Below are positions 1 through 64,000 of a stretch of DNA of 64,000 nucleotides, in pieces. Source of the stretch: Phycisphaerae bacterium (GTDB lineage: Bacteria > Planctomycetota > Phycisphaerae > SM23-33); NCBI GenBank assembly GCA_041687095.1, contig JAWLCQ010000001.1, forward strand, positions 25,664 through 89,663, written 5' to 3'. The notes beneath the pieces were generated by a model. That model searched no databases and was not told the DNA's origin. It worked only from the letters and a program-made list of their open reading frames with translations. Numbering within the stretch: the first letter of the stretch is position 1; the number at the start of each line of letters is the position of its first letter. Both the position numbers and the translations under genes were made by a program.

Positions 1-2364
1 CTCCTCGACCGCGGGGGGCGGGTGAAGATCGCGGATTTCGGTTTGGCCAGGCTGATCGGGGCCGACGGCGGCGCATCCGTTCGTGGCACGGGCGTCTCGT
101 CCGCGCGTCCCACGGACGTCCCGCTCGATGCGGGGGAGGCGAGCGGATCGGCGGCGGCATCTGAAGGCCCCGGGCGCAAGGGGGCGCCCGGCGGCCTGGG
201 GGGCGGGGCGACGATCGGGGAGGAGCGCGTCTGTGGGACGCCCCGCTACATGGCCCCCGAGCAGTTCGATCGCCCCCGCGAGGTGGACCACCGCGCGGAC
301 ATCTACTCGCTGGGGGCGGTGTTTTATGAGATGCTCACCGGCAGCCTCCCGCAGGGAGCGCCCGGGCAGGTCTTCGAGCCCCCGTCGCACCGCGTGCTCA
401 TCGATGTCCGCCTCGACGAGGTTGTCCTCCGCGCCCTGCACCGCGAACCCTCCCTCCGCTACCAGCACGCCAGCGAGGTCCGCACGCAGGTGGAGACCAT
501 CGTCTCGTCGCTCCCCGTGCCCGACGCATCCGGCGGGCCTCGCGTCCCGGCCGTCCACTCCCCGCCAAGCCCCGCCGGTGCACAGGGAACTCCCTCTCCC
601 CGCCTGTCGATTCTTGCGCTCATCGGCGCCCTGTGGGCGCCGCTGGCGTTCGCGGTGTTTGTCGGGTTGTATGTGGTGGTGATACCCAGTTCTCCCGCTG
701 GATCGTTCCGCCCGGCCCTGTGGCAAGTGGTGCTGAGGTTCACCCTCCTCCCGCTGGGGCTCACCGCGCCCTTCGGGACCACGCTCTGCGGGGCGATCGC
801 TCTCGCCCGCATCCGCCACTCCGCCGGACGGCTGTACGGGCTGGGGCTCGCCCTGGCCGACGCGCTGCTGTTCCCGCTGCTGCTCCTCGACGCAGGACTC
901 TTCTACGTGACCCTCGACCTCTTCAGTCGTCCCCCCTTCCGCGCACTGGGCGGGGGGTGGGGAGGCGTCGGTCTGCTCGTGGCGGTCGCCCTCTGCGCGA
1001 TCGTCGACATCCTGATCGTCCGGTGGGCCTGGCGGGCGGTGAAGCGGCCGACGACGATCCAGGACCCCCGCGGGAACTCCCTTCCTTCGCAAGGCCGCTT
1101 GCACGGGACCGACGATGGTGAGGGTAGGCGCCCCGGTACGCACGTGGGCTTCGCATGGAACAACTGGCAGCGGAACTGGTACTGGCCCATCGTGGGCGTC
1201 CGCGACGGGCGGAAGGTCATCCACTGGCCGGGTGTGCTCGCCACCGCGGCCATCCTCGCCGTCCTCATCGCCGCCGGGATGCTCCTGTTCGACCTGATCC
1301 TGCACCGACTCACGGGCGTCTCGCTCCTGGGCTACCGCCTGCTGGCGATCGTCGCCCTGGGCACCGCGGCCATCCTGTTCTTCTCGATTCGTCGTGGGCT
1401 TCGCCTGCCGCCCGAGCGCCTCGCTGCGCTCGACCGCCCCCGGCGGCAATGGGGCAAGTACGTCGTGGGGCTGCTGGTCGCGCTCGCGCTCGCGCTGGTC
1501 GTGCGGACGTTCGTGATCGGGGCGTTTATCGCCAAGACCCCCGCCGTCGCCCCCGAGATCCCCGCGGGCAGCCGCGTATACGTCCTCAAGCTCGACCGTA
1601 CGTTCTCCCCGGGCGACATCATCGTCTACTACAACAACCAGGATCAGCCCCTGCTTGGTCGCGTCACCCGCAACGGACCCGACGCGGGCAAGGTGCACAT
1701 CGAGCGCTACGGCCTGCCGGAGGAGGTCCCGGTGTCCGCTGTCGTGGGGCGCGTGTTCTTCCACACCCGCAGCTCGCGCCCCAGCCAACCCGTCGCCCCG
1801 GCGGCGGTGCTGTACGGGCCCATCCAAGTGGCGACGCTCAAGTCACCTCAGGTGGACCGCTCGGCCGCCTACATCGACCTCGACACCCATCGCATCGTCC
1901 CGCTGCCCGAGGACATCGATCCCAGCGACCAGCCGACCCTGTGGCAGTGGGCGAGGGACAACGGCGTCGACGCCGTCGCCGACACCTCCCAGAGCATCCG
2001 CGGGCTGCTGGGATTCGACCTCACCGTCGCCAAGATCGCGGACGAGGACTGGGACAGGGTGTGGAACGACCCCAAGAGCACGCTCGTCCAGCGGGCCATC
2101 GCCGCGGCGACGTTCAGGGACTCCAAGTTGCCTCCTGGCCCATACGCGCAGTCCGTCATCTCCGCCAACGTGGTCTCGGTGGGGCGCGTGAGTTCGACGT
2201 TCGCCTTCGAAACGCGTGAGGGCGGATGGGGCATCCTCCAGCTCACGCAGATCAAAGACGAGCCCAGCGGATTCATCACCTTCCGCTGCCGAATCGCTCC
2301 CGCACCGCAGGCTTCGACGACGTCCGCAACCGAGCCCGATCCCGCAAGCCGCCCGGGCCCATGA
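1..2364 (+). CDS. Serine/threonine protein kinase, 5'-truncated at the window edge; C-terminal polytopic membrane region with a degenerate S26 signal-peptidase-like domain
   Basis: Frame 1 is open from nt 1 and reads LLDRGGRVKIADFGLAR (DFG motif) ... GTPRYMAPEQ (APE motif), which are Hanks kinase subdomains VII-VIII. ORF track 22..2364 is the in-window portion. Downstream there are several hydrophobic helices and a stretch VRTFVIGAF..PGDIIVY..LLGRVTRNG resembling LepB box motifs, but without the Ser/Lys catalytic dyad. Confidence 0.8.
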   Translation, partial: LLDRGGRVKIADFGLARLIGADGGASVRGTGVSSARPTDVPLDAGEASGSAAASEGPGRKGAPGGLGGGATIGEERVCGTPRYMAPEQFDRPREVDHRADIYSLGAVFYEMLTGSLPQGAPGQVFEPPSHRVLIDVRLDEVVLRALHREPSLRYQHASEVRTQVETIVSSLPVPDASGGPRVPAVHSPPSPAGAQGTPSPRLSILALIGALWAPLAFAVFVGLYVVVIPSSPAGSFRPALWQVVLRFTLLPLGLTAPFGTTLCGAIALARIRHSAGRLYGLGLALADALLFPLLLLDAGLFYVTLDLFSRPPFRALGGGWGGVGLLVAVALCAIVDILIVRWAWRAVKRPTTIQDPRGNSLPSQGRLHGTDDGEGRRPGTHVGFAWNNWQRNWYWPIVGVRDGRKVIHWPGVLATAAILAVLIAAGMLLFDLILHRLTGVSLLGYRLLAIVALGTAAILFFSIRRGLRLPPERLAALDRPRRQWGKYVVGLLVALALALVVRTFVIGAFIAKTPAVAPEIPAGSRVYVLKLDRTFSPGDIIVYYNNQDQPLLGRVTRNGPDAGKVHIERYGLPEEVPVSAVVGRVFFHTRSSRPSQPVAPAAVLYGPIQVATLKSPQVDRSAAYIDLDTHRIVPLPEDIDPSDQPTLWQWARDNGVDAVADTSQSIRGLLGFDLTVAKIADEDWDRVWNDPKSTLVQRAIAAATFRDSKLPPGPYAQSVISANVVSVGRVSSTFAFETREGGWGILQLTQIKDEPSGFITFRCRIAPAPQASTTSATEPDPASRPGP

Positions 2365-2471
2365 CGTGGACTTGCGGTGAGGACAGGTTCCTCTCGACTT
2401 GGCCCTTCCTCTCTGGTAGTGTGCTAAGCTCCGGTTAAGAGAGTCGCGCGTCTCCCGCAAGAGGAAGATCC

Positions 2472-3128
2472 ATGTTGCAAGGTAGTGCATCCCCACGACT
2501 GTCGCTACGGCAGCAGTTGACGTGGTGGCCGATGGCGATCCAGCCCGTCGCCCTCGTCGCCTGCATCGTCTACAGCCGCATCGACCCCGCCTTCTTCTAC
2601 AAGCTGCAGAACCTCCTCGAAGTCCCCGCGCCGTTCCTGATCGGGCTGGCGGCCTTGCTGTACCTGGGACGGTCCATCGCGCAGCGCAATCTGCTGTTTG
2701 CGCTGCTGGGGGTGATGGCGGCGGTGATGACGCTGCGGGAGATCCACGACCTGCCCGGGCTGGGGATCATGAAGCGGATCATCTACATCGCCCCCTGCGT
2801 GCTGGCGGGAATCGCCGTCCTCTGCCGCGTCCGCATCAAGCGCGAGCTGGGGGGCGACCCCCGGCACACCTCATGGGTGCTGGCGATGATGGCGGCGTAC
2901 CTGCTGGCGGTGCTGGTGGGGCGGCGGGCGTTCCGGATCGTCCCGGGCGAGCATGAGATCCACCGTTCCCTCGAGGAGTGCGCCGAGACCGTCGCCCACC
3001 TCATGTTCCTGACGGCGAACCTGGTGGCGTCATGGCGCTCGGCCCGGCGGGACGCCTCCGCGCAGGCGGCCGACCGGCCCGCCGCCCACACCCAGCCCGC
3101 TCCCGAGGCCGAGCGCGCGAACGTCTAG
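2472..3128 (+). CDS. Hypothetical integral membrane protein (4-5 predicted TM helices)
   Basis: 218-aa ORF with GC3-rich codons and multiple hydrophobic segments (e.g. LIGLAALLYL, LLFALLGVMAAVM). I recognised no conserved family. Confidence 0.55.
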   Translation: MLQGSASPRLSLRQQLTWWPMAIQPVALVACIVYSRIDPAFFYKLQNLLEVPAPFLIGLAALLYLGRSIAQRNLLFALLGVMAAVMTLREIHDLPGLGIMKRIIYIAPCVLAGIAVLCRVRIKRELGGDPRHTSWVLAMMAAYLLAVLVGRRAFRIVPGEHEIHRSLEECAETVAHLMFLTANLVASWRSARRDASAQAADRPAAHTQPAPEAERANV

Positions 3129-3286
3129 ACGGGGGGACCCGCACACCTTCCCTCGGGTGTTCTCGCGCACATGGGAAGGGTTTCCCACAGTTCCGAAACC
3201 GGAAATCTTGGCGGGTGTCGGGGTAGGGGATTCTCCTTAGTGCTGTTCCCGTATGGAGTAAGGTGAAGTTTTTGTCCGGTTTTTCC

Positions 3287-3315
3287 TTGTCCGGTGGGGG
3301 ATCCCGTGGTAGAGT
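3287..3315 (+). promoter_or_regulatory. Putative sigma70-type promoter for the cold-shock gene (TTGTCC-N17-TAGAGT)
   Basis: TTGTCC at 3287-3292, a 17-nt spacer and TAGAGT at 3310-3315, preceded by a T-rich UP-like tract (tttttgtccggtttttcc) in an AT-enriched island. This would give a roughly 155-nt leader. Confidence 0.3.
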
Positions 3316-3475
3316 ACCGCAGTGAATGGATCGGACCGGGGAGGACGGCATTTCGGTTCACGGGTCTGATCGTGCGGTGTTTCATGTCGCCGGTGACCGG
3401 TCTTGGGTGCATGCCGCGCGGGTACTCTGCGCGGTGCGATCAGGCAAGGCTGCGAGGGCAGTGGAGAGTGGTGGT

Positions 3476-3721
3476 ATGACCAAGGGCACCGTCAAGTGGT
3501 TCAACAATGCCAAGGGGTTCGGGTTCCTGCGCACCGAGGAGACGGCGGACGATATCTTCGTTCACCATACCGCCATCGAGTGCGACGGCTACCGGACCCT
3601 GAAGCAGGGCGAGCCGGTGGAATTCGATCTGGTGACGGGGCCGAAGGGCCTGAAGGCCGAACACGTGATCCGCCAGATGCAGGCGGCGCACGCGGCGGCG
3701 CAGCAGCAGGCTCCGGCGTAG
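3476..3721 (+). CDS. cspA: Cold-shock protein, CspA family (S1-like cold-shock domain)
   Basis: MTKGTVKWFNNAKGFGFLRTE..DIFVHHTAIE..GYRTLKQGEPVEFDL carries the RNP1/RNP2 motifs of CspA. The ATG at 3476 is in frame with ORF 3326..3721; the upstream part of that ORF is leader. Confidence 0.9.
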   Translation: MTKGTVKWFNNAKGFGFLRTEETADDIFVHHTAIECDGYRTLKQGEPVEFDLVTGPKGLKAEHVIRQMQAAHAAAQQQAPA

Positions 3722-3726
3722 GCGCC

Positions 3727-3748
3727 CCGAGCGGCGGCAGCGGCTCGG
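3727..3748 (+). terminator. Possible intrinsic terminator hairpin after the cold-shock gene
   Basis: ccgagc-ggcggcagc-ggctcgg GC-rich stem-loop 6 nt after the stop codon. There is no U-tract, as is typical of high-GC genomes. Confidence 0.3.
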
Positions 3749-3808
3749 AAGGCGTCCGCCCCCGAATGGGAAGGCGGCCGGGCGGGCGGGACGGCCGTGG
3801 CGGTTCCG

Positions 3809-4513
3809 CTACGCGTTCTCCGCGTGCAGTGGCAGGAACTGGGCCCACAGCGCCTCGAAGGACGCGGTGAACGCGCCTGCCAGGTTCGCGTCCTCGCACA
3901 GCAGGATATTCTCCTGGTTGTACTCGGCGGCGCGGCGGGTCCAGTTGTAGCTGCCCGTCAGCACCTTGCCGGCGTCGAACACGGCGAACTTGTGGTGCAT
4001 GTGGTACTCGGCGGAGTCGGTCCGCACGGGGATCCCCGCGCGAATGAACCGATCGATGTCGCTCCCCCGGGCTTGCGCCTTCTGATCGTCGGTGATGATC
4101 CGCACCGCCACCCCCCGCCGGTGCGCCTCCAGAATCGCCGTCGCGATCACATCGTGCGTGATGGAGAACACGCACACGTCGACGGTCCGATGGGCGGCCT
4201 GGAAGAGCCCGACGATGGTGGCGGCGCAGTCGTGCTCGGGGGCGAAGCGGGCCTGGAGCATCGGCCCCGCCGCCGGGGCGGGCAGCGCCGCCCACACCGC
4301 CTTCACCACCCCTTCCAGCCAGTCCGCCACCGCCCGGTCCTCCACGCACAGCCGCTGCCGCGCCACGTCAAACGCCTGCGCCTGCAGCCACAGGGCCTTC
4401 TGGGCGTTGAGTTCCGCCTCGCGCAGCATCTGCCCCAGCACCCGCTTCTCGCCGCGCGACAGGCAGTGGTCGTCCAGCGTGCGATTCAGAATCTCGTCCA
4501 GACCCTCGATCAT
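3809..4513 (-). CDS. Phospholipase D-like (single HKD motif) family protein: PLD/Nuc-like phosphodiesterase or phosphatidyltransferase
   Basis: HMHHKFAVFD...GSYNWT is a canonical HxK(x4)D(x6)GSxN HKD motif. The start at MIEGLDE is preceded by a perfect SD, AAGGAGG-7nt-ATG. The longer ORF-track start (4630) would overlap the upstream gene. Confidence 0.75.
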   Translation of the reverse strand: MIEGLDEILNRTLDDHCLSRGEKRVLGQMLREAELNAQKALWLQAQAFDVARQRLCVEDRAVADWLEGVVKAVWAALPAPAAGPMLQARFAPEHDCAATIVGLFQAAHRTVDVCVFSITHDVIATAILEAHRRGVAVRIITDDQKAQARGSDIDRFIRAGIPVRTDSAEYHMHHKFAVFDAGKVLTGSYNWTRRAAEYNQENILLCEDANLAGAFTASFEALWAQFLPLHAENA

Positions 4514-4589
4514 GCTCGCGCCTCCTTTGCCGTGCGCCCTCAAGACGTCCCTGCGGGAGGCACTCCGCTCCCCCCGGCCCTGTGGGGTT

Positions 4590-5756
4590 CTACCGGTCCG
4601 CCTCCAGCAGGTGAAGGATCTCTTGTACAACGATCTGGCTCGAGGGTCGACGGAGTTCTCGCACCGACCGGGACATGGCGTGCAGACGGGAGGGGTCGGC
4701 GAGGAGGGCGGCGACGGTCGAGGCGGTCTGGCGGACGGAGTGGGTGATGATGGCCGCGTTATGGCTTTCCGCCCAGCGCGCGTTGCCTCGCTCCTGCCCC
4801 GGGATGGGGCGGGGCAGGACCATGGGGGTTCCGCGGGCGAGGCACTCGGAGACGGTCATGCCTCCGGGCTTGGTGATCATGAGGGCGGCGAGTTCGGCGA
4901 GTTCGTGGAGGCGGTCGGTGAAGGGGACGGGCTTGAGGGAACCGGCGGCGGCCTCGGGGAGGCGGGCGAGGCATCCGAGGAGCCGCTTGTTGCGCCCGGC
5001 GAGGACGGCGACGAGGGCGTGGGGGTGCTCGCGCAGGACCCGCCGGGCGGTGGGGACCACCGGGCCGCACGTGAACTCCGTCCCGCCCGACAGCAGGACG
5101 AGCGGGCGGTCGGCGGGCAGGTCCCAGCGGGCGCGAGCCTCGTCACGATCGACCGGGGCGAGCCATTTGCCCGCGATGGGGATCCCGCTGACCGTCACCC
5201 GCTCGGGGGGGATCCCCCACGTCCGCAGGTGCTCGCGGGCCTCTTCGCAGGGAACGCACCAGCGAGCGACGTCCTCGCAGTGCCACCAGCGGTGGACGTC
5301 GAAATCGGTGACCACGACCATCTGCGGACAGCGGAGGCGTCCCTGGCGGATGAGCCGGCGGACCACGGGCGGGGCGAGGAAGTGCGTGTGGACGATCAGG
5401 TCGTAGTCCCGCTGCAGCAGCCACTGCTCGAACGCGCGGAGGCGGCGGGCCTCGAAGGCGAGCCTGACCCGCTCCATCCGCCCCCGCCGCGGCGCGTCGG
5501 GCCGGTTGCTGTACCAGTGGCCCAGCCCGTACAGCCAGGGCACGCGGGTGACGGTGAGTTCGTACCCGCCGCGGTAGACCAGGCGGTACCAGCGGGAGAG
5601 GTGGTCGAGGATATCAATGTGCTCGACCTCGGCGCGGGGGTGCTGGCGGTGCAACTCCTCGACGACGGCCTTGGCGGCATGGGTGTGACCGGCGCCCACG
5701 TGGGCGGAGATCACCAGGACGCGGGGCGGACGCGACGGCGCCTCGGAACCGTTCAT
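4590..5756 (-). CDS. Glycosyltransferase family 28, MGDG-synthase / UgtP-like diacylglycerol glycosyltransferase
   Basis: The N-terminus RVLVISAHVGAGHTHAAKAV matches the MGDG_synth N-domain and the C-terminus is a GT28 C-domain. The true start, MNGSEAP at 5754-5756, overlaps the upstream stop (ATGA). The rest of ORF 4590..6947 is a Pro/Arg-rich read-through. Confidence 0.85.
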   Translation of the reverse strand: MNGSEAPSRPPRVLVISAHVGAGHTHAAKAVVEELHRQHPRAEVEHIDILDHLSRWYRLVYRGGYELTVTRVPWLYGLGHWYSNRPDAPRRGRMERVRLAFEARRLRAFEQWLLQRDYDLIVHTHFLAPPVVRRLIRQGRLRCPQMVVVTDFDVHRWWHCEDVARWCVPCEEAREHLRTWGIPPERVTVSGIPIAGKWLAPVDRDEARARWDLPADRPLVLLSGGTEFTCGPVVPTARRVLREHPHALVAVLAGRNKRLLGCLARLPEAAAGSLKPVPFTDRLHELAELAALMITKPGGMTVSECLARGTPMVLPRPIPGQERGNARWAESHNAAIITHSVRQTASTVAALLADPSRLHAMSRSVRELRRPSSQIVVQEILHLLEADR

Positions 5757-7489
5757 GGGGAGGGGTCCCGGGAGGGCGGGGGCAACTGGAGCAGCCGCCG
5801 GGCCGCCAAGGCGCTGAACGGGTTGGGCGGGGCGGCGTGGACCAGCCCGAAGTGCTCCCCGGGACTGCGTACCTCCTCCACGCCCTCGACGGTCTGCCGC
5901 TGCAGCGCCAGCAGGCCGAGTTCGAAGTTGGCCTGCACGGCCGCGTCGAGGTCGCTCCGCTGTCGGGCGAGGAGGGCGAGCTGGGTGGCGCGGCGGTGGG
6001 GGTCGGGGTCGGCGAGGGCGTAGGCGACCTTGAGGTTGCCGGCGAGGGGGGTATTCTCGTGACGGGCGGCGAGGTCGTCGAGGCGGCGGAGGTAGGCGGG
6101 GCGGTCGAAGGCGAGGGGGTGGGTCTGGAGGAGTTCGGCGAGGGCGGCGGCGGCGGGGGGGCTGTCGTGTACGTCGTTCTCGCGAACGAGCCACAGCAGC
6201 CGCTCCGCCTGGAACAGGGCCTGCTCGTAGTAGGGGCGGGAGGGGATGGCGTCGTGGTCGTCGAAGACTTGCGGGGGGGCGGTGCGGGAGTGTTGCAGCA
6301 GGGCGCGGAGGGTATCGACGGCCGACAGGAGCAACTGCTCCCCGGTCTCGCAGTCGCCCGCCCGCAGGGCCAGTTCCCCCGCTCGCCGGCCCGCCAGGCC
6401 CGCGTGCGGGCCCCCGGGATAGTCCCGCAGCAGCGCCTCCCAGCGTGGGCGGGACTCGGGGGGGGCGAGGGCGGCGGTGCAGCGGACGGTTCCGGCGGCG
6501 TAGGCGGGTTCGTGGAGGCGGAGGGAGGCGCACTGCGCGGACAGCCAGGTGATCTCGGCGGAGCGGCGGGAGCGGGGGTGGCGGTGGAGGAACTGCTCGC
6601 ACTGGTCGACGAGTTCGCGGCGGCGGCGGTCGAGGTCGTCGCGGGCGCGTTCGCGGAGGGCGCTGCCGCTGAGGCCCTCTGCCCCCGCTCGCGTCCGCCA
6701 CTCCTCCAGCGGCAGGGGGGCGAAGATCTCCTCGTCGGCGTGGATTTGGGCGACGATGCGGCGGTACTCGAGTTCGACCGTCCCCACGTGCCCGTAGAAG
6801 ATTGCCCCGGCGGGGATGGGCAGGACGAGCAGCAGCGGCCAGACCGCCGCGTAGTGCCATCGCAGCCACCGCCCCAGGCGGAGCACCATTGCCGCCACGA
6901 TCACCGCGAGGACCACGGCGAGCACCAGCGGGGCCCGCAGGGCCCATCGCTGGATGGGCAGGACGGTTTCGGCCAGCGACCCGGCGAGGACGGACAGGTA
7001 CAGGTATCCGGCGGCGACCAGGAGCCCGAGCAGGACGGCGAGGAACGGGGCGTCATGGCGGAGCGGCGTGCGGGCGGCGAGGACGCAGGCGAAGATCAGC
7101 GAGAGGCTCAGCAGCGGCCAATGCCCCAGCACGCCCACCGTCACCGCCAGCCCCACCCCCCAAGCCAGGCGGTGCATGACGGCAACGAGGATGGGCGTTC
7201 CGATCATGCTCGCCAGGAGGATGGCGTGGGCGACGATCAGCCAGGGGTAGGCCAGGACGCTCAGGGGGGCGAGGAACCCCTCGTCCACGGGGGTCCCGAG
7301 TTCGCCGGCGTAGGTGGACAGGGCGAAGTCGAACCACTGGCCGGTGGCGAGGTAGCGCTCGAAGACGGCGGCGGCGGCGACGGCCAACCACACCGGCAGC
7401 GGGTAGACCCAGGCGCGCCAGCCCCCGACGGCCTGCTGCAGGCGGGCGGGTCGCATGTTTTCACTGCCGTCTCTGGCCATTCGCTCCAT
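5753..7489 (-). CDS. Hypothetical polytopic membrane protein (about 9 TM helices) with a C-terminal soluble helical domain; translationally coupled to the GT28 gene
   Basis: C-terminal 578 aa of ORF 5753..8506, with an N-terminal signal anchor MRPARLQQAVGGWRAWVYPLPVWLAVAAAAV and many hydrophobic helices. The start is uncertain (in-frame ATGs at 7489, 7480 and 7456). The ORF upstream of about 7550 is antisense to thyA. Confidence 0.65.
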   Translation of the reverse strand: MERMARDGSENMRPARLQQAVGGWRAWVYPLPVWLAVAAAAVFERYLATGQWFDFALSTYAGELGTPVDEGFLAPLSVLAYPWLIVAHAILLASMIGTPILVAVMHRLAWGVGLAVTVGVLGHWPLLSLSLIFACVLAARTPLRHDAPFLAVLLGLLVAAGYLYLSVLAGSLAETVLPIQRWALRAPLVLAVVLAVIVAAMVLRLGRWLRWHYAAVWPLLLVLPIPAGAIFYGHVGTVELEYRRIVAQIHADEEIFAPLPLEEWRTRAGAEGLSGSALRERARDDLDRRRRELVDQCEQFLHRHPRSRRSAEITWLSAQCASLRLHEPAYAAGTVRCTAALAPPESRPRWEALLRDYPGGPHAGLAGRRAGELALRAGDCETGEQLLLSAVDTLRALLQHSRTAPPQVFDDHDAIPSRPYYEQALFQAERLLWLVRENDVHDSPPAAAALAELLQTHPLAFDRPAYLRRLDDLAARHENTPLAGNLKVAYALADPDPHRRATQLALLARQRSDLDAAVQANFELGLLALQRQTVEGVEEVRSPGEHFGLVHAAPPNPFSALAARRLLQLPPPSRDPSP

Positions 7490-7705
7490 CCGTATGCCCG
7501 ATGGCGACTCGCACGAGCGGACCCGCACGGGGCGCTGCCGTGCCTCCATCCTACGGGACGGACGGGGGTTGGGGCAATGACAGACGCCAGGGGACCGCGT
7601 GCGAAGGGCGCCCGTCCCGCCCCGCCGCGCCCTGCCGCCTTGACCTGTCGCCGTCCGCCCCGTATGAAGGAGGGAAATCGCCCCCAGGGCAAGGAGGCCG
7701 CGCCA

Positions 7706-8545
7706 GTGAAGTCCATCCACATCGTCGAACCCTCGCTCCCCCTCGCCTGGGAGCGCGCCGTCATCGCCGCCTGGGAGCAGGGCGAGAGCTTCCCCACCGA
7801 GTATGACCGCCCGGGCGACCCCAACAGCCGCGACGTGACGGCCATGATCCACGTGACCTCCCCCTTCGCCGAACCCCGCATCCACCGCTGGTTCCCGGGG
7901 GGCCTGGAGGACCTCGAGAAGTACCGCTCGGAGGTGCTCTACGGCGTGCACGACCACTGGATCGACCCCGCCGCCGGGAAGTGGGAGTACACGTACCACC
8001 AGCGCCTCTTCACCTACGACGTGCCCGGGATCGGGCTCTTCGACCAGGTCGCCGCCGCCGTCGAAAAGCTCCGCCAGGTCCCCTTCACCCGCCGCGCCCA
8101 AGCCGTCACCTGGCAGGTCTGGAACGACACCAACATCGCCGACCCCGCCTGCCTGCAACGGATCTGGTTCCGCATCTCCGACGGGCGGCTGCACATGAAC
8201 GTGCACATGCGCTCCAACGACGCGTACAAGGCGGCGTTCATGAACATGTACGCCTTCACGGAACTGCAGGCCGCCGTCGCCTCGCGGCTGGGCGTGGAGG
8301 CGGGCGAGTACATCCACATCGCCGACAGCTTCCACATCTACGGGAGCGGATTCGAGGAGATCCAAGGGCTGATCCGAATGGCGCAGGATCGCACGGTGGA
8401 GGACAGGACGTATGCCACCGCCTTTGCCCGTGAGATCTTCCTCGACGGGTGCGACCAACTGCTCCGCGAAACGGACATGCCCCCCGAGAAGCGCGCCCTC
8501 GTCCAACGCCGCCGCGAGGAGCTGCAGGCGCAGATCGAGGCGTGA
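7706..8545 (+). CDS. thyA: Thymidylate synthase (ThyA family, divergent)
   Basis: RRAQAVTWQVWN, PACLQRIWF (catalytic Cys), MRSNDAYKAAFMNMYAF and DSFHIYG align with the ThyA RRxxxSAWNP / PCH / QRSxDxxLGxPFNIASY / DxHxY motifs. GTG at 7706 has an AAGGAGG SD 8 nt upstream; an alternative ATG lies at 7664. Confidence 0.75.
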   Translation: MKSIHIVEPSLPLAWERAVIAAWEQGESFPTEYDRPGDPNSRDVTAMIHVTSPFAEPRIHRWFPGGLEDLEKYRSEVLYGVHDHWIDPAAGKWEYTYHQRLFTYDVPGIGLFDQVAAAVEKLRQVPFTRRAQAVTWQVWNDTNIADPACLQRIWFRISDGRLHMNVHMRSNDAYKAAFMNMYAFTELQAAVASRLGVEAGEYIHIADSFHIYGSGFEEIQGLIRMAQDRTVEDRTYATAFAREIFLDGCDQLLRETDMPPEKRALVQRRREELQAQIEA

Positions 8546-8549
8546 CCGC

Positions 8550-9803
8550 CTACGCCCCGCCGACCAGGCGGATGGTGTTCTTGCCGTTCTCCTTGGCCGA
8601 CTTGAGGCCGCGGTCGCAGGTGCGGAGGAGGTCGCGGCAGGTGGCGCCGTCGCGGGGGAAGACGGCCAATCCGCCCGAGATGGTCAGTACCCCCGTCGCC
8701 TCGGGCCCCAGGGAGGGGAAGGCGTGGCAGTTGACGGTGCGGCGGAAGCGGTCGGCGAGGATCTGGGGGGTCTCGGGCGGTCGGCTGCCGGGGCTGCGGG
8801 GGGGATCGGGGTCCCAGAACAGCACGGCGAACTCGTCGCCCCCGATCCGCGCCACGATGTCATGGCGGCGGGTGGTGCGGCGCATGAGTTCGGCGGTTTC
8901 GCGCAGGATCTCGTCCCCGGCCGCGTGCCCGTAGGTGTCGTTGTAGCGTTTGAAGTTGTCGATGTCGTACAGCAGCATCGTGACGCGGAGGTTGGCGGCG
9001 CGGGCGCGGGCGAGGACCTCGTCGGTCCGCTGGTAGAAATGGCGGCGATTGACGGCCCCGGTGAGGTGGTCGGTGGTGGCGAGGCGGAAGAGGCCTTCGG
9101 TCCGCTCGGCCGCCGCGAGCAGCGACGGGAGGACCCGCTGCAGTTGCCCCAGGAAGCCCGCCCCGCCGCAGCCCCCCGCTCGGGCGGCCGCTCCGTCGGC
9201 GGGGGGGTCTTTGGTGACGACGGCGCGGGGGGGGTTGGTGTCGGCGAGGAGGAGGACCTCCTCGTCGGGGGTGAGGGCGGCGGCATCCTTCCAGAGGAAG
9301 GCGGTCCCGAGGCGGCGGGCGAGGAGGGCGGCGATGGCGGATTCGAGGGCGGCGGTGCTGGCGGTCGCATCGAGGAGGGCGGCGAGGTCGTCGGGGAGCA
9401 GGGCGTTCGTCTGGGCGGGTTCGGCCGCCGCTGACCGGGGGGGCGGGGCGGGCGAATCGGTCGGGGCGTTCAGCAGGCGGCGGACGTCCTCGCGGGCGGC
9501 GGGGTAGAGCAGGTAGTCGTCCAGGGCGGCGGGGGCGAGGGCGCGGATGTGCGGTTCGGCGGTGGGGGGGCACAGCGCCAGCAGCCTCGCCGTCCGCTGC
9601 AGCCGCCGCGACGCCCGAAGGAACCCGTCCAGGTCCTCCCGCGGCGCGGACACCACGACGGCCGTCCAGTCACGGTCCCGCATGCGCTCCAGGGCCTCGT
9701 AGGGATCGGCGCAGGTCGTCAGCCGCTGCTCCCCGACGTACTGGGCGAGGTCGCGCGCGACGGGCGGATCGGCGAGGAGGAGGACGTCGGGGGGGGCGGT
9801 CAT
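8550..9803 (-). CDS. Diguanylate cyclase (GGDEF domain) with N-terminal receiver-like domain
   Basis: RIGGDEFAVLF A-site and RxxD-like motifs, and YDIDNFKRYNDTYGHAAGD. The N-terminal roughly 120 aa are CheY-like. The start MTAPPDV overlaps the upstream stop (ATGA). Confidence 0.85.
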   Translation of the reverse strand: MTAPPDVLLLADPPVARDLAQYVGEQRLTTCADPYEALERMRDRDWTAVVVSAPREDLDGFLRASRRLQRTARLLALCPPTAEPHIRALAPAALDDYLLYPAAREDVRRLLNAPTDSPAPPPRSAAAEPAQTNALLPDDLAALLDATASTAALESAIAALLARRLGTAFLWKDAAALTPDEEVLLLADTNPPRAVVTKDPPADGAAARAGGCGGAGFLGQLQRVLPSLLAAAERTEGLFRLATTDHLTGAVNRRHFYQRTDEVLARARAANLRVTMLLYDIDNFKRYNDTYGHAAGDEILRETAELMRRTTRRHDIVARIGGDEFAVLFWDPDPPRSPGSRPPETPQILADRFRRTVNCHAFPSLGPEATGVLTISGGLAVFPRDGATCRDLLRTCDRGLKSAKENGKNTIRLVGGA

Positions 9804-10498
9804 CGGGCGCCCTCCAGCAGGGCCCGCACCTCCTCGGGGGTGAGGACGGCGGCGAGGCTGGTGAGGGGCTTCTTGCCGCCGCTGCTCCGGAGATCGACTC
9901 GCTCCCACTGGCCCTCGGGGATCCGCGGAGCGTCCTCGTCGTTCGCCGATTCGCCCCCCAGCGCCGTGCCCGTGTCGGGCGCGTCGGCGAGTGGGGACCC
10001 GTCCTCAGGGCGGTCCAGGGCATGGGCGGGTGGGGGAGTCGGTGGGGCTGCGGGGGGGCGCGTTCGGGCGAGGGCGCGGCGGATCTCGTCACACAGCACC
10101 GCCCGCCCCACCAGCCGCACACCGCTGAGGGCGTCGGCGTCGAGGTTGGGCAGCAGCCCACCCACCCCCAGGATCTCCACGCCGTGGCGGCGGGCGAGTT
10201 CCAGCAGCCGCCCGTGTCGCCGGTGCAGCAGGCGCAGCTCGATGACGAGAACCGCGACGGGCCCGCGCAGGATCTCCGCGGCCGCCTCGTAGGCGGTGGG
10301 GACGCGGGTGCATGTCAAGCCGGCCGCACGGAGGGCGCGGTCGCTCTCCGCGTGGAACTCGTTGACTGGGGCGAGAATCACCACCCTCGCACCCTGGGCA
10401 GCACCATCATCGGCCGTCACGCCATGCACCTCCTGCACGCCCCCCTTTGTACCACGTCGGGCCGGATTGGACAACGGACATTGGGCGGAGGCTATCAT
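9800..10498 (-). CDS. Receiver-like (pseudo-receiver) single-domain protein, translationally coupled to the GGDEF gene
   Basis: C-terminal roughly 230 aa of ORF 9800..13123: ARVVILAPVNEF..AAGLTCTRVPTAYEAAAEI..VAVLVIELRLL..GVEILGVG follows the CheY fold pattern, but Glu replaces the phospho-Asp. The start is uncertain (MIAS at 10498, MPPLH at 10519). The remainder of the 1107-aa ORF is antisense to the kinase. Confidence 0.45.
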   Translation of the reverse strand: MIASAQCPLSNPARRGTKGGVQEVHGVTADDGAAQGARVVILAPVNEFHAESDRALRAAGLTCTRVPTAYEAAAEILRGPVAVLVIELRLLHRRHGRLLELARRHGVEILGVGGLLPNLDADALSGVRLVGRAVLCDEIRRALARTRPPAAPPTPPPAHALDRPEDGSPLADAPDTGTALGGESANDEDAPRIPEGQWERVDLRSSGGKKPLTSLAAVLTPEEVRALLEGAR

Positions 10499-10561
10499 GT
10501 AAGGGTGCAGGGGTGGCATATCGGAGCGGCCACTCCTGTGCCCGCAGGTTGGGGCACGGGC

Positions 10562-13500
10562 ATGGAAGACGAACGACACAGCACAGGCGACTGCACGCCC
10601 GCCGATGGCCTCGGCGGGGCGGCGGGAGGGGACGGCGGGCGGGATCTGTCGGCGGCCGAGTTCCGCCTGATCGCGGACTCCTCGTACGACTGGGCCTACT
10701 GGCAGCAGGCGAATGGGACCTTCGCCTACCTCTCGCCCTCCTGCCAGCGGATCACGGGGTACAGCCCGGAGGAGTTCATGGCGGATCCGGAGCTGTACGT
10801 GCGGATCGTCCACCCGAGCGACCGGGAAGGGGTGCGCGAGCACTTCCGCAGCCACGAGGACTGTGTCAAGCAGGCCCCCCTGGAGTATCGCATCCTCCGC
10901 CGCGATGGGGAGGAGCGGTGGATCGGGCACGCGTGCCAGGAGATCCATGACGCCCAAGGCCGCCTGCTGGGCCGCCGCGGGGCCAACCGCGACATCACCG
11001 CCGCCAAGCACATGGAGGCCGAGCTGCGCGAGACGCAGTTCCGCTTCGACCTGGCGCTGGCGAACGCGCCCGTCGTGCTCATGGAGCAGGACCGCGACCT
11101 GCGATGCCTCTGGATGCACCACTCGCAGTTGGGGATGCAGGAGGAGGAGGTCGTCGGGCGGACGGAGGAGGACCTGTTCGGCCGAGACGCGGCGGCGGAC
11201 GTGATTCGCCTGAAGCGCCGCGCCATCGAGGAGGGCGGCCCCGCCCGCGGGGAGGTCCGCCTGCAGTACCGGGGAGAGGAGAGCTGGTGGAACCTCCACG
11301 CCGAGCCCCGCCGCGACGCGCAGGGGCGCGTCGTGGGCGTGGTCTCGACGGCCATCAACGTCACCGAGGCCCACCGCGCCGCCGAGGCCGTCCGCGCCAG
11401 TGAGCAGCGCCTCAAGACCATCATCGACGGGGCGGGGGTCGGCATTGCCAGCATCTCGCGTGAGGGCAAGTGGGAGTGGATGAACGATTCGCTCTGCGAG
11501 TTCCTGGGCTTCTCCCGCGAGGAACTGATGGGGCTGCGGTGGCAGGACGTCACGCACCCCGACGACGTCGCCGCCGACGAGGCGCTGGCGGGGCGGTTGC
11601 GGGCGGGCGAGATCTCCTCGTACTCCATCGACAAGCGCTACATCCGCAAGGACTGGCAGGTCGTCTGGGGCCACCTCACCGTCTCCCGTCAGACCGACCC
11701 GCAGGGCAACCCCGCGTTCTACATCGCCGTCATCCGCGACATCACCGCTCGCAAGCGGGCGGAGGAGGCCCTGCGGGAGCAGGAGCACTTCGCCCGCCGG
11801 CTGATCGACTCCACACTGAGCGGCATGTACATCTATGACACCAGGCAGGGTCAGATCACCTACAGCAACCCCCAGTACGAACGCATCACCGGCTGGTCGC
11901 AGGCCGAACTCAACGCCCTGGCCCCCGAGCCGTTCCTGGACCTGTTCCACCCCGAGGACCGCCCGCGGGTCATCGAGCACATCCGGGCGGTCCGCGAGGC
12001 GTTGGGAGAGGAGGTGTGGGAGATCGAGTACCGCTTCCGCCGCCCCGAGGGGACGTGGATCTGGTGCCTCTCCCGCGAGGCGCCCTTCGAACGCGACCGC
12101 GACGGGACCGTGCGAACCTACATCGGCAGCTTCATCGACATCACCGACCGCAAGCTCGCCGAGGACGCCGTGCGGCGGAGCGAGCAGCGGTGGCGGTCGG
12201 TCTTCGCGGGCGCCCCCATCGGCATGGTCATCACCGACCTGCAGGGGCGGTTCGAGCACGTCAACGACGCCTACTGCCGCCTCGCCGGGTACACCCGCGA
12301 GGAGCTGCAGGCGGGGGACCTCTCCTTCCTGGAACTCACGCACCCCGAAGACCGGGAGGAGACGATCCGGCAGGCGCAGCGGCTGATCGCGGGGGAGATC
12401 CCGACGTACTCCATCGAGAAGCGCTACGTTCGCCGGGACGGCGGGGTGACGTGGGTGCGCGCGTCGGCGGTTCTCCGCCAGAGCGAGCACCACCGGGCGA
12501 TGCAGATCATCGGCCTGGTGGAGGACATCACCGACCGCAAGCGCGCCGAGGAGGCCCTGCGCGAGAGCGAAACCCGCTTCCGCGCCGCCTTCGCCGATGC
12601 GCCGATCGGCATGGTGTTGGTGGACCCCGCGGGGCACTACCTCTACGTCAACGCCGCCTACTGCCGCATCGTCGGGTACAGCGAGGCCGAACTGCTCCGC
12701 CCCGGGTTCGACTTCCAGCGGATCACCCACCCCGACGACGTCGCCCGCCAGGTCGCCGCCATCCGCCGCCTCCTTGCCGGGGAGATCCCGTCGTTCTTCC
12801 TGGAGAAACGCAACGTCCGCAAGGACGGGTCCATCGTGTGGCTGCGGGCGAGCGCCAGCCTCCGCCGTAACGCCTCCGGTGAACCCTACCAGATCATAGG
12901 CCTGGTCGAGGACGTCACCGACCGCGTACACGCCGAATCCGCCCTCCGCGAACAGGAGGCCCGCCTCCGTCTCGCCACCGACGCCGCCCACCTCGGGGTG
13001 TTCGTCTGGGACGTGGGGAGCGACACGGTCACGTGGGAGAACGACCGCATGTACGAGATCTTCGGCGTGTCCCGGGAGGACCCGCCCTACAACCTCGCCG
13101 CTCTCATGGCCGACATCGTCCACCCCGACGACCGCGAGAGCTTCGATGCCAATCTGCGCAGCGGCATGACGCCGGGAGGCACCTTACACTCCATCGGCCG
13201 CATCCGGCGCAAGGACGGGGAGTACCGCTGGGTCGAGGTCGCCGGACGCTGCGAGTTCGACGACGACGGGGCGTGCCGCCGCCTCGTGGGCATCCTCGCC
13301 GACATCACCGACCGCGTCCGCGCCGAGCAGCAGCTCCGCGAGGCCCGCGACGAGCTGGAGCAGCGCGTCCGCGAGCGCACCGCCGAACTCCAACGCCGCG
13401 CCGACCAGCTCGCCCGCCTCACCTCCGAACTCACCCTCACCGAGCAGCGAGAGCGCCGCCGCCTCGCCCAGATCCTCCACGACCACCTCCAGCAGATGCT

Positions 13501-14518
13501 CGTGGGGGCGAAGTTCGGCCTGGAGGTCCTCGCCCGCCGCGTCGGGGAGAAGGAGCAGGCCGACCTCTGGCAGGTCCACGGCCTCCTTGACGAGTCCATC
13601 AACGTCTCCCGCTCCCTCACCGTCGAACTCAGCCCGCCCATCCTTCACGAGGGGGGGATCGTCGCGGGGCTCGAGTGGCTCGTCCGCTGGGTGGGCGAGA
13701 AGCACGGGCTCACCGTGGACCTCCACACCGACGACCACGCCACCACCGACCGCGAGGACGTCCGGGTCCTGCTCTTCCAGGCGGTCCGCGAACTGCTGTT
13801 CAACGTCGTCAAGCACGCCCGCGTCACCCGCGCCGCCGTCACCCTCGACCTCCAGGACGCCGACCACCTCCGCCTCACCGTCCACGACGAGGGCGTGGGC
13901 TTTGACCCGCAGGCCATGTGGAATCGCGCCCCCGCCCCGACCGAGGGCGGGTTCGGGCTCTTCAGCCTCCGCGAACGCCTCAACCTTCTCGGGGGACGCC
14001 TCACGATCGACAGCGCTGCGGGGGAGGGGGTGACGGTGACGATCGTGGCCCCGCGGAGGCACCTCGGGGCGGCCATCAAGACCCCCACCGCCCTCCGCCA
14101 CCGGGCCGCACCCGAAACGACCCCCGCGGCCGCTCCGCCGGAGGCCCCCGGAGAGGAGAGGCCCATTCGCGTCCTGCTCGCCGACGACCACGCCGTCGTC
14201 CGCCAGGGGATCCGCCTCCTGCTCCGTGACCAGCCCGACATTGAGGTCGTGGGGGAGGCGGCCGACGGCGACCAGGCGGTGGACAGCGCCCACCGCCTCC
14301 GCCCCGACGTCATCCTCATGGACTACAGCATGCCCCGCATGAGCGGGGTCGACGCCACCCGTGCGATCCACCGCGAGCTGCCCGGCATCCGTATCATCGG
14401 CCTGTCGATGTACGAGCAGCTCGACCGCGCCGCCGCCATGATCGACGCCGGGGCCACCGGGTACATCACCAAGAGCGGCCCCTCCGAGGAACTCCTCGCC
14501 GCCGTGCGGGGGGAATGA
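10562..14518 (+). CDS. Hybrid sensor histidine kinase: about 6-7 PAS/PAC domains, HisKA_3 (NarX-type) dimerisation domain, HATPase_c, C-terminal NarL-type receiver
   Basis: Repeated PAS signatures (TGYS.EE, DITARK/DITDRK linkers), H-box LAQILHDHLQQ, G-box GFGLFSLRERL..GG.L.I.S..G.G, receiver IRVLLADDHAVVRQGIRLLL..DVILMDYSMP. The start, MEDERHS (10562), is in frame with ORF 10022..14518, whose first 180 aa are low-complexity. Confidence 0.85.
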   Translation: MEDERHSTGDCTPADGLGGAAGGDGGRDLSAAEFRLIADSSYDWAYWQQANGTFAYLSPSCQRITGYSPEEFMADPELYVRIVHPSDREGVREHFRSHEDCVKQAPLEYRILRRDGEERWIGHACQEIHDAQGRLLGRRGANRDITAAKHMEAELRETQFRFDLALANAPVVLMEQDRDLRCLWMHHSQLGMQEEEVVGRTEEDLFGRDAAADVIRLKRRAIEEGGPARGEVRLQYRGEESWWNLHAEPRRDAQGRVVGVVSTAINVTEAHRAAEAVRASEQRLKTIIDGAGVGIASISREGKWEWMNDSLCEFLGFSREELMGLRWQDVTHPDDVAADEALAGRLRAGEISSYSIDKRYIRKDWQVVWGHLTVSRQTDPQGNPAFYIAVIRDITARKRAEEALREQEHFARRLIDSTLSGMYIYDTRQGQITYSNPQYERITGWSQAELNALAPEPFLDLFHPEDRPRVIEHIRAVREALGEEVWEIEYRFRRPEGTWIWCLSREAPFERDRDGTVRTYIGSFIDITDRKLAEDAVRRSEQRWRSVFAGAPIGMVITDLQGRFEHVNDAYCRLAGYTREELQAGDLSFLELTHPEDREETIRQAQRLIAGEIPTYSIEKRYVRRDGGVTWVRASAVLRQSEHHRAMQIIGLVEDITDRKRAEEALRESETRFRAAFADAPIGMVLVDPAGHYLYVNAAYCRIVGYSEAELLRPGFDFQRITHPDDVARQVAAIRRLLAGEIPSFFLEKRNVRKDGSIVWLRASASLRRNASGEPYQIIGLVEDVTDRVHAESALREQEARLRLATDAAHLGVFVWDVGSDTVTWENDRMYEIFGVSREDPPYNLAALMADIVHPDDRESFDANLRSGMTPGGTLHSIGRIRRKDGEYRWVEVAGRCEFDDDGACRRLVGILADITDRVRAEQQLREARDELEQRVRERTAELQRRADQLARLTSELTLTEQRERRRLAQILHDHLQQMLVGAKFGLEVLARRVGEKEQADLWQVHGLLDESINVSRSLTVELSPPILHEGGIVAGLEWLVRWVGEKHGLTVDLHTDDHATTDREDVRVLLFQAVRELLFNVVKHARVTRAAVTLDLQDADHLRLTVHDEGVGFDPQAMWNRAPAPTEGGFGLFSLRERLNLLGGRLTIDSAAGEGVTVTIVAPRRHLGAAIKTPTALRHRAAPETTPAAAPPEAPGEERPIRVLLADDHAVVRQGIRLLLRDQPDIEVVGEAADGDQAVDSAHRLRPDVILMDYSMPRMSGVDATRAIHRELPGIRIIGLSMYEQLDRAAAMIDAGATGYITKSGPSEELLAAVRGE

Positions 14519-14626
14519 TACGCGTTCCACTCAATTCTCGGGTGGGTGCCGTGGTTTGCGGAGCGCAGCGGAGCAACCACGTCCAATCGACGCTGCCTGC
14601 GAATTATCTGGGATGCGTATAAGCCA
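14517..14626 (+). repeat. Copy 1 of a roughly 105-110-nt conserved intergenic repeat (second copy at 35586-35692, inverted), starting at the kinase stop codon
   Basis: atacgcgttccactcaattctcgggtgggtgccgtggtttgcggagcgcagcggagcaaccacgtcc...ctgcgaattatctgggatgcgtat is about 90 % identical to the reverse complement of 35586-35692. It has internal inverted symmetry (attctcggg / cccgagaat, atacgc / gcgtat). Confidence 0.6.
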
Positions 14627-14767
14627 CGGCGCAAGGCGGTATGCGTGGGTGATGAAGCGGTAGGGCGCGCACATGGCGAAGCGCAGCGGAGCCATGTGCG
14701 CGCGGGACGGATCCCGGTGATCCTCCCGCGGGCGGACGGCTCCGCTGTGCTCCGCCGCCTTCGCACC

Positions 14768-16996
14768 CTACGGCCGGCGACGGAGCGTGTCGCGGAGGCT
14801 GCGGACGTGGGCGCGGGCGGCGCGGAGGTCGTCATCGGTGGCGGGGGCGAGGCCCCAGCGGAGGCGGTAGTACAGGGCCACCAGGTCCTCCAGGGGCCCA
14901 GGGGGGAGGTGGAGGCGCTGGGCGGCGAGGGCGGCGATGTGGCGGGGCGTGTGCTGCGGCCCCGCCCGCACCCCGTGCCGCTCCAACAGTCTCAGCAGGT
15001 CCACCATGAACCGCAGCTCCCGTCGGTTGGGCACCAGGGCCCACGCGTGCCCCCGCCAGCTTCGCGGGCGGAGGGAGCGGCGGCGGAGAATCGTCAACTC
15101 CATCGCCAGGACCGCCAGCCCCAGCCCCGCGGCCGCCGGGATCAGCACCCCGTGCAGTTCCCCATGCAGCAGCAGGGCGAGCACGGCCTCCCACACCGTG
15201 CCCCCGACCCTCGCCAGCCAGTGGTACGCCCGCAGAACCCCCGAACGGAGCATCCCCCACAGCTTCCGCTGCGTGTCCCAATCGTACTGGAGGACCTGCT
15301 CGGACCACATCTGCTGCAGCCCGGACCAGTAGTCCGTCAGGGGCGACCACCAGGATCGCTGGATGTCGGCGTAGTCGCCGGGGGTGGCGTCGAAGACGAC
15401 CCAGTCGGTGGCGGGCGTGTAGACTTCGGTCCAGGCGTGGGCGTCGCGTTCGCGGATGACGTAGTCGCCCTCGTTGGCTCCGGCGGGGTCGATACGGAAC
15501 CCCGTGGCGAGGCGGGCCCGCACGCCCACGATGTTGCACATCACCGTCATCGCCGACGCGAAGTACTCGCAGTGCCCCCGCTTCATGTGGAACAGGAAGT
15601 CCTCCACGCCGTCCCGCTTCGGATCCGAGCCCTTCAGGTCCAGCGTGTAGGCGTACTCCTCCCGCAGCCGCTCCGCGATCCGCCCCGCGATCCGCAGGTC
15701 CAGTTCGTTGCGCCGGCGGGGCTCCGTCTGCCGCCGCGCCAGCAGATCCGCGCACCACTGCCGCGCCAGGACCTCCACGCGGCGGGTGGTGTGCACGTAG
15801 GGGCGGACCGCCAGCCCCGCCTCCTGCCGCTCCGCCAGGTAGGCAAGCTGCTCCTCCGACAGCGGGCGGGCCCACGAGTGGACCGTGTAGCGCGCGTACG
15901 GCCGGGGCGAGGGCTCGCGCGGCAGCGAGAGCGTGCCATCCCCCCCCACCCGCCCCTCGCCCGTCTCCCCGAAGACGCGAATCGCCGGGGCGATCCCGAA
16001 CATCGCCGGGGCGAGCGACTGCACCTGCGTGACCTCCTGGACAAGGACCTCCCCCGCCGGGGCGTCGGGACGGGGTGGGGGAGGGGAGGACAGGCCGGGC
16101 AACTGCCCGGGCTGAAAGCCGAACCAGCGGGAGTCGGCGTACTGCTCGAGGGTGTTCCCGCGCAGATACCAAGACCCCGGATCGTCCAGGTTCCCGTCCA
16201 CGTGCACGCGCATAACCGTACGGTCGGACAGGTACACCTCCCGCGTCTGCCCCAATTGGACGCTGCCGCTATACCCCGACGTCGCCGCTGACCGAGACCC
16301 CTGCAGCAGCGCCGCCGACCCCGCGGCCAGACGCGGCACGACGAGGAACATCACCCCCCCCAGCACGGACACCACGGCCAGGATCACCCCCAGCCGCCCC
16401 AGCAGCGCCCGCGTGGGCCAGTGGCGCATCATGTTCCACGCCGCCCGCCGGGGCTCGGGGGCGGCGCCCTCCACGCTGAGGCGGGCGGCGACGGTGTCAT
16501 CGAGGCCCCGTTTCAGCGTCAGCCGCATCGCCGTGTGCGACAGCAGCATCAGCTCGCACAGCAGCAGCAGGGCGTACCACAGGTCCTCGCAGAGCATCGC
16601 CCCGGTGACCACCAGGAGCATGCTGATCGCCAGGAGCTGGACGTAGTCGCGGTTGCGGCGGCGGTCGAAGAGCTTGCAGATCTCGATCAGGATGAGGTAG
16701 TGCCCCAGGATGATGATGAGCTGCTGGCGGCCGGCGAAAAGCTCCAGGAACATCACCGCGGTGGCGAGGATGAGCCCGGTGTTCAGGAGCGGGCGGCGGA
16801 CGTAGACCTCGCAGCCGACCTGGGCGGCGAGGAGGCTGACGCCCACGGCGGCGCTGCCGGCGAGGAGGTAGAACATGGCCCCCTCGGTGATGCTGAACCC
16901 CGCCATTGCCAGCCACACCGCCAGCAGCAGCGGGCGCTCCAGGCGCTTGCGCTCGGTGATGCGGATCTCGGTGTCGGTGTAGGGCCTCAGGGGCAT
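14768..16996 (-). CDS. Transglutaminase-like protein, TgpA-like (N-terminal DUF3488 membrane domain plus transglutaminase core)
   Basis: Six N-terminal TM helices, then a transglutaminase Cys-His-Asp core (GHCEYFASAM...DAHAWTEVY). It is the last gene of the MoxR-DUF58-TGase operon, and its start overlaps the DUF58 stop by 10 nt. Confidence 0.85.
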   Translation of the reverse strand: MPLRPYTDTEIRITERKRLERPLLLAVWLAMAGFSITEGAMFYLLAGSAAVGVSLLAAQVGCEVYVRRPLLNTGLILATAVMFLELFAGRQQLIIILGHYLILIEICKLFDRRRNRDYVQLLAISMLLVVTGAMLCEDLWYALLLLCELMLLSHTAMRLTLKRGLDDTVAARLSVEGAAPEPRRAAWNMMRHWPTRALLGRLGVILAVVSVLGGVMFLVVPRLAAGSAALLQGSRSAATSGYSGSVQLGQTREVYLSDRTVMRVHVDGNLDDPGSWYLRGNTLEQYADSRWFGFQPGQLPGLSSPPPPRPDAPAGEVLVQEVTQVQSLAPAMFGIAPAIRVFGETGEGRVGGDGTLSLPREPSPRPYARYTVHSWARPLSEEQLAYLAERQEAGLAVRPYVHTTRRVEVLARQWCADLLARRQTEPRRRNELDLRIAGRIAERLREEYAYTLDLKGSDPKRDGVEDFLFHMKRGHCEYFASAMTVMCNIVGVRARLATGFRIDPAGANEGDYVIRERDAHAWTEVYTPATDWVVFDATPGDYADIQRSWWSPLTDYWSGLQQMWSEQVLQYDWDTQRKLWGMLRSGVLRAYHWLARVGGTVWEAVLALLLHGELHGVLIPAAAGLGLAVLAMELTILRRRSLRPRSWRGHAWALVPNRRELRFMVDLLRLLERHGVRAGPQHTPRHIAALAAQRLHLPPGPLEDLVALYYRLRWGLAPATDDDLRAARAHVRSLRDTLRRRP

Positions 16997-18192
16997 GGCC
17001 GGGCCTCCGGGGGGGTGGGGAGGCGCTCGTCGGCAAAGATCCGGTCACACCGTTGCGGGTCCACCACGTTCACGCTCCGCGAGGCGTTCAGCAGGGGGGG
17101 CGGGGCGGTCCCGGGGGCGATGGTTACCAGCAGGACGGTGGCGTTCTGCAGAGCCGGCGCCCCGACGCGGGCCGCCAGGGCGGCGGGCGGCACGGCCGGT
17201 GCGTCGTCCACGTCGGCGAGGGCGTCGAGCAGGCGGGCCCGCTGCTCCAGACCGGGCGCGGGGGCGTGGACGAGGATCCCCCCCTCGCCCGCCAACGCCA
17301 TCCCCACGCGATACCCGCGCGCGAAGGCCACGTCCACCACCGTCGCCGTGAACCGCAGCAGTTTCTCCCGTGCCTGGACGGCCTCGGGCGCCTCCCCGGG
17401 CGTTGCGGCGTCCAGCAGCACCCACAGCACGTCCGGGCGCGTGCGGGCCATCTCGCGGACCACGGGGCTGGCGCGGCCGGCGGAGCGGCGCCAGTGGATC
17501 CAGCGGGGGTTGTCGTCGGGGCGGTACTCCCGCAGGCCGAAGAACTCGTCCTGCCCCCCCGTCGCGGGGCTGGGGGCGCTGTTGGAGATCTCCACCGCCC
17601 CGCGCGGCAGCAGCCGCCCGAGCACCTTGCCCCGCGCGGGCCAGACCACGAGGCCATGGTCGCACGGGTAGCGGGCGAATGCCCGGATCAACCCGAAGGG
17701 GAACGTGGTGCTCACGCGGATCTCGCGGAGGCGCCTCCGCCCGCGGGTGTGGGCGACGAACCGCCCCCCGCTGCGGAAGACCGAGCGGCGGGGCAGGTGC
17801 AGGCAGTAGGCGGGAACCCACTCCATGCCCTCGGCGGGGAGTTCCTCGACGTAAAGCCCCAGCGACGAGCCCCACCGCCGCTCGTTCCGCAGGAAGTATC
17901 CCACGTGGGCGACCTGGTTCTGCCAGACCCGCCCCGGCGCTTCGCGACGGATCGAGACCCCGGCGACGTTCCGCCTCGCCATCACCGCCGACACGTGCAA
18001 CGCCCCCATCATCGCCCCGAAGAGCACGAACGACAGCGGCGCCTGCGAGTTCACCCCCGCCGCCCCCACCGTCAGCGAGATCGCCAGGAAGATCCACCCG
18101 CTCATCGTCAGCCGAAAGTGCACAGCCACGCGGCGGCGGCGCTTCCGCCGGCGGGCGGGGGGAGGAGGGGATTGTTCCGTTGGCATCTTCAC
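16987..18192 (-). CDS. DUF58 domain protein (MoxR-associated, VWA-like)
   Basis: DEFFGLREYRPDDNPRWIHWRRSAGRASPVVRE matches the DUF58 signature FxGxREYxPGDxxRxIxWK. The N-terminus is a TM hairpin. GTG/ATG starts lie at 18192/18186. Confidence 0.85.
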   Translation of the reverse strand: MKMPTEQSPPPPARRRKRRRRVAVHFRLTMSGWIFLAISLTVGAAGVNSQAPLSFVLFGAMMGALHVSAVMARRNVAGVSIRREAPGRVWQNQVAHVGYFLRNERRWGSSLGLYVEELPAEGMEWVPAYCLHLPRRSVFRSGGRFVAHTRGRRRLREIRVSTTFPFGLIRAFARYPCDHGLVVWPARGKVLGRLLPRGAVEISNSAPSPATGGQDEFFGLREYRPDDNPRWIHWRRSAGRASPVVREMARTRPDVLWVLLDAATPGEAPEAVQAREKLLRFTATVVDVAFARGYRVGMALAGEGGILVHAPAPGLEQRARLLDALADVDDAPAVPPAALAARVGAPALQNATVLLVTIAPGTAPPPLLNASRSVNVVDPQRCDRIFADERLPTPPEARPCP

Positions 18193-18223
18193 TGCTGTCG
18201 CAGGATCCTTTGGGGAACCAAAT

Positions 18224-18258
18224 CCGAAACCCGAAACCCGAAACCCGAAACCCGAAAC
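18224..18258. repeat. Heptanucleotide tandem repeat (CCGAAAC)x5 in an AT-enriched spacer upstream of the DUF58 gene
   Basis: ccgaaacccgaaacccgaaacccgaaacccgaaac, followed by related aaatccaaaacacgaaatccaaatg. Local GC is far below the 70 % background. Confidence 0.7.
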
Positions 18259-18396
18259 AAATCCAAAACACGAAATCCAAATGACAAAAACCAGTCTCCG
18301 ACGCCGCGGGCAACCGGGTGCCCAATGCCACGACTGCGCTGTCTGCCACCGTGCCCCAAGAAACGCTACGGGTTCTGCGAGTCCCTGACGTCTGGG

Positions 18397-18726
18397 TCAA
18401 CGGGGCCAGCGGGTATTAAGGCTTTGCAGCGCAGCGGCGGCCGAGGCGTCGCTGTCGGACTCGGCGGAGGCGCTGACGGCCTGGTCGCGTCGTCGGCGGC
18501 AGAAGGCCTCGTAGTTCATCCCCGCCAGGCGGAGACAGACAGCCGCAATGGTCCCACACAACAGCGACAGTGTGCAGCACAGGGCACCCAATACGAGCCC
18601 AACCGATCCGGCCAGTAGGCCTCCGAGCGAGTAGTCGATTACGTGCGCAGTGCATAGACCTGCCCAGCCGGCGGCGGCGGCCCATGCAATGCAGCAGGAC
18701 CAGAGGATCACGGCCAGCACTTTCAT
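18397..18726 (-). CDS. Small hypothetical membrane protein (109 aa, 2-3 TM, Cys-rich) between MoxR and DUF58
   Basis: MKVLAVILWSCCIAWAAAAGWAGLCTAHVIDYSLGGLLAGSVGLVLGALCCTLSLLCGTIAAVCL.. with SD GAGGTG-6nt-ATG. It is the terminal part of run-through ORF 18397..20469. Confidence 0.45.
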   Translation of the reverse strand: MKVLAVILWSCCIAWAAAAGWAGLCTAHVIDYSLGGLLAGSVGLVLGALCCTLSLLCGTIAAVCLRLAGMNYEAFCRRRRDQAVSASAESDSDASAAAALQSLNTRWPR

Positions 18727-18803
18727 GTTTTGCACCTCTGCCAAGCAGCCAATCAACGAACACCCGCTGCACAACTGGTCTCCAGCCGTCCGGCATTCCG
18801 GTC

Positions 18804-19739
18804 CTACTGCGGGACCGGGACGGTTTCCAGCAGGCGGGCGAAGATCTCGTCCGCCCCGCCCGATGCTCCGTCCTGGGAGAAGCCTCGCGTCACCAGGCGG
18901 TGGGCGCAGACGGCGGGGGCGAGGTCCTTTACGTCGTCGGGGACCACGTACTCGCGCCCCGCCAGCAGCGCCGCCGCCCGCACCGCCTGCCCCAACGCCA
19001 GCGACGCCCGGGGGGACAGCCCGATCGTCAGCTCCTCGCTCCGCCGCGTCGCCTCCGCGATCGACAGGATGTAGTCCTCGATGGCCGGGTCCATCCGCAC
19101 GGCCAGTACCTGCTCCTGCAGCGCCAGCACGTCGGCGGTGTCCATGACGCAGGGCAGATCCGGCAGGCGGGTGCTGGCGGGGCGGAGGCGGAGGATCTGC
19201 CGCTCCACGTCGCGGTCCGGGTATCCGATCCGCACCCGCAGCATGAACCGGTCGAGCTGGTTCTCGGGGAGGAAGTACGTGCCCTCGAACTCGTAGGGGT
19301 TCTGCGTCGCCAGCACCAGAAACGGGGGGCCGAGGGGGTAGGTCTTCCCGTCCTGGGAGACCTGGGATTCGCTCATCGCCTCCAGCAGGGCGCTCTGGGT
19401 GCGGGGGGTGGTGCGGTTGATCTCGTCCACCAGGACGATGTGGGCGAAGACCGGCCCGCGCTTGAAGGCGAACTCCCCCGTCGTCCCGTCGTAGACCGAC
19501 ACGCCCAGGATGTCGCTGGGCAGCAGGTCCGGGGTGAGCTGGATGCGGTGGAACGTGCAGTCGATGCTCCGCGCGACCGCCTGGGCGAGGACGGTCTTGC
19601 CCACGCCCGGGACGTCCTCCAGCAGCACGTGCCCCTTCGCCAGAAGCGCCGTCAGCACCCGGTCCACCGCCTGGGGCTTGCCCAGCAGGACGCGCTGCAC
19701 ATTTTCCCGCAACGCGGTCAGTTTCTGTCGTACGTCCAT
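18804..19739 (-). CDS. MoxR-family AAA+ ATPase
   Basis: Walker A GVPGVGKT, Walker B LVDEINR, and typical MoxR length (311 aa). It is the first gene of the operon with DUF58 and TGase. Confidence 0.9.
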   Translation of the reverse strand: MDVRQKLTALRENVQRVLLGKPQAVDRVLTALLAKGHVLLEDVPGVGKTVLAQAVARSIDCTFHRIQLTPDLLPSDILGVSVYDGTTGEFAFKRGPVFAHIVLVDEINRTTPRTQSALLEAMSESQVSQDGKTYPLGPPFLVLATQNPYEFEGTYFLPENQLDRFMLRVRIGYPDRDVERQILRLRPASTRLPDLPCVMDTADVLALQEQVLAVRMDPAIEDYILSIAEATRRSEELTIGLSPRASLALGQAVRAAALLAGREYVVPDDVKDLAPAVCAHRLVTRGFSQDGASGGADEIFARLLETVPVPQ

Positions 19740-19885
19740 GATCGCCTTTGCTTCTCCGGGGGCTGCCGCAGTGCACGGGGCGTTTGGGCCCCCGTTCGGT
19801 GCTGCGGGGCAACTTCGCGAGGGTCTCGGCTTTTCCTGCCTTTCGCCGACGGCGGCTGCGGGTATTATAAGGGAACGAGTGCCTT

Positions 19886-20530
19886 ATGTTCACAGGGATC
19901 GTACGACACGTAGGACGGGTGGTGCGCCTCGCCCCCACGTCGGCCGGTCGGCGGATCGAGATCGACCTCGGCCCGCTGTGTGCGGGCCTGCGCGCGGGCG
20001 ACAGCGTGGCGGTCAACGGGGCGTGCCTGACGGCGACGACGCTCGCCGCCCCCGTCGTCGCCTTCGACGTCGTCAGCGAGACGCTCGCGCGGACCACGCT
20101 GGGCGCGTTGGCGACGGGGGCCCGCGTGAACCTCGAACGGGCCGTCCTCGCCGCCGACGCCCTCGACGGGCACATCGTGCAGGGGCACGTCGACGGGGTG
20201 GCCGGCGTGCGGCGGATCGATCGCGGCGGGCAGTGGCTCGTCGAGTTCGCCGGACCCCCCGAACTCACCGAGACCATGGTCCCCAAGGGCTCGGTGGCCA
20301 TCGACGGGGTCTCGCTGACGCTCGTGGACGTCGGGAGCGGGACGTTCTCCGTCGCCCTGATCCCCACCACGCTCCGCGACACCACGCTGGAACACCTGGC
20401 CATCGGGTCGAAGGTGAACATCGAAACCGACGTCATCGGCAAGTACGTCCGCAAGATCCTGGAGGGCATGGGAGCGACAACGCGCGGCGGGCTGTCGATG
20501 GATGCGCTGCGCCGAAACGGGTTCGCATGA
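19886..20530 (+). CDS. ribE: Riboflavin synthase alpha subunit
   Basis: MFTGIV... NGACLT ... duplicated lumazine-binding half-domains (VNGVSLT-like DGVSLTLV), 214 aa. Confidence 0.9.
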   Translation: MFTGIVRHVGRVVRLAPTSAGRRIEIDLGPLCAGLRAGDSVAVNGACLTATTLAAPVVAFDVVSETLARTTLGALATGARVNLERAVLAADALDGHIVQGHVDGVAGVRRIDRGGQWLVEFAGPPELTETMVPKGSVAIDGVSLTLVDVGSGTFSVALIPTTLRDTTLEHLAIGSKVNIETDVIGKYVRKILEGMGATTRGGLSMDALRRNGFA

Positions 20531-20591
20531 GAGGAAGCTGTCAGCTCTCAGCTCTCAGCGTTCAGCAGAGGAAGCATCGGCCACGCGGCTG

Positions 20592-20630
20592 TCGCTGAAA
20601 GCTGATCGCTGAAAGCTGAAAGCTGAAAGC
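20592..20630. repeat. Heptamer tandem repeat (GCTGAAA)x4-5
   Basis: gctgaaagctgatcgctgaaagctgaaagctgaaagctg, flanked by (CAGCTCT)x2 at 20551-20564 and (CAGCGAT)x3 at about 20659-20679. Confidence 0.7.
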
Positions 20631-20680
20631 TGCATCTGTTCCCCGATAACCTTCCGATCAGCGATCAGCGATCAACGAAT

Positions 20681-20788
20681 CAACCAGTCAACCAGTCAAC
20701 CAGTCAACCAGTTAACCAGTCAACCAGTTAACCAGTTAACCAGTCAACCAGTTAACCAGTCAACCAGTCAACCAGTTAACCAGTCAAC
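20681..20788. repeat. Octamer tandem array (YAACCAGT) x about 13 immediately upstream of pdxA
   Basis: caaccagtcaaccagtcaaccagtcaaccagttaaccagtcaaccagttaaccagttaaccagtcaaccagttaaccagtcaaccagtcaaccagttaaccagtcaaccaatcaacc: 8-nt unit with C/T alternation at position 1, 108 nt. Confidence 0.8.
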
Positions 20789-20811
20789 CAATCAACCAAC
20801 CACCGATCCTC

Positions 20812-21843
20812 ATGCCAGACGACCGTCCCATCATCGGAGTGACCATGGGCGATCCCCTCGGGATCGGGGCCGAGATCCTCGTCAAGGCCCTGGCCGATCC
20901 CGAGCTTCGCCGGCGGGGGCGGTTCGTTATCTTCGGGGCCAGCGAGCAGCTCGCCTACACCGCCGACCAGCTCGAACTCGACTTCCCCTTCTTCCGCGAC
21001 CACCACGAGAACGTCCGCCGCTACCTGCACGACGTGGTGGTCCTGGACTACGACGAGATCGCCATCCCCCCGGCCATGGAGCGCGGGCCCTCGCGGGTGG
21101 GGGGGGAGGCCAGCTTCCGCTTCGTCGACGATGCCATCGCCGCCGCCCTCGCCGGGGACCTCGACGCCCTCGTCACCGCCCCCATCTCCAAGACCTCCTG
21201 GGCGCTGGCGGGGGTCAAGAAGTACCCCGGGCACACCGAACTCCTCGCCGACCGGACCAAGACCAAACGCGTCGCCATGATGTTCGCCTCCTCCCGCCTG
21301 AAGGTCGCCCTGGCGACGATCCACGAGCCCATCGCCCGCATCCCCAACCTTTTCAACATCGGGTGCGTGCACACCCCCATCGACCTCGCCGACCAGGCCC
21401 TGCGCCAGTGGTGGGGCATCGCCCGCCCGCACATCGCGGTCTGCGCCCTGAACCCCCACGCGGGGGAGGAGGGGCGGTTCGGGGACGAGGAGGAGCGGGT
21501 GATCGGGCCGGCGATCCTCATGGCCCGCGAGTCGGGGATCGACGTCTCCGGCCCCTACCCCGCCGACACGCTCTTCCTGCGGGCGTCGCGCGGGGAGTTC
21601 GACTGCGTCATCGCCATGTACCACGACCAGGGGCTCATCCCCATGAAGCTCCTCGCCTGGGACGAGGTGGTCAACGTCACGCTCGGCCTGCCCATCCTCC
21701 GCACCTCCCCCGGGCACGGGACCGCCTTCGACATCGCCGGCAAAAACCGCGCCGACGCCTCCTCCTTCACCGCCGCCGTCCGCCTGGCGCTGGACCTCGC
21801 GATCCGCCGCCGCGGTCCGCAGCCGCCCCCGACCGCCGCGTAG
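20812..21843 (+). CDS. pdxA: 4-hydroxythreonine-4-phosphate dehydrogenase
   Basis: PdxA signatures across the full length: IGVTMGDPLGIGAEI, ALVTAPISK, GHTE, HIAVCALNPHAGEEG, MYHDQGLIP, SPGHGTAFDIAGK. Confidence 0.9.
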   Translation: MPDDRPIIGVTMGDPLGIGAEILVKALADPELRRRGRFVIFGASEQLAYTADQLELDFPFFRDHHENVRRYLHDVVVLDYDEIAIPPAMERGPSRVGGEASFRFVDDAIAAALAGDLDALVTAPISKTSWALAGVKKYPGHTELLADRTKTKRVAMMFASSRLKVALATIHEPIARIPNLFNIGCVHTPIDLADQALRQWWGIARPHIAVCALNPHAGEEGRFGDEEERVIGPAILMARESGIDVSGPYPADTLFLRASRGEFDCVIAMYHDQGLIPMKLLAWDEVVNVTLGLPILRTSPGHGTAFDIAGKNRADASSFTAAVRLALDLAIRRRGPQPPPTAA

Positions 21844-21867
21844 GTGGCGGACGGGAAACGGAAGGGC

Positions 21868-22097
21868 CTCACGCAAAGGCGCAAAGGCGCAAAGGGAAGA
21901 AGAGGCAGCGGGAAGAAGAAGCCTGCACCGTCCCGCGCACGGCGCGCTTCATGGACGGGATGGACTCGATGGACAGTATGGACGCCATGGACCCGCGGGG
22001 TTCCGCTGTGCGGTCCTCTGCGTAATCTTGAAATCTGTGCAATCCCTCTCTCTCCGAGCTGTTTCTTCCCCTTCGCGCCTTTGCGCCTTTGCGTGAG
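21868..22097. repeat. About 30-bp near-perfect inverted repeat (arms 21868-21899 and 22065-22097, each containing (GCGCAAAG)x3) flanking about 165 bp that include a 23-codon Met-Asp-repeat micro-ORF
   Basis: Arm 1 is ctcacgcaaaggcgcaaaggcgcaaagggaag; arm 2 is cttccccttcgcgcctttgcgcctttgcgtgag (the reverse complement, with one indel). Between them ATGGACGGGATGGACTCGATGGACAGTATGGACGCCATGGAC is an in-frame MDGMDSMDSMDAMD... ending in TAA at 22022. Confidence 0.6.
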
Positions 22098-22250
22098 ACT
22101 TCCCCCGGTTCCCGGTTCCTGGCTCCTGGTTCCTTGGTCCCCCGGTTCCCCGGTTTCGACATTCCCGTACTCCCGCCCTCCCTCCCGCGGTAAATTTGCA
22201 TTTCGCGTCTAAGAACGTCCCTCCTGCGTCGTGATAGGGGATGGAGACCG

Positions 22251-22802
22251 ATGCGGCTCCGGAGACGCTGCATGAAGGGAGACAACCGCGAGGCGGACTG
22301 GGTTCGGTCCGCCATGGCCCGCTACGAGGGCCCCCTGCTCCGCTATGCGTTGCGCATCTGCGGGAGCGAGGAGTGCGCCCGCGACGTCGTGCAGGACACG
22401 TTCCTCCGCATGATCGAGCACAAGGGCCCCGGCGACGACCACCTCGCGGAATGGCTCTTCACCGTCTGCCGCAACCGTGCCATCGACCTCTGCCGAAAGG
22501 AACGGCGAATGACGCAACTGGACGCACCCATCGACACCGCCGCCTGCCCCGCCCCCCCGCCCCCGGCCCTGGCGGCGGCCGCTGAAACCGCCGCCGCCGT
22601 CGCCTCCGCCCTCGACCACCTGCCCCCCAACCAGCAGGAGGTCCTGCGGCTGAAGTTCCAGGACGGGTTCTCCTACAAGCAGATCTCCTCCATCACGGGG
22701 CACTCCGTCTCCAACGTGGGGTTCCTGATCCATACCGGTATCCAGACGCTCCGCCGCTCGCTGCGATCCAGCAGCCCCTCGGCGATCGGGGAAGGAGTCT
22801 GA
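22251..22802 (+). CDS. ECF-type RNA polymerase sigma-70 factor
   Basis: Region 2 (ARDVVQDTFLRMIE, WLFTVCRNRAIDLCRK) and region 4 HTH (LPPNQQEVLRLKFQDGFSYKQISSITGHSVSNVGFLIHTGIQTLRR). GGAG SD before the ATG at 22251; alternative start at 22272. Confidence 0.85.
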   Translation: MRLRRRCMKGDNREADWVRSAMARYEGPLLRYALRICGSEECARDVVQDTFLRMIEHKGPGDDHLAEWLFTVCRNRAIDLCRKERRMTQLDAPIDTAACPAPPPPALAAAAETAAAVASALDHLPPNQQEVLRLKFQDGFSYKQISSITGHSVSNVGFLIHTGIQTLRRSLRSSSPSAIGEGV

Positions 22803-22804
22803 TC

Positions 22805-25800
22805 ATGACGCACGACGACTCACACGACACGATCGCCCCCGCTTTGCTCACCGCGTACGCCCTGGGCGAGTGCGACGAGACGGAGCGGTCCACCGTCGAA
22901 GCCTACCTCAACGCCCACCCCGCCGTACGCGAGGAACTGGAGGACACGCTCCGGATCGGCGGCCTGCTCTCCGAGAGCTTCGCGTCCGAACTCGAAGCGC
23001 CCCCGGTGCTGTCGCTCACCGATGAGCAGCGAAACGCGATTGCCTCCGTAGCGGAGAATCGTCCTGCTCCTCAACTGCCCTGCGCAGTGGCGCAGTGTGG
23101 CGAACCGTCCCGTTCCGCTCGTTCCGCCCCTCCGCCGCTGCGCCGCTCCCTCCGCCTGTGGGTTCCGCTGTCGATGGCGGCGGGACTGGTGCTGGGACTG
23201 GCGGTTATGCACGTTATCCTGGGTTCCGGGGCAAGGGGGACCCCGGAGCCCCACGCTGAAATCATCGTGGCCGGTGCGACCAACGCCGCCACCTCCCCGC
23301 CTCCCGCGCCTGCCCCCGCGGCGGGCGAGGCCCTCGCCGCAGACGAGCCCTCCCTCGCCGCCGGCGAAACCCCGCTGCGCCCGTCCGTCGTACTGGACCC
23401 CGCCCGGGAGACCTCCCCGGACGCCGTCACGCTGGCGGGGAACATCGAAAACGCCCCCGCGATTCCCGGTGAGCCCCCGCGCATCCTCGCCGTTCCGCCC
23501 CCGCCCGTGGCTGCGGACCAGATCGTCTCGCAGATGCGCTTCTCCGAGTCCGACCCCAACGGAGGAAAACCGCTCCTGGACCTGGAGGCCGACTACGCCT
23601 TCCGCTCCGGCAGCGAGCGCTTCCTCCGCCGCCCCGCACCGAAGCGCCCGCAGGTGGCGAGCAACACCATCCAGTACATTCAGGAGCAGCACGAGGGGCT
23701 GCTGGCCCCCAACGCGGGAACGCCCGTGCTCGACCTCACCGTCGACTACGCCCGCGACGGGCTGGACGCCTACCTCCGCCACGCCCTGCCCGATCGGCCG
23801 ACTGTCGCGTACCAGAACGCGGACTACGTCCTGCAGCGGCACGGGGGGCTGATGGCGGCGACTGGCGTCAACAACTGCACGTACGTTGCGGATCAGCATG
23901 GGGGACTGCTCGCGCCCAACGTGGTCACCAATGGGTGTTTGGTCATGGACCGCCACGGTGGGTTGCTGGCGATTGACGGGACAGGGACCGCGGTGATTCC
24001 CTCTCCCGCGGAGTCCACGGGGACACGGGTAACGGGTCTGCTGGTCACGCCCCCCGACTATGTCGGGGGGGTGAACTGGAGCTTGGAGGACACCCTTCGG
24101 ACGCAGTCCGGGGGCGTTGGGTCGCTCACCGTCGGCGGCGAGGGTCGGGACATACACGGTACGTTAACCCGTGGTGCGAGTACTGCCTGCCTCTCCGACC
24201 TCGCCGCCGGCGGTGGGCTTTCGCCCGGCCTTTCCAGCGAACCACAGTACTTCTTCGGTCTGGCGGGCGAGCTGCACATCGGTGGGGAGTACACCCTGGG
24301 GACTCTCGTCCCGACGGCGGGGATCGGCGACTGGGACGCCGACGGCAAGGGGACGTACGAGGCCCCCGGCATCGTCTACAAGAGCGGTGCCGACAGCATA
24401 CTGGACCTCACAGGCGTGACGAGCACCTACACCAGTGGGACGAACATCATCGGCGGCAAGGTGAAGATCGCCTCCAGCGACGCCGTGGAGCCCTTGGCGG
24501 CCGTCGATGTCGAAGCCCTCAAGGAGCAGGCCCGCTCACGCATTTTGGAAAGTCGCTTCGAGGAAGCTCTCCAGGACGTCAACCAGATCCTCCGTCACGA
24601 TCCCCAGAACGCCTTCGCCGCCCAGCAGCAGGTCCTGCTGGCCAACCTCGTCAACGTCCGCCGCGAACGTCGACACCGCCTGGCACTGGGGGCAGGCGAT
24701 GTCTACGGCTGTCGCGAGATCCGCGGGAAGATCAGCGACAACGGACCCGATATGGGCAACCTGATCCTCAACAGCGGCGGAACGTTGAACGGGACCCGCG
24801 AGGTGACGCTGCTGAACCGCGAGAACGACTTCAGCGGCGATGTCACGATGGGCGGGGGCACGCTGCAGATCATCGCCGGAGCCATCCCCTCCGCGACGGA
24901 CCTGATTCTCAACGGCGGCCATGCCACGGTTGCGCCGCCTGCCACAGGCAGCGGCCGCCGGCGCGACCCGCTTCCGTGGTACGACCTGCTCCGCTATCCG
25001 TCCAACTGGGGCAGCACCGGCTGGGCGGGCGAAGCGGGGGGGGCGCCGGTCGCCTCGGACAACGACGCGGATCAGCGTGCGTGGGAGCGACTGAACACGC
25101 GCGTCCCGGAACTGGACCTCCACGGGGTGTCCCTTCGCGACGCGATGGATTCCCTGCGGGACATTACCCAAGCCAACCTGCACGTGAAGTGGCTCGCCCT
25201 GCAGGATGCGGGCATCGATGAGAACATCGAGGTGGAGAACCTGAAGCTCACCGACGTGACCGCCCGGGACGCCCTGCGGGCGCTGCTCGATGCGATCTCC
25301 ACCCAATCCGGGGCGACGGAGGGAGATGCGCTGGCGTACGTCGTCGAGGACGGCGTGGTGACGATCTCCACGGCCAAAGACATCGCCAGGCCCACCATCA
25401 CCCGCGTCTATGACGTGCGCGGTGTGATGTGGCAGGTTCCCGACTTTGATGAACTGATCCGCGATCTCGGGGCGGAGGCGGGCCCCGGTGTGACGGTCGA
25501 TAGCGGGCTGCTATTCGCAGCCGGGCATGGGAGCGCGGATGTGCTCTCTCGCAGCGAAACCGGCCCTTTCATCGATACCACGATCGCCACGTTCTCCGAC
25601 GGAGCACGCCTGCCGTCCGCGCAGATCACCCAAATCACGCTGTTCGGGGACGACGACGACGGCTGCACCCGCTCGGAACGGATGGACAAGATCCGCAGGA
25701 TCATCGCCCAGAACGTCGCCCCGGAGACCTGGGTGCCTCACGGAGACATCGGGGCCTTTAGTGAGTTGAGCGGGCAACTGGTGGTGACCCAAACCCCCCG

Positions 25801-27586
25801 GAACCACGCCGCCGTCGCCAGCCTCCTCGAACGCGTCCGCCAGACCCGATCCCTTCGGCAGATGCGCCAACAGGAACGCCCCGGTGCGTTCGTCCTCTGC
25901 CTCGCTACCCCCGCCGCCGAACTCCGCATGCTCCTCAACACCGCCGTCGTGCACAACGACGACGTCGATGCGATGCGCTGGCAGCCCGCCGAGGCGGTGC
26001 GTGTCCCCGACCCCGCGGCCCGCAAGCGGGGCGAGTGGATCGCGGGGCGATTGGGCGAACTGGGCGCCGCCGCCCGCGTCGACCCCGCCGGGCGCGTCAT
26101 CGTCGAACGCGTCCCGCGCCCGGACAGCGAGGGCCACCAGCGCGAGGCGTACGCTCACATCGACGAGAACCCCTTCCGCCCCGTCACCACCGAGCCCGTC
26201 TCCACGTTCTCCATCGACGTGGACACCGCCTCGTACTCCAACGTGCGGCGGATCCTCGGGGAGAACCGCCTCCCGCCCCCCGGCGCCGTCCGCGTCGAAG
26301 AGATCGTCAACGCCTTCCCGTACCGCTACACCCCGCCCCCCGAAAACGCCGACCACCCCTTCGCCGTCCACACCGCCGTCGCCCGCTGCCCGTGGAACGG
26401 GGGCAACCGCCTCGTCCGCGTCGCCCTCAAGGGCAGGGAGGTCTCCGAGGACAAACGCCCGCCCGCCAACCTCGTGTTCCTGCTCGACACGTCGGGGTCG
26501 ATGTCCAGCCCGGATAAGCTCCCGCTGGTGAAGGAGGCGATGCGGCGGCTGGTGCAGCGGCTGGGCGAGAAGGACCGCGTCGCCATCGTCACCTACGCCG
26601 GGAACGCCCGCGTCGCCCTCGAGTCCAGCCCCTGCCACCTCCGCACCCCCATCCTCACCGCCATCGACGCCCTCCAGTCGGGCGGGTCCACCAACGGGGC
26701 GGGCGGAATCCGCGAAGCCTACCGCCTCGCCGCCGAGGGCTTCCTCAAGGACGGGATCAACCGCGTGATCCTCTGCACCGACGGGGACTTCAACGTGGGC
26801 GTCACCAGCGAGAGCGAACTCGTCCGCCTCATCCAGGAGCAGGCGAAGGGCGGGGTCTTCCTCACCCTCCTGGGGTTCGGGACCGGAAACCTCCAGGACG
26901 ACCGCCTCGAAGCCATCGCCGACAAGGGCAACGGGCACTACCACTACATCGACTCCCTCGACCACGCGGACCGCATCCTCGGGACCGGTCTCACCGGGAC
27001 GCTCCTGACCATCGCCAAGGACGTGAAGATCCAGGTGGAGTTCAACCCCGCCCGCGTGTCCAGCTACCGGCTGATCGGGTACGAGAACCGCGCCCTCGCC
27101 CGCGAGGACTTCAACAACGACCGCAAGGACGCGGGCGAGATCGGGGCGGGGCACACCGTCACCGCCCTCTACGAGGTCGTCCCCGCCGATGCCCCGCCCC
27201 CGCCCGACGCGCCCCCCGCCCCCGACGCCCTCCGCTACCAGCGCCCCGCGGGTCTGAGCGACGCAGCCCGCAGCGATGAACTGCTCACGCTCAAGCTCCG
27301 CTACAAGCAGCCCGACGGGGACACGAGCATCCTCATGGAGCAGCCCGTGAAGGATGGGGCCGGGGAGCTGACGGACTGCGAGTTCCGCATGGCGGCGGCG
27401 GCGGCGTCGTTCGCGATGATCCTCCGCGACTCGCGGCACGCGGGGACGTTCACGCTCGATGCGGTGGACGAGATGGCGCTGTCGGCCCGCACGGACGCCG
27501 ACGCCCGCCCCGCCGACTGGAACGCCGCCGTCGCCGATTTCCGGACGCTGGTGCAGAAGGCCAAGGAACTGCTCCCCGGGCGGTAG
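22805..27586 (+). CDS. Anti-sigma factor fused to a large extracytoplasmic region: N-terminal anti-sigma domain, one TM helix, repeat region, STN-like domain, C-terminal YfbK-like VWA (DUF3520)
   Basis: The start is 2 nt after the sigma stop. Anti-sigma N-domain (LLTAYALGECDETERSTVEAYLNAHPAVREELEDT), TM LWVPLSMAAGLVLGLAVMHVIL, four copies of Q(Q/R/D)HGGLLA(P/I)N spaced 20-50 aa, STN-like LDLHGVSLRDAMDSLRDITQANLHV, VWA MIDAS LVFLLDTSGSMSS...GGSTNGAGG...LCTDGDFNVG. Confidence 0.8.
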   Translation: MTHDDSHDTIAPALLTAYALGECDETERSTVEAYLNAHPAVREELEDTLRIGGLLSESFASELEAPPVLSLTDEQRNAIASVAENRPAPQLPCAVAQCGEPSRSARSAPPPLRRSLRLWVPLSMAAGLVLGLAVMHVILGSGARGTPEPHAEIIVAGATNAATSPPPAPAPAAGEALAADEPSLAAGETPLRPSVVLDPARETSPDAVTLAGNIENAPAIPGEPPRILAVPPPPVAADQIVSQMRFSESDPNGGKPLLDLEADYAFRSGSERFLRRPAPKRPQVASNTIQYIQEQHEGLLAPNAGTPVLDLTVDYARDGLDAYLRHALPDRPTVAYQNADYVLQRHGGLMAATGVNNCTYVADQHGGLLAPNVVTNGCLVMDRHGGLLAIDGTGTAVIPSPAESTGTRVTGLLVTPPDYVGGVNWSLEDTLRTQSGGVGSLTVGGEGRDIHGTLTRGASTACLSDLAAGGGLSPGLSSEPQYFFGLAGELHIGGEYTLGTLVPTAGIGDWDADGKGTYEAPGIVYKSGADSILDLTGVTSTYTSGTNIIGGKVKIASSDAVEPLAAVDVEALKEQARSRILESRFEEALQDVNQILRHDPQNAFAAQQQVLLANLVNVRRERRHRLALGAGDVYGCREIRGKISDNGPDMGNLILNSGGTLNGTREVTLLNRENDFSGDVTMGGGTLQIIAGAIPSATDLILNGGHATVAPPATGSGRRRDPLPWYDLLRYPSNWGSTGWAGEAGGAPVASDNDADQRAWERLNTRVPELDLHGVSLRDAMDSLRDITQANLHVKWLALQDAGIDENIEVENLKLTDVTARDALRALLDAISTQSGATEGDALAYVVEDGVVTISTAKDIARPTITRVYDVRGVMWQVPDFDELIRDLGAEAGPGVTVDSGLLFAAGHGSADVLSRSETGPFIDTTIATFSDGARLPSAQITQITLFGDDDDGCTRSERMDKIRRIIAQNVAPETWVPHGDIGAFSELSGQLVVTQTPRNHAAVASLLERVRQTRSLRQMRQQERPGAFVLCLATPAAELRMLLNTAVVHNDDVDAMRWQPAEAVRVPDPAARKRGEWIAGRLGELGAAARVDPAGRVIVERVPRPDSEGHQREAYAHIDENPFRPVTTEPVSTFSIDVDTASYSNVRRILGENRLPPPGAVRVEEIVNAFPYRYTPPPENADHPFAVHTAVARCPWNGGNRLVRVALKGREVSEDKRPPANLVFLLDTSGSMSSPDKLPLVKEAMRRLVQRLGEKDRVAIVTYAGNARVALESSPCHLRTPILTAIDALQSGGSTNGAGGIREAYRLAAEGFLKDGINRVILCTDGDFNVGVTSESELVRLIQEQAKGGVFLTLLGFGTGNLQDDRLEAIADKGNGHYHYIDSLDHADRILGTGLTGTLLTIAKDVKIQVEFNPARVSSYRLIGYENRALAREDFNNDRKDAGEIGAGHTVTALYEVVPADAPPPPDAPPAPDALRYQRPAGLSDAARSDELLTLKLRYKQPDGDTSILMEQPVKDGAGELTDCEFRMAAAAASFAMILRDSRHAGTFTLDAVDEMALSARTDADARPADWNAAVADFRTLVQKAKELLPGR

Positions 27587-27594
27587 GAGGTCAG

Positions 27595-27633
27595 GCGTGC
27601 AGGCGGCTGCGATTCGTTCCGCCGCCTGCACGC
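27595..27633. terminator. Bidirectional GC-rich hairpin between the convergent anti-sigma and glycosidase genes
   Basis: gcgtgcaggcggc-tgcgattcgtt-ccgccgcctgcacgc: a 13-15 bp stem in a 72-nt convergent spacer. Confidence 0.4.
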
Positions 27634-27658
27634 CCTGCCCCAGGGCCGCCTGGGCGCC

Positions 27659-29713
27659 TTACGCCTTCGGAATCTCGTACAGGCGGGCGGAGTGCGGGGG
27701 CAGCCAGGTGGCCACGCCCTCGGACCCGATCGTCACATCCTCGCCCGTCCAGAAGTCCTTCGCCGTCACCGCACCCGTGAGGCCCATCTGCTCCAGGGTG
27801 TACCCGGTGCACTGCGGGCGGTCCGTCCAGTTGAACAGGGCGACGTGCTTGGCGATGCCCCGCTGCGCGGTGCGGCTGCCTTGGGGGTAGTCCACGTACA
27901 GGCACTTGGGCAGGGGCGTTCCGGTGAAGGCCTCCTCGTCGGGGCAGTGCACCGCGTGCCCGCGGTCCATGTTCGCCATGACCTGGTTGAGCATCGCGAC
28001 CTTGTCCGCTGGCAGTTCCTCCAGCCGCCCGTCCACCTCCAGGCTGCCCATGGTGATGAAGGCGTAGGTGAGGCGGTGGAGGTTCTCGGCGTCGTTCATC
28101 TTGGCGCTCCAGCCGATCCCGTCGACGTTGGGGAGAATGGTGCGGCGGGAGGGCAGGGCGTGCAGGGGCAGGTTCCAGATGCTTGCTGTCACGTGCTCCC
28201 GCCAGTTGCATGCCCCGACGTCGATGGAGCAGCGGTGCGTCTGGGCGTACTTGCCCAGGAAGGGGTTGCCCATGGCGACGGCGACGCAGGTCATGAGGAA
28301 CCCGTCAGTGGGCAGGTAGGAGCGGATGGTCGACAGCAGCCAGTCCCGCCACTGCACGCCCGTGCCCGTGGCGTAGCGGATCGTCTCGGACTCCACGCCC
28401 TGCGCCCAGAAGTCCATCTTCATCGCCTCGTAGCCCCACTCCTTGAACAGGATGGTGAAGACCTTGTGCAGGTACTCCTGCACGGGGGCGAGCGAGAAGT
28501 CCAGATACCCGCTGTTGCCGATGCGGTACACGTTTCCGCTGGCGTCCTTGGCGAGCCACTCGGGGTGCTCCTTGGCGAGCGTGGTGTGCAGGCCCACCGA
28601 GGGCGTCCACCAGATCGCGGGGGTGAGCCCGGTCTCGCGGATCCGGTCGGCCATCGCCTTCATGCCGTTGGGGAACAGTTTCGCGTCGTGCCACTGGCCC
28701 TCGGGGAGGTAGAAGTTGGCGCAGGAGGGGCACATGACGGCCTCGCGGGACTGCCAGCCCCCGTCGATGAGGAAGTGCTTCACGTCGGGCATGTGGGCGG
28801 CGATGAAGCGGGCGGTCTTGAGGAGCTTGTCCTCGCTGATGTCGTGGAAGACCCCGTAGTTCCACGAGCAGTAGAACGCCTTGGTGAGCAGGATGTTGTC
28901 CTCGCCCTGAAGCGCGTTCTCGGTGGTGACGGCGTCGATGTATCCCGCCCAGGCGTCCTGGGGGTGCGTGCGCTCCAGGATCTCGTAGTACATGGGCTCC
29001 AGGGCCAGGCTCTCCCCGGGCTGGATCTCGAACCCGCCGTTGTGCATCGACCAGTGCATCTCGTAGGTGCGGATGGGCGCCCCCGCCCCGGCCGACAGGG
29101 TCCACTGCGCCCGCGTGCGGTCCTGGCGGAGCTGACCCTCCAGCAGCAACTGGCTGAAGCTGTCGTTGGTGAGCATCATCGCCGGGACCGCCTGGTTCTC
29201 CTGGTTTCCGAAGACGGTGTCCGTCTTGGGCAGGGAGCGGACGTAGGGGGATTCGGGGCGGCACCAGGGGAACTTCTCGGTGCGGACGTTGTCCATGTGG
29301 CAGTAGCGGGCCCGCCAGATGTGGTTGTCGCTGAACACGGGCTTCCCGCCCGCCGTCCCCCCCGCCGCCGCCCCGCGGATCACGTGCGAGACCGCCGCGG
29401 TGTTGCGGACCAGGCGGTCCACCCGCAGCGCCCCGTTGGGCAGCAGGCGAAGCGTGACCGTCTCCTCCAGGCCCGGGGCGCTGTAGGCGCCCCGCATCTC
29501 CAGCCCGTCGGGGATCTCGCGGACCTCCGTGCAGGCGAACGGCTCGCTGCCGGAGTGGGTGTAGTACTCGAACCCCGCCTTGCCCGTCCCGTGGTACGTC
29601 CCCAGGGACAGGCCGATCCCCTCCCATCCCAGGTTCCTGCCGCTCGCCTTGTAGCTGAAGCGCCCGTCGAGGACGCTGAGGGTTCGCTGGTGCTTCTCAA
29701 CCGTGGTGGTCAT
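27659..29713 (-). CDS. Alpha-galactosidase-like glycoside hydrolase (clan GH-D, GH36/GH27-like)
   Basis: 684 aa with KHFLIDGGWQ (GH27/36 DDGW-type substrate box) and YEAMKMDFW (KxD nucleophile region). TIM-barrel-like hydrophobic pattern. Confidence 0.65.
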   Translation of the reverse strand: MTTTVEKHQRTLSVLDGRFSYKASGRNLGWEGIGLSLGTYHGTGKAGFEYYTHSGSEPFACTEVREIPDGLEMRGAYSAPGLEETVTLRLLPNGALRVDRLVRNTAAVSHVIRGAAAGGTAGGKPVFSDNHIWRARYCHMDNVRTEKFPWCRPESPYVRSLPKTDTVFGNQENQAVPAMMLTNDSFSQLLLEGQLRQDRTRAQWTLSAGAGAPIRTYEMHWSMHNGGFEIQPGESLALEPMYYEILERTHPQDAWAGYIDAVTTENALQGEDNILLTKAFYCSWNYGVFHDISEDKLLKTARFIAAHMPDVKHFLIDGGWQSREAVMCPSCANFYLPEGQWHDAKLFPNGMKAMADRIRETGLTPAIWWTPSVGLHTTLAKEHPEWLAKDASGNVYRIGNSGYLDFSLAPVQEYLHKVFTILFKEWGYEAMKMDFWAQGVESETIRYATGTGVQWRDWLLSTIRSYLPTDGFLMTCVAVAMGNPFLGKYAQTHRCSIDVGACNWREHVTASIWNLPLHALPSRRTILPNVDGIGWSAKMNDAENLHRLTYAFITMGSLEVDGRLEELPADKVAMLNQVMANMDRGHAVHCPDEEAFTGTPLPKCLYVDYPQGSRTAQRGIAKHVALFNWTDRPQCTGYTLEQMGLTGAVTAKDFWTGEDVTIGSEGVATWLPPHSARLYEIPKA

Positions 29714-29746
29714 TGCATCGAGTCCTTTGCTGTATGCTTTCGAGGG

Positions 29747-30715
29747 TTACGAATTCGTGGAGACGGCCAGGGCGACGATTTGCGACTCCGGACCGTCCGC
29801 CCGCGGCTTGATGCCGCAGAGGAACACCTCCGCCGCGCCGTCCGGGCCGTACAGGAACGGGCGCTCGAGGCGGTGGATCGCCTCCCGACGCCCGTCCTCG
29901 TGGAGCACCTGCCGCTCCTGGACGACGGCCGGGGCGCTCAGGCGCCAGTCCAGCCCGTCGGGCGATTCGAACTGCACGATGGCGCGCTCGGAGGGGGAGT
30001 AGAACGTGCCCTGGTCCTTGAGGAGGACGCGGTAGCGGCCGTCCTGGTGCCAGACGAACGGGTCCTCGCCGGGGAAGTCGGCCCCGGCGGCGGCGAATAG
30101 CGGCGTGGGGTGCTTGACGAAGGGGCCCGTGGGGGAATCGGCAAAGGCGACCCCGTGCAGCACGGGCCCGTACTGGGGGCCCGGGTTGCGGTCCCCGACG
30201 CCCTTGTAGACCAGGAGGAACCGCCCGTCGGGCGTGGCGGTGCAGGAGGGGTTGGTCGTGACCTTGGCGTCCCAGGCGCCGGGCGTGACGTCCAGCAGGG
30301 GCGCGTCGAATCGCTCCCACGGGCCCTGCGGGCAGTCCGCGACGGCCAGGCCGATGCGCTGGTGGTTGCGGTGGTCCCACCACTCCCCATTGCCGCGATT
30401 GCCGTTGTAGTACAGGTAGTAGCGGTCCCCGAACCGCCTGACGGAGGGGTTGTGGGTCACGTCCCCGTCCCAGTGGCCCGGGCGGGGGGGCAGGACCACC
30501 TCCTCGAAGCGGAAGGGGCCCAGCGGCGTCTCCGCCGACGCGCGACAGACCTCCGAGTGGGTCACCCACGCCTCGAAGCCCTTCGCGACCGGCCAGCGCG
30601 AGAAGAACAGGTGGTGGGCGCCCGTGGCGTCCGTCACCAGCGACGGATCCCACACGCAGTACCCTTCCATCCCAAAGATCGACGAGGCCTTGGCGGGCTT
30701 GGTCACGATCGTCAT
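29747..30715 (-). CDS. Five-bladed beta-propeller glycoside hydrolase-like protein (GH43/GH117/GH130-like)
   Basis: WDPS, HLFFS, YYLYYNG, IGLAVADCPQGPWER and GVAFADSPTGPF blade motifs are typical of furanosidase-type propellers; 322 aa. The exact family cannot be assigned by eye. Confidence 0.6.
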   Translation of the reverse strand: MTIVTKPAKASSIFGMEGYCVWDPSLVTDATGAHHLFFSRWPVAKGFEAWVTHSEVCRASAETPLGPFRFEEVVLPPRPGHWDGDVTHNPSVRRFGDRYYLYYNGNRGNGEWWDHRNHQRIGLAVADCPQGPWERFDAPLLDVTPGAWDAKVTTNPSCTATPDGRFLLVYKGVGDRNPGPQYGPVLHGVAFADSPTGPFVKHPTPLFAAAGADFPGEDPFVWHQDGRYRVLLKDQGTFYSPSERAIVQFESPDGLDWRLSAPAVVQERQVLHEDGRREAIHRLERPFLYGPDGAAEVFLCGIKPRADGPESQIVALAVSTNS

Positions 30716-30951
30716 CGGCAGTGGTCCTTGGCCTCGTGGGTCCGGCGCCGCGGCCCAGCCGCGATGTTCTGCTCTGCAGTCATGAACGTCTCCATCCTTC
30801 TCCTCCGCCCGCGGGATGCCCCGGGCGGGCTTCCGCCCCGCCCCGAACTCTCGTCACCCCGCCGGGCGCCGGTCGGACAGTCCCCGAAGCTTACGACACG
30901 CGCACCGCTGGGGTCCAGTGCCCGGACACAATGCCCAGGGCCATCGCATCT

Positions 30952-31096
30952 CCGTGGCACGGGCGTCTCGCCCCTGCGGAGAGGCGAGAACGGCCTCGCG
31001 GCGAGCCCAAGCGCCCCCAATCCACGGGGGTTTCTCCGCCGAAGGCCACGGGCTTTCCTGCCCGTGGGACCCATGGGCGAGACGCCCGTGCCACGG
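30952..31096. repeat. Perfect 22-bp inverted repeat (CCGTGGCACGGGCGTCTCGCCC / GGGCGAGACGCCCGTGCCACGG) separated by about 100 bp, within a 476-bp intergenic region
   Basis: Arm 1 at 30952-30973, arm 2 at 31075-31096. The loop contains a further short hairpin, ccacgggctttcctgcccgtgg. No credible ORF. Confidence 0.7.
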
Positions 31097-31191
31097 AAAT
31101 TCTGTTCACCGCCGTGCTCGCACGAGCGCGGCGGAACAGGGGTCGCAGAACCCCCGGTGCCCTGCGGGTGCGCCCGCGAGAGCGCGGCGGC

Positions 31192-32700
31192 CTACCCTTC
31201 GGCGCGGCCGGGGCGGAACTGCAGATCGTACACGCAGTCGTTCAGCTCGAAGTACTCCTCGGCGTTGACGTCGGTGACGGGGACTCCGTCGATGGTCAGG
31301 TTCTCGAAGACGATGTCGCGGTGGCCGTTCTCTGCGTCCTTGCCGATGATCCGGCTCTTGCGGCAGTCGAGGTTCTGGCGGCCTTCCACGGTGATGTTGC
31401 GGAAGCGCAGGTTGCGGGTATTACCGTTGCAGAGGTTCCGCTTGCCTTCGGGCCACGGGTAGGGGCGGTTCTCGATCCAGACCAGGCGGCAGTTGGCGTT
31501 CAGGTCGCCCTCGATGCGGATGTCCTCGTAGCGGTGGTTCTTCACGCCGGTGTCGCTCGCGGTCCCGTCGATGACGCACTGGAACACCGCGTGCTCCGGG
31601 CAGACCTTGATGTCGATGTTCTCCGCCACGGCCGTGAAGTCGTGGTCGAGGGAATTGGCCCAGTAGCTCATGCAGAAGATGTTGTTGTTGGACGAGCTGA
31701 CGAAGGAGTTGCGAATGGCCATGTTCCCCCGGAAGTTGTCCCGGGTAAAGAACACGTCATCGCCGACGAAGGCGAAGCACTGGTCCACGAAGGCCGTCTG
31801 CTGGGGGTTGGGGGAGAGGTAGAACCCATCGGTGGACCCGTACCAGGGGGAGATCAGCTTGACCCCGTAGATCTCCTGGAGTCCGTAGAACGTGCAGTAC
31901 CACGGGGTGTTGACGATGGTGACGCCCTCGAGGCGGTTGCCCGTCGGGCCCGCCCCCCCGGGCCCCCCGGCCACCATGAGGTAGGGGCGCTTCTCCTGGG
32001 ACGACAGGCCCTCCAGCGACTCCCCGGGCCACAGTTCTCCGGACAGGACGCCCGGGCCCAGAATCCGCACGTCGCGCTGCCCGGCGAGGTCGAAGGTGCC
32101 CCGCACCCACGCCCCCCCGTCGAGGTAGATTGCCCGTCCGCTCTGCGCCCGGTGCCCCAGCCCGAGGGTATGCACCCCGGGGCCGAAGTACTCGGCCCCC
32201 TCGGGCACCGGCGGTTTGGGCGCGTCGGCGAAGAGGAACACGGGGTTCGCGTCGTCCCCGTCCACCGTCACCCACGCCTTGTCGAGGGGGGTGAGGGTGA
32301 AGACGGCCCGGCCGTCTTCGATCGCGGCGGCGATGGCCTTGGACCTGGGGCTGATCTCGACGCGCCCGATCCCCCCGGAGAGCTTGGTGACGCGCACGCG
32401 GACCGCCCCCGAGGTCCCAAACGTCGCGAAGCTCACGCTCGGGTGCTCCCCGCGGCGCCACCCGTAGCAGATGCACAGCCGGGCGACCTTGTAGAGGTAC
32501 ACCGCCTGCCACCCCGCCCCGTCGTGCACCTCGACGGTGTAGAGATCGGAGCGGTAGGTCTCCACGCCCGGGCCCGGGTAGATCTCCAGCACGGCGGAAC
32601 CCGGTGCGGGCGCCGCCGCTCCCTCGGGACAGGCGGGCGATGGGGCGGGCGACGGTCTCTGTGGATCGGTCGTTGCCATGGGGCTTCCCTTCTTGCTCAA
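31192..32700 (-). CDS. Right-handed beta-helix glycoside hydrolase-like protein (GH28/GH49-like pectin-lyase fold)
   Basis: 502 aa, N-terminal Pro/Ala-rich leader, then repeated beta-helix rungs (NIDIKVC, IRIEGDLNANCRLVWIEN, LRFRNITVEGRQNLDC, IVFENLTIDG). Alternative start MATT at 32679. Confidence 0.55.
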   Translation of the reverse strand: MSKKGSPMATTDPQRPSPAPSPACPEGAAAPAPGSAVLEIYPGPGVETYRSDLYTVEVHDGAGWQAVYLYKVARLCICYGWRRGEHPSVSFATFGTSGAVRVRVTKLSGGIGRVEISPRSKAIAAAIEDGRAVFTLTPLDKAWVTVDGDDANPVFLFADAPKPPVPEGAEYFGPGVHTLGLGHRAQSGRAIYLDGGAWVRGTFDLAGQRDVRILGPGVLSGELWPGESLEGLSSQEKRPYLMVAGGPGGAGPTGNRLEGVTIVNTPWYCTFYGLQEIYGVKLISPWYGSTDGFYLSPNPQQTAFVDQCFAFVGDDVFFTRDNFRGNMAIRNSFVSSSNNNIFCMSYWANSLDHDFTAVAENIDIKVCPEHAVFQCVIDGTASDTGVKNHRYEDIRIEGDLNANCRLVWIENRPYPWPEGKRNLCNGNTRNLRFRNITVEGRQNLDCRKSRIIGKDAENGHRDIVFENLTIDGVPVTDVNAEEYFELNDCVYDLQFRPGRAEG

Positions 32701-32773
32701 GGCCGCTGCCGTACTATCGCTCCGTCCCGCGGGCCGGTGACGGTGCGGGATTCGCAGAGCAGCGGCGGGGGGT

Positions 32774-34078
32774 TCATTCGTTGGCTCGGGGGGGGAGGTC
32801 CGGCACGATCGCGCCGTGCTCCCGGAGCAACTCGTGCAGTTCGGTCAGGGGCACCGCCTCGGGATCGACCCGGCGGCGGGCGGCGAGTGCGGCCAGCGCT
32901 CCGGCGGCCTGTCCGACGGCCATGCAGGTCGCCTGCACGCGGAGGGCGGAGTTGGCGAGGCGGTCGCTGGAGATGCAGCGGCCGGCGACGAGGAAGTTGC
33001 GGCTATTCTGGGGCAGCAGCGCCCCGCGGGGGACGGTGGGCACGACGCCCTCGGAGAGCGGTTCACACTGCAGCCCTCCGCCCGAGGACGTGTGCAGGTC
33101 GATCGGGTAGAACGAGTAGCAGACCGCGTCGTCCCACACGCGCCCGGAGCAGTAGTCCTGGACCGTGACCGTCCGCTTGCCCCGGATGGTGACCGTCTCG
33201 CGCACACCGCACTCGGGCGACAGGTGCTCGATCACCAGGGCCTCCAGGCCCTTCTGGCGGCGGAGGAAGCGGTACAGGCGGAGCAGCCCCCTCCGGGCCT
33301 CCAGTTCCAGCCGCGTCCTGCCCTCGCTGTCGCGGGCGTTGATGTGGTGGACGTGGCTGGCGTTCTCGCCGCGCTTTCGGAGCCACGTTCCGGCATCGGC
33401 GGCGGCGGGGTTCCAGGAGGCGTCGGTGTACTGCATGCGTCCGGCCCGCACTTCGGCGTCGAAGGCGCGGTTGATGGCGTCGAGGTCCAGGCTCGCCGGA
33501 TCATAGCCGCCGGCGCGGCAACTGAGGGTGGCGGGCTGGGTCTCGGGGGGGACGTGGAGGGCAAAGCCCGCCAGGGCGGCGGCGTTGGCGTCGGCGGTGG
33601 CGTCGATGACCACGGCTCCCGTCCGGGTGGTCAGCCCGCTCTTGGTGCAGAGCGTCACGCTCCAGCCCCCGTCCTGGGGCAGGGGGGTGACGTCGGCGAC
33701 CATGGTGTGCAGGAGGATCTCCACCCCGGCGGCGGCGACGCTCTCGTCGCACAGGGCGGCGTAGAGGAAGGGGGTCACGCGGACGTGGTGCTTCCAGTGC
33801 GGCTGGCGGAAGTCGCGGAAGTCCGGCACCTGCCCGCCGGCCTCGCGAACGCAGCGGGCCACGATCTCCCAGCCGATGCCGGCGATGACGGGGCGGCCCC
33901 AGGCGTGGAAGAGCCCGGGATACGCCACCCCGCCGCTCGTCGTGGTCCCTCCGAGCATGCCGTTCTTCTCGACCAGGAGCGTGCGGGCCCCGGCGCGTCC
34001 GGCCTGGATGGCCGCGACCACCCCGGCCGACCCGCCCCCGAGGACGATGACGTCGTACTGTGGCATGGAGGAGGTCAT
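32774..34078 (-). CDS. FAD-dependent oxidoreductase (FAD_oxidored family common in polysaccharide-utilisation loci)
   Basis: YDVIVLGGGSAGVVAAIQAGRAGARTLLVEK is a Rossmann dinucleotide-binding motif. The start MTSSMPQYD (aa 67 of ORF 32774..34276) avoids a non-protein-like leader. Confidence 0.75.
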   Translation of the reverse strand: MTSSMPQYDVIVLGGGSAGVVAAIQAGRAGARTLLVEKNGMLGGTTTSGGVAYPGLFHAWGRPVIAGIGWEIVARCVREAGGQVPDFRDFRQPHWKHHVRVTPFLYAALCDESVAAAGVEILLHTMVADVTPLPQDGGWSVTLCTKSGLTTRTGAVVIDATADANAAALAGFALHVPPETQPATLSCRAGGYDPASLDLDAINRAFDAEVRAGRMQYTDASWNPAAADAGTWLRKRGENASHVHHINARDSEGRTRLELEARRGLLRLYRFLRRQKGLEALVIEHLSPECGVRETVTIRGKRTVTVQDYCSGRVWDDAVCYSFYPIDLHTSSGGGLQCEPLSEGVVPTVPRGALLPQNSRNFLVAGRCISSDRLANSALRVQATCMAVGQAAGALAALAARRRVDPEAVPLTELHELLREHGAIVPDLPPRANE

Positions 34079-34448
34079 GGTCTGGGTCCGCTTGGCTCTC
34101 GACGCGTTGTCACACTCATCGTACGCAGCTCCTGTCGGCGGGCCGGTGGCGTTTCGGCGCCCGCAGGACGATCGGAAGGCTACCACAGGGGGATCGAGTA
34201 TGCTACGGCCGGAAACGAGAAGCCTCCAGGGCCCTCGCAACCTCGCCGTCGCGGGTGCCACGGCTGCGCTGTTCACAGCCGTGCTTGTGCGGGCTCGCGG
34301 CGGACCACGGGTTCTGCAACCCCGTGGGACCCGGCGGGATCTTTCCCCGGCCGGTCCAATGCGGTACGCTGATCCGTGCCGGGCGCTCCCGCTTGGTGCA
34401 GCGTCACCGGCCTGGCCGTGGAGCGCCGGTCCCCTGGGGGCCGGTGCG

Positions 34449-35501
34449 ATGAGGAGTTACAGCACAATGTCACAGCATCCCCCCGAGTACTCGCCGTCCA
34501 CCTACCACCAGGAGCTTCTGCGGTCCGTGTCCCCGTCGCTTCGCTACGGGGGCGGGGATGCGGCGGAGTGGCAGCGCGAGGCGCGGGCGCGGCTGTCCGA
34601 CCTGCTGGGGTACCCCGTGCTGCAGCGGACGCACCGCCCGCCGCTCAACGTGCGCTCCCTCTGGAAACGCGAAGGGGAGTTGGGCGTCATCGAGAAGATC
34701 GTCTTCACCTCGCAACCCGGAGCGGACGTGCCCGCCTACGTGTGCCTGCCCGCCAACGCCGCCCCGCCCTACACGTTCTTCCTCTGCCTGCAGGGCCACA
34801 CCACCGGCATGCACCACTCCATCGCCGTCAGTCCCGATGAGGCCCTCCCGCTGGAGCCCGACGGCGATCGCGACTTCGCCCTGGGCTGCCTCCGCCGGGG
34901 CCTCGCCGCCGTGTGCATCGAGCAGCGGTCGTTCGGGGAACGGCAGGAAGGGCGGATCCCCCAGTCGATCGACTACCTCTGCCACCAGGCGGCCATGCAC
35001 GCGCTGCTGCTGGGCACGACGCTGCAGGCCGAGCGCATCTTCGACCTCGACCGCGCGATCGACTACCTCCAGCAGCGCGGCGACGCGGACATGGGCCGGA
35101 TCGGGTGCATGGGCAACTCCGGGGGGGGCACCACGTCGCTGCTGGCGGGGGCGATCCTGGACCGCATCCGGTACGTCATGCCCTCGTGCTGCTTCTCGTC
35201 GCTGGCGGCGTCGCTGCTGGGGACGTTCCACTGCGTGTGCAACTACATTCCGGGGCTGCAGCAGGTGCTCGACATGGGCGATCTTGCGGGCCTGCTGGCC
35301 CCGCGGGCGCTGGTGATCGTTAACGGCGTGAAGGACGGGATCTTCCCCATCGCACCCGCCCGCGAGGAGTTCCGCCGCACCCAAACCGTCTACGCCGCCC
35401 TCAACGCCGCCGACCGCTGCCACTTCGTGGAGGGCCCGGGGGGGCATCGGTTCTACGCGGACCTCGCCTGGCCGGTCATGCAGGACGAACTGGGCCGGTA
35501 G
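34449..35501 (+). CDS. Alpha/beta-hydrolase fold esterase (acetyl-xylan-esterase / dienelactone-hydrolase-like)
   Basis: Nucleophile elbow GCMGNSGGG (GxSxG). The start MRSYSTMSQ is aa 192 of ORF 33876..35501; the upstream part is non-protein-like. Confidence 0.75.
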   Translation: MRSYSTMSQHPPEYSPSTYHQELLRSVSPSLRYGGGDAAEWQREARARLSDLLGYPVLQRTHRPPLNVRSLWKREGELGVIEKIVFTSQPGADVPAYVCLPANAAPPYTFFLCLQGHTTGMHHSIAVSPDEALPLEPDGDRDFALGCLRRGLAAVCIEQRSFGERQEGRIPQSIDYLCHQAAMHALLLGTTLQAERIFDLDRAIDYLQQRGDADMGRIGCMGNSGGGTTSLLAGAILDRIRYVMPSCCFSSLAASLLGTFHCVCNYIPGLQQVLDMGDLAGLLAPRALVIVNGVKDGIFPIAPAREEFRRTQTVYAALNAADRCHFVEGPGGHRFYADLAWPVMQDELGR

Positions 35502-35585
35502 CCACCTGGTCGGGGTACATGCAGGTGTCGAGGCGTCCCGCCTCCAGGGCGTCGGCATCGGGTTTCCCCGCCGCCCGAAGGGCAC

Positions 35586-35692
35586 TCATACGCATCCCAG
35601 TTAATTCTCGGGCAGCGTCGGTCTGACGTGGTTGCTCCGCTGCGCTCCGCAAACCACGGCACCCACCCGAGAATCAAGTGGAACGCGTATCA
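35586..35692 (-). repeat. Copy 2 (inverted) of the roughly 105-nt intergenic repeat seen at 14517-14626
   Basis: Its reverse complement, atacgcgttccacttgattctcgggtgggtgccgtggtttgcggagcgcagcggagcaaccacgtcagaccgacgctgcccgagaattaactgggatgcgtatg, aligns with copy 1 at about 90 % identity. It lies between the convergent esterase and nucleoside hydrolase genes. Confidence 0.6.
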
Positions 35693-35749
35693 TGCCCTGC
35701 CGGATCAGGGCCTGGTGATCGTGCGTGTTCATTTGCGGGCTCCTGGGGT

Positions 35750-36694
35750 TCAGCGCGTGCGGGCGGAGCGGAAGACGTCCAGCAGGTGCCGGTGGGTGGC
35801 AGCCTTGTCGGCGGTGTCGACGATCTCGTGCGGGCCCTGGGGGTCGGGCGCGAACGTCGTGTAGCCCGTGAGGTCATCCCCCGCCATCGGCGAACCGTTT
35901 GCCAGGAACTGGTGCGACAGGCGAACGCCCACCCGCCCGCGCCTGTACGTGGCCACGTCGCGCTCGAACGCCATCGCCACCGTGAAGGGGTCCGCGAGCC
36001 CCACGGCGGTTGTGCCCCGGGCCTGGGCCCATCGTTCGCCGGTCGCCCGGACGGCCGCCAGGCGGTCGCCCGCGAGCATCTCGCCCAGCATGTCTCGGTC
36101 AAGGTCCATCCCGTGGATGCGGTCGACCGTCAGCAGGGCGAAGGGCGTCTGTACGCGCTGCACACAGACGGCCGTGGCGACGGGGTCGAGCATGACGTTG
36201 CACTCCGTCTCGGGATGCTCCCGTGGATAGTTCAGCCGCCCGCCCATGCTCACCACGCGGGCGAGCATGGCGGCGGAGTCGGGGTCGCACAGCAGCAGCG
36301 TCGCGAGGTTCGTGAACTGCCCGATGGTGATCAGCGTGATCTCCCCGGGGTGTCGGCGGATGGTCTCGATGAGCCAGGGCACGGCGCGGCCGGGCGGGTA
36401 GGTTCGCTGCGGGCGGGGCTGGGCGTCGGTTGGCCAGGGCTGCACGGGGTTGGTCCGCCAGTAGGGGGTGGCGCACATCGGGTGGTGCGCCCCGGCGTGG
36501 ATGGGCAGATCGCCGCGGCCGAGCTGGGTGCAGATCACCTCGGCGAGTTCGGCGCGCTGGGGCGAGAGCTTGCCCACGGTGGTCACGCCCAGCAGGTCGC
36601 AGTCGTCGCGCAGCAGGAGGTACGCCAGGGCGATGGCGTCGTCGGGATCGGTGCAGTAGCCGATGTCGGTATCCAGGATCACCTTGGTGGGCAC
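35750..36694 (-). CDS. Inosine-uridine-preferring nucleoside hydrolase family protein
   Basis: KVILDTDIGYCTDPDDAIALAYLL is the IUNH aspartate-cluster signature DTDxGxDDxxAL. GTG start (codon 12 of ORF 35750..36727) with an AAGGAG SD 6 nt upstream; the longer ORF start falls inside the palindrome. Confidence 0.8.
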   Translation of the reverse strand: MPTKVILDTDIGYCTDPDDAIALAYLLLRDDCDLLGVTTVGKLSPQRAELAEVICTQLGRGDLPIHAGAHHPMCATPYWRTNPVQPWPTDAQPRPQRTYPPGRAVPWLIETIRRHPGEITLITIGQFTNLATLLLCDPDSAAMLARVVSMGGRLNYPREHPETECNVMLDPVATAVCVQRVQTPFALLTVDRIHGMDLDRDMLGEMLAGDRLAAVRATGERWAQARGTTAVGLADPFTVAMAFERDVATYRRGRVGVRLSHQFLANGSPMAGDDLTGYTTFAPDPQGPHEIVDTADKAATHRHLLDVFRSARTR

Positions 36695-36713
36695 GCGGGG
36701 CTCCTTTGGAAAA

Positions 36714-36859
36714 TGGTAACCGTTCACGGGGTGCCACCCTCAAGCGGCGCCGTTCAGCCGCTTGGGGGTGCTGCGGCGTGGGGAGCCCCACACCCCCAAG
36801 CCGCGAACAGCATGCGGCTTGAGGGTGGCACCCGGTTTGAACGGTCCCGTGAACGGTTA
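36714..36859. repeat. 146-nt nested triple palindrome (three concentric stems) between the rhamnosidase stop and the nucleoside hydrolase start
   Basis: Outer arms ggtaaccgttcacggg / cccgtgaacggttacc, middle arms gtgccaccctcaagc / gcttgagggtggcac, inner arms ccgcttgggggtg / cacccccaagccgcg. Coordinates are approximate to within 1-2 nt. Confidence 0.75.
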
Positions 36860-36970
36860 CGGAAAACGAAAGTCTTCGCAGCGCGATCCCGCCCGGAGGG
36901 GAAGGCCCCTCCCTCTGCCTCGACCCCCGAGCATTCTGCTGGCATCGAGGACGAGCGGGCCTGTCTGCTG

Positions 36971-39337
36971 CTACGGCGAGAGCGTGGTGGAACGGCGCCA
37001 CTCGGCCGGGCCGGAGACCTCCTCCGATACGTCACCCAGTCGGACCTCAACGGTCATCTCCACCGGGGCGACGAGGGTCAGGTGGACGGTGTTCCCGTCC
37101 CTTCTCCACGAGGCCTTCAGGATCCCATGGGGGGTGTTGAACTCGCCCGCCGCTCGCGTAACGCCGATCGGCCGGGGGCGGAAGGACGCGCGTCCCCAGC
37201 CGCCGCTCGTGGGCGAAACGCCCAGCACGTACGCCGGCAGCAGCGCCCCCGGTCCCCCCGCCCAGCCGTGACAGAGTCCGGTGTTGCCGCCCTGGATGCG
37301 CGTCTCGGGGAACGTCGGCAGGTCGGGGTAGGCGCCCCAGAACCATCGCATCTGCGCAACCGCCTGCTCGTCCATCCCCGCCTCGAACAGCGCGCGGATG
37401 AGCCAGTGCGCGAACCAGAGCGTCCCCACGGGAACCACGGGTCCGCGGACGCGGGCGGGGGGTTTCAGCGAGGCCTCGCCCACCGGCACCGGGCCCAGTG
37501 CGGCGGGATCGATGATCCGCCGCAGCACCTCCGCGCGGAGCGGTTCGGGCGGGACGCCGGCCAGGCAGGCCATGGCGTGGGCGGCCTGGCTGACGACGGG
37601 GCTGAGCGTCCCGTCCGGGAGCACCGCGTCGCTGTAGAGCCCGCGATCGGGCAGCCAGAACCGCTCGTGCGCGGCGAGGCGGAGGCGGGCGGCGCGGGCG
37701 GTGAGGTCCTCGCGCCCCAGGGCATCCCGCAGCTCCGGCTGTTCGCCCAGGCGCCCGAGCACCCAGGCGCAGGCGGCGTTGGTCAGCAGCAGGCAGCCCG
37801 ACTGCTCGATGGGCGACCACTCCCAGAACTGCCCCGCCGGCCAGGAGGCGATCAGCCCGCTTTCGTCGGTCAACGACTCCAGCAGGCCCAGCAGGCGGCG
37901 GGCCGTGGGGGCGACGGCGTCGAGGGTTGCGCGGTCTCCGCTGTGCAGCCAGTAGTCCGTCAGCGTCGCCAGCCACATGAGGCTGCTCGCGGCGAATGCG
38001 CAGTTGGTGCGCTCGGACGGGAAGAACCCGTTGATCCGCCCGTCCGGCAGGGCGGACTGCGCCCCCTGCAGCAGCGCCCGCCGCGTCATGGCCGTGTCGG
38101 CGAACGCGTAGGCCGACACCAGGCTGTGGACGTAGAGGTCCTCCATCCACTGCACGCGCTCGCGGGTGCAGCAGTCGGTGAAGGCGTCGGCGGTGCAGAT
38201 GCGGACGGTGAGGGCGGAGCGGGCGAAGAAGTCGTCCAGATCGCCCTGGTCCGAGGCGAAGGCGGGCTGGGCCGTGAAGGGGTACAGCTCCTCATGGGCC
38301 TCGACGCCTTCGATCCGTCCGGGCCCGGGCGACAGGTCGATCGTCACGTACCGCCAGCCCCGCGGGTGGGTCGTGGTGAACTCCCCGTCGCCCTCGGGCA
38401 GCAGGAAGCGGTCGGTCAGGTGGGCGTAGGTCCGCTCGGGGTTGGCGGTTCCGGCGTCGGTGAGCAGTTCGTCGTAGCTGACGTCCACCTGCTGGCCGGC
38501 ATCGGCGCCGGCGAAGCGCAGGGTCAGGTAGCCCGAGACGGTCCGCCCGAAGTCGAGCGTCACGTACCGGCCCTGCCGGGGCTCACCGCTCAACGGCAGA
38601 TCACGGGCTTGGGGGTGGCGGCGGCGGGCGCGAACGGCCGCCTGGCGCGAAGGCGTGAGGCTGTCGGCCTCCGCGGCGGTCCATGCGCCCGAGGCGACGA
38701 CGGTCGGGCGGGGGAGCGGATCCCACGTGAGCATCGGGATGTCGCGCGGGATCAGGGCTCCCCAGGGCTCGCAGCCCGCGCGCCCGATGACGGTTGCCTC
38801 GTCCCAGTCGGTGTCATCGAATGGCGGGAGCGTCCACCCGGCGGGCGCCTTCGCCAGGTCGCACACCTCCGGGAACCCGAAGTGCGACATCATCTCCGGC
38901 AGGTCCGCCTGCCAGGCGTCGCTCGCCCGGGCGCGCCATTGGGGCCCGGTCGACAGGTCCTGCCCCTGCACCTGGGCCTCGGCCAGCAGGGCCGGGCGGC
39001 CGAGCATCATGGTGGCGTTCACCTCGCCCACGTGGTGCACCAGCACGGCGAGGCAGTGGGGGCCGGGGGGCAGGTCCAGGTCCAGCGTGTCGAAGGACTG
39101 GTACTGTCGGTGGGCGCGCGCGGGTCCGCGTGCGCACCGTCGGCCGTCGAGGTAGAGCGTATAGAAGCTGTCGGCGACGAGGTGGATGCGGAGCGTGTCG
39201 TGGGCGGTGGTGCGGAACGTCCGGCGGAACAAGGCGTAGGCGTTCCTCGCCTCGGTCTGCGGGCTGTGCCAGATCCATTGCCCGGACCAGTCCGTCCGGA
39301 CTTCGCCGCCCGCCAAGGGGGTATGATGGTCGCTCAT
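36971..39337 (-). CDS. Alpha-L-rhamnosidase (GH78)
   Basis: The N-terminal WIWHSP..YALFRRTF..ADSFYTLYLDGRRCARGP matches the bacterial rhamnosidase N-domain; 788 aa with a six-hairpin glycosidase-like C-terminal half (WLATLTDYWLHSGD). Confidence 0.8.
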   Translation of the reverse strand: MSDHHTPLAGGEVRTDWSGQWIWHSPQTEARNAYALFRRTFRTTAHDTLRIHLVADSFYTLYLDGRRCARGPARAHRQYQSFDTLDLDLPPGPHCLAVLVHHVGEVNATMMLGRPALLAEAQVQGQDLSTGPQWRARASDAWQADLPEMMSHFGFPEVCDLAKAPAGWTLPPFDDTDWDEATVIGRAGCEPWGALIPRDIPMLTWDPLPRPTVVASGAWTAAEADSLTPSRQAAVRARRRHPQARDLPLSGEPRQGRYVTLDFGRTVSGYLTLRFAGADAGQQVDVSYDELLTDAGTANPERTYAHLTDRFLLPEGDGEFTTTHPRGWRYVTIDLSPGPGRIEGVEAHEELYPFTAQPAFASDQGDLDDFFARSALTVRICTADAFTDCCTRERVQWMEDLYVHSLVSAYAFADTAMTRRALLQGAQSALPDGRINGFFPSERTNCAFAASSLMWLATLTDYWLHSGDRATLDAVAPTARRLLGLLESLTDESGLIASWPAGQFWEWSPIEQSGCLLLTNAACAWVLGRLGEQPELRDALGREDLTARAARLRLAAHERFWLPDRGLYSDAVLPDGTLSPVVSQAAHAMACLAGVPPEPLRAEVLRRIIDPAALGPVPVGEASLKPPARVRGPVVPVGTLWFAHWLIRALFEAGMDEQAVAQMRWFWGAYPDLPTFPETRIQGGNTGLCHGWAGGPGALLPAYVLGVSPTSGGWGRASFRPRPIGVTRAAGEFNTPHGILKASWRRDGNTVHLTLVAPVEMTVEVRLGDVSEEVSGPAEWRRSTTLSP

Positions 39338-39367
39338 GATTGCCGTCCTGGCCCGCCCGGGTCGGGT

Positions 39368-40372
39368 TCACCTGCCGGGAAAGGGAATGTCGCTCTTGTG
39401 GAATGTGGAGAGGAGAATCTCGCCGGCCCCGCCGCGGTCGCGGTCGTGGACCGCGTAGAGGGTTCCGTCCGGGGCGAGGGCCGCGTCGGGGTAGCTGACG
39501 TGGTCCCGCTCGTCGAGGGCCAGTGGGTCGCCCCAGGTCTCGCCCTCATCGTGCGACAGGCAGGCGACGATCCCGGTGCGCTTCTTCGGGTCCGGGCTGT
39601 TCAGGAGCAGCCAGTCCCCGTCCGCCAGTCGCCGCACGTGGAAGCGCGACCCGGGGTTGGGGATGCGCGTCGGTTCTCCGGGGGACCAGGACCGCCCGCG
39701 GTCCTGCGAGACGCTCTGCCAGATCACGCCCGCTCCGCAGCGGATGTACATGACGAGCGATCCGTCGGTGCGCTCGACGATCATATTCTCCAGCGCCCAC
39801 GGGGGCGCCTCGACCGCCCCGTGCAGCGTCCAGGATTGGCCGCCGTCGGTGGAGATGCCCACTCCGTGCAGGTGCGCCCCGCCGAAGTCCCACTTCCGTT
39901 CCGTCCGGGGCGCGTGGGTCACGGGCATCAGCCATTCGCCCGTCGTAAGCACGGTGGGCTTGTTCATGCGGAAGCTGTGGGCCCCGGCGTACCCAACGCG
40001 GAACTCCTCGCTCCACTGCGGGTCCGGCGCGTCGGGTGTTCGGCAGAGGCGGGCGTGGACGTCATTGATGTCGGACCGGGGGTTGCCGCGGTTGAAGATC
40101 AGCCACAGCACCCCGTCGGGGGCCAGCCACAGCGTCGGGTCGAACGCCCGGGCCCCGTCGCGCGGCAGGGCCGGCTGCCACGCCGGGGCGAAACTCGCGC
40201 CCCCGTCGTCGCTGACCGTCATGTACACCGCGTTCTCCGGCGCCGGTTCCTTCGGCCCGCCGGAGAACCACACCACGAACAGCCGCCCCCCCGGCGTCCG
40301 CTCGATCCCCGGAATCCCCGCCCATCGTTCGCCGATGTCGGCCGCCGTCGTCACGATCTGTCGCAGCTTCAT
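39368..40372 (-). CDS. BNR/Asp-box repeat exo-alpha-sialidase-like glycoside hydrolase (GH33-like beta-propeller)
   Basis: Four Asp-box motifs SxDxGxTW: SDDGGASF, STDGGQSW, SQDRGRSW, SHDEGETW. The start MKLRQIV is aa 53 of ORF 39368..40528. Confidence 0.75.
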   Translation of the reverse strand: MKLRQIVTTAADIGERWAGIPGIERTPGGRLFVVWFSGGPKEPAPENAVYMTVSDDGGASFAPAWQPALPRDGARAFDPTLWLAPDGVLWLIFNRGNPRSDINDVHARLCRTPDAPDPQWSEEFRVGYAGAHSFRMNKPTVLTTGEWLMPVTHAPRTERKWDFGGAHLHGVGISTDGGQSWTLHGAVEAPPWALENMIVERTDGSLVMYIRCGAGVIWQSVSQDRGRSWSPGEPTRIPNPGSRFHVRRLADGDWLLLNSPDPKKRTGIVACLSHDEGETWGDPLALDERDHVSYPDAALAPDGTLYAVHDRDRGGAGEILLSTFHKSDIPFPGR

Positions 40373-40578
40373 GCTTCGCCTTTCCCAGCCAGAACAACGC
40401 CGGGTCGTTCCGTGTGTCGCGGACGCACCCGCCGCCACAGTGGTCGCCCACGCACGACGGGAACACTCCCGCGACCCAGAGATAGCAGGAATCGGCCTGC
40501 TCGTACAGCCCCAGACTGGGCGGCCCACACCAGGCGCGGCGGGGTCGAACGTGGCGGGCGGTTACCAGGGGATCGGCC

Positions 40579-41613
40579 TCATTCGGACTTGCGCCGTTTC
40601 CGGGGTCGCGGGGCTTTCGTCGAGGCCGCGTTGGTACGGCGGGGGGTCCCGTCGGGCGGCGCCTTGTCCCCGCCGGGGTGTTCGGGCGGGGCTTCCTCGG
40701 CCGGGTTCCCCCGTTTCGTCGAGGCGGAACGGTTCGCGGCCTTCTTGGCGCGCTTCGCGGCCTTTGTGGTGGGTGTCGTGGCCTTCCTGGCTCGCTTGGA
40801 GGTGGCGGGCTTGGCGCCCGAGGCCTTGGCCGTCTTCCCCGGCTTGGTCTTGGGGGTGGGGGGCTCGGGGGCGGGCGCGGGGGCGGGTGCGGAGGGCTCG
40901 GAGGTGTCCATTTCGATACCGAACACGTCGGCGAGGTCGTTTTCGGCGATGGCCTTTCTGCCCGAGCCAGCCTCGGGGGCGAGCCCGGTCCCGGCGGCGG
41001 CTCTTTCGATGAGTTCCGCAGGGTCGACCTGCCGCAGCACGAACAGCAGTTCGGGGGCATGGTCCAGGCGGGCCCCCACCCCGTACAGCGCCGCCGCCAC
41101 GTGCTTGCACATGTCCGCCCAATCCGGGCAGGAGCAATCGAGGGAGATCTCCGAGGGCTTGGGGAACAGGCCCTGTTCGCGGTCGGTGATGATCTCCATG
41201 ACCCCCTGGGACAGCCGGCCCTGGAGGAGTTCCAGGACGGACGCGATCTTCCCCGCACACTGCGAGAGGATGGCCTGCCAGTGGGACTTGCTCAGGGGTT
41301 TGATCTTGATGCGGATCTTGTAGAGTTCCGATCCGCTCACCCACGCCGTCACCTCCCCCGGGGTGATCTGCAGGTCCACGACGGACCCGTTCCGCACGTA
41401 GGTCCGCCCGCGCGGCAGGCGGTTCTCGAAGTCGCTGTAGGACTCCAGGTTCTCGCACCAGGCCTGGCCCCAGAACGTGGTGGCGATCTTGCGGCCCTCG
41501 ACGTGCACGGGGGACACGGGGTGGCCCTTCTTGGCGAGCTTGGCCATCTCCCGGGCGGCGTTGGCGCGACGCTTGGCGACGGGAACATACTCGGGATATT
41601 CATGCCAGCCCAT
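40579..41613 (-). CDS. SWIM zinc-finger protein (SNF2-helicase-associated, YwqB-like) with a Lys/Ala/Pro-rich C-terminal tail
   Basis: CSCPDWADMCKHVAAALY is a SWIM CxCxnCxH finger. It lies directly downstream of the SNF2 gene on the same strand. Confidence 0.85.
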   Translation of the reverse strand: MGWHEYPEYVPVAKRRANAAREMAKLAKKGHPVSPVHVEGRKIATTFWGQAWCENLESYSDFENRLPRGRTYVRNGSVVDLQITPGEVTAWVSGSELYKIRIKIKPLSKSHWQAILSQCAGKIASVLELLQGRLSQGVMEIITDREQGLFPKPSEISLDCSCPDWADMCKHVAAALYGVGARLDHAPELLFVLRQVDPAELIERAAAGTGLAPEAGSGRKAIAENDLADVFGIEMDTSEPSAPAPAPAPEPPTPKTKPGKTAKASGAKPATSKRARKATTPTTKAAKRAKKAANRSASTKRGNPAEEAPPEHPGGDKAPPDGTPRRTNAASTKAPRPRKRRKSE

Positions 41614-41689
41614 GATCAGCTCCTTGCGATGGTCGGTCCATTATACCGGTCGGGCCCCGGTGCAGCAGCCCACGCTGCGCGGGGCGGCG

Positions 41690-44461
41690 TTACGCTTCGG
41701 CCGCCTTCGTGATATCCAGCGACACGAACCGCAGCAGCTCGTCGTTGGTCATCTCGGTGAGCAGCTTCTCGCCCCCCCCGTCGCCCAGCAGGTCGTTCGC
41801 CAGCCCGACCTTCTCCTCGATGAGGCGGTCGATCTTCTCCTCGACCGTCCCCTGGCAGATGAACTTGTGGACCAGGACGTTTCGCTTCTGGCCGATCCGG
41901 AACGCGCGGTCGGTCGCCTGGTTCTCGACGGCGGGGTTCCACCAGCGGTCGAAGTGGATAACGTGCGTGGCGGCCGTCAGGTTCAATCCCACGCCCCCCG
42001 CCTTGAGCGAAAGCACGAAGAACGGCGGCCCGTCCTCCTCGGCGAAGGCGTCAACCATCTCGCGGCGCTTGGCGACGGGGGTCTGCCCGTGCAGGACCAG
42101 CCCGCTTCGCCCGAACACGCCGCGCAGGTGGTCCGCCAGCGGATCGGCGATCTCGCGGAACTGCGTGAACACCAACGCCTTCTCCTGCCGCTGGGCCAAC
42201 TCCTGGCAGATGTCCGCCAGCCGCTGGAACTTCCCGCTCTCGCCCGGGGCGTACCCGTTGTCCCCCAGCCACTGCGAGGGGTGGTTGCAGATCTGCTTGA
42301 GCCGCATCAGGAACGCCAAAACCAGCCCCTTGCGCTGGATGCCCTCGCTGATCTCCAACTGCCGGGCCAACTCCTCGACCGACTGCGCATAGATGGCCGC
42401 CTGGCGGGGGCTCAGGCCGCAGTAGGTCTTCACCTCCGTCTTGTCGGGCAGATCGGCGATGATGCTCTTGTCCGTCTTGAGCCGCCGGAGGATGTAAGGC
42501 CGCACGAGCGTGCGGAGCGGGCCGTACGGGTTGTGCTCGCGCTTCTCCAACGCCTTGGCGTACCGGGCGAACTCCGCCGCCGAGCCCAGCAGCCCGGGGT
42601 TGAGGAAGTCGAACAGCGACCACAGGTCGCTCAGCCGGTTCTCCACCGGGGTGCCCGTCATCGCGAGGCGGCAGTGCGCCTTGAGCTGCTTGATGGCGCG
42701 CGTCTGGCGGGTGCCGGAATTCTTGATCGCCTGGGCCTCGTCCAGGATGACCAGGTTCCACTCCCGCTCCCGCAGCCACCCCAAGCGGTGGGCCATCCCG
42801 TAGGTGGTGATGACCAGGTCCCGCCCGTCCAGGGACCTCTCCGGGTCCGTGTCGCACGCGTCCTGCTCCGAAGGATGGGCGACCCAGACGGACAGCACCG
42901 GGGCGAAGCGATCGATCTCCGACTTCCAGTTGGCGATCAGCGAGGCGGGCACCACCAGCAGGCTCGGCACGGCGGGAGGCGCTGAGGGGTCGGCCGGACC
43001 CGCCGCCGCCTCGCCCCGCCGGGCCCGCAGGTCCAGCAGCAGCGCGAGGACCTGGATGGTCTTGCCCAGCCCCATGTCGTCCGCGAGGCATCCGCCCAGG
43101 CGAAGCTGCGCCAGGAACCGCAGCCAGTGCATCCCCACCTCCTGGTACGGGCGCAGCGTCGCGCGGAGTTCCTTCGGAACCCCATCGCCGATCCGCCCCG
43201 GGTCGCGCAGTTGGCTGATCGCGTCCTCCAGCCACTCCCCCGCCGATACGCGCGTCCACTCCCGCTGGGCTTCGGCGTCCGCCTCCTTCGCCGCCCCTCC
43301 CAGGTCCGCCCCCGACAGCAGCCGCATGCCCTCGAAGAACGTCAGGCCCCCGGAGCGGACGTCGGACTCCACCTGCTTCCAGTGCGTCAGGGCGGCCGAG
43401 AGCTTCTCGCGGTCCACCTCCACCCACTGCCCCTTGAGCCTCACCAGCCCTTCGCCCGACGCCAGCAGGGCCTGCACGTCCTCCTCGCTCAGCGCCTCGT
43501 CGCCCACGCAGACCCCGACCGAGCAGTCCAGCAGGGCGTCGGCGTTGAGGAGCGAACCCTTGCGCTTCCCGATGGTCGCGTTGACGACGGGGCGGGGCGG
43601 GCGCTTGGCCTTCCACCAGTCCGGGACGCGGACGATCAGCCCCGCCTCCTCCATGGGGGGGATGTCCTGGAGGAAGGCGTAGGCCTCCCGCGGGGTCCAC
43701 GCCAGCGGGCGGTAGATGTCCCCGGACTCGACGAGCTGCTTCACGAGTTCGCTCTTCTCGCTGGCCGCCTGGATGGGCGACAGCAGCGCGATCAGCCCCT
43801 GGCGGTTCTTCGCCCCGGCGTACTCCTGGAGGGCCTTTCCCAGCGGCCGATGCTGCAACCGGCCCTGTTCCGACAGTCGGCTGGAGTAGCTCGCCATGAA
43901 CGCGAAGGGGTACTGCTCGTCTCGCTTGTTCTCCGCCAGGTGGAAGGTGACCCGCCCGACCCCCCGCCACAGCGGGTTCCTCTCGCGGAGGTACGCCTGT
44001 ACCCCGCCGGCAGACGCGCGGATCTCCGCCCGCACGAACTCGTCCAGCTCCCGCCACCAGCCCTGCAGGACCTCGGCCGAGAGGTACTCCAGCCCCTTCA
44101 TGGGCGGGGCCTGGAGCACGCGGAAGGCGAGTTCTTCGCTGGACGGGGGGGGCACGACCGCGGGCTCGGCGTCCCCGTCGCCCCCGGCCACGTGGCACAG
44201 GGCCGTCAGGTAGTCCCTCGCCACGTCGCGGGCGTACGCGAGGTCCGCGGGCAGGGGCGTCTGGAGTTCGACGGTTGCCAGGTGCAGCAGCCCCCTCGCC
44301 ATGCCCGTCGTGAACGCCTCCAGCACCCGCCGTCCCACCCCCTGCGGCAGTCCGGGCGCACCGGGACCGGGTGCATCGGTCGCCTCGACATGCAAGTGCC
44401 CCTGGGGCGTCACGTAGGGCGCGACCCCGGCGATCGGTGTGTCCGTATCCTGTCTGATCAT
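41690..44461 (-). CDS. SNF2-family DEAD/H helicase (YwqA-like) with roughly 430-aa N-terminal domain of unknown function
   Basis: Motif I DDMGLGKT, motif II LDEAQAIKN, motif III MTGTPVENRLSDLWSLFDF, helicase-C (FTQF..GQTPVAKRREMVDAF..LSLKAGGVGLNLTAATHVIHFDRWWNP..QATDRAFRIGQK). Confidence 0.9.
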   Translation of the reverse strand: MIRQDTDTPIAGVAPYVTPQGHLHVEATDAPGPGAPGLPQGVGRRVLEAFTTGMARGLLHLATVELQTPLPADLAYARDVARDYLTALCHVAGGDGDAEPAVVPPPSSEELAFRVLQAPPMKGLEYLSAEVLQGWWRELDEFVRAEIRASAGGVQAYLRERNPLWRGVGRVTFHLAENKRDEQYPFAFMASYSSRLSEQGRLQHRPLGKALQEYAGAKNRQGLIALLSPIQAASEKSELVKQLVESGDIYRPLAWTPREAYAFLQDIPPMEEAGLIVRVPDWWKAKRPPRPVVNATIGKRKGSLLNADALLDCSVGVCVGDEALSEEDVQALLASGEGLVRLKGQWVEVDREKLSAALTHWKQVESDVRSGGLTFFEGMRLLSGADLGGAAKEADAEAQREWTRVSAGEWLEDAISQLRDPGRIGDGVPKELRATLRPYQEVGMHWLRFLAQLRLGGCLADDMGLGKTIQVLALLLDLRARRGEAAAGPADPSAPPAVPSLLVVPASLIANWKSEIDRFAPVLSVWVAHPSEQDACDTDPERSLDGRDLVITTYGMAHRLGWLREREWNLVILDEAQAIKNSGTRQTRAIKQLKAHCRLAMTGTPVENRLSDLWSLFDFLNPGLLGSAAEFARYAKALEKREHNPYGPLRTLVRPYILRRLKTDKSIIADLPDKTEVKTYCGLSPRQAAIYAQSVEELARQLEISEGIQRKGLVLAFLMRLKQICNHPSQWLGDNGYAPGESGKFQRLADICQELAQRQEKALVFTQFREIADPLADHLRGVFGRSGLVLHGQTPVAKRREMVDAFAEEDGPPFFVLSLKAGGVGLNLTAATHVIHFDRWWNPAVENQATDRAFRIGQKRNVLVHKFICQGTVEEKIDRLIEEKVGLANDLLGDGGGEKLLTEMTNDELLRFVSLDITKAAEA

Positions 44462-45155
44462 GCCTCTGCCTCAGATTCGGGAGTCTGCCCCGCCAATGCG
44501 CGGCCTCCGCGGCAACCGTCATCGTCAGCCGCCCGTCGCCAACCGTCAGCCAGACAGTACCACCAACCTCCCAACGACGAACAGAGGCAAGCAGTTCCGG
44601 TCCTTCCCGGCCGCATCCGGAAACGTGGGTATCTCGATCCTTCGTGCGGGTTCGGGAAGGGGTGTTTGGGTGGAACGGGCCCGCAAGGCAGGGCGATGGG
44701 GGCGAGCGCCAACAGTCCTTGGCGGAGCGGAGCTAACGCGTGGTCCTCGGGAGGTGCGGAGGGACGCCGCAGGCGGATGCTGTCTTGGATCGCCGGTCAA
44801 GACCGGCAGGGAACTGTGAACGCAAGAGCCGCACAGGAAGAATCGAGCCAGTCCTACTGCCCCAAGTCCTGCGGGGGCCGGCGCGAGGCTTTCGCCCCAA
44901 GCGGTCATTTCACCTGGAAAGATTTGACTTGCCGTAAAGTCATTCTCGTGAGAGACTGGGCGGAAAGGATGACGCAGGCCGGACTTCTTCTCGGCAATCG
45001 TGATCGCGTGAGTGAGGGCTTCCTCAGACGGTGCCGTTGGGCCATCTGGGGGGGCGCCCGCCCTTCCGTCCCCTTGGCCGCATGCGGCTTGAGGACTGCG
45101 CCCGCAAGGGAGGTTCCCGGACAATGCGGGCAGGCCGGCAGCATCGAATCGAAAG

Positions 45156-45827
45156 GTGAGGGAGCAGGAAATGGTCGCTCGTTTCGCTGCAATGGTTTGT
45201 CTCGTGGTGTGTGGTTCCGCGGTCCCGGTGCACGCCGCGATGGTTCTGGGCCTGGAGTGCGACACGTATTTCGCCAGGCCCGGGGACGTGCTGGAGCTGC
45301 GGATTCTGCTGGATGTGGATGACGCGGCGGCGGGGTGGCAGGCGCCGGCGGCGGGGCTGTTCTCGGCCGGGGCGGCGGTGAGGTTCGCCCCCGCCCTGGG
45401 GGCCGTGGCGGACGTGTCGGACATCCTTCTTCCGGGGGCGCTGTCGGAGAACGGAGCGGGCGCCCCCGCCCGCCGGGAGGTCGCCCCGGGATTCGCGGGG
45501 TTCTTCGGGGGGCTGCTGATGACCCTGGACCCGTTTACGCAGGGCTACGGCGAGCCGCTTCTGGCAACGGTGCGGCTGCAGGTGGCCCTGGGGGCGACGG
45601 GGAGCTTTCCGATCCAGTTGGACACGTATTTCCCGGCCCCGATGTCGAACCTCGTGACGTGCGACGCGCAGTCGTTGGACGACGAGGTGGAGTACCGGCC
45701 GTCGACGGTGGTCCTCATCCCCGAGCCGCTCGCCCTGTGCCTTGTGGGCGTGGGGTCCGTGGCGATGCTGTCCCGTCGGCGGGCGCGTCTGGGCCGGGGC
45801 CCGGGGCACGCCAAGGCTCGGGGCTGA
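45156..45827 (+). CDS. PEP-CTERM sorting-signal protein (putative exosortase substrate), secreted
   Basis: N-terminal signal peptide MVARFAAMVCLVVCGSAVPVHAAM; C-terminal VVLIPEPLALCLVGVGSVAMLSRRRAR is a PEP motif plus TM helix plus Arg cluster. GAGGGAG SD precedes the start. Confidence 0.75.
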   Translation: MREQEMVARFAAMVCLVVCGSAVPVHAAMVLGLECDTYFARPGDVLELRILLDVDDAAAGWQAPAAGLFSAGAAVRFAPALGAVADVSDILLPGALSENGAGAPARREVAPGFAGFFGGLLMTLDPFTQGYGEPLLATVRLQVALGATGSFPIQLDTYFPAPMSNLVTCDAQSLDDEVEYRPSTVVLIPEPLALCLVGVGSVAMLSRRRARLGRGPGHAKARG

Positions 45828-46005
45828 GTACGCCGGGGCCCGGCAGGCGTTTCGGGGGGAGGCAAGCGCATCTCTTCGTGCCGTGCCGTTTTCAGAATTC
45901 ACGATGGCAGCAAACCCCATCGTCGCTCCGACGATGGGGACCGGACAATGCGATTGAACCGCGGGCGTGCCCACGAGGCGCGCCCGTCACCCAAGGAGAG
46001 GGCCT

Positions 46006-49000
46006 ATGTCCGCGGATGCGGTGCAGCGCGCCAAGGTGCGCGGGAGCCTGACGAACGGGTCGGGGCGGATCGAGCTTCTGGAGCAGCGGATTCTTCTCAG
46101 CGGCACGCCGCTCCCCGACGCCGCCCGCCTGGGCCTGATCGAGGGCCTGACGGAGTTCGCCCAGTGGACCGACCGCCTGGGGCAGACGGAGGCCTTCACC
46201 ACGGGGCTCCCGCTGAGCGACGGGGCCACCCTGGGCACGGTCACCGCCGCCGGGGACGTCGTGCAGACCTATCTCGTGGATCGCGTCTGCCAGGTGCTCC
46301 AGAGTCCCGGAGCGACGCTGGAGGACGTGGTGAGCGCCCTGCGGGATCTGGGCGGCAGCTTCGTCGGGGATCTCGGGGGCCGGCAAGTTCCGCTGGACGT
46401 GCTGGTCGACCCGGCAGCCGTCGTCGGGGCATGGGTGGATTCCGAGATCTCCTTCTCCCTGCCGTTCCAGGCGCTGCTGCGCCCGCCGTCCGGGGTGGAC
46501 CTGGACGACGCGCTGGGGGCCCTGGGGTTCACCTCGGGCGCCGAATTCGCCCTCGATGCCCTCGGGAGCCTCACGCTGGACCTGACGTTCGGGTTCGACC
46601 TTTCCGAAGGCCTCGGTCAGGCCGAACAATTCTTCCTCCGCCCCGTCGAGATGCTGCTGGAGGCGGACCTGTCCGGCGCCGACTTCGATCTGCCCGATCT
46701 GCGCATGGGCTTCATGGATCTGGGAATCACGCACGGATCGATCTCACTGTCCGGATTGGCCGACGTGAGCTTCGTCAACCCCGACGCCGACCTCCTGGGC
46801 AGGATCACCCTCGATGAACTGCGGAACACGGCGATGGACGTGCTGGCCGCCGTGACGCCCGGGGGCACGCTCCAGGCGTCGCTGCCGCTGTCGGGGGTGC
46901 TGGGGGCCATGGGCCTGGGAGCCCCGCAGATCTCGCTGAACTGCCTGGACGTGTTCCAACTGCCGGTGGAGATGGGCTTCAATGCCGACTTCGAGGCGCT
47001 GCTGCCCCTGGGGCGGATCGATCCGGCGATGGTGCTGGAGGCGTTCGACAGCCTCGGGGCGTCGTTGACGTCGCTGCAGCGATCCGACGTGTTCGCGCGG
47101 ATCGAGGGACTGGGCGCCCAGAAGCTCTCCGATCTGCTGCGGCTGGGGGAGAACCTCCGGGGGATCATCGACGAGGTGCTGATGCGCCCGATCGATGGCG
47201 CCCACGGGCTCTACGAGTCGGCCTTCGACTCGGCCCAGAGCCTGCTGGAGCGCCTGGCGGCCTACCCGCAGAGCGTCCTGAGCAGCAGTGCGGACTACCT
47301 GGACGGCGTGCTGACGTACACGCTTCGTTTCGCCGCGAGCGACGCCCTGGAGGGGGACTTCGCCTACGACTACTCCGACGGTCCGCTGTCCCTGAGCGCT
47401 ACGGGCACGGTCAGCGGCGAGGTCGGGACCGAGGTGGCGCTGACGCTGGGGCTGGACCTGTCGGCCCTGTCGGCGGAGGTGATCGCGGCCGGGGCCGCCC
47501 CGGTCGGTGGGCAACTGGATCGCTCGGCCGAGTTCTCCGTGCAGGTGGGATCGGACGCGCCCGTGCGCGTGACGGTTCCCGCCGAGGCGACGGCAGACAA
47601 CGCCGGCCTGGACGATCTGGTGGCCGACATCAACGCCGCGCTGGCCGACGCGGGGCTGGTGGCCTGGACGGGTGCGGGGGCGGTGCTGCTGGTCGAGGCC
47701 CGCCGGGTCACCGTCGAGACCGCCGACGGGGAGCGGCAGCGCATCGCGCTGCGGACGCTGGGCCCGTGGGTGGCGGCTCGCCTGAGCGTCACGCCCGGGG
47801 CGGGGGCGGGGCAGCTTGGCTTCACGAGCGCCATGGAAGACCACTGCCGCCCCGAGGACTTCGCGTTCGTGCAGGACGCGGGGGCGTCGGCGAGCATGCT
47901 TGTGGCGGCCCAGATGCCCGAGGGGCACGGGCGCCTGGGCATGCTGGGTGGGATCACGTTGACAAACGGAGCCGCCTGGGTCGGCGGGACCGGGTACACC
48001 CCCGCGAGCCCCGTCCCAGCCACCGTGTCGTTCCAGATCGGGCAGGCGGGCGTTCGCTACGGTCTGGGCGACCTGGCGGAGACGATCGGGTCCGACGCGG
48101 CCGGTCTGGTCGAGGACTCGCTGACGACGGACGTGCAGGCGGGCTACCAGTTCACGGTGACGATCGAGGGCCAGACCGCCGAGTTGCTGGGCCTGGACCC
48201 GCTGGCGGTGCGGAGCATCGAGGTGCTGTACCCGGACGTGGTGGGCGGCCTGGCGCCGGTCATCAGCACCGTGGGGATGGACGAGCTGCTGGCCGCGGGG
48301 CAGCAGATCACGCGCGGGCAGATCGTCGAGGCGCTGCACGCCCTGGTGGACTTCCTGCAGGGGCTCGAATCGCTCCAAGGCCCGCTGAGCTGGCGCCTGC
48401 CCGGAACGGGCCTGAGCGTCAACGAGATGGTGGACTGCGCCCAGGATCTCGCGAGGCTCATCGAGCGGATCAACGCCGAGGGGCTCACCGCGCTGAACGA
48501 CAGCCTGTCGGGCCTCGCCGCCACCGTCCGCGACGTGCTGGGGCTCGCGGAGGACCAGTTCCTCCTGCGGATCGAGCCCGCGTCGGCCGCCGGGGAGGCC
48601 GCACTGCGGATGACGCTGGACCTCGACTACGCCTTCGACCGCCAGGCGGCGGTGAACCTGGACCTCGAAACGCTCATGGGGGCGAGCCTCTGGCCCCAGA
48701 TGGCGGACTACACGAGCATCCTCGGCGAATCGGGCGGGGGGACCGTTCGCGTGGACGGCAGCGCCCACGTCACGATCGACCTGGGGGTGGGCCTGTCGAG
48801 CCTCGATCCGTTCCTGTACGAGGGCACCGCCATCGGCGGGGCGCTCCGCGTGCAGGGGCGCGACCTGGCGTTCGACCTCACGCTGGGCCCGCTGCCGGGC
48901 ATGGCCGTCGCGGGCGGGCATCTGCTGGTGGGCGACTGCCCCGAGGGCGGACCGGCGGCGTACGGTGCGGGCGAGATCCCGGCCGCTGCGTTCCGCGTGG

Positions 49001-52000
49001 GCCTCACCGACACCGATCCCGCCACCGTCGAGCGCTACTACCTCTCGTCCATCGCCGACAGCGACGTGACGGGGACGCTGGACGCGCAGGTGGACCTGGT
49101 CCTGCCCTTCGAGGGCGACTGGGTGGACCCCGCCGACGCGGACCTGTGGCTGCTGGCGGGCGTGGACGCGCAGGGCGCCCTGGCGGACGTCGACGGTGAC
49201 TTCCCGACGTTCGTCATGCCCGACACGCTGAACCTCGAGGCGATGATCGACGGGCTGCGGACGCTGCTGACCCGCCTCCGCGACGCCTTGGGCACGCAGG
49301 CGTTCAACCTCAGCCTGCCCATCGTGGGCACGCAGCTCAACACCGCCTACCTCGACTCCCTGCTCGCCCGCCTGGGCGGTTGGTCGCCCTACGACGCCCT
49401 CCACGCCGCCACCTGGGCGACGAACAACCTCGCGGCGATGTTCGGGGCCTCCGCCCAGATCCAGGCGGCCGACACCGGGGACATGGACGCCGCCGACGCG
49501 GCGGCCGAGTGGATCATCCAGCTCTCCGACACCTACGCCTTCGGGGCCGCCGACGTGGACTTCGACCTGGGCCTGCCCGGGCTGGGGCTGGACATCGACG
49601 CCCACGCGGACGTGAGCCTCGACTGGGTCTTCAACCTGGGCCTGGGGTTCAGCAAGAACAAGGGCTTCTACCTCATCACCGACGACGGGGGGTTCGCGAC
49701 GGGCCTGGCGTTCGCCGGAGAGTCGCCCACGCTGGGCGTGGCGCTCACCGCGGGCGTCACCGATCTCGACGCGAGCGGGCGACTGGGCTTTCTGAACCTG
49801 ACGGCCGAGGCGATCCCCGGGGCGCCCATCGGGGCGAGCGGGCAGTTTGCCATCGACCTTTCGGGCCTCAACGGGCGGGTGTACTACAACCGCCTGGCGT
49901 CGTCGATCTACGACGTGGACGTCGCCTACGCCCTGTCCGCCGACGTCAATGCGCGGCTGGAGATCGCCTACAGCGCCAACTTCCCGTCGATCCTGTCGGA
50001 CCTGGTCATGCACTGGTCGTTCGACAACGACGACGCCACGGTTGACGCGCCGCTGTCGCTCGCCCTGGAGGACATCCGCATCGACCTGGGCGGGTATCTC
50101 GGTGGGGTCGTTTCGCCCGTGGTGGAACGCATCAACGAGGTCTTCGAGCCCCTGCAGCCGATCCTGAACGTTCTCAACACGACCGTGCCGGTGGTCTCGT
50201 ACGTCCTGGACCGCGACGTGACGATCCTCGATCTCGCCATCATGGCCGGGGGCTCGGGGGGCTACGACGTCGAGTTCCTCTCGGACGTCGCGGCCGTCGT
50301 CGACCTCGCCGGGCGGCTGCCCGCGCTCCAGTCGCACTACATCCACCTGGGGACGTACACGTTCGGTTCGGGCCTCGTGTCCGCCGACTCGCCGCTGGAC
50401 CTGGCGGTCAACGGCGGGGCGTTCGAGGGCAACGAGAACGCCCTGGTCGACGCCCGCAACGCCGGCGGCGGGTTCGGGGCGTTCCTGGACGACCTGCAGG
50501 AGATCGGGATCGAGATCCCGCTGCTGGCGGAGCCCCTCCGCGTCGTCGAGTTGTTCCTCGGCCGCGATGTTGAACTGGTGCAGTACACCACCCCGCGCCT
50601 GGCGCTGGACATCGACTTCCGCCAGCAGACCCCGATCATCTTCCCGTGGCTGGTGTTCACGATCGGGATGGACGCGAGCATCTCCGCGCAGGCGGCCTTC
50701 GGGTACGACACGCGCGGGTTGCGGCAGTACGCCGACGGGGGCGACACGGGCGACCTGCTCAACGGGTTCTACATGCGCACGGGCCCGCAGTACCCGCTGA
50801 TCCGCTTTGCGGGGCACGCCGCGCTGGGCCTGGGCGTGAGCCTCGGGGGCGTCGTCGCCGCCGGGGTCGAGGGCGGGATCGGGCTCGATGGGCACATCTA
50901 CGCCACCGACGCCGACGGCGACGGGCGCCTGCACTGGGACGAGCTGCCCGCGTTTGAACCGGGCGAGATCCTGTCGCTGTTCGATTGCGACGGGAGCATC
51001 TACTTCGACGTCCGCCTGTGGTGGGAAACGCCGATCGACGACGGAACCTACACGCTGGCGAAGGTGACGCTGATGGACTTCGGGGCCGGCACCGGCGGGG
51101 CCATCGAGCACGAGGCGGACATCGAGTTCGACCAGCGCGCCATGGGCAATTCCGTGGACCTCGGCCAGGCCCCGACCGCTCGCGTGTACCACCCCGAGCT
51201 GTGGGATTCGCGCGGAGTGCAGTGGTACCGCTTCTCCACCGACCGCGACAACGAGGTCTTCGATTTCTCGGCCGTCCGCGCCAGCGCGGGCAACGACATG
51301 GCCCTGGCCGTCTTCAACGCCGACGGGGAGCGCCTCGCCATGTCGGCCGGCTGGGGCAGTTCGCAGGCGACGCTCAACGACGTCCGCCTGGGCGAGCGGG
51401 GCGTGTACTACCTCGCCGTCATGTGCAACGACCCCGAGTGGCCGCTGGAGAGCGTCTCCGTCACGCCCAACACCGACGCGCTGACGGGCACGGTGGTGTA
51501 CTACGTCAACGACCTGGACGACTCGCCCGACCCGTACCTGATGGGCAACCCCTACACGTCCGCCCCGGGCGACGACGCCAACAGCGGTTTGGACCCCGCG
51601 CACCCCAAGGCGAGCATCTCCGCGGTGGTCTCATCGTTGACAGGCAACGAGGGGCGCGTCTACATCCTCGTCGACAGCGGGCACTACCGCGTGGACGACG
51701 AGGCCGAGCGCATCCGCCTGGCGCAGGGCAACGTGTGGTTCGTCGGGACCTGGCACACGAACGTGACGTTCGCCGCCGGTCCGCTGTTCGACCTGAACAA
51801 CGCCGGGGACGTCCACCTCTACGGGTTCAATCTCTACGGCGAGGGGACCGCGACGGCGGTCCGTACGCGCGGGGACGGCCTGTGGGACGCAGCCGCGGGG
51901 CATTATGCACCCGTCGATTCGCTCGTCATCGAGGGCAACCGCTTCGACGGCGTGGGCGTGGGCATCGACGCCGGGTGCTTCCAGAGCGTGGTGATCTCCG

Positions 52001-55000
52001 GCAACCGCTTCACGGGCGAAGGGGCCGCGGGCGTGGTGTTGGGCACATCGGCGATGGCGATGGTCTCGGGCAACAGCTACCGCGGGTACGTGGGGCAGTA
52101 CGGGCTGCGCACGGGGGGCCGGTTCAGCGCGTTCGTCGCCGACAACGAGATCGCCGGGACCGTCGCGTCCGTCTGGGCCGACGACGGCGGGTCGGTGTAC
52201 CTGCGCGGCAACACGATCAGCGGGAGCGTCGTGCTTCGCGGCGACCGCGACAACGTGGTCCGCGGGAACACCATTACCGGCGACGTGCGCCTCATCGCAC
52301 CGGCCGATCCGAACTGGGGCCAGATCGTCTGGCCGGGCGAGTGGGTGGAGGCCAACGCCCTGGCGCCCCTCCCCTACGACGAGGCGTTCTCCCAGGCGAT
52401 CGTGGGCAACGTGATCTCCGGGGCAGTCCGCGTCGAGTACGCGACAGCCACCCTCATCGAGGGCAACGTGTCCCTGGGCTCGGTGGTGGTGGCCGCGGGG
52501 AACAAGAACACGCAGATCCCGATCATCGTGCGGCTGAACGAGTCCATCGACGCCGGGGCGGGCGTCGCCGTCGAGGTGACGGGCCTGTCGTGGGCGGACA
52601 TCACCGACAACGCCCTGATCCGCGGGGCCACGGGCGTGCTCATCGACACCAGCGACCTGTGCACCGTCAGCGGGAACCTCATCGACGCGACGCAGTACGG
52701 CCTGCGGATCGTCAACGCCGGCAGCATGCTGGCGATGGAGAACCGCATCGACGCGGGCGTCGAGGGCGTCCGCATCGAGGGCAACTACTTCGTGCGGCTG
52801 GAGGGCAACGAGATCTCGGGCGGAGAGTCTTCGATCCGCGGGATCGGCAGTTGGGTGGTCCCGCGGGTGACGGGCAACCGCCTGACGGGCGGCGTGTGGT
52901 TCGAGGGCGACGGGCTGCTCGTCCCCCCCATGCTCCGCCGCCTGGGGCAGTTCCGCGAGAACGACGTCGACGGGACCGTGACGATCGACACCGGGCACCG
53001 CCTGGAAGTCCTCGGGAACCTCCTGCGGACCGGGCGACTCACCGTGACGACGGGGGGCAATGCGACGGTTTCGGACAACCTCGTGAACCAGGAGATGATT
53101 CTCACGATCGGCGGGTCCGCCGACGTGTCGTGGAACCTCGTGGACCTGGGCGACCTGCGCCTGACCGTCGCTTCGGGGCAGGCGTGGACCGTGTCCGACA
53201 ACACGCTCACCGGCGGATACGTCGGCGGGGGCGACCTCGTCGTCAGCGGCGGGACGCGGGCGCAGGCCCAGGGCAATACGGTTGTCAACGGCGACCTGCG
53301 AGTCACGATCACCGACGCCCCGACGTCTGCGACGCCCGCGAGCGTCCTCACCGACAACACGGTCTCCGGCGTCCTGTCGCTCGTCGGCGGGCCTGGCGCG
53401 GACATCCACGACAACCCGTCGCTCGGCGGTCTGCACGTGGCCATCGGCGGGGCGTGGGGGCAGGCGGATCGGGCCTGGCACACGCGGATCACCAACAACC
53501 CGGTCATCACCGGGGACTCCCACGAGGGGCGCGGGACGATCGACGTGACCGTGCCCGGGACGCTGCTGGTGAGCGGCAGCGTGGTGCAGCGCGGGCACAG
53601 CTACTTCACGGCGGCCGGGGCTGTGCGGATCGAGGGCAACGACTTCGTCGCGGGCGACCTGTTCGTCGCCATCCCCGGCGACAGCGGGACCTTCGGCGAG
53701 GCCCCCAGCGTTCTGGCGGGCAACTGGGTGCGGGCGGGGAGCGTGTGGTACAGCGGGGGGGGCGGGCTGGACCTCTACGACAACCCGATCCTCGACCGCA
53801 CGGTGGACATCGAGATCACCCAGCCGTGGACGGCCATGCCCGCGGGGCGGATGTACCACACCCGCGTCTTCACCACTCCGGGCGGGGCGCAGGCCATCGG
53901 CAACCTGCTCCTCGACATCCCCGGATCCGCCGAGGTGCGGGACACGCACTTCGACGGGTCGTGGGGCCTGCAGATCGGCGGGTCGAGCCTCGTGGGGCAC
54001 CTCGTCGAGAACGTCACGACGACATTCGGTGGGATCACGATCACGTCGGGCCCGGCGGCAACCCTGCGCGGGAACACCGTGTGGGGCGGGGTGACGGTGA
54101 ACGTGGCGGGCAACGAGTTGCCCGCGGGGACGGACTGGGCGACGGTCGTCGAGGACAACACCGTCAGCGACGGGATCTGGCTGAACCTCGACACGCGCGC
54201 GGAGGTCCGCCGCAACACCATCACCGAGAGCGGGCAGGCCTTCAGCGACGGCAGCCTGCGGATCGCGGGCGCGGCCGACAGCGGGCACGTGGTCACGGGC
54301 AACACGATCCACGGCGGCATCGAGATCACCAGCGGGCCGTGCGCGACGATCGAGGGCAACTCGCTGGCGTTCGGGAGCATCGTCCTGAACATCCCGGACG
54401 ACGAGGTCATCGTCGGGCAGGCGAACGTCACGCACATCCGCGGGAACGTGCTGGCGATGGGCGGGGTCTCGGCCCGCCTGGGCGCCGCCGCCGTCATCGA
54501 ACCGCTCGCCCTCAGCGGCGGGGGCGAACAGCCCAACGTGGTGAGCTTCCTCACGCTGACGGGCAGCTCGGCCGCCGCGCACCAGGTCCGCGGGAACCGC
54601 GTGACGGGCGACATCAGCGTCTCCGCCGGCCCGGCGGTCGTCATTGAGGACAACACCGGCCCGCTGGCGAGCGATCCGCTGGGGACGATCCGCGTCCGCC
54701 TCGGGGGGGCGGGGCAGGACGGGAGCATCGTGTCCGGCAACCGCGCGGGGACGATCGACCTTCAACTCGCCTCCGGCGGGACGATCGGCCACAACACCGC
54801 CGGCGCGGGCATGCTCCTGACGCTCGGCAACGCCGGTGGGGTGCTGCACAATACCGTGCTCGGCGGCGGGATGGCCCTCGCCGGCAGCGGCGGGGACGGG
54901 CATCTTGTGCAGGGCAACGTCGTCACGGGTGGGGTGCGAGTTTCCGCCTCGGCGGCCATCGCCCACGACATCACGGGCAACACGATTTCGGGCGCAGCGT

Positions 55001-58000
55001 ACGGCCTGGAAGTCACCGGGGGCGCCCCGGCCACGGTGCACGACAACGTCCGCATCGAGGGCGATTCCATCGGGATCCGCATCGTCGGCAACGCCCGCGT
55101 CACCGTCGAGGACAACCCCGCGATCCTCGGGACCGCCTGGGGCGTCTGGGCGGACGGGGACGGGGCCGTGCTGACGATCCGCGGCAACGACATTGTCGGG
55201 GGCGTCTACGTGGACAGCCTGCTGGGGGCCCTCATCGAGTCCAACGAGATCCACGACGGGACCACGGGCGTGTACCTCACGGGCGGCTCGACGGACGTGG
55301 TGCGCGGGAACGTCGTCCGCGGGTTCTCGACGGGCGTGCAGTTCCTGTCCGCGGCGGCCGAGGCGTACGGTAACGAGATTCACTCCAACGTCACGGGCGT
55401 CCGCACGCCGGCGACGCTGGGCGGTTCGGATTGGATCGCCCCCAACGCCATCCACCACAACACGGTGGGCGTCGAGGCCCTGGCGGGGGCGACGGTCCGC
55501 TTCAATCGCCTCGAGGCCAACGCCATCGGCATCGACGCCGCCGGCAGCGTCTCGGTGCATCACAACGTCCTGGCGGACAACAGCGCCCAGGGCGTGCTGG
55601 TCGACGCGGCCTCCAACGTGCAGGTGGTGAACAATACCATTGTGACCGCCGACGGGTTCGGCGACGGGGTGGTGGTGCAGGGCGGGTCCTCCGGGGCAGC
55701 GGTGCGGAACAACATCCTCTGGTCGCGCGGCGGGTACGGGCTGTACGTCGCGAACGACTCGCAGGTGGGCCTCGCCAGCGACTACAACAACCTGTACGCC
55801 TCGGGCAGCGGGCGCGTCGTGTGGTACCAGAGGGCGTACGACGACCTGCTGGACTGGCAGCTCGATTCGCTATACGACGCGCACTCGATCGGCTACACGC
55901 GGATCGACCCGCTGCGGGACGACCCGCGCTTCGTCGACCCCGCCGGCGGCGACTACCGCGTGCAGATGGGCTCGACGGGCATCGACCGCGGCGACCCGGC
56001 GAGCGATTTCACGCTCGAACCGTCCGTCAGCGGCGGGCGGATCAACCTTGGTGCGTTCGGTGGGACGAGCGAGGCCGCCCAGTCCTCGGCGGCGTATCTG
56101 CGCGTCGAGTACCCCGACTTCCACGCGGACTGGCAGGTGGACCGCGCGCGGAACATCCGCTGGTCGCAGTGGAACGTCGCGGGCGACGTGCGCGTCGAGG
56201 TCTACCGCACCGACGGGACGCCGGCCGCCGCGGTGGGGACGTTCGCGGCGGCGGCGGGCGAGTGCAGTTGGAGCCCCCGGATGGCTGGGCTTTCGGTGGA
56301 CCTCTCGCAGGGCTATCGCGTCCGCGTGACGTCCGTGAGCGACGGGAGCGTCTTCGCCGAGTCCCGCGAGCCGTTCTACGTCGTCCCCGTCGGGGGCACG
56401 TTCTACGTCAACGACGCCCTCACGGGCGACGACCAGTACACGACGGCCGCCGGGGACAACCGCAACCCGGGCCTGTCGCCCGACGCGCCCAAGGCGAGCG
56501 TCCTGGCGACCCTGCGCCTCTACGACCTCGGGGCGGGCGACGTCATCCGCATCGACGACGGGTACTACCCCCTGCCCACCAACCTGCTGCTGGGCGGGCC
56601 GGGGAGCGCGGGCGACGACGAGGGCGTACACCTCGACGGGCCGACGCTCGCGGGCAGCGAGGCCGTCCTCGACCGCGTCGTCACCCGCGCGGGGACGATC
56701 GCCGTGGACGTGAACCGCGCCGACGGGATCGAGCTGCGGAACCTCACGATCCGCAACGGTCAGCGCACGCTGTGGGTCCGCGAGGGGTCCGAGCGGTTCG
56801 TGGGTGAGCACCTGGACATCTCGGGCAGCGCGCTCGACGGGATCCGCATCGAGAGCGGCTGCGAGGACGTGTGGCTCCAGTCGCTGCGGGTGCATGGCAA
56901 CGGTGGGGCGGGCGTGTACGCCGCTCCTGCCCGGGTCACCCTCCTCGACAGCGAGATCGCCAACAACGCAGGAACGGGCGTTTCCTTGCCCGCGGCGGGT
57001 GCGGCGCGCATCGAGGGCAATACCGTCAGTGGGAACGCGGCAGGCATCGTCATCACGCACGCCGTCGCGGGCACGACGGCCATCGTTGGCTCGCTGGGGC
57101 ACGGCAACCTCGTGCGGAGCAATGCGGGCGACGGGATCACCGCGGTGGGCCGCGTGCTGGTCGAGGGCAACACGGTGTCGGGGCACACGGGGGCGGCGGG
57201 CATCCGCATCACCGAGGGCACGTCGGCGTATCCCGAGGCGAACGACAACGTCGTCAGCGGCAACGCGACGGGGATCGAGTCCAACACCCGCGCCTCGGTG
57301 CGCGGGAACCTGGTGTACGACAACGCCGTCCACGGCATCCGCGCGCGCGGGAGCGAGACCCTCGCGAACAACGTCGTTCACGACAGCGGCGTGGGCATCC
57401 AGCTCTGGTCGTACTACACCGGGACAATCGAGCACAACGTACTGTACGCCAACGCGACGGCCGCGGTGCGCGTCACGGGCCCCAGCACCGGGGCGATCTC
57501 GCTGCGCCACAACACCATCCATCAGACCGCCGGGGACGGCGTGCGGCTGGAAACCACCGCCGACGGTGTGACGCTCGATAACAACATCATCGTCGTCGAG
57601 GGCGGGTACGGGATCTACGTCTCCGACAACAGCCAGCCGGGCTTCTCCAGCGACGACAACCTGCTCCGCGCCACGGGCGGGGGGCGCGTGGGGTACTGGC
57701 AGGGCGAAGCGGGCAGCCTGGCGCAGTGGCGGCAGGCGTCGGGGCAGGACTCGCGCAGCCTGTCGGACGACCCGCGGTTCGTCAATGCGGCCGGCGGCGA
57801 CTACCACCTCCAGAGCCTTACCGGCAGCATGCACGGGGGGACGCTGGCGGTGGTGCTCGACGGGGCGACGGGCCTGCCCGTCGCGGCGGCGGGGACCCTG
57901 GAGTTCGACGGGGCCCAGTCGCCCGCCATCGACCGCGGGCGGGCGGGCAGCGCGTACGATCAGGAGCCGGCCCCCCACGGGGCGTTCGCGAACCTCGGGG

Positions 58001-61000
58001 CGTACGGGAACACTCCGCAGGCGTCGCGCAGCCCGGTGAGCTACGTCATGCTCCTGACCCCCGAGGGCGGGAGCGTGGTGATGACCGGGCGGTCTGCCAC
58101 CGTCCGCTGGCGGAGCGAGGGCTTCACCGGTGCGGTGGACATCGAACTGCTCCGCGGGGGGGCGTTCCTGCGGACCGTCGCCACCGGCGTCGCCAACAGC
58201 GGCGAGTACGCCTGGATCGCCCCCGCCGACCTGCCCGCGGGCAGCGACTACTCGCTCCGCATCACCCGCCCCGGCGGGGTGTCGGGCGCCAGTGCCACGT
58301 TCAGCGTCGAGGCCTTCCAGGGCGTGTACTACGTCAATGACGGTTCGGTGAACGGTGACGGGGCCGACTGGACCACGGCGGCGGGGGCGATGGGCAACAC
58401 CGGCCTGAGCCCCGACTCGCCCAAGGCGTCCATCGCGGCCGTCTTCGAGAGCTACGAGCTGGTCCCGGGCGACGTCATCTACGTCGACGCGGGCGTGTAC
58501 ACGCTGTCGAGCAACCTGCTGCTGACGGCCGCCCAGAGCGGGATCCGGATCGTGGGCTACCATGACGACGCCCACCCGGATCGCCAGGCGGTGTTGGACC
58601 GCGCCAACACGCTCGCCGGCAGCTACGCCATACAGCTCTCGGGCGCCTCGGGCGCCTCCCTGGAGCACCTGTCGTTCACCGGGGCGTACTCCGGCATCTA
58701 CGCCGCCGACGCCGTGGTCTCCGACGGGATCCGCATCGAGAACTGCCGCTTCTACGGCAATGAGACGTGGGGCGTGTGGCTGGGGGCGGGATCCGCCAAC
58801 GTCGTCGTCGAGGGAAGCCACTTCAGCGGCATGGCCGTTGCGGGCATCGACCAGAGGGGCGGCGTGTATCTCGGCGGCAGCGGGGCGCAGGTGCGCGGCA
58901 GCACCATGCACGACTTCGCCCTCGACTGGTACTACGGGATCGAGACCACCGGGGCGGACGCGACGGTCGATGGCAACACGATCACGAACGTCTTCAATGG
59001 CCTCCATGTGACGGGCGTCCGCTCGATGGTGAGCGGGAATACCGTGAGCGGGGGACGGACGGGCATGAACCTGTCGGGCTTCTCCAACGTCGCCGACTGG
59101 ATCGAAGCCTCGGGCAATATCGTGCACGGGCAGACGTGGCAGGGCATCTACGCCGGTAGCGGCGTGCGGGTCGTGGGCAACACCGTCTACAACGTGATCC
59201 ACTCGGAGCACACCGGGTCGCCCTCGGGGGCGATCCACGCCACGGGCGACATCCTCGATAACGTCGTGTACGCCAGCACCTGGGGCATCCGCTCGGGCGG
59301 GTACACGGGCATGACGGTCCGCGGGAACCTGGTGTACGGCTGCACCATCGGGATCTTCACCTGCTCGGGCACGCTGGAGGCCAACGAACTCCGCAACAAC
59401 GTGACCGGGATCAAGATCAGCGGGTACTACGAGGGCGTCGTCCGCAACAACCTCATCCGCGACAACACCCAGGCGGGCCTGGTGGTGTACGCCACCACGC
59501 CCTACGGGACGCGCCTGGTTGAGAACAACACCTTCCATCAGCCCACCGGCGACGCCATCCGCCTCCAGGAGACGGCCCTCAACGTCATCCTCCGCAACAA
59601 CATCATCCACGTCGGGGGCGGCTATGGCGTGTACGTGAGCAACGACAGCCAGAGCAGCCTGACCAGCGACTACAACCTGATCCACACCACCGGCAGCGGG
59701 AAGGCGGGCTACTGGCAGAGCGACCGCGCCACGCTCGCCGACTGGCGAAGCGCGACCGGAAAGGACGCCTGGAGCCTCTCGCAGGACCCGCTCTTCGTCG
59801 ACCCCGCGGGCGGGGACTTCCACCTCCAGAGCCCCCACGGCAGTTACCACGGCGGCCGGCTGGCCGTCGCGCTCGACTCCGCCACCGGCCTGCCCGTCTC
59901 CGTCGCGGGCCAGTGGGTCTCCGACGCCGCGCAGTCCCCCGCCATCGACCGCGGAGACGCGGGCGTCAGCTACGCCAACGAGCCCGCCCCCAACGGGGCG
60001 TTCGTCAACCTCGGAGCCTTCGGGGGCACCGCCCAGGCGTCCCGCAGCCCCGACGCGTACCTGACCGTCCTGTCCCCGTCTGCGGGGGAGACGTGGATGA
60101 CTAACCGCACGTCCGTCCTCCGTTGGCGCAGCCAGGACATGGATGGGGCGGTCGCCATCGAACTGCTTCGCGGGGGGACCGTGCAGAGCGTCATCGCCGC
60201 TTCCGCCCCCAACAGCGGCTCGTACGAGTGGCTGCTGCCCCGCGAACTAGCCGAGGCGGGCGACTACTCCATCCGCATCACCCGCTCGGGAGAGGTGGTG
60301 GGGCAGAGCGGGACGTTCAGCATCGTCCCGGCCGCGGCGGCTTACTACGTCAACGACGGTTCGGTCAACGCCGCGGGCGACTGGACGACGGCGGCCGGTA
60401 ACGATGCCGCCGACGGGCTCACGCGCTCGACTCCGCGGTCGTCGATCGCGGCGATTCTCGCGAGCTATCAGCTTTCCGCGGGCGACGTCATCTACGTGGA
60501 CGCGGGCGTCTACACGCTGTCGAGCAACCTGGTGCTGTCGGCGGCGCAGAGCGGGATCCGCATCGTCGGATACCACGACGAGGCCCACGAGGACCGCCGC
60601 GCCGAACTTCGCCGAGGCAACACCTCGAGTTCCAGCTACGCCATCCAACTCGCCGGGGCCGCCGACGTGAGCCTCGAACACCTGCACATCACGGGCGCCT
60701 ACCACGGGGTCTACGCGGCCAACTCGGCCGGGGCGACGGGGCTGACGATCCTCGACTGCACGATCTACGGCAACAGCAGCTACGGCGTGTGGGTGGGGAC
60801 GGGCAACCACGGCGCCGGCGTGGCCGACAGCGAACTGCACGGGCTGCTGTACAACGGCGTGCGGCAGGTGGACGGGGTGTACCTGGGAGGCAACTCGTCG
60901 CGGGTCATCGACAGCTACCTGCACGGCCACTCCAGCGGGAACAGCGACGCCATCGAACTCCCCGGGACCGACGCGGTGGTGAGCGGCAACGTGCTGGTGA

Positions 61001-64000
61001 ACAACCATAACGGGATCCGAACCAGCGGCGTGCGGGCCCGCGTGAGCGACAACCGCGTCGAGGGCGGGCAATCCGGGATGCTGATCTACGGACAGAACAA
61101 CGCCCGCTCGGAGTGGGCCGAGGTCGTCGGTAACACCGTCACCGGCCAGAACCATCAGGGCATCTACGCCGTCTACGCGCTGGTGCAGGGCAACACCGTC
61201 TATGCGGTGAACCACATCGAGGGCTCGGCGTCGGGGGCGATCGTCGGCAGCGGCTCCGAGATCGTCGGCAACACGGTGTACGACAGCAAGTGGGCCATCC
61301 GCAACGGCGGGCAGCAGGGTTTCACCCGCGACAACGTGGTGTACGGGAACGTGGTGGGGCTCTGGGTGGACCGCTCCCCGACGGAGGGCAACGTCGCCTA
61401 CTCCAACGGGATCGGCATCCAGGCGACGGGGCAGTCGCCCCGCGTCGCGAATAACCTCGTCTACGGCAATACCAGCGCGGGCGTGGTGCTGTACTACACC
61501 TACGGCACCCCGGCGGTGGAGAACAACACGGTTTACCAGACGGCGGGGGACGGTGTTCGCCTGGAGGGCAGCTCCCCGGCCCTCAACGTCGCGCTGCGGA
61601 ACAACATCGTCGTGATGGCGGGGGGGAACTACGCCCTGAACATCAGCAACGGCAGCCAGCAGGGCTTCACGAGCGACTACAACCTCTTTCACACCACCGG
61701 CGGGGCGAGGTTGGCGCTTCTGCTCGGGGAGCAGTACGCCGACGTCGCGACGTGGTTCTATCGGACCGGGTACGACCGCCACAGCCTCCAGGCCGATCCG
61801 CTCTTCTCCGACCCCGACGGGGCGGACGGGCGCCTGGGCTACGCGGGCGGGGTCAACGGCGGGGCGGATGACGACTTCTCGCTGTCGCCGGCGTCCCCGG
61901 GTGTCGGGGCGGGCGACCCGGGGACCTACGCCGCAGCGCAGCCGCCGGCGGGCCCGGGACGGATCACCCTCGGCCACCAGGGCAACACCGCCGGGGCCCA
62001 GACCGGCAGCGGTTCGGGCGTGCAGGTCGTCTCGCCCAACGGGTTGGACCGCGTGGCGGTGGGGGAGACGGTCTCCGTCACCTGGCAGTCGTGGGGCCTC
62101 GCCGCGGTTCGCCCCGTCGCGCAGGTCAACGCGGGCGGGACCGGCAGCGGCTACTGGAACACCGACGTCCTGCGCAGCGGCGGGACGACGGGCACGATCG
62201 CCGAGCCCGTCAACACCGCGGGCGTGACCGATCCCGCCCCCGCGTCCGTCTACGCCTCCTACTCCTCCGGGGCGTACTTCAACCCCATGAGCTACGCCAT
62301 GAGCGTCCCCGACGGGACGTACACCATCCGCCTGCACTTCGTGGAGCCCTCGCAGCACAGTTCCGTCGGGTCGCGGCGGTTCGACGTGCGGCTGCAGGGC
62401 GAGACGGTCCTGTCGAACTTTGACATCCACGCGACGGCGGGCGGGCGCTACATCGCCGTCGCCCGCGACTTCGTCGTCACCGCCTCGGGCGGGACGGGCA
62501 TCCAGATGAGCTTCGTCGAGCGAGCGGGCTACGCCATCCTCAGCGCCATCGAGATCCTCTGCGATCAGCCCCAGGGCCAGTCCCCCGTCTCGGCGGACTT
62601 GGACCTCTCCACCGACGGTGGGGCCACCTGGTCCCCGCTGGCCGCCGGCGTGCCCATGGACCGCCTGGGCCGCGGACAGTACGACTGGACCGTCACGCAC
62701 GCCCCCGCCGCTGACGTCCGCCTGCGCGTGACGGCCGGTGGGGTCTCGGACGCCTCCGACCGCTCCTTCCAGATCGTCTCGGCCGGCAACGACTACTACG
62801 TCAACGACGCAAACGTCGCGGCGGGCGACTGGACGACGGCTGTCGGCAACGATGCCAACTCGGGCAAGAGCCCTGACGCCCCGATGGCGAGCCTGGCGGG
62901 GCTGCTGGCGCTGTATCGCCCGGGCGCGGGCGACCGCGTCTTCGTCGATGCGGGCACGTACAACCTGGCCTCCTCGCTGGAGCTGGGGCCGGAGTTCACC
63001 GGCGTGCAGATCCTCGGGTACGCCGACGCGAACCACCCCGATCGCGAAACCGTCCTCGACCGCAACAACGTCTCCATGTCGGCGATCGTCTTCCGGGGGG
63101 CCGACGACGTTCTCCTGTCGGACCTCGCGATCACCGGGGGGTACGCGGGCGTGGCCCTGGCGGGGTCGGCCGACAGCGACCGCGTGACCCTTCGCGGGGG
63201 GCGGATGTTCGGGAACGACTACGCGGGCGTGAGCGTCGCCGCCGGCAACGACTTCGTCCGCATCGAGAACGTCGAGATCGACGGGCTCGCCCACGACGGC
63301 GTGCGGCAGAACGTCGGGATCTACAGCGTGGCCGACAACGCCACGATCATCGGCAACCGCATACACGGGCACACCGACGTCAAGTCGATCGACATCGCCG
63401 GCGGGTTCGCCGAGGTCGCCTTCAACGACATCTCGGGAAGCGCGTACGGCCTGTACCTGTACAGCGGATCGACGCAACGCAGCATGGTCCACGACAACGA
63501 GGTGCAGGCGGGCACGGGGTACGGAATGTACCTCATAGGCAACGTCCTGGCGCAGAACAACCGGATCCACAACATCTACGGGATGAACACCGGGTACGGC
63601 GTCTATGCGACGAGCGCCGTGGAACTGCTCGCCAACGAGGTCTATGACTCCGCCCGCGGGATCTACTCCAGCGGGCCGATCCGCAGCAACGTCGTGCATG
63701 GCTGCCAGTACTACGGGATCCACACGCAGGACCGCGACCAGATCGTCGAGGGCAACCGCGTCTACGACAACGCCGTGGGCATCCAGTACCACGGCGGGGG
63801 GCAGGTCGTGGGCAACTGGGTCTACTCGAACATGGTGGGCATCCAGTCCGGCTCCAGCGCCCGCGGGCGGATCGAGGGCAACGTCGTCTACGCCAACGAC
63901 GACGCGGCCATCGTCCTGAGCGGATCCAGCGTCTACGACATCGACGTGCTGTCCAACACCGTCTACCAGCACGTTGGCGATGCGATCTCGCTGGGAGGCG
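46006..64000 (+). CDS. Giant modular cell-surface protein, 3'-truncated by the window (at least 5998 codons in window): N-terminal non-repetitive region, PPC-like and EF-hand-like segments, then at least 5 tandem modules of Ig-like domain plus right-handed beta-helix (PbH1/NosD-like) repeats, with a malectin-like carbohydrate-binding insert
   Basis: Frame 1 (positions of form 3n+1) is open and protein-like from the ATG at 46006 (AAGGAGAG SD, in-frame TGA at 45955) to nt 64000. I checked this by translating about 15 separate stretches. It is absent from the ORF track, presumably because there is no in-window stop; all listed minus-strand ORFs here are antisense shadows. Motifs: DADGDGRLHWDEL (around 50900), PPC-like VQWYRFSTDRDNEVFDF...LAVFNADGE (around 51200), recurring YYVND..G..P.APKAS...GD.I.VD.G.Y.L module heads at about 51496, 56401, 58321, 60343 and 62791, beta-helix rungs (GN.V.GN..GI), malectin-like RRFDVRLQGETVLSNFDI...LSAIEIL (around 62330-62560). 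Confidence 0.8.
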   Translation, partial: MSADAVQRAKVRGSLTNGSGRIELLEQRILLSGTPLPDAARLGLIEGLTEFAQWTDRLGQTEAFTTGLPLSDGATLGTVTAAGDVVQTYLVDRVCQVLQSPGATLEDVVSALRDLGGSFVGDLGGRQVPLDVLVDPAAVVGAWVDSEISFSLPFQALLRPPSGVDLDDALGALGFTSGAEFALDALGSLTLDLTFGFDLSEGLGQAEQFFLRPVEMLLEADLSGADFDLPDLRMGFMDLGITHGSISLSGLADVSFVNPDADLLGRITLDELRNTAMDVLAAVTPGGTLQASLPLSGVLGAMGLGAPQISLNCLDVFQLPVEMGFNADFEALLPLGRIDPAMVLEAFDSLGASLTSLQRSDVFARIEGLGAQKLSDLLRLGENLRGIIDEVLMRPIDGAHGLYESAFDSAQSLLERLAAYPQSVLSSSADYLDGVLTYTLRFAASDALEGDFAYDYSDGPLSLSATGTVSGEVGTEVALTLGLDLSALSAEVIAAGAAPVGGQLDRSAEFSVQVGSDAPVRVTVPAEATADNAGLDDLVADINAALADAGLVAWTGAGAVLLVEARRVTVETADGERQRIALRTLGPWVAARLSVTPGAGAGQLGFTSAMEDHCRPEDFAFVQDAGASASMLVAAQMPEGHGRLGMLGGITLTNGAAWVGGTGYTPASPVPATVSFQIGQAGVRYGLGDLAETIGSDAAGLVEDSLTTDVQAGYQFTVTIEGQTAELLGLDPLAVRSIEVLYPDVVGGLAPVISTVGMDELLAAGQQITRGQIVEALHALVDFLQGLESLQGPLSWRLPGTGLSVNEMVDCAQDLARLIERINAEGLTALNDSLSGLAATVRDVLGLAEDQFLLRIEPASAAGEAALRMTLDLDYAFDRQAAVNLDLETLMGASLWPQMADYTSILGESGGGTVRVDGSAHVTIDLGVGLSSLDPFLYEGTAIGGALRVQGRDLAFDLTLGPLPGMAVAGGHLLVGDCPEGGPAAYGAGEIPAAAFRVGLTDTDPATVERYYLSSIADSDVTGTLDAQVDLVLPFEGDWVDPADADLWLLAGVDAQGALADVDGDFPTFVMPDTLNLEAMIDGLRTLLTRLRDALGTQAFNLSLPIVGTQLNTAYLDSLLARLGGWSPYDALHAATWATNNLAAMFGASAQIQAADTGDMDAADAAAEWIIQLSDTYAFGAADVDFDLGLPGLGLDIDAHADVSLDWVFNLGLGFSKNKGFYLITDDGGFATGLAFAGESPTLGVALTAGVTDLDASGRLGFLNLTAEAIPGAPIGASGQFAIDLSGLNGRVYYNRLASSIYDVDVAYALSADVNARLEIAYSANFPSILSDLVMHWSFDNDDATVDAPLSLALEDIRIDLGGYLGGVVSPVVERINEVFEPLQPILNVLNTTVPVVSYVLDRDVTILDLAIMAGGSGGYDVEFLSDVAAVVDLAGRLPALQSHYIHLGTYTFGSGLVSADSPLDLAVNGGAFEGNENALVDARNAGGGFGAFLDDLQEIGIEIPLLAEPLRVVELFLGRDVELVQYTTPRLALDIDFRQQTPIIFPWLVFTIGMDASISAQAAFGYDTRGLRQYADGGDTGDLLNGFYMRTGPQYPLIRFAGHAALGLGVSLGGVVAAGVEGGIGLDGHIYATDADGDGRLHWDELPAFEPGEILSLFDCDGSIYFDVRLWWETPIDDGTYTLAKVTLMDFGAGTGGAIEHEADIEFDQRAMGNSVDLGQAPTARVYHPELWDSRGVQWYRFSTDRDNEVFDFSAVRASAGNDMALAVFNADGERLAMSAGWGSSQATLNDVRLGERGVYYLAVMCNDPEWPLESVSVTPNTDALTGTVVYYVNDLDDSPDPYLMGNPYTSAPGDDANSGLDPAHPKASISAVVSSLTGNEGRVYILVDSGHYRVDDEAERIRLAQGNVWFVGTWHTNVTFAAGPLFDLNNAGDVHLYGFNLYGEGTATAVRTRGDGLWDAAAGHYAPVDSLVIEGNRFDGVGVGIDAGCFQSVVISGNRFTGEGAAGVVLGTSAMAMVSGNSYRGYVGQYGLRTGGRFSAFVADNEIAGTVASVWADDGGSVYLRGNTISGSVVLRGDRDNVVRGNTITGDVRLIAPADPNWGQIVWPGEWVEANALAPLPYDEAFSQAIVGNVISGAVRVEYATATLIEGNVSLGSVVVAAGNKNTQIPIIVRLNESIDAGAGVAVEVTGLSWADITDNALIRGATGVLIDTSDLCTVSGNLIDATQYGLRIVNAGSMLAMENRIDAGVEGVRIEGNYFVRLEGNEISGGESSIRGIGSWVVPRVTGNRLTGGVWFEGDGLLVPPMLRRLGQFRENDVDGTVTIDTGHRLEVLGNLLRTGRLTVTTGGNATVSDNLVNQEMILTIGGSADVSWNLVDLGDLRLTVASGQAWTVSDNTLTGGYVGGGDLVVSGGTRAQAQGNTVVNGDLRVTITDAPTSATPASVLTDNTVSGVLSLVGGPGADIHDNPSLGGLHVAIGGAWGQADRAWHTRITNNPVITGDSHEGRGTIDVTVPGTLLVSGSVVQRGHSYFTAAGAVRIEGNDFVAGDLFVAIPGDSGTFGEAPSVLAGNWVRAGSVWYSGGGGLDLYDNPILDRTVDIEITQPWTAMPAGRMYHTRVFTTPGGAQAIGNLLLDIPGSAEVRDTHFDGSWGLQIGGSSLVGHLVENVTTTFGGITITSGPAATLRGNTVWGGVTVNVAGNELPAGTDWATVVEDNTVSDGIWLNLDTRAEVRRNTITESGQAFSDGSLRIAGAADSGHVVTGNTIHGGIEITSGPCATIEGNSLAFGSIVLNIPDDEVIVGQANVTHIRGNVLAMGGVSARLGAAAVIEPLALSGGGEQPNVVSFLTLTGSSAAAHQVRGNRVTGDISVSAGPAVVIEDNTGPLASDPLGTIRVRLGGAGQDGSIVSGNRAGTIDLQLASGGTIGHNTAGAGMLLTLGNAGGVLHNTVLGGGMALAGSGGDGHLVQGNVVTGGVRVSASAAIAHDITGNTISGAAYGLEVTGGAPATVHDNVRIEGDSIGIRIVGNARVTVEDNPAILGTAWGVWADGDGAVLTIRGNDIVGGVYVDSLLGALIESNEIHDGTTGVYLTGGSTDVVRGNVVRGFSTGVQFLSAAAEAYGNEIHSNVTGVRTPATLGGSDWIAPNAIHHNTVGVEALAGATVRFNRLEANAIGIDAAGSVSVHHNVLADNSAQGVLVDAASNVQVVNNTIVTADGFGDGVVVQGGSSGAAVRNNILWSRGGYGLYVANDSQVGLASDYNNLYASGSGRVVWYQRAYDDLLDWQLDSLYDAHSIGYTRIDPLRDDPRFVDPAGGDYRVQMGSTGIDRGDPASDFTLEPSVSGGRINLGAFGGTSEAAQSSAAYLRVEYPDFHADWQVDRARNIRWSQWNVAGDVRVEVYRTDGTPAAAVGTFAAAAGECSWSPRMAGLSVDLSQGYRVRVTSVSDGSVFAESREPFYVVPVGGTFYVNDALTGDDQYTTAAGDNRNPGLSPDAPKASVLATLRLYDLGAGDVIRIDDGYYPLPTNLLLGGPGSAGDDEGVHLDGPTLAGSEAVLDRVVTRAGTIAVDVNRADGIELRNLTIRNGQRTLWVREGSERFVGEHLDISGSALDGIRIESGCEDVWLQSLRVHGNGGAGVYAAPARVTLLDSEIANNAGTGVSLPAAGAARIEGNTVSGNAAGIVITHAVAGTTAIVGSLGHGNLVRSNAGDGITAVGRVLVEGNTVSGHTGAAGIRITEGTSAYPEANDNVVSGNATGIESNTRASVRGNLVYDNAVHGIRARGSETLANNVVHDSGVGIQLWSYYTGTIEHNVLYANATAAVRVTGPSTGAISLRHNTIHQTAGDGVRLETTADGVTLDNNIIVVEGGYGIYVSDNSQPGFSSDDNLLRATGGGRVGYWQGEAGSLAQWRQASGQDSRSLSDDPRFVNAAGGDYHLQSLTGSMHGGTLAVVLDGATGLPVAAAGTLEFDGAQSPAIDRGRAGSAYDQEPAPHGAFANLGAYGNTPQASRSPVSYVMLLTPEGGSVVMTGRSATVRWRSEGFTGAVDIELLRGGAFLRTVATGVANSGEYAWIAPADLPAGSDYSLRITRPGGVSGASATFSVEAFQGVYYVNDGSVNGDGADWTTAAGAMGNTGLSPDSPKASIAAVFESYELVPGDVIYVDAGVYTLSSNLLLTAAQSGIRIVGYHDDAHPDRQAVLDRANTLAGSYAIQLSGASGASLEHLSFTGAYSGIYAADAVVSDGIRIENCRFYGNETWGVWLGAGSANVVVEGSHFSGMAVAGIDQRGGVYLGGSGAQVRGSTMHDFALDWYYGIETTGADATVDGNTITNVFNGLHVTGVRSMVSGNTVSGGRTGMNLSGFSNVADWIEASGNIVHGQTWQGIYAGSGVRVVGNTVYNVIHSEHTGSPSGAIHATGDILDNVVYASTWGIRSGGYTGMTVRGNLVYGCTIGIFTCSGTLEANELRNNVTGIKISGYYEGVVRNNLIRDNTQAGLVVYATTPYGTRLVENNTFHQPTGDAIRLQETALNVILRNNIIHVGGGYGVYVSNDSQSSLTSDYNLIHTTGSGKAGYWQSDRATLADWRSATGKDAWSLSQDPLFVDPAGGDFHLQSPHGSYHGGRLAVALDSATGLPVSVAGQWVSDAAQSPAIDRGDAGVSYANEPAPNGAFVNLGAFGGTAQASRSPDAYLTVLSPSAGETWMTNRTSVLRWRSQDMDGAVAIELLRGGTVQSVIAASAPNSGSYEWLLPRELAEAGDYSIRITRSGEVVGQSGTFSIVPAAAAYYVNDGSVNAAGDWTTAAGNDAADGLTRSTPRSSIAAILASYQLSAGDVIYVDAGVYTLSSNLVLSAAQSGIRIVGYHDEAHEDRRAELRRGNTSSSSYAIQLAGAADVSLEHLHITGAYHGVYAANSAGATGLTILDCTIYGNSSYGVWVGTGNHGAGVADSELHGLLYNGVRQVDGVYLGGNSSRVIDSYLHGHSSGNSDAIELPGTDAVVSGNVLVNNHNGIRTSGVRARVSDNRVEGGQSGMLIYGQNNARSEWAEVVGNTVTGQNHQGIYAVYALVQGNTVYAVNHIEGSASGAIVGSGSEIVGNTVYDSKWAIRNGGQQGFTRDNVVYGNVVGLWVDRSPTEGNVAYSNGIGIQATGQSPRVANNLVYGNTSAGVVLYYTYGTPAVENNTVYQTAGDGVRLEGSSPALNVALRNNIVVMAGGNYALNISNGSQQGFTSDYNLFHTTGGARLALLLGEQYADVATWFYRTGYDRHSLQADPLFSDPDGADGRLGYAGGVNGGADDDFSLSPASPGVGAGDPGTYAAAQPPAGPGRITLGHQGNTAGAQTGSGSGVQVVSPNGLDRVAVGETVSVTWQSWGLAAVRPVAQVNAGGTGSGYWNTDVLRSGGTTGTIAEPVNTAGVTDPAPASVYASYSSGAYFNPMSYAMSVPDGTYTIRLHFVEPSQHSSVGSRRFDVRLQGETVLSNFDIHATAGGRYIAVARDFVVTASGGTGIQMSFVERAGYAILSAIEILCDQPQGQSPVSADLDLSTDGGATWSPLAAGVPMDRLGRGQYDWTVTHAPAADVRLRVTAGGVSDASDRSFQIVSAGNDYYVNDANVAAGDWTTAVGNDANSGKSPDAPMASLAGLLALYRPGAGDRVFVDAGTYNLASSLELGPEFTGVQILGYADANHPDRETVLDRNNVSMSAIVFRGADDVLLSDLAITGGYAGVALAGSADSDRVTLRGGRMFGNDYAGVSVAAGNDFVRIENVEIDGLAHDGVRQNVGIYSVADNATIIGNRIHGHTDVKSIDIAGGFAEVAFNDISGSAYGLYLYSGSTQRSMVHDNEVQAGTGYGMYLIGNVLAQNNRIHNIYGMNTGYGVYATSAVELLANEVYDSARGIYSSGPIRSNVVHGCQYYGIHTQDRDQIVEGNRVYDNAVGIQYHGGGQVVGNWVYSNMVGIQSGSSARGRIEGNVVYANDDAAIVLSGSSVYDIDVLSNTVYQHVGDAISLGG

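What the first reader, a model, noticed from the sequence alone, without database searches (positions are those of the whole stretch)
14517..14626. Conserved roughly 105-nt element present twice, both times in convergent-gene spacers, with internal palindromic symmetry
Sequence 14517-14626, starting exactly at the histidine-kinase stop codon, and the reverse complement of 35586-35692 are about 90 % identical over about 105 nt. Substitutions cluster in two short patches (tccaatcgacgctgcctgcgaattatc versus tcagaccgacgctgcccgagaattaac). Both copies sit between convergently transcribed genes: kinase/TGase and esterase/nucleoside hydrolase. The element contains inverted repeats (attctcggg...cccgagaat; atacgcg...cgcgtat) and a GC-rich core ccgtggtttgcggagcgcagcggagcaaccacg that can fold. 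That profile fits a REP/MITE-like repetitive extragenic element, a bidirectional terminator module or a small structured RNA. The shadow ORFs that translate it as PWFAERSGATTS.RRC.RI.WDAY in both places simply reflect the DNA identity.
Basis: seen in the sequence. Interest (0 to 1): 0.7.

Follow-up and report, generated by a model that had tools for sequence, protein, structure and literature searches.

The report
REP hairpin nested in longer palindrome
The twice-occurring 109-base element is built around a 38-base "REP" hairpin, a known kind of small repeated DNA that a dedicated transposase (RAYT) copies around bacterial genomes; it is an ordinary kind of element in a little-studied group, Planctomycetota, and its tip sequence turns up in many other phyla.

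Summary
Window 14515-14623 (+) and 35585-35693 (-) are 109-nt copies, about 91% identical, with sharp ends. Each fills a spacer between convergent genes.

The core of each copy is GGGTGCCGTGGTTT-GCGGAGCGCAGCGGAGC-AACCACG (14544-14581 +; 35627-35664 -). It belongs to a REP family. The same unit flanks REP-associated tyrosine transposase (RAYT) genes on both sides, in inverted orientation, in six independent Planctomycetota/Phycisphaerae contigs. One of those units is identical to the window core at 38 of 38 bases.

In the window the REP sits inside outer palindromic arms that I found nowhere else. REPs nested in longer palindromes have been described before. A second, GTAG-tagged REP doublet (14660-14771) fills the rest of the first spacer.

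I found no RAYT gene in the window, no Rfam match and no intrinsic-terminator pattern. The element lacks the end boxes of an integron attC site and has no target-site duplication.

Unexpectedly, the tip TGCGGAGCGCAGCGGAGCA, three overlapping GC-GNA-GC units, caps unrelated hairpin elements in many phyla. These include REPs of a distant RAYT, integron attC sites and Flavo-1 elements. In the REP and attC classes, where a reference strand can be assigned, the tip lies on the strand that folds as single-stranded DNA.

Verdict: a new member of a known kind. Interest is moderate.

The parts
14515..14623 (+). Copy A of the 109-nt composite palindromic element: outer arms ATACGCGTTCCA/TGGGATGCGTAT, second-tier arms ATTCTCGGG/CCTGCGAAT, and the REP core inside. 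The kinase stop codon TGA (14516-14518) lies within its first bases.
14544..14581 (+). REP core of copy A: GGGTGCC tag, foot stem CGTGGTT/AACCACG, and the tip.
   Evidence: Covariance model R1 scores it 63.9 bits, E 2e-12. It is identical to the unit next to the RAYT gene in L115.
14558..14574 (+). Tip of copy A: GCGGAGCGCAGCGGAGC, which reads GC-GGA-GC-GCA-GC-GGA-GC (three overlapping GC-GNA-GC units).
   Evidence: cross-phylum occurrences
35585..35693 (-). Copy B of the 109-nt composite element. It begins 56 nt after the nucleoside hydrolase stop codon, and its second-tier stem is perfect.
35627..35664 (-). REP core of copy B. The tip is at 35634-35650.
14660..14771 (.). Neighbouring GTAG-tagged REP doublet with the tags facing outward. 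The left unit is GTAGG-GCGCGCACATGG-CGAAGCGCAGCGGAGC-CATGTGCGCGC on the + strand, with tip at 14676-14692. The right unit is on the - strand and starts GTAGGGTGCGAAGG, with tip at 14739-14755. The TgpA stop codon TAG (14770-14768, - strand) lies inside the right GTAG tag.
   Evidence: (-82 to -85 kcal/mol, z -6.5 and -8.5)

Best explanation
The element is a repetitive extragenic palindrome (REP) of a RAYT-associated family found in Planctomycetota/Phycisphaerae. Here it is embedded in an additional, genome-specific outer palindrome, so that about 103 nt fold into one long hairpin.

Shown:
- The 38-nt core has a conserved 5' tag and foot (GGGTGCC-GTGG...CCACG). This is the part that stays constant wherever the family flanks a RAYT gene.
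- The tip is variable, but on the tag strand it is usually a GNA triloop closed by C-G, or a threefold GC-GNA-GC array.

Inferred, by analogy with E. coli TnpA-REP and with IS200/IS605:
- A RAYT encoded elsewhere in the genome binds the tag and foot when the tag strand is single-stranded and folded, then cuts and rejoins it. This moved the whole 109-nt composite to a second intergenic site. That would explain two copies with sharp borders and unrelated flanks.
- The GNA tip acts as a very stable DNA mini-hairpin. It nucleates folding of the right strand and resists SSB and nucleases.

Both copies sit in spacers between convergent genes, where insertions are harmless. Any effect on the 3' ends of the neighbouring mRNAs would be secondary. 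Such an effect is plausible because the stop codons of the kinase and of TgpA lie inside REP-element ends.
For: - **Exact unit next to a RAYT gene.** The core unit occurs in 11 metagenome contigs with unrelated flanks. In L115 it occurs as inverted pairs on both sides of an ORF that scores as REP-associated tyrosine transposase: NCBIfam NF047646 at 92.7 bits against a cut-off of 80, and Pfam Y1_Tnp at 24.8 against 23.
- **Same arrangement in relatives.** RAYT homologues at 51-76% identity, labelled Planctomycetota or Phycisphaerae by their sources, were checked in L120, L122, L124, L125 and L126. Each is flanked on both sides by GGGTGCCGTGG...CCACG units in inverted orientation.
- **Model match.** The covariance model built from 25 units scores both window cores at 63.9 bits, E 2e-12.
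- **Host lineage.** The window's MoxR protein has its best named relatives, at 72-74% identity, in Phycisphaerae/Planctomycetota.
- **Tip on the tag strand.** By my own tally of the 22 distinct units not selected through the tip (listed), about 17 carry a GNA or GNNA tip on the tag strand. Both members of inverted pairs do so. The script assigned only 10 of the 22 to a C-G-closed GNA triloop; I reclassified the threefold arrays by hand because it paired them differently.
- **Literature.** RAYT binds the folded single strand through the 5' tag and the hairpin foot (PMC3479197). REPs nested inside longer palindromes, and variable REP loops, are described in PMC3733652. GCGNAGC DNA mini-hairpins are far more stable than the RNA form, resist nucleases and bind SSB poorly (PMC13037366).
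- **Spacer context.** A second, GTAG-tagged REP doublet with the same type of tip lies next to copy A.
Against: - No RAYT gene lies in the 64-kb window, and the rest of the genome could not be fetched. RAYT presence and genome-wide copy number are therefore unknown.
- Only two units occur in the window. In related genomes, the 9-20 kb around each RAYT gene hold units only right beside that gene, so the family may be low-copy.
- The tag is GGGTGCC, not the canonical GTAG.
- The window copies are single REPs, not the inverted doublets thought to be the mobile form.
- The outer arms match nothing else in JGI metagenomes or in any fetched locus. How the composite moves is therefore inferred from two copies only.
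- Both copies lie in sense orientation after an upstream gene, and they fold much better as RNA on that strand. An RNA-level role is not excluded.
Confidence: 0.72

Rival explanations
1. The primary role is at the RNA level. The long hairpin acts as a 3'-UTR structure that ends or stabilises the transcripts of the upstream gene, either as a U-tract-less terminator or as an exonuclease block. Its REP ancestry is incidental.
For: Both copies lie in sense orientation directly after a gene. Copy A starts at the stop codon. As RNA, the sense strand folds at -44.3 and -55.9 kcal/mol, against -31.7 and -40.3 for the complement, because of G-U pairs. E. coli REPs are known to affect mRNA turnover (introduction of PMC3479197).
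Against: There is no T-run and no terminator-like site, and no Rfam match. Two copies give no covariation. In related loci the units occur in both orientations, as inverted pairs, each with the GNA tip on its own tag strand. One transcript cannot explain that. GNA triloops are a DNA stability motif and are much weaker in RNA (PMC13037366).
Confidence: 0.15
2. The element is a MITE. The outer arms ATACGCGTTCCA/TGGGATGCGTAT are terminal inverted repeats of a DDE-type insertion sequence that moves the element, and the REP inside is a passenger.
For: The ends form 12-nt imperfect terminal inverted repeats. The element is about 105 nt long, has sharp borders and sits at two unrelated sites.
Against: There is no target-site duplication: the flanks are AATG/AAGC for copy A and CATG/GAGT for copy B. 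Instead, 3 nt upstream (ATG) are shared, as expected for a 5' target or cleavage motif of HUH-type elements. No other sequence with both arms exists in JGI metagenomes or in the fetched loci. No insertion sequence with these ends lies in the window.
Confidence: 0.07
3. The element is a neutral remnant of a single local duplication or gene-conversion event. It has no mobility mechanism and no function.
For: Only two copies are known, 21 kb apart, in the one contig available.
Against: Identity stops exactly at the ends of the hairpin in both places, and the copies are in inverted orientation within unrelated spacers. The core is a conserved, RAYT-linked unit found across many genomes.
Confidence: 0.05
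4. The element is an integron attC-like recombination site.
For: It shares a 23-nt tip (TTGCGGAGCGCAGCGGAGCAAC) with a widespread class of attC-type sites.
Against: It has no RYYYAAC...GTTRRRY end boxes. It shows no similarity to the attC class outside the tip (local alignment p 0.3-0.5). The window shows no repeated attC-type sites that would mark a cassette array; an integrase gene was not specifically looked for.
Confidence: 0.01

Closest known systems
REP / REPIN-RAYT systems (E. coli REP-BIME with TnpA-REP; Pseudomonas REPINs)
   Same: A 38-nt imperfect palindrome in extragenic DNA, with a conserved 5' tag and foot. The same unit flanks RAYT genes in inverted orientation and forms inverted doublets in related genomes.
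   Different: The tag is GGGTGCC rather than GTAG. The window copies are single REPs inside a second, unrelated palindrome rather than doublets. Copy number appears low. The host is Planctomycetota/Phycisphaerae.
REPs embedded in longer palindromes (A. variabilis GTAG-15, T. roseum GTAG-23, H. neapolitanus CGTC-1; Di Nocera et al. 2013, PMC3733652)
   Same: A REP lies in the middle of a longer conserved palindrome, and empty outer palindromes are not found.
   Different: Those cases are mostly REP dimers and are high-copy. Here a single REP has an asymmetric 14-nt 3' internal loop, and only two copies are known.
Integron attC sites
   Same: Both are hairpins that work as folded single-stranded DNA, with a purine-rich GNA tip on the strand that folds. 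A cross-phylum attC class carries the identical tip on its bottom strand (PMC5027507).
   Different: The window element has no R'/R'' boxes, no typical extrahelical bases and no repeated attC-type sites around it, and it shows no similarity outside the tip.
Extraordinarily stable DNA mini-hairpins d(GCGNAGC) (Hirao and co-workers; PMC13037366)
   Same: The tip is three overlapping GC-GNA-GC units. Across variants the G and A are kept while N varies among A, G, C and T.
   Different: The known cases are single units in phage origins and promoters. A threefold nested array capping mobile hairpins has not, to my knowledge, been described.

Membership tests
REP of a RAYT (REPtron) system | Short (about 20-40 nt) imperfect palindrome able to form a stem-loop | tested here: met
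   The 38-nt core has a 7-bp foot plus a structured tip.
REP of a RAYT (REPtron) system | Extragenic location | tested here: met
   Both copies lie in spacers between Pfam-supported genes.
REP of a RAYT (REPtron) system | The same sequence family flanks a RAYT gene, in inverted orientation | tested here: met
   Met in six related contigs (L115, L120, L122, L124, L125, L126). It could not be tested in the source genome: the window has no RAYT and the rest of the genome was not retrievable.
REP of a RAYT (REPtron) system | Conserved tetranucleotide tag (GTAG or CGTC) at the 5' foot | tested here: inconclusive
   The family has an almost invariant GGGTGCC head instead. GTGG-type variants are on record (PMC3733652). 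The neighbouring doublet at 14660-14771 does carry GTAG at both outer ends.
REP of a RAYT (REPtron) system | Many copies per genome | tested here: inconclusive
   There are 2 units in 64 kb. Around the RAYT genes of relatives, units occur only right beside the gene. One Planctomycetaceae MAG carries units on four contigs. The whole source genome was not available.
REPIN / BIME (inverted REP doublet) | Two REPs in inverted orientation separated by a short spacer | tested here: not met
   The window composite holds one REP, and its 3' half has no inverted unit. Relatives do form doublets (L006, L075, L113, L115, L124), and so does the neighbouring element at 14660-14771.
Integron attC site | RYYYAAC ... 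GTTRRRY end boxes with extrahelical bases, within a cassette array | tested here: not met
   No end boxes are present, and there is no similarity outside the tip.
MITE | Terminal inverted repeats plus target-site duplication, and a parent insertion sequence with the same ends | tested here: not met
   Terminal inverted repeats are present, but there is no duplication of flanking bases. No other sequence carries these ends.
Intrinsic terminator | GC-rich stem followed by a T/U run | tested here: not met
   No such sites in either spacer.
Any Rfam RNA family | Match at the family's gathering score | tested here: not met
   No match in the window. In 14400-14800 (copy A and its neighbour), the only stretch scanned at E up to 10, the only hits are weak spurious microRNA-model hits to the neighbouring palindrome.

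The most novel reading that the evidence does not exclude
The threefold tip GC-GNA-GC-GNA-GC-GNA-GC may be a general, previously unremarked cap of hairpin elements that must fold from single-stranded DNA. It may arise again and again, or be exchanged, across bacterial and archaeal phyla.

A rough estimate of my own, not a computed control, puts the chance expectation near ten.
- At least 58 of 111 occurrences have five or more uninterrupted base pairs directly flanking the tip, against 7% of control positions.
- It caps Planctomycetota REPs and the REPs of a distant Armatimonadota RAYT that have a different foot.
- It caps GTAG-tagged REP-like hairpins in Actinobacteria.
- It caps a 70-nt attC-type site conserved across many phyla, including MAGs labelled Archaea.
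- It caps a hit to Rfam Flavo-1.
- In the REP and attC classes it lies on the strand that the recombinase uses: the tag strand of REPs and the bottom strand of attC.

If this is right, the tip is a strand-selection and SSB-exclusion device shared by HUH-transposase and integron systems. Flavo-1 'RNAs' may then be DNA elements of the same kind.
Probability: 0.35. Interest if true: 0.6.

Novelty: new member of a known kind. Interest (0 to 1): 0.42.

Why it matters
- **Annotation.** The result assigns a puzzling repeat to a defined mobile-DNA system (REP/RAYT) in Phycisphaerae-type Planctomycetota, a group where such elements are barely described. It also provides a covariance model and a foot consensus that could annotate them.
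- **Gene ends.** Both convergent genes of the first spacer end inside REP-element borders, which is relevant for calling gene ends and for 3'-end regulation.
- **A testable idea.** A GNA-based DNA mini-hairpin array may be a common solution for making the correct strand of a mobile hairpin fold. It appears in RAYT substrates and in integron attC sites across distant phyla. For attC, the single GAA loop and the apical mini-hairpin are already discussed in the literature. The threefold array and its presence in REPs are not, as far as my searches showed.

Tried and rejected
- **Rfam.** The window, 18 loci at gathering score and the copy A spacer at E up to 10 gave nothing relevant, except Flavo-1 in L031 and L053.
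- **Literature search for the tip sequence.** No paper holds it.
- **Retrieving the source contig.** Exact-protein look-ups failed. The identical proteins are on record only as an unnamed 123-kb NCBI contig.
- **Orthologous spacers.** The closest hydrolase orthologue (69% identity) sits on contigs that stop 61 nt after the gene. The MoxR-DUF58-TgpA operon of a relative has a different downstream gene and no REP. No presence/absence test was therefore possible.
- **Metagenome scan for both outer arms.** Zero hits.
- **Homology between the window element and the attC class outside the tip.** Not significant.
- **Viral contigs.** Only 4 hits to the tip, not followed up.
- **DNA nearest-neighbour folding of the 17-mer tip.** Uninformative, probably because the parameter set has no term for the special stability of GNA mini-hairpins.
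- **Automatic loop classifier.** It mis-paired the threefold tips, so I tallied them by hand.
- **Strict attC finder.** It missed most sites because R' is often GTTAGCC, but it did show further attC-like sites in L039, L065, L070, L089 and L097.
Full report
**1. The observation**

The two regions are real copies. The repeat finder reports one inverted pair, 14511-14623 and 35585-35697, 113 nt at 91%. The pairwise alignment shows uninterrupted similarity from ATGATACGCG to GCGTAT.AG and unrelated sequence outside it. A profile built from the two copies finds them at E about 5e-42 and finds nothing else in the window. I place the limits at 14515-14623 (+) and 35585-35693 (-).

The window is about 70% G+C. 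Real genes were picked by third-position G+C and by Pfam. Copy A lies between a PAS-rich hybrid histidine kinase (ends 14518) and a TgpA transglutaminase on the other strand (ends 14768). Copy B lies between a nucleoside hydrolase (-, ends 35750) and an alpha/beta hydrolase (+, ends 35501). Both copies are in sense orientation behind an upstream gene.

Each copy folds into a single long hairpin. As RNA the sense strand folds at -44.3 and -55.9 kcal/mol, against -31.7 and -40.3 for the complement. With DNA parameters the asymmetry is smaller.

**2. What the core is**

The 19-mer at the tip, TGCGGAGCGCAGCGGAGCA, was used to scan one genome per species.

Among those hits, several Planctomycetota MAGs carried the tip inside the same unit as the window: GGGTGCCGTGG(TT/GC)T-tip-AACCACG. 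A metagenome scan with the exact 34-mer of the window gave 11 contigs. Their flanks are unrelated to the window's outer arms, which fixes the conserved unit at about 38 nt. Units occur singly, in tandem and as inverted pairs.

The 2.1-kb contig L115 holds six units. Two inverted pairs bracket an ORF that is a REP-associated tyrosine transposase: NCBIfam NF047646 at 92.7 bits against a cut-off of 80, and Pfam Y1_Tnp above its cut-off. One bracketing unit is identical to the window core at 38 of 38 bases.

The protein has about 2,000 relatives. The named ones are from Phycisphaerae or Planctomycetota, and one is already labelled REP-associated tyrosine transposase. I fetched four further loci at 51-71% identity, and found a fifth (L120) among the metagenome hits. 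In every one the gene is flanked on both sides by GGGTGCCGTGG...CCACG units in inverted orientation, in genomes of 52-69% G+C.

A covariance model built from 25 distinct units (foot 90.6% paired, few compensatory changes because the foot hardly varies) scores both window cores at 63.9 bits, E 2e-12. It finds no other convincing unit in the window.

The window's MoxR ATPase has its best named relatives (72-74% identity) in Phycisphaerae/Planctomycetota MAGs. Host and element family therefore agree.

**3. The composite**

Around the REP core the window copies carry two further tiers of pairing: ATTCTCGGG/CCCGAGAAT and ATACGCGTTCCA/TGGGATGCGTAT. They also carry a 14-nt 3' internal loop.

These arms occur nowhere else. 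A scan of JGI metagenomes for both arms gave zero hits. A profile search of all fetched loci matched only the central part of the element, roughly the REP core with a few adjacent bases, never the outer arms.

REPs sitting inside longer palindromes, with no empty palindromes elsewhere, have been described for Anabaena, Thermomicrobium and Halothiobacillus (PMC3733652). The architecture therefore has precedent.

There is no target-site duplication. The three bases ATG are shared 5' of the hairpin in both copies. This resembles the conserved 5' target or cleavage motif of HUH-type elements, but with two copies it is only a hint.

The rest of the first spacer is a second hairpin element, 14660-14771. 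It begins GTAGGG and ends CCCTAC, which makes it two GTAG-tagged REP-like units facing each other. Each carries a GC-GNA-type tip (GCGAAGCGCAGCGGAGC, and GCGGAGCACAGCGGAGC on the other strand). The TgpA stop codon TAG lies inside the right-hand GTAG. The kinase stop codon lies inside the first bases of copy A.

**4. How it most likely works**

Shown:
- The core belongs to a REP family linked to RAYT genes.
- The tag and foot are constant while the tip varies.
- The tip is polar. By my own tally of the 22 distinct units not selected through the tip, about 17 carry, on the tag strand, one of the following: a C-G-closed GNA triloop (GTCCC-GAA-GGGAC, GCGGC-GCA-GCCGC, GGGCC-GTA-GGCCC), a single GCGGAGC, a GNNA loop, or the threefold array with N varying among A, G, C and T. 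The script assigned only 10 of the 22 to a C-G-closed GNA triloop, because it paired the threefold arrays differently; those I classified by hand.
- Both members of inverted pairs obey this, each on its own strand.

From the literature:
- E. coli RAYT binds the folded single strand through the 5' tag and the lower stem (PMC3479197).
- d(GCGNAGC) mini-hairpins are extraordinarily stable, far more so than the RNA form. They resist nucleases and bind SSB poorly (PMC13037366).

Inferred:
- A RAYT acting in trans recognises the tag-strand hairpin of the window element when that strand is exposed.
- The GNA tip nucleates and protects the fold.
- The whole composite was copied to a second permissive site.

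Not shown: the source genome's RAYT, the genome-wide copy number and any cleavage site.

**5. Rivals**

- **RNA-level terminator or stabiliser.** This remains possible as a secondary effect, given the orientation of both copies, the better RNA fold and the stop codons at the element borders. It lacks a T-run and any Rfam match. It also does not explain the per-unit strand polarity of the tips.
- **DDE-type MITE.** Disfavoured by the missing duplication and the absence of any partner with the same ends.
- **attC site.** Excluded by the missing end boxes and by non-significant similarity outside the tip.
- **One-off duplication.** Unlikely given the sharp borders, the inverted orientation and the conserved, RAYT-linked core.

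**6. The tip across phyla (side finding)**

Of 111 occurrences of the 19-mer in the fetched loci, 58 have five or more uninterrupted base pairs directly flanking it, against 7% at control positions. Many of the remainder are stems with a single bulge. The contexts are distinct families.

- **attC-type sites.** A 70-nt site is conserved from CTAAC to GTTAG, with extrahelical T and C on the 3' arm. It is found in 26 of the 104 genome loci, from Chloroflexota, Verrucomicrobiota, Desulfobacterota, Planctomycetota and others; a truncated copy in a Bathyarchaeia-labelled MAG (L037) did not pass the full-length filter. A few loci hold further attC-like sites. Cassette ORFs end at the site mainly on the opposite strand (24 loci against 13), which places the tip on the bottom, recombinogenic strand. 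This fits published work: most mobile-integron attC sites carry GAA on the bottom strand (PMC5027507), and an apical mini-hairpin helps to displace SSB (PMC11641012).
- **REPs of a distant RAYT.** In an Armatimonadota MAG (L064) a RAYT (NF047646, 85.7 bits) is flanked by GTAG-tagged REPs with a different foot. One has the exact tip and the other has the middle N changed, GCA to GTA.
- **GTAG-tagged hairpins in Actinobacteria.** In Enemella and Actinospica the stems differ between copies by compensatory changes, while the tag and the tip stay constant.
- **Flavo-1.** One hit to Rfam Flavo-1 has the tip at its apex.
- **Other contexts.** Some hits, such as those in Oscillospiraceae contigs, are not obvious hairpins and were not resolved.

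I could not find the threefold motif in the literature. Its meaning (convergence, slippage of the GCGNA pentamer, or exchange between elements) is open.

**7. Verdict**

The element is a REP-family hairpin of a RAYT system in a Phycisphaerae-like planctomycete, nested in a private outer palindrome. That makes it a new member of a known kind, of moderate interest. The widely shared GNA-array tip is the part most worth following up.

Noticed in passing
L003, L008, L012, L027, L038, L039, L046, L057, L061, L065, L085, L094, L097, L100 and others (26 loci): A roughly 70-nt integron attC-type site, GCCTAACGGTCGGGTTCAGCCGCGT-TGCGGAGCGCAGCGGAGCA-ACGTCGGCTGCAACCCGTTGTTAGCC, is almost identical in MAGs labelled as many different phyla; a truncated copy lies in a Bathyarchaeia-labelled MAG (L037). 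The GNA tip lies on the bottom strand. A few of these loci hold further attC-like sites with other tips.
   Followed up: partly
L031 645-730 (+); also L043, L053, L098, L017: A hit to Rfam Flavo-1 (RF01705, 43.4 bits) carries the same GC-GNA array at its apex. Similar GGGATTG...GAAAGCCCGAC contexts occur in other Bacteroidota and in a Treponema MAG. Flavo-1 may be a REP-like DNA repeat rather than a small RNA.
   Followed up: no
L064 6486-7146: An Armatimonadota RAYT gene (6540-7040) is flanked by inverted GTAG-tagged REPs whose tips differ only in the middle N: GCGGAGCGCAGCGGAGC versus GCGGAGCGTAGCGGAGC.
   Followed up: yes
L002, L025, L049, L082, L086 (Enemella evansiae and relatives): The hairpins have the form CTCATCGAGTAG-stem-tip-stem'-CGTGTCGAGATGAGC. 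The 7-8-bp stem differs between copies by compensatory changes, while the GTAG tag, the outer arms and the tip stay constant.
   Followed up: no
L010, L045, L050, L056, L101 (Oscillospiraceae / Firmicutes MAGs): Here the same 19-mer sits in a conserved context, GCTTCCCCTGGGGGAAGCTGGC-tip-GACTGATGAGGGC.GGGGAGCA, that is not an obvious hairpin around the tip. Its nature is unknown.
   Followed up: no
window 82-115, 30948-30976, 31062-31100: Another short repeat family, (C)CGTGGCACGGGCGTCTCGCCC, is present three times. Two copies are inverted about 95 nt apart in the spacer upstream of 31192.
   Followed up: no
window 20650-20822: An 8-nt tandem repeat (CAACCAGT / TAACCAGT, about 20 units) runs into the start of the ORF 20812-21843.
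   Followed up: no
window 21868-21896 and 22069-22097: A 29-nt inverted repeat, CTCACGCAAAGGCGCAAAGGCGCAAAGGG (97% complementary), brackets 172 nt of non-coding-looking sequence.
   Followed up: no
window about 50000-64000: Very long ORFs carry roughly 2-kb internal repeats and many GNxxV/IxxN-type short repeats, suggesting giant beta-helix-like surface proteins. This is seen only through the repeat families.
   Followed up: no
L105 10940-11000 and L106: Two independent assemblies of the closest nucleoside hydrolase orthologue both stop 61 nt after the gene. That is about where copy B begins in the window. An assembly break at a repeat is possible but unproven.
   Followed up: partly
window 34252-34284 (+): A weak REP-model hit (14.8 bits, E 0.14), CGGGTGCCACGGCT...AGCCGTGC, has the family tag and a covarying foot but lies inside the alpha/beta hydrolase gene. 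It is probably chance.
   Followed up: no

Follow-up and report, generated by a model that had tools for sequence, protein, structure and literature searches.

Short tandem repeats lengthen the spacer between two vitamin-synthesis genes, ribE and pdxA, about six-fold in a Phycisphaerae bacterium

In the genome of a Phycisphaerae bacterium, the genes ribE and pdxA follow each other on the same strand and are separated by a spacer that consists of tandem repeats almost throughout. This locus raises the question of how such a spacer arose and of whether, and by which mechanism, it influences the expression of pdxA. The locus was analysed within a window of 64 kb, the whole stretch of DNA under study. 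The initial annotation had described the spacer as made of nearly nothing but short tandem repeats, with a GC content far under the genome background, and both statements hold: the four repeat blocks are all present at the place given, and the GC content is 0.51 in the spacer vs 0.70 across the window. The hairpin and the octamer array alone occupy 224 of the 281 nts. The features of the locus are the following:

19886 to 20530, + strand: ribE, encoding the riboflavin synthase alpha chain (GC3 of the ORF 0.91; stop codon TGA at 20528-20530).
20531 to 20811: ribE-pdxA spacer of 281 nts, between two + strand genes.
20536 to 20632, + strand: interrupted hairpin from two inverted heptamer arrays, with a small G+C hairpin at its apex.
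20542 to 20569, + strand: array 1, (CAGCTCT)x2 with the variants CAGCGTT and CAGCAGA, 5′ arm of the hairpin.
20588 to 20635, + strand: array 2, (GCTGAAA)x4 with GCTGATC, flanked by GCTGTC and GCTGCAT, 3′ arm of the hairpin.
20655 to 20675, + strand: array 3, (CGATCAG)x2 with CGATCAA, extended by Tandem Repeats Finder (TRF) to 3.4 copies ending at 20678.
20672 to 20799, + strand: octamer array, composed of TCAACGAA, 13 perfect TYAACCAG units (20680-20783) and two TCAACCAA units.
20800 to 20811, + strand: linker CCACCGATCCTC, 12 nts from the array to the ATG, lacking a Shine-Dalgarno motif.
20812 to 21843, + strand: pdxA, encoding 4-hydroxythreonine-4-phosphate dehydrogenase (PF04166 homologues).

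The organization of the same locus in relatives gives the starting point. In 22 related Planctomycetota loci retrieved by tblastn (drawn from L002-L027 and L081-L084), pdxA is immediately preceded by ribE in the same orientation; the ribE orthologue of locus L082 contains the Lum_binding Pfam domain. The spacers of these 22 loci range from -4 nts, where stop and start codons overlap, to 152 nts, with a median of 44 nts, and arrays comparable to those described here are absent from them. Hence, an ancestral intercistronic region has expanded, specifically in this lineage, to the 281-nt spacer, about six-fold longer through its repeats, and ribE-pdxA itself appears, from this comparison of gene order, to be an ancestral co-directional pair or operon. 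Among species-representative genomes, the PdxA of the window is closest to those of MAGs labelled Phycisphaerae, Sedimentisphaerales or Planctomycetota (57-66% identity), while the nearest relatives in a large protein collection reach up to 74% identity, apart from the 100%-identical entry P0001.

The upstream part of the spacer contains three heptamer arrays. The copy numbers initially reported for them, (CAGCTCT)x2, (GCTGAAA)x4-5 and a third heptamer x3, were confirmed, the third block being read here as (CGATCAG)x2 followed by CGATCAA. TRF calls AGCTCTC x3.4 at 20536-20559, GCTGAAA x5.6 at 20594-20632 and CGATCAG x3.4 at 20655-20678. Array 2 is reverse-complementary to array 1 (GCTGAAA gives TTTCAGC, vs CAGCTCT), and the arms are 84-88% complementary. 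The resulting hairpin, which begins 6 nts past the ribE stop codon, spans 97 nts (20536-20632) and consists of 6-bp helices separated by single mismatches; its predicted RNA folding energy is -59.7 kcal/mol (z -5.67), and 0 of 200 shuffled sequences were as stable. Array 3, which has the CAGC core in common with array 1, is also complementary to array 2 (86-88%, 20592-20612) and provides an alternative partner for the 3′ arm of the hairpin, in a weaker fold of -34.4 kcal/mol (z -3.2). The inverse complementarity between arrays 1 and 2, and between arrays 2 and 3, does not appear in the earlier description. A scan of the spacer for intrinsic terminators finds none, the stem being followed by CAUCUGUUCCCC instead of a U-tract. 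An origin of the hairpin from a REP-, BIME- or MITE-type element was considered and rejected, as a repeat search of the whole window found no second copy of either arm; the window does hold an unrelated 113-nt dispersed repeat, at 14511 and 35585. A scan of positions 17900-22500 against Rfam 15 at a permissive E-value gave only sub-threshold miRNA matches, which are low-complexity artefacts.

The downstream part is the octamer array, the strongest tandem repeat of the 64-kb window. TRF reports it as TCAACCAG x15.9 at 20672-20798 (90% matches) with a score of 198, the runner-up in the window scoring 71. The earlier figure of about 13 units agrees with the 13 perfect units, to which one degenerate unit before (TCAACGAA) and two after (TCAACCAA) have to be added, the exact number being that of one assembly. 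The distance of 23 nts reported between the end of the array and pdxA needs correction: it is 12 nts when the degenerate units are included and 28 nts when only the perfect units are counted. The window contains 13 occurrences of YAACCAGT, each of them within the array, vs 1.06 expected from shuffles. Over its 128 bp the array is rich in C and A, each unit having one G, and in RNA fold predictions it is nearly unfolded (-18.5 kcal/mol over 171 nts). The perfect TYAACCAG units vary at their dimorphic position in the order CCCCTCTTCTCCT, in which TC two-unit blocks recur. It had been argued that this irregular C/T alternation speaks against a simple recent expansion of one unit, which is unconvincing: 104 nts of perfect units vary only at this one position, the same C/T mosaics are found in many independent AACCAGTY arrays, and continuing slippage by one and two units would yield such a pattern, so that the mosaic is no argument for age.

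Several other roles for the octamers were considered and rejected. The array contains no ATG, GTG or TTG, so that neither a small spacer ORF nor an N-terminally extended PdxA could be initiated there, and the T variants of the unit create TAA stop codons, those at 20713 and 20737 being in frame with pdxA. On the minus strand, (TGGTTGAC)n has the GG-N8-TTG spacing of a sigma-54 promoter; however, the conserved GC at -12 is missing, and such a promoter would fire antisense into ribE, in contradiction with the observed gene polarity. Pairing of UCAACC with the GGUUGG near the 3′ end of the 16S rRNA was likewise rejected, since this segment is held in helix 45 in the E. coli structure.

In 59 of 98 PdxA homologues, the protein starts 7 residues ahead of the IGxTMGD motif, and the N-terminal sequence MPDDRPI found here is also that of P0009. 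The methionine at 20845, which is the start in entry P0001, is conserved as an internal residue in 98/98 homologues. The N-termini of the homologues therefore identify ATG 20812 as the true start of pdxA, which means for the annotation that the gene is called 11 codons short in P0001. Inspection of the 40 nts before 20812 finds no GGAG, GAGG or AGGA, and only 3 G, vs 12-20 G at the other gene starts checked. In the same window, the csp, ECF sigma, anti-sigma and small membrane-protein genes carry GGAG, GAGG or AGGAG about 8-13 nts upstream from their start codons, and moxR has a GGAG farther off, about 19 nts before its start. As the pdxA start lacks a Shine-Dalgarno motif, the array sits at the ribosome-binding-site position of a gene that has none. 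In an accessibility model, the probability of being unpaired from -20 to +15 of the start codon is 0.49 for the native leader, 0.30 with 0 units and 0.33 +/- 0.10 for random genomic replacements. The native value thus lies only about 1.7 sd above the random replacements, and varying the array from 0 to 24 units in the model reveals no monotonic trend with unit number. Such modelling lends weak support to the idea of an unstructured leader.

The octamer is found far beyond this locus. The sequence (AACCAGTY)3AACCAG was retrieved from at least 120 metagenome loci with unrelated flanks and GC contents of 0.32-0.74, a number of matches that, for 241 million records and thousands of possible units, need not exceed chance. 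A viral collection scanned as an enrichment control gave a single match and has no power. The orientation of the arrays is more informative. Among the matches listed, 116 distinct AACCAGTY arrays were counted, with gene starts based on ORFs and not curated. A long ORF starts within 30 nts downstream in 25 sense vs 6 antisense cases among these 116 arrays, and within 80 nts in 38 vs 16. For Pfam-confirmed genes within 40 nts, the counts among the matches listed are 11 sense vs 3 antisense (one-sided p about 0.03), a modest bias that is significant yet not overwhelming. The 11 sense-side proteins are CNNM, DLH, MoxR, FG-GAP, NrfD, Rce1-like, NUDIX, ADH, CbiQ, SSF and L5, and only 1-2 of these 11 cases have a GGAG in the short linker. 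Inverted pairs are also polarized: among the matches listed, 5′-(RACTGGTT)n-loop-(AACCAGTY)n-3′ is found at 16 loci and the opposite polarity at 1. Several of these pairs stand between divergent genes, each gene having its own sense C/A-rich array at its start. Both array-bearing contigs that were typed through a conserved protein belong to Planctomycetota/Phycisphaerae. The AACCAGTY repeat is of a type that recurs before start codons in related bacteria, which does not amount to a demonstrated on/off switch.

The proposal that units of this type are prone to slipped-strand changes in copy number is borne out by AACCAGTY arrays at other loci. Contigs L123 and L148 have 100% identical flanks with 6.8 vs 5.8 units, and L167 and L186, whose flanks are also 100% identical, have 12.8 vs at least 14.8 units. 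Diverged orthologous arrays differ in both unit count and C/T pattern, and six pairs are identical. A further case is an array in the rplX-rplE spacer of the ribosomal-protein operon in Sedimentisphaerales-like genomes, located 5 nts before the start codon of rplE. In L201, this spacer ends with (AACCAGTT)x4-ACAAG-ATG; in L211, with 98% identity in L5, the array is x2; and the array of more distant relatives consists of three degenerate units, ACCAGTT-AACCAGTT-GAACAGTT. The rplE-proximal array is thus kept as 2-4 units in relatives whose L5 proteins are 91-98% identical. Gene callers translate this array into false N-terminal extensions of L5.

At other orthologous sites, the array is kept and its sequence is not. 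One orthologous moxR gene (86-88% protein identity) is preceded in four genomes by arrays of AACCAGTY, AGCCACW, GACAAGC and AGCCAMW, respectively. The AGCCACW array has an inverted partner 190 nts away and the GACAAGC array is also partnered, the two partnered spacers folding with z -9.6 and z -3.6. Unrelated units upstream of orthologous moxR genes indicate that the presence and position of an array are maintained while its unit sequence is not, and that paired arms always match. Such turnover argues against a sequence-specific binder, and fits either selection on a physical property, such as single-strandedness or stem formation, or a purely mutational origin. Quasi-palindromes are known to undergo correction, and by analogy, matching arms could be explained if one arm first changed by slippage and then served as the template from which intrastrand template switching altered its partner.

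The spacers next to the pdxA locus contain further arrays with other units, which are listed below:

18220 to 18258: (AAACCCG)x5.6, G/U-rich on the sense strand of its downstream gene.
21872 and 22070: (CGCAAAGG)x3 at 21872 and its inverted partner (CCTTTGCG)x3 at 22070, in the spacer next to the pdxA locus.

The spacer with the CGCAAAGG and CCTTTGCG arrays also holds (ATGGACNNN)x5 and (CCCGGTT)x7, and nine other spacers of the window contain no arrays. The G/U-rich array at 18220-18258 shows that a G-poor leader is no general rule and that some arrays of this genome do not fit a leader model. Counting arrays of 6-10-nt units with four copies or more, the PdxA-selected loci of Planctomycetota have a density of 8.2 per 100 kb, about 4.5 times that in the loci of other phyla (1.8 per 100 kb). 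Where two arrays of the same unit lie close together in these PdxA-selected loci, they are inverted in 6/6 cases and direct in none.

Known repeat systems provide partial parallels. The closest described system is formed by the TAACTGA direct repeats known from marine Beggiatoaceae, some Cyanobacteria and Bacteroidetes (MacGregor 2015, PMC4679880). These are found in forward orientation a few nts from start codons that mostly lack a ribosome-binding site, upstream of genes with no common function, including genes of ribosomal-protein operons; the arrays have no predicted RNA structure, and translational control was proposed for them while their function is unproven (PMC4679880). Similarly, the YAACCAGT array is in sense orientation and ends 12 nts before the pdxA ATG, with no canonical ribosome-binding site before the start, and arrays of this unit precede functionally diverse genes, one of them in the ribosomal-protein operon. 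However, the unit is an octamer, unlike the TAACTGA heptamer, the phylum is Planctomycetota, and the YAACCAGT unit is not mentioned in PMC4679880. Furthermore, 16 units are present here, and up to about 28 in the metagenome loci listed, whereas TAACTGA arrays mostly have 2-6. TAACTGA is a genome-wide motif, while YAACCAGT forms one array with no singletons in the 64-kb window, and orthologous sites of the YAACCAGT type use unrelated units, unlike those of TAACTGA.

Long intergenic arrays of the 7-nt class have another set of precedents. The STRR heptamers of cyanobacteria are reportedly of this kind. Intergenic heptamer repeats were also described in Xanthomonas (GGGAATC) and Nostoc (GGGGAYT) (Rehm et al. 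2015, PMC4692102). The arrays studied here have in common with all three their length and intergenic location in genomes of non-pathogens or environmental bacteria, an extensive length and sequence variation among close relatives for which slippage is invoked, and the occurrence of some inverted pairs able to form stem-loops. In contrast, the Xanthomonas and Nostoc units are rich in G and were studied for the formation of G-quadruplexes, which the octamer, with its one G per unit, cannot form, and polarity close to start codons is no defining feature of those heptamers. For the hairpin, the comparison is with REP-type intercistronic stem-loops, which in E. coli operons such as malE-malF stabilise the cistron upstream of them. 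As in these, a stable hairpin without a U-tract stands right after the upstream stop codon of a co-directional pair; unlike REP, its stem is made of tandem heptamers and has no second copy in the window, and its role is putative.

The initial annotation had placed the array in the pdxA promoter region and suggested phase-variation-like control, and neither proposal fares well. A scan of positions 20300-21000 for -35/-10 pairs found no sigma-70-like promoter on either strand, a result to be read with the reservation that Planctomycetota promoters may not fit a sigma-70 scan; the sole sigma-70-like site of the consensus scan belongs to moxR and lies upstream of ribE on the minus strand. With no promoter detected by the scan and what looks like an ancestral operon in 22 loci, it is more probable that the array forms an intercistronic leader than that it forms the pdxA promoter. 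Contingency loci carry their tract inside an ORF or between core promoter elements, and the 128-bp tract is outside both ORFs, could not be accommodated between -35 and -10 hexamers, and has no promoter consensus within or near it; a change of 8 nts in leader length shifts no reading frame and no hexamer spacing. A contingency locus in which slippage switches or strongly modulates the pdxA promoter is therefore highly improbable, even though such arrays vary in copy number between otherwise identical contigs and this one lies directly upstream of pdxA. The loci of Haemophilus and Neisseria resemble the array in having slippage-prone short tandem units near a gene start, but here the 8-nt units are outside reading frame and promoter hexamers, the gene is a housekeeping gene of vitamin B6 synthesis and encodes no surface or host-interaction function, and the organism is a free-living environmental bacterium. 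The same arrays also precede diverse housekeeping genes (L5, MoxR, NUDIX, ADH, CbiQ), and the apparently operonic arrangement of ribE and pdxA leaves little room for a separate switch. Judging from the sequence, no on/off consequence of the kind found in host-adapted pathogens is evident for the octamer array, and its effect on pdxA is expected to be at most a graded tuning of translation.

The best reading, which we hold tentatively and at a little less than an even chance, is that of a slippage-built, Shine-Dalgarno-independent leader combined with an intercistronic hairpin. Replication slippage of 7- and 8-nt units would have expanded an ancestrally short ribE-pdxA spacer to 281 nts, which would be transcribed with ribE and pdxA in one mRNA. 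The stem-loop after the ribE stop codon may act as a 3′ stability barrier or as a partial terminator uncoupling the two cistrons. Up to 12 nts before pdxA, the G-poor and almost unstructured (YAACCAGU)n tract would replace the Shine-Dalgarno site, possibly as a single-stranded landing pad for initiation via a single-strand RNA binder such as ribosomal protein S1, and unit number would tune translation quantitatively, with no on/off switching. It is established that C/A-rich leaders without structure can support or enhance initiation, and that starts without a Shine-Dalgarno motif depend on the RNA being locally unstructured. Against the leader, the spacer could hold an unrecognised promoter, and the 16 units are far above the 2-4 that suffice upstream of rplE, so that most of the array length may be neutral; against a role of the hairpin, no U-tract follows the stem.

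The alternative that the arrays have no function, being by-products of a high slippage rate of 7-8-nt units, with intrastrand template switching as the source of the inverted arms, that are tolerated in non-coding DNA, is doubtful. It is favoured by the lack of arrays in the same spacer of 22/22 related loci, by the three adjacent spacers of the window that bear arrays with unrelated units, by the equally unrelated units in orthologous moxR spacers and by the excess of arrays per 100 kb in Planctomycetota over other phyla, while the near-identical units imply a recent origin. Heptamer repeats are moreover over-represented in many bacteria, which may reflect polymerase slippage (PMC4692102). 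However, neutral slippage predicts neither the sense-strand polarity relative to start codons, nor the 16-to-1 polarity of inverted pairs among the matches listed, nor the retention of the motif across species at the ribosome-binding position of rplE, nor the location of the array at the only start of the neighbourhood that clearly lacks a Shine-Dalgarno motif. Iterated binding sites for a regulator, as initially suggested, are weakened by the unrelated units of the moxR spacers. In this reading, which we regard as decidedly unlikely, a YAACCAGT-specific protein (S1, a cold-shock protein, a CsrA-like protein or a DNA regulator) would control pdxA together with a gene network. The octamer is present in at least 120 contigs with polarity toward start codons, a csp gene lies in the window at 3476-3721, and an 8-nt period is compatible with the footprint of an OB-fold or cold-shock domain. 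A specific binder is also the reading proposed for the TAACTGA repeats (PMC4679880). On the other hand, unit sequence is not conserved across AACCAGTY, AGCCACW, GACAAGC and AGCCAMW before orthologous moxR genes, the ribE-pdxA spacers of relatives have no arrays, the window contains no further YAACCAGT outside the array, and at least 120 matches need not exceed chance; for a DNA-binding regulator, a period of 8 bp would put successive sites on different faces of the helix.

The locus matters for several reasons. Start-codon choice and translation rates are poorly understood in bacteria with few Shine-Dalgarno motifs (Planctomycetota, Bacteroidota and many Cyanobacteria), for which a recurrent, sense-oriented and slippage-prone repeat leader, found also before L5, is a concrete and easily manipulated element. 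The repeats also mislead gene callers, as seen for P0001 and L5, and assemblies from short reads are probably broken or distorted by arrays of this type. At orthologous sites, the inverted arrays that co-vary offer a natural experiment to distinguish selected stems from template-switch mutation. A broader interpretation, which we consider unlikely, is that the 7-8-nt arrays of the Phycisphaerae class are a general, evolvable substitute for the Shine-Dalgarno motif, with unit number as a rheostat and inverted arms as selected, co-evolving stems. If true, this mode of tuning translation would be phylum-wide and previously undescribed, and the ribE-pdxA spacer would be one example of it, of unusual length.

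The spacer that lies 3′ of pdxA and 5′ of the ECF sigma gene contains four short tandem arrays, and the same stretch of DNA holds a further array upstream of a DUF58 gene:

21865-22155, within the spacer between pdxA and the ECF sigma gene
21872-21895, (CGCAAAGG)x3
21951-21992, (ATGGACNNN)x5, enclosed by the stem of the CGCAAAGG and CCTTTGCG arrays
22070-22093, (CCTTTGCG)x3, inverted partner of (CGCAAAGG)x3
22103-22155, (CCCGGTT)x7, after that stem
18220-18258, (AAACCCG)x5.6, which is (CGGGTTT)n in the sense direction of the DUF58 gene

The CGCAAAGG and CCTTTGCG arrays are predicted to close a stem of about 230 nt (z = -4.3). The (AAACCCG)x5.6 array lies within a co-directional moxR, small membrane protein and DUF58 gene cluster, 28 nts upstream of the DUF58 start (18192, minus strand), and its sense strand is G/U-rich, in contrast to the G-poor pdxA leader. 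At the comparison loci L103 and L212-L215, the orthologous moxR 5′ spacers carry unrelated units (AACCAGTY, AGCCACW/CTRGTGG, GACAAGC/GCTTGTC and AGCCAMW), and the inverted arms match each other in every case. In L212, a palindrome with hardly any mismatches, about 250 nts long, makes up the spacer (z = -9.6 by fold prediction).

In Sedimentisphaerales-like genomes (L201 and L206-L211), 2 to 4 units of (AACCAGTT)n in the rplX-rplE spacer lie 5 nts before the rplE start, and upstream of these units are (GAATAGT)x3 and a conserved hairpin of small size. Several database L5 proteins bear false N-terminal extensions (...PVNQLTSYKM), which are the translated (AACCAGTT)n array. The database protein identical to PdxA of the window (P0001, 332 aa) likewise has a miscalled start codon, because the true pdxA start (20812) lacks a Shine-Dalgarno motif. 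P0001 begins at an internal ATG (20845) preceded by an in-frame GGAG and omits the 11 codons for the conserved N-terminus MPDDRPIIGVT.

The window also includes longer repeats and a long open reading frame:

14511-14623 and 35585-35697, two copies of a dispersed repeat of 113 nts, inverted relative to each other and 91% complementary
82-115 and 31062-31095, shorter repeat pair (34 nts, 88%)
45958-63999, open reading frame that exceeds 6000 codons and continues past the window end

Both copies of the 113-nt repeat, which looks REP- or MITE-like, are located in intergenic spacers. Within the open reading frame there are repeats of about 2 kb, with direct-repeat families spaced at 1.85-2.0 kb.

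Among the loci around PdxA relatives, eight (L002, L005, L007, L009, L012, L014, L015 and L018) share a conserved architecture between ribE and a divergent membrane-protein gene, at about 3150-3300. Toward the ribE ATG, (ATTGAYW)n is followed by TTATAAT and inverted (TCAATAG/TAAATAG)n. The -10-like box is flanked by the heptamer arrays, whose copy number varies among species. In four Phycisphaerae relatives without ribE upstream of pdxA (L001, L006, L016 and L029), -10-like hexamers (TATAAT, TAAACT, TAGAAT and TAAACT) are found just 7-8 nts ahead of the pdxA start codon, at about 3985-4000, suggesting that the pdxA mRNAs of these relatives are leaderless or near-leaderless.

Follow-up and report, generated by a model that had tools for sequence, protein, structure and literature searches.

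REP and REPIN sequences are short palindromes dispersed through intergenic DNA; most copies carry no gene, and the RAYT gene is flanked by the same repeats. RAYTs are relatives of the HUH/Y1 transposases and occur in single copy, and REP sequences are species-specific. The STRR sequences of cyanobacteria are heptamers found in heterocystous cyanobacteria. The ORF-containing intervening sequences of 23S rRNA (Coxiella, Leptospira S23p) have an ORF of ~120 amino acids and a terminal stem of ~28 bp; they are sporadic, horizontally acquired and selfish, and their stem is cut by RNase III (PMC4990558).

The stretch of DNA analysed here (hereafter the window; 64,000 nucleotides) contains at positions 21868-22097 a 230-nt feature which is probably a gene-less copy of a widespread palindromic repeat element. 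The feature belongs to a family of elements with arms made of tandem octamers, and this family spans phyla as well as viral contigs, its arms being tightly linked to genes for GxxExxY proteins. As with REP sequences and RAYTs, the octamer family consists of dispersed palindromes, mostly gene-less, and a nuclease-type gene is flanked by them; it differs in that this gene encodes a 125-aa PD-(D/E)XK protein (PF13366) and is multi-copy, and in that the arms are tandem arrays of one 8-nt unit in at least 11 phyla. The gene-carrying form resembles the 23S rRNA intervening sequences in that a stem of at least 24 bp encloses a small ORF, but the encoded protein is of the PD-(D/E)XK type and not a four-helix bundle, and no ORF is present in the window copy. 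With the STRR sequences it has in common the arrays of tandem 7-8-nt units in intergenic DNA, whereas here the unit is an octamer and the arrays are paired and inverted, cross phylum boundaries and are linked to a gene. Intergenic palindromes associated with a nuclease gene are already known in kind; what appears to be new is the tandem-octamer arms, the PD-(D/E)XK partner and the presence of one unit across phyla and phages. The arm sequence was not found in the literature searched and the GxxExxY/PDDEXK_3 literature examined makes no mention of flanking repeats (earlier notice by the curators of TIGR04256 is possible), and the octamer-arm family seems to be undescribed.

The left arm of the window feature (21868-21896) consists of CTCA, three copies of CGCAAAGG and a final G (CTCACGCAAAGGCGCAAAGGCGCAAAGGG), and the right arm (22069-22097) of C, three copies of CCTTYGCG and TGAG (CCCTTCGCGCCTTTGCGCCTTTGCGTGAG). 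Both were identified as an inverted repeat (I1) and by TRF, which gave a period of 8 and 3.0 copies for the arm array; the unit can be written as GCGCAAAG or as CGCAAAGG, these being one and the same array. The arms are 29 nt each with 172 nt between them and are complementary at 28 of 29 positions (97%), which confirms the near-perfect inverted arms of the original prediction, and the sole mismatch is A.C on the + strand and G.U on the - strand. This pair was top-ranked of the inverted repeats listed for the window, and the 23-nt core of the arm occurs at only two sites in the 64 kb (0.00 matches expected from shuffles).

Pairing is predicted to extend beyond the arms in both directions. On the inner side a purine-rich segment at 21899-21916 (GAAGAAGAGGCAGCGGGAAG) pairs with 22050-22066 (CTCCGAGCTGTTTCTTC), as seen in the inverted repeats (I2, I5 and I8) and in the MFE folds of both strands, while on the outer side GGAAG (21860-21864) pairs with CTTCC (22099-22103) in the predicted folds; the whole stem is ~45 bp and reaches inward to about 21916/22050. 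The predicted RNA fold has a free energy of -133.8 kcal/mol on the + strand (z -8.6) and -131.7 kcal/mol on the - strand (z -8.5), and the predicted single-stranded DNA fold of the element one of -69.4 kcal/mol (z -6.4), so that the arms form a stable structure in folding predictions for RNA and DNA alike.

The direct repeats which had been noted downstream are present as a tandem array of ~7 copies of a CCGGTTCC-like unit of 7-8 nt (22103-22155; TRF) that abuts the right arm, and outside the left arm this array has no more than a partial complement (GGGAAACGG). A search of the other collected loci gave no match for the CCGGTTCC array; GTTCCNGGAAC motifs also flank four element copies in the Planctomycetota MAG OFTM393. 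The window had no Rfam match at the gathering score (at relaxed thresholds the best was a chance match to a plant microRNA, which scored 33.8 bits where the gathering score is 137), no rRNA match was obtained in the window, and a promoter scan found no sigma-70-type promoter at the element. The element was also considered as an intrinsic terminator and this was rejected: the terminator scan gave no site on the + strand at the 3' end of the large stem, where the right arm is followed by TGAGACTTCCCCCGG and no T-run comes after the G+C-rich stem. The same scan gave two small - strand matches, both inside the element.

Both strands of a collection that has one genome for each GTDB species (596 Gb in all) were scanned for the 23-mer CGCAAAGGCGCAAAGGCGCRAAG, which was found in at least 120 stretches from at least 11 phyla, against a chance expectation of ~0.03 by our own estimate. 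The hosts belong to the Acidobacteriota (including Pyrinomonadaceae), Cyanobacteriota (including Nostocales), Myxococcota (Sorangium), Chloroflexota, Planctomycetota, Verrucomicrobiota, Bacteroidota, Pseudomonadota (alpha-, beta- and gamma-Proteobacteria), Chlamydiota, Desulfobacterota and others. The arm sequence was also present in 35 viral contig stretches, and the element had no meaningful match among annotated plasmids. The arm loci adjoin unrelated genes and are mostly hairpins.

An independent local origin would have the window feature arise by slippage and palindrome formation, with its likeness to other loci due to convergence. Other 7-8-nt tandem arrays are indeed abundant in the neighbouring spacers of the window (18220-18258, 20533-20798), which points to a genome prone to repeats. 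Such an origin is nevertheless extremely improbable, given a 23-nt identity found at so many loci against the expectation above, and given that the order of the arms, the closing pairs (CCTCA/TGAGA) and the copy number all match the family.

The organisation of the family was examined in 145 octamer arrays. A complementary array lay downstream (within 1.5 kb) in 87 of these and upstream in only 15, which gives a standard form of 5'-(CGCAAAGG)n-loop-(CCTTTGCG)n-3', the same on both strands. The 5' arm is made of tandem CGCAAAGG or close variants (C[G/A]C-N-[A/G]AG-N) and the 3' arm is complementary to it. Family members were defined by at least two tandem C[G/A]C-N-[A/G]AG-N units with a complementary 3' arm, the purine-rich arm coming first, and the window has three CGCAAAGG units at 21872-21895 with their complement at 22070-22093. 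Beyond the arrays there are 4-5 closing pairs with the consensus TCTCA...TGAGA; the CCTCA...TGAGA of the window is of a type seen in other members. Of 78 hairpins, 83-91% are still paired at the three positions that directly adjoin the arrays on the outside, with three or four alternative Watson-Crick pairs at each closing position (A-T 40, C-G 16, G-C 6 and T-A 3 at the first), and pairing is at background by positions 6-8. Loops of the family measure 10 to ~270 nt and are unrelated between lineages, and some hold nested hairpins of other tandem units. In viral contigs a lone purine array often lies 5-20 nt before the start codon of assorted genes, and simple mobility is no explanation for lone arms before start codons, which are found especially in these contigs.

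Longer loops of ~420 nt, in a Nostoc locus (L024) and a Nodularia locus (L095), enclose an ORF of 125 amino acids which matches TIGR04256 ('GxxExxY protein', 148 bits) and PF13366 (PDDEXK_3, 143 bits), and in the loci L052, L057, L003 and L074 a GxxExxY ORF lies directly beside the arrays. A set of 80 metagenomic GxxExxY genes was sampled irrespective of arms, and both flanks were present for 71 of them. An octamer array (C[G/A]C-N-[A/G]AG-N) was found at a distance of 130 nt or less from 63 of these 71 genes, compared to 7 of 660 control windows on the same contigs. In 33 of the 71 the gene was enclosed, preceded by the purine array and followed by the pyrimidine array; in 14 the arrays were in reverse order, so that a complete hairpin lies on either side of the gene, as it does in the L003 island. 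Seen from the arms, a GxxExxY gene lies within 8 kb of 7 of 120 loci among the matches listed (~5%); with ~95% of arm loci having no such gene, the gene defines a gene-carrying subclass only. The same arms occasionally bracket other small genes, namely two KGK-domain genes in one locus (L046) and small phage ORFs. A location of the cassettes inside 23S rRNA was considered and rejected, as rRNA was found in none of 40 GxxExxY loci and nowhere in the window.

A 2012 survey of the PD-(D/E)XK proteins lists the function of PDDEXK_3 as 'Unknown' and records 'multiple transfers' (PMC3424549). The GxxExxY proteins of Nostoc, Pyrinomonadaceae, Verrucomicrobiota and a deltaproteobacterium are 69-75% identical to one another, and identity at this level across phyla fits those multiple transfers. 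The GxxExxY family is very large (at least 8000 candidates pass E <= 1e-10) and its genes are rare on annotated plasmids (8 records). The catalytic D...ExK motif is 99-100% conserved in 79 sequences. The AlphaFold model of the protein has a pLDDT of 93; its best matches in the PDB were weak (all E >= 0.01) and comprised alkaline and lambda exonucleases, Cas4 SSO0001 and a splicing endonuclease. Profile searches likewise gave faint Cas4-like matches, and no solved relative was found by sequence search.

Most copies of the family are short and have no ORF. In the MAG OFTM393 four copies share their arms and a 40-nt loop while their flanks are unrelated, which indicates that gene-less units multiply, and the Sorangium copies sit inside a larger common palindrome. 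As an alternative to a regulatory role, the original prediction had suggested that the arms are the terminal inverted repeats of a small non-autonomous element, and this was essentially right in kind. Like a MITE, the element is a small non-coding unit with terminal inverted repeats and has longer gene-carrying relatives, and its family is multi-copy in another genome (OFTM393); it differs in that these relatives encode a nuclease and not a known transposase, in that its arms are tandem arrays with a palindrome that continues into the flanks, and in that no target-site duplication was seen. At the window copy the flanks (GGAAGGG and CTTCCCC) are complementary and not direct repeats, and none of the four OFTM393 copies has a duplication either. 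Recurrence of the arm at many loci with target-site duplications had been raised as a possible outcome; the recurrence was observed, and no duplications were seen at the window and OFTM393 copies.

A gene-less copy could also be a decayed GxxExxY cassette, the gene having been lost by internal deletion as opposed to gene-less propagation. Arms are common to gene-carrying and gene-less copies, and damaged cassettes do exist (L057 and L052). Decay is nonetheless an improbable source of the window copy, as the GxxExxY profile found nothing in the loop or elsewhere in the 64-kb window at E <= 10 and the gene-less copies of OFTM393 multiply with the same loop. Some features of the locus do sit awkwardly with a copy of the repeat element as the best explanation: the loop is unlike that of any other copy (it had no homologue in any other collected locus), only one octamer-armed copy is present in the window, with no GxxExxY gene or remnant of one, and the flanks extend the palindrome where a target-site duplication is lacking.

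We infer that the element is selfish, non-autonomous DNA of the REP/MITE kind which landed in the spacer between pdxA and a sigma factor gene. The pdxA gene (20812-21843, + strand; PF04166, 328 bits) has its stop codon 24 nt before the element, and its closest PdxA relative is 74% identical and lies on a contig that is not syntenic with the window. Exact look-ups of the PdxA, sigma factor and VWA proteins of the window, and of database entries 100% identical to them, turned up no contig. Locally the effect of the element would be at most a double-stranded stem of ~45 bp in read-through transcripts of pdxA, a potential target of RNase III or a 3' stabiliser, as in the 23S rRNA intervening sequences.

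Alternatively, selection might keep the stem as an RNA element that serves the host: placed at the 3' terminus of pdxA transcripts, it could be processed by RNase III, stop exonucleases that degrade from the 3' end, or insulate pdxA from the sigma operon. This reading is compatible with a selfish origin. Many members of the family start 12-31 nt past a stop codon (on rough ORF calls), as the window copy does, the predicted folds of the two RNA strands have a z of about -8.5, covariation is seen in the closing pairs, and RNase III cuts the terminal stems of the 23S rRNA intervening sequences, whose architecture is the same (PMC4990558). However, the copies are distributed over convergent, co-directional and divergent spacers in a ratio of 12/20/7, which is near random (again on rough ORF calls). 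The arms of the cassettes show no wobble bias on the sense strand of the gene (~30 G.U-type against 33 A.C-type by our own tally) and so lend no support to selection at the RNA level, and a requirement for structure alone would not predict an identical arm sequence across phyla. A host-serving RNA element is accordingly regarded as unlikely.

Within the loop, ATGGAC occurs five times with a 9-nt spacing, as part of a nonamer array (ATGGACNNN)x5 (21951-21995; direct-repeat family D1, 0 expected by chance), and all five are in one frame that ends in TAA, as had been predicted. The resulting micro-ORF of 24 codons (21951-22025, + strand; peptide MDGMDSMDSMDAMDPRGSAVRSSA) has no Pfam match, and a purine-rich ribosome-binding sequence is absent from the 20 nt before it; judged from its sequence, it is probably not translated. 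Arrays of at least four ATGGACNNN units numbered 86 in viral contigs, many of them ordinary coding repeats; 20 had at least three different NNN, as in the window, and 9 had in-frame stop triplets. In two loci (L215 and L233) an inverted GTCCAT partner array is found near the ATGGACNNN array, and the pair in L215 is a hairpin. Three viral ATGGACNNN arrays lie near octamer arrays, including that of L240, where (ATGGACNNN)x5 is followed 80 nt on by a CTTTGCG arm. Since ATGGACNNN arrays elsewhere contain stops or act as hairpin arms, the in-frame ATGs are a property of the repeat unit and not evidence of a peptide. The Met-Asp micro-ORF would thus be a by-product of a second repeat module, ATGGACNNN, and not a leader peptide.

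The ECF-type sigma factor gene (22251-22802, + strand; Sigma70_r2 and Sigma70_r4_2) lies 154 nt past the element and is followed by its partner gene, which encodes a VWA/YfbK_C protein of 1593 amino acids (22805-27586, + strand). The sigma/VWA gene pair is also present in three Phycisphaerales-like contigs (L318-L320), and the sigma upstream regions of these have no inverted repeat and no octamer array. Alignment of the window with the three contigs (A2) showed a single upstream block common to the four sigma loci, CTAAGAA...GCGTC(A/G)...GGGG, which in the window reads CTAAGAAC ... GCGTCG ... GGGG (22209-22243, + strand). It begins 112 nt downstream of the end of the hairpin and is a candidate promoter of the sigma gene; a transcript started there would lack the hairpin. 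A CGTCTAA motif had been put forward as containing the -10 core of an ECF promoter. The motif is present (22206-22212), but only the CTAAGAA part is conserved and the CGTC is not, the invariant CGT being at 22227-22229.

These comparisons bear on the principal claim of the original prediction, a leader-peptide attenuator in which translation of the micro-ORF inside the hairpin controls read-through into the sigma operon. At this locus a very stable hairpin surrounds a short ORF that has five ATGs in one frame and precedes the sigma gene in the same orientation, and in this the locus is like the trp and his attenuators, where a short ORF lies near a strong hairpin upstream of an operon. Unlike them, it offers no alternative hairpins or other pairing scheme, no U-tract follows its stem, its codons show no regulatory logic, and the element is neither conserved with the operon nor part of the conserved promoter-proximal block. 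The arms are moreover a generic repeat found near unrelated genes in many phyla, the related sigma/VWA operons have no hairpin, the common upstream block (a promoter by inference) is downstream of the hairpin, no ribosome-binding sequence precedes the micro-ORF, and ATGGACNNN units elsewhere have in-frame stops and form hairpin arms. The attenuator was therefore not supported and is considered highly unlikely. The sigma operon thus has no unusual switch of the leader-peptide type; what precedes its candidate promoter region is a repeat element.

The repeat element would have spread by recognition of its hairpin or cruciform arms, and the recognising protein would most plausibly be GxxExxY nucleases acting in trans. 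The arm sequence, and not just its pairing, is kept across phyla and the nuclease gene is almost always flanked, which argues for recognition by a conserved protein rather than for structure alone; because only ~5% of the listed arm loci have the gene within 8 kb, the trans-acting link is one of association alone. A tentative possibility is that the octamer hairpins and the GxxExxY proteins together constitute an undescribed selfish system of hairpin plus nuclease that spreads horizontally in at least 11 phyla and in phages, a counterpart of REP/RAYT with another nuclease fold. In such a system the tandem CGCAAAGN arms would be what the nuclease recognises, whether in the form of a DNA hairpin or cruciform or of an RNA stem, and both its own cassette and gene-less copies such as that of the window would be mobilised or processed by it.

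The arms connect the window copy with the GxxExxY/PDDEXK_3 proteins, a very large family without an assigned function, and one conserved 8-nt tandem repeat bracketing GxxExxY genes across phyla provides a substrate hypothesis for that family. The octamer arrays form a repeat class to be masked or modelled in genome annotation and in RNA-motif searches. The arms also explain a class of spurious small ORFs, which are translations through the arms and contain LCAFAPLR and AKAQRRKG strings.

Octamer arms (a purine-rich tandem-octamer 5' arm with its complementary 3' arm) were also found to bracket small genes other than those encoding the GxxExxY nuclease, as is evident from the arm layout at a locus of Cylindrospermum sp. 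NIES-4074 (L046, 986-1954). Two KGK-domain genes (PF08872) lie there in tandem, each with TCTCA(CGCAAAGG)3 a few nucleotides 5' of its ATG, while a single CCTTTGCG arm lies 3' of the second gene. On viral contigs (L283-L317, e.g. L308, L310, L314 and L316) lone (CGCAAAGG)3 arrays were observed with no nearby partner; they precede the start codons of various phage genes by 5-20 nt, a placement suggesting that the arrays either have a role in translation-start regions or occur there by preference. A further viral contig (L215, 1193-1305) carries a hairpin whose arms, (ATGGACNNN)4 and (NNNGTCCAT)4, are built from a nonamer unit identical to that in the loop of the window hairpin (21868-22097).

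The GxxExxY proteins P0133-P0252 share 69-75% identity over the full 125 amino acids across Cyanobacteria, Acidobacteriota, Verrucomicrobiota and Deltaproteobacteria; this identity is unusually high across phyla and suggests recent horizontal spread. A deltaproteobacterial MAG (L003, approximately 3300-4900) has at least five octamer-armed hairpins clustered in an island. Interspersed among them are a GxxExxY gene, which lies between two hairpins and not inside one, and a small ORF whose CxxC pairs mark its product as putatively zinc-finger-like. In a Thermoguttaceae MAG (L065, 1038-1322) two heptamer arrays, (AAATTGC)x5.7, at 1038-1077 and 1283-1322 enclose an octamer-armed hairpin (1128-1240), and paired heptamer arrays of other units are present at several other loci.

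Within the window, the spacer upstream of pdxA (20812-21843, plus strand) contains a second hairpin at 20533-20632, in which tandem-heptamer arms of (CAGCTCT)x3.4 and (GCTGAAA)x5.6 face each other and the recurring mismatch becomes a G.U wobble when the minus strand is read. It is followed at 20655-20798 by (CGATCAG)x3.4 and, directly thereafter, by (TCAACCAG)x15.9, a long octamer array without an inverted partner which ends 13 nt upstream of the pdxA start codon; GC content across 20655-20798 is 0.47, compared to approximately 0.70 for the surrounding genes. A different spacer holds the heptamer array (AAACCCG)x5.6 at 18220-18281. Taken together, the arrays at these three positions show that the intergenic DNA of the source genome abounds in tandem repeats of 7-8 nt, which recall the STRR sequences of cyanobacteria.

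Two further inverted repeats were noted in the window. The first, at 30948-31100 (29 nt, 93% complementary, 95-nt loop), has arms of CGTGGCACGGGCGTCTCGCCC, each internally palindromic, and may be a member of another dispersed hairpin family. The second, at 36726-36836 (23 nt, 91% complementary, 65-nt loop), consists of ACGGGGTGCCACCCTCAAGCGGC and GCGGCTTGAGGGTGGCACCCGGT, with AACGGTTC and GAACGGTT located further out.
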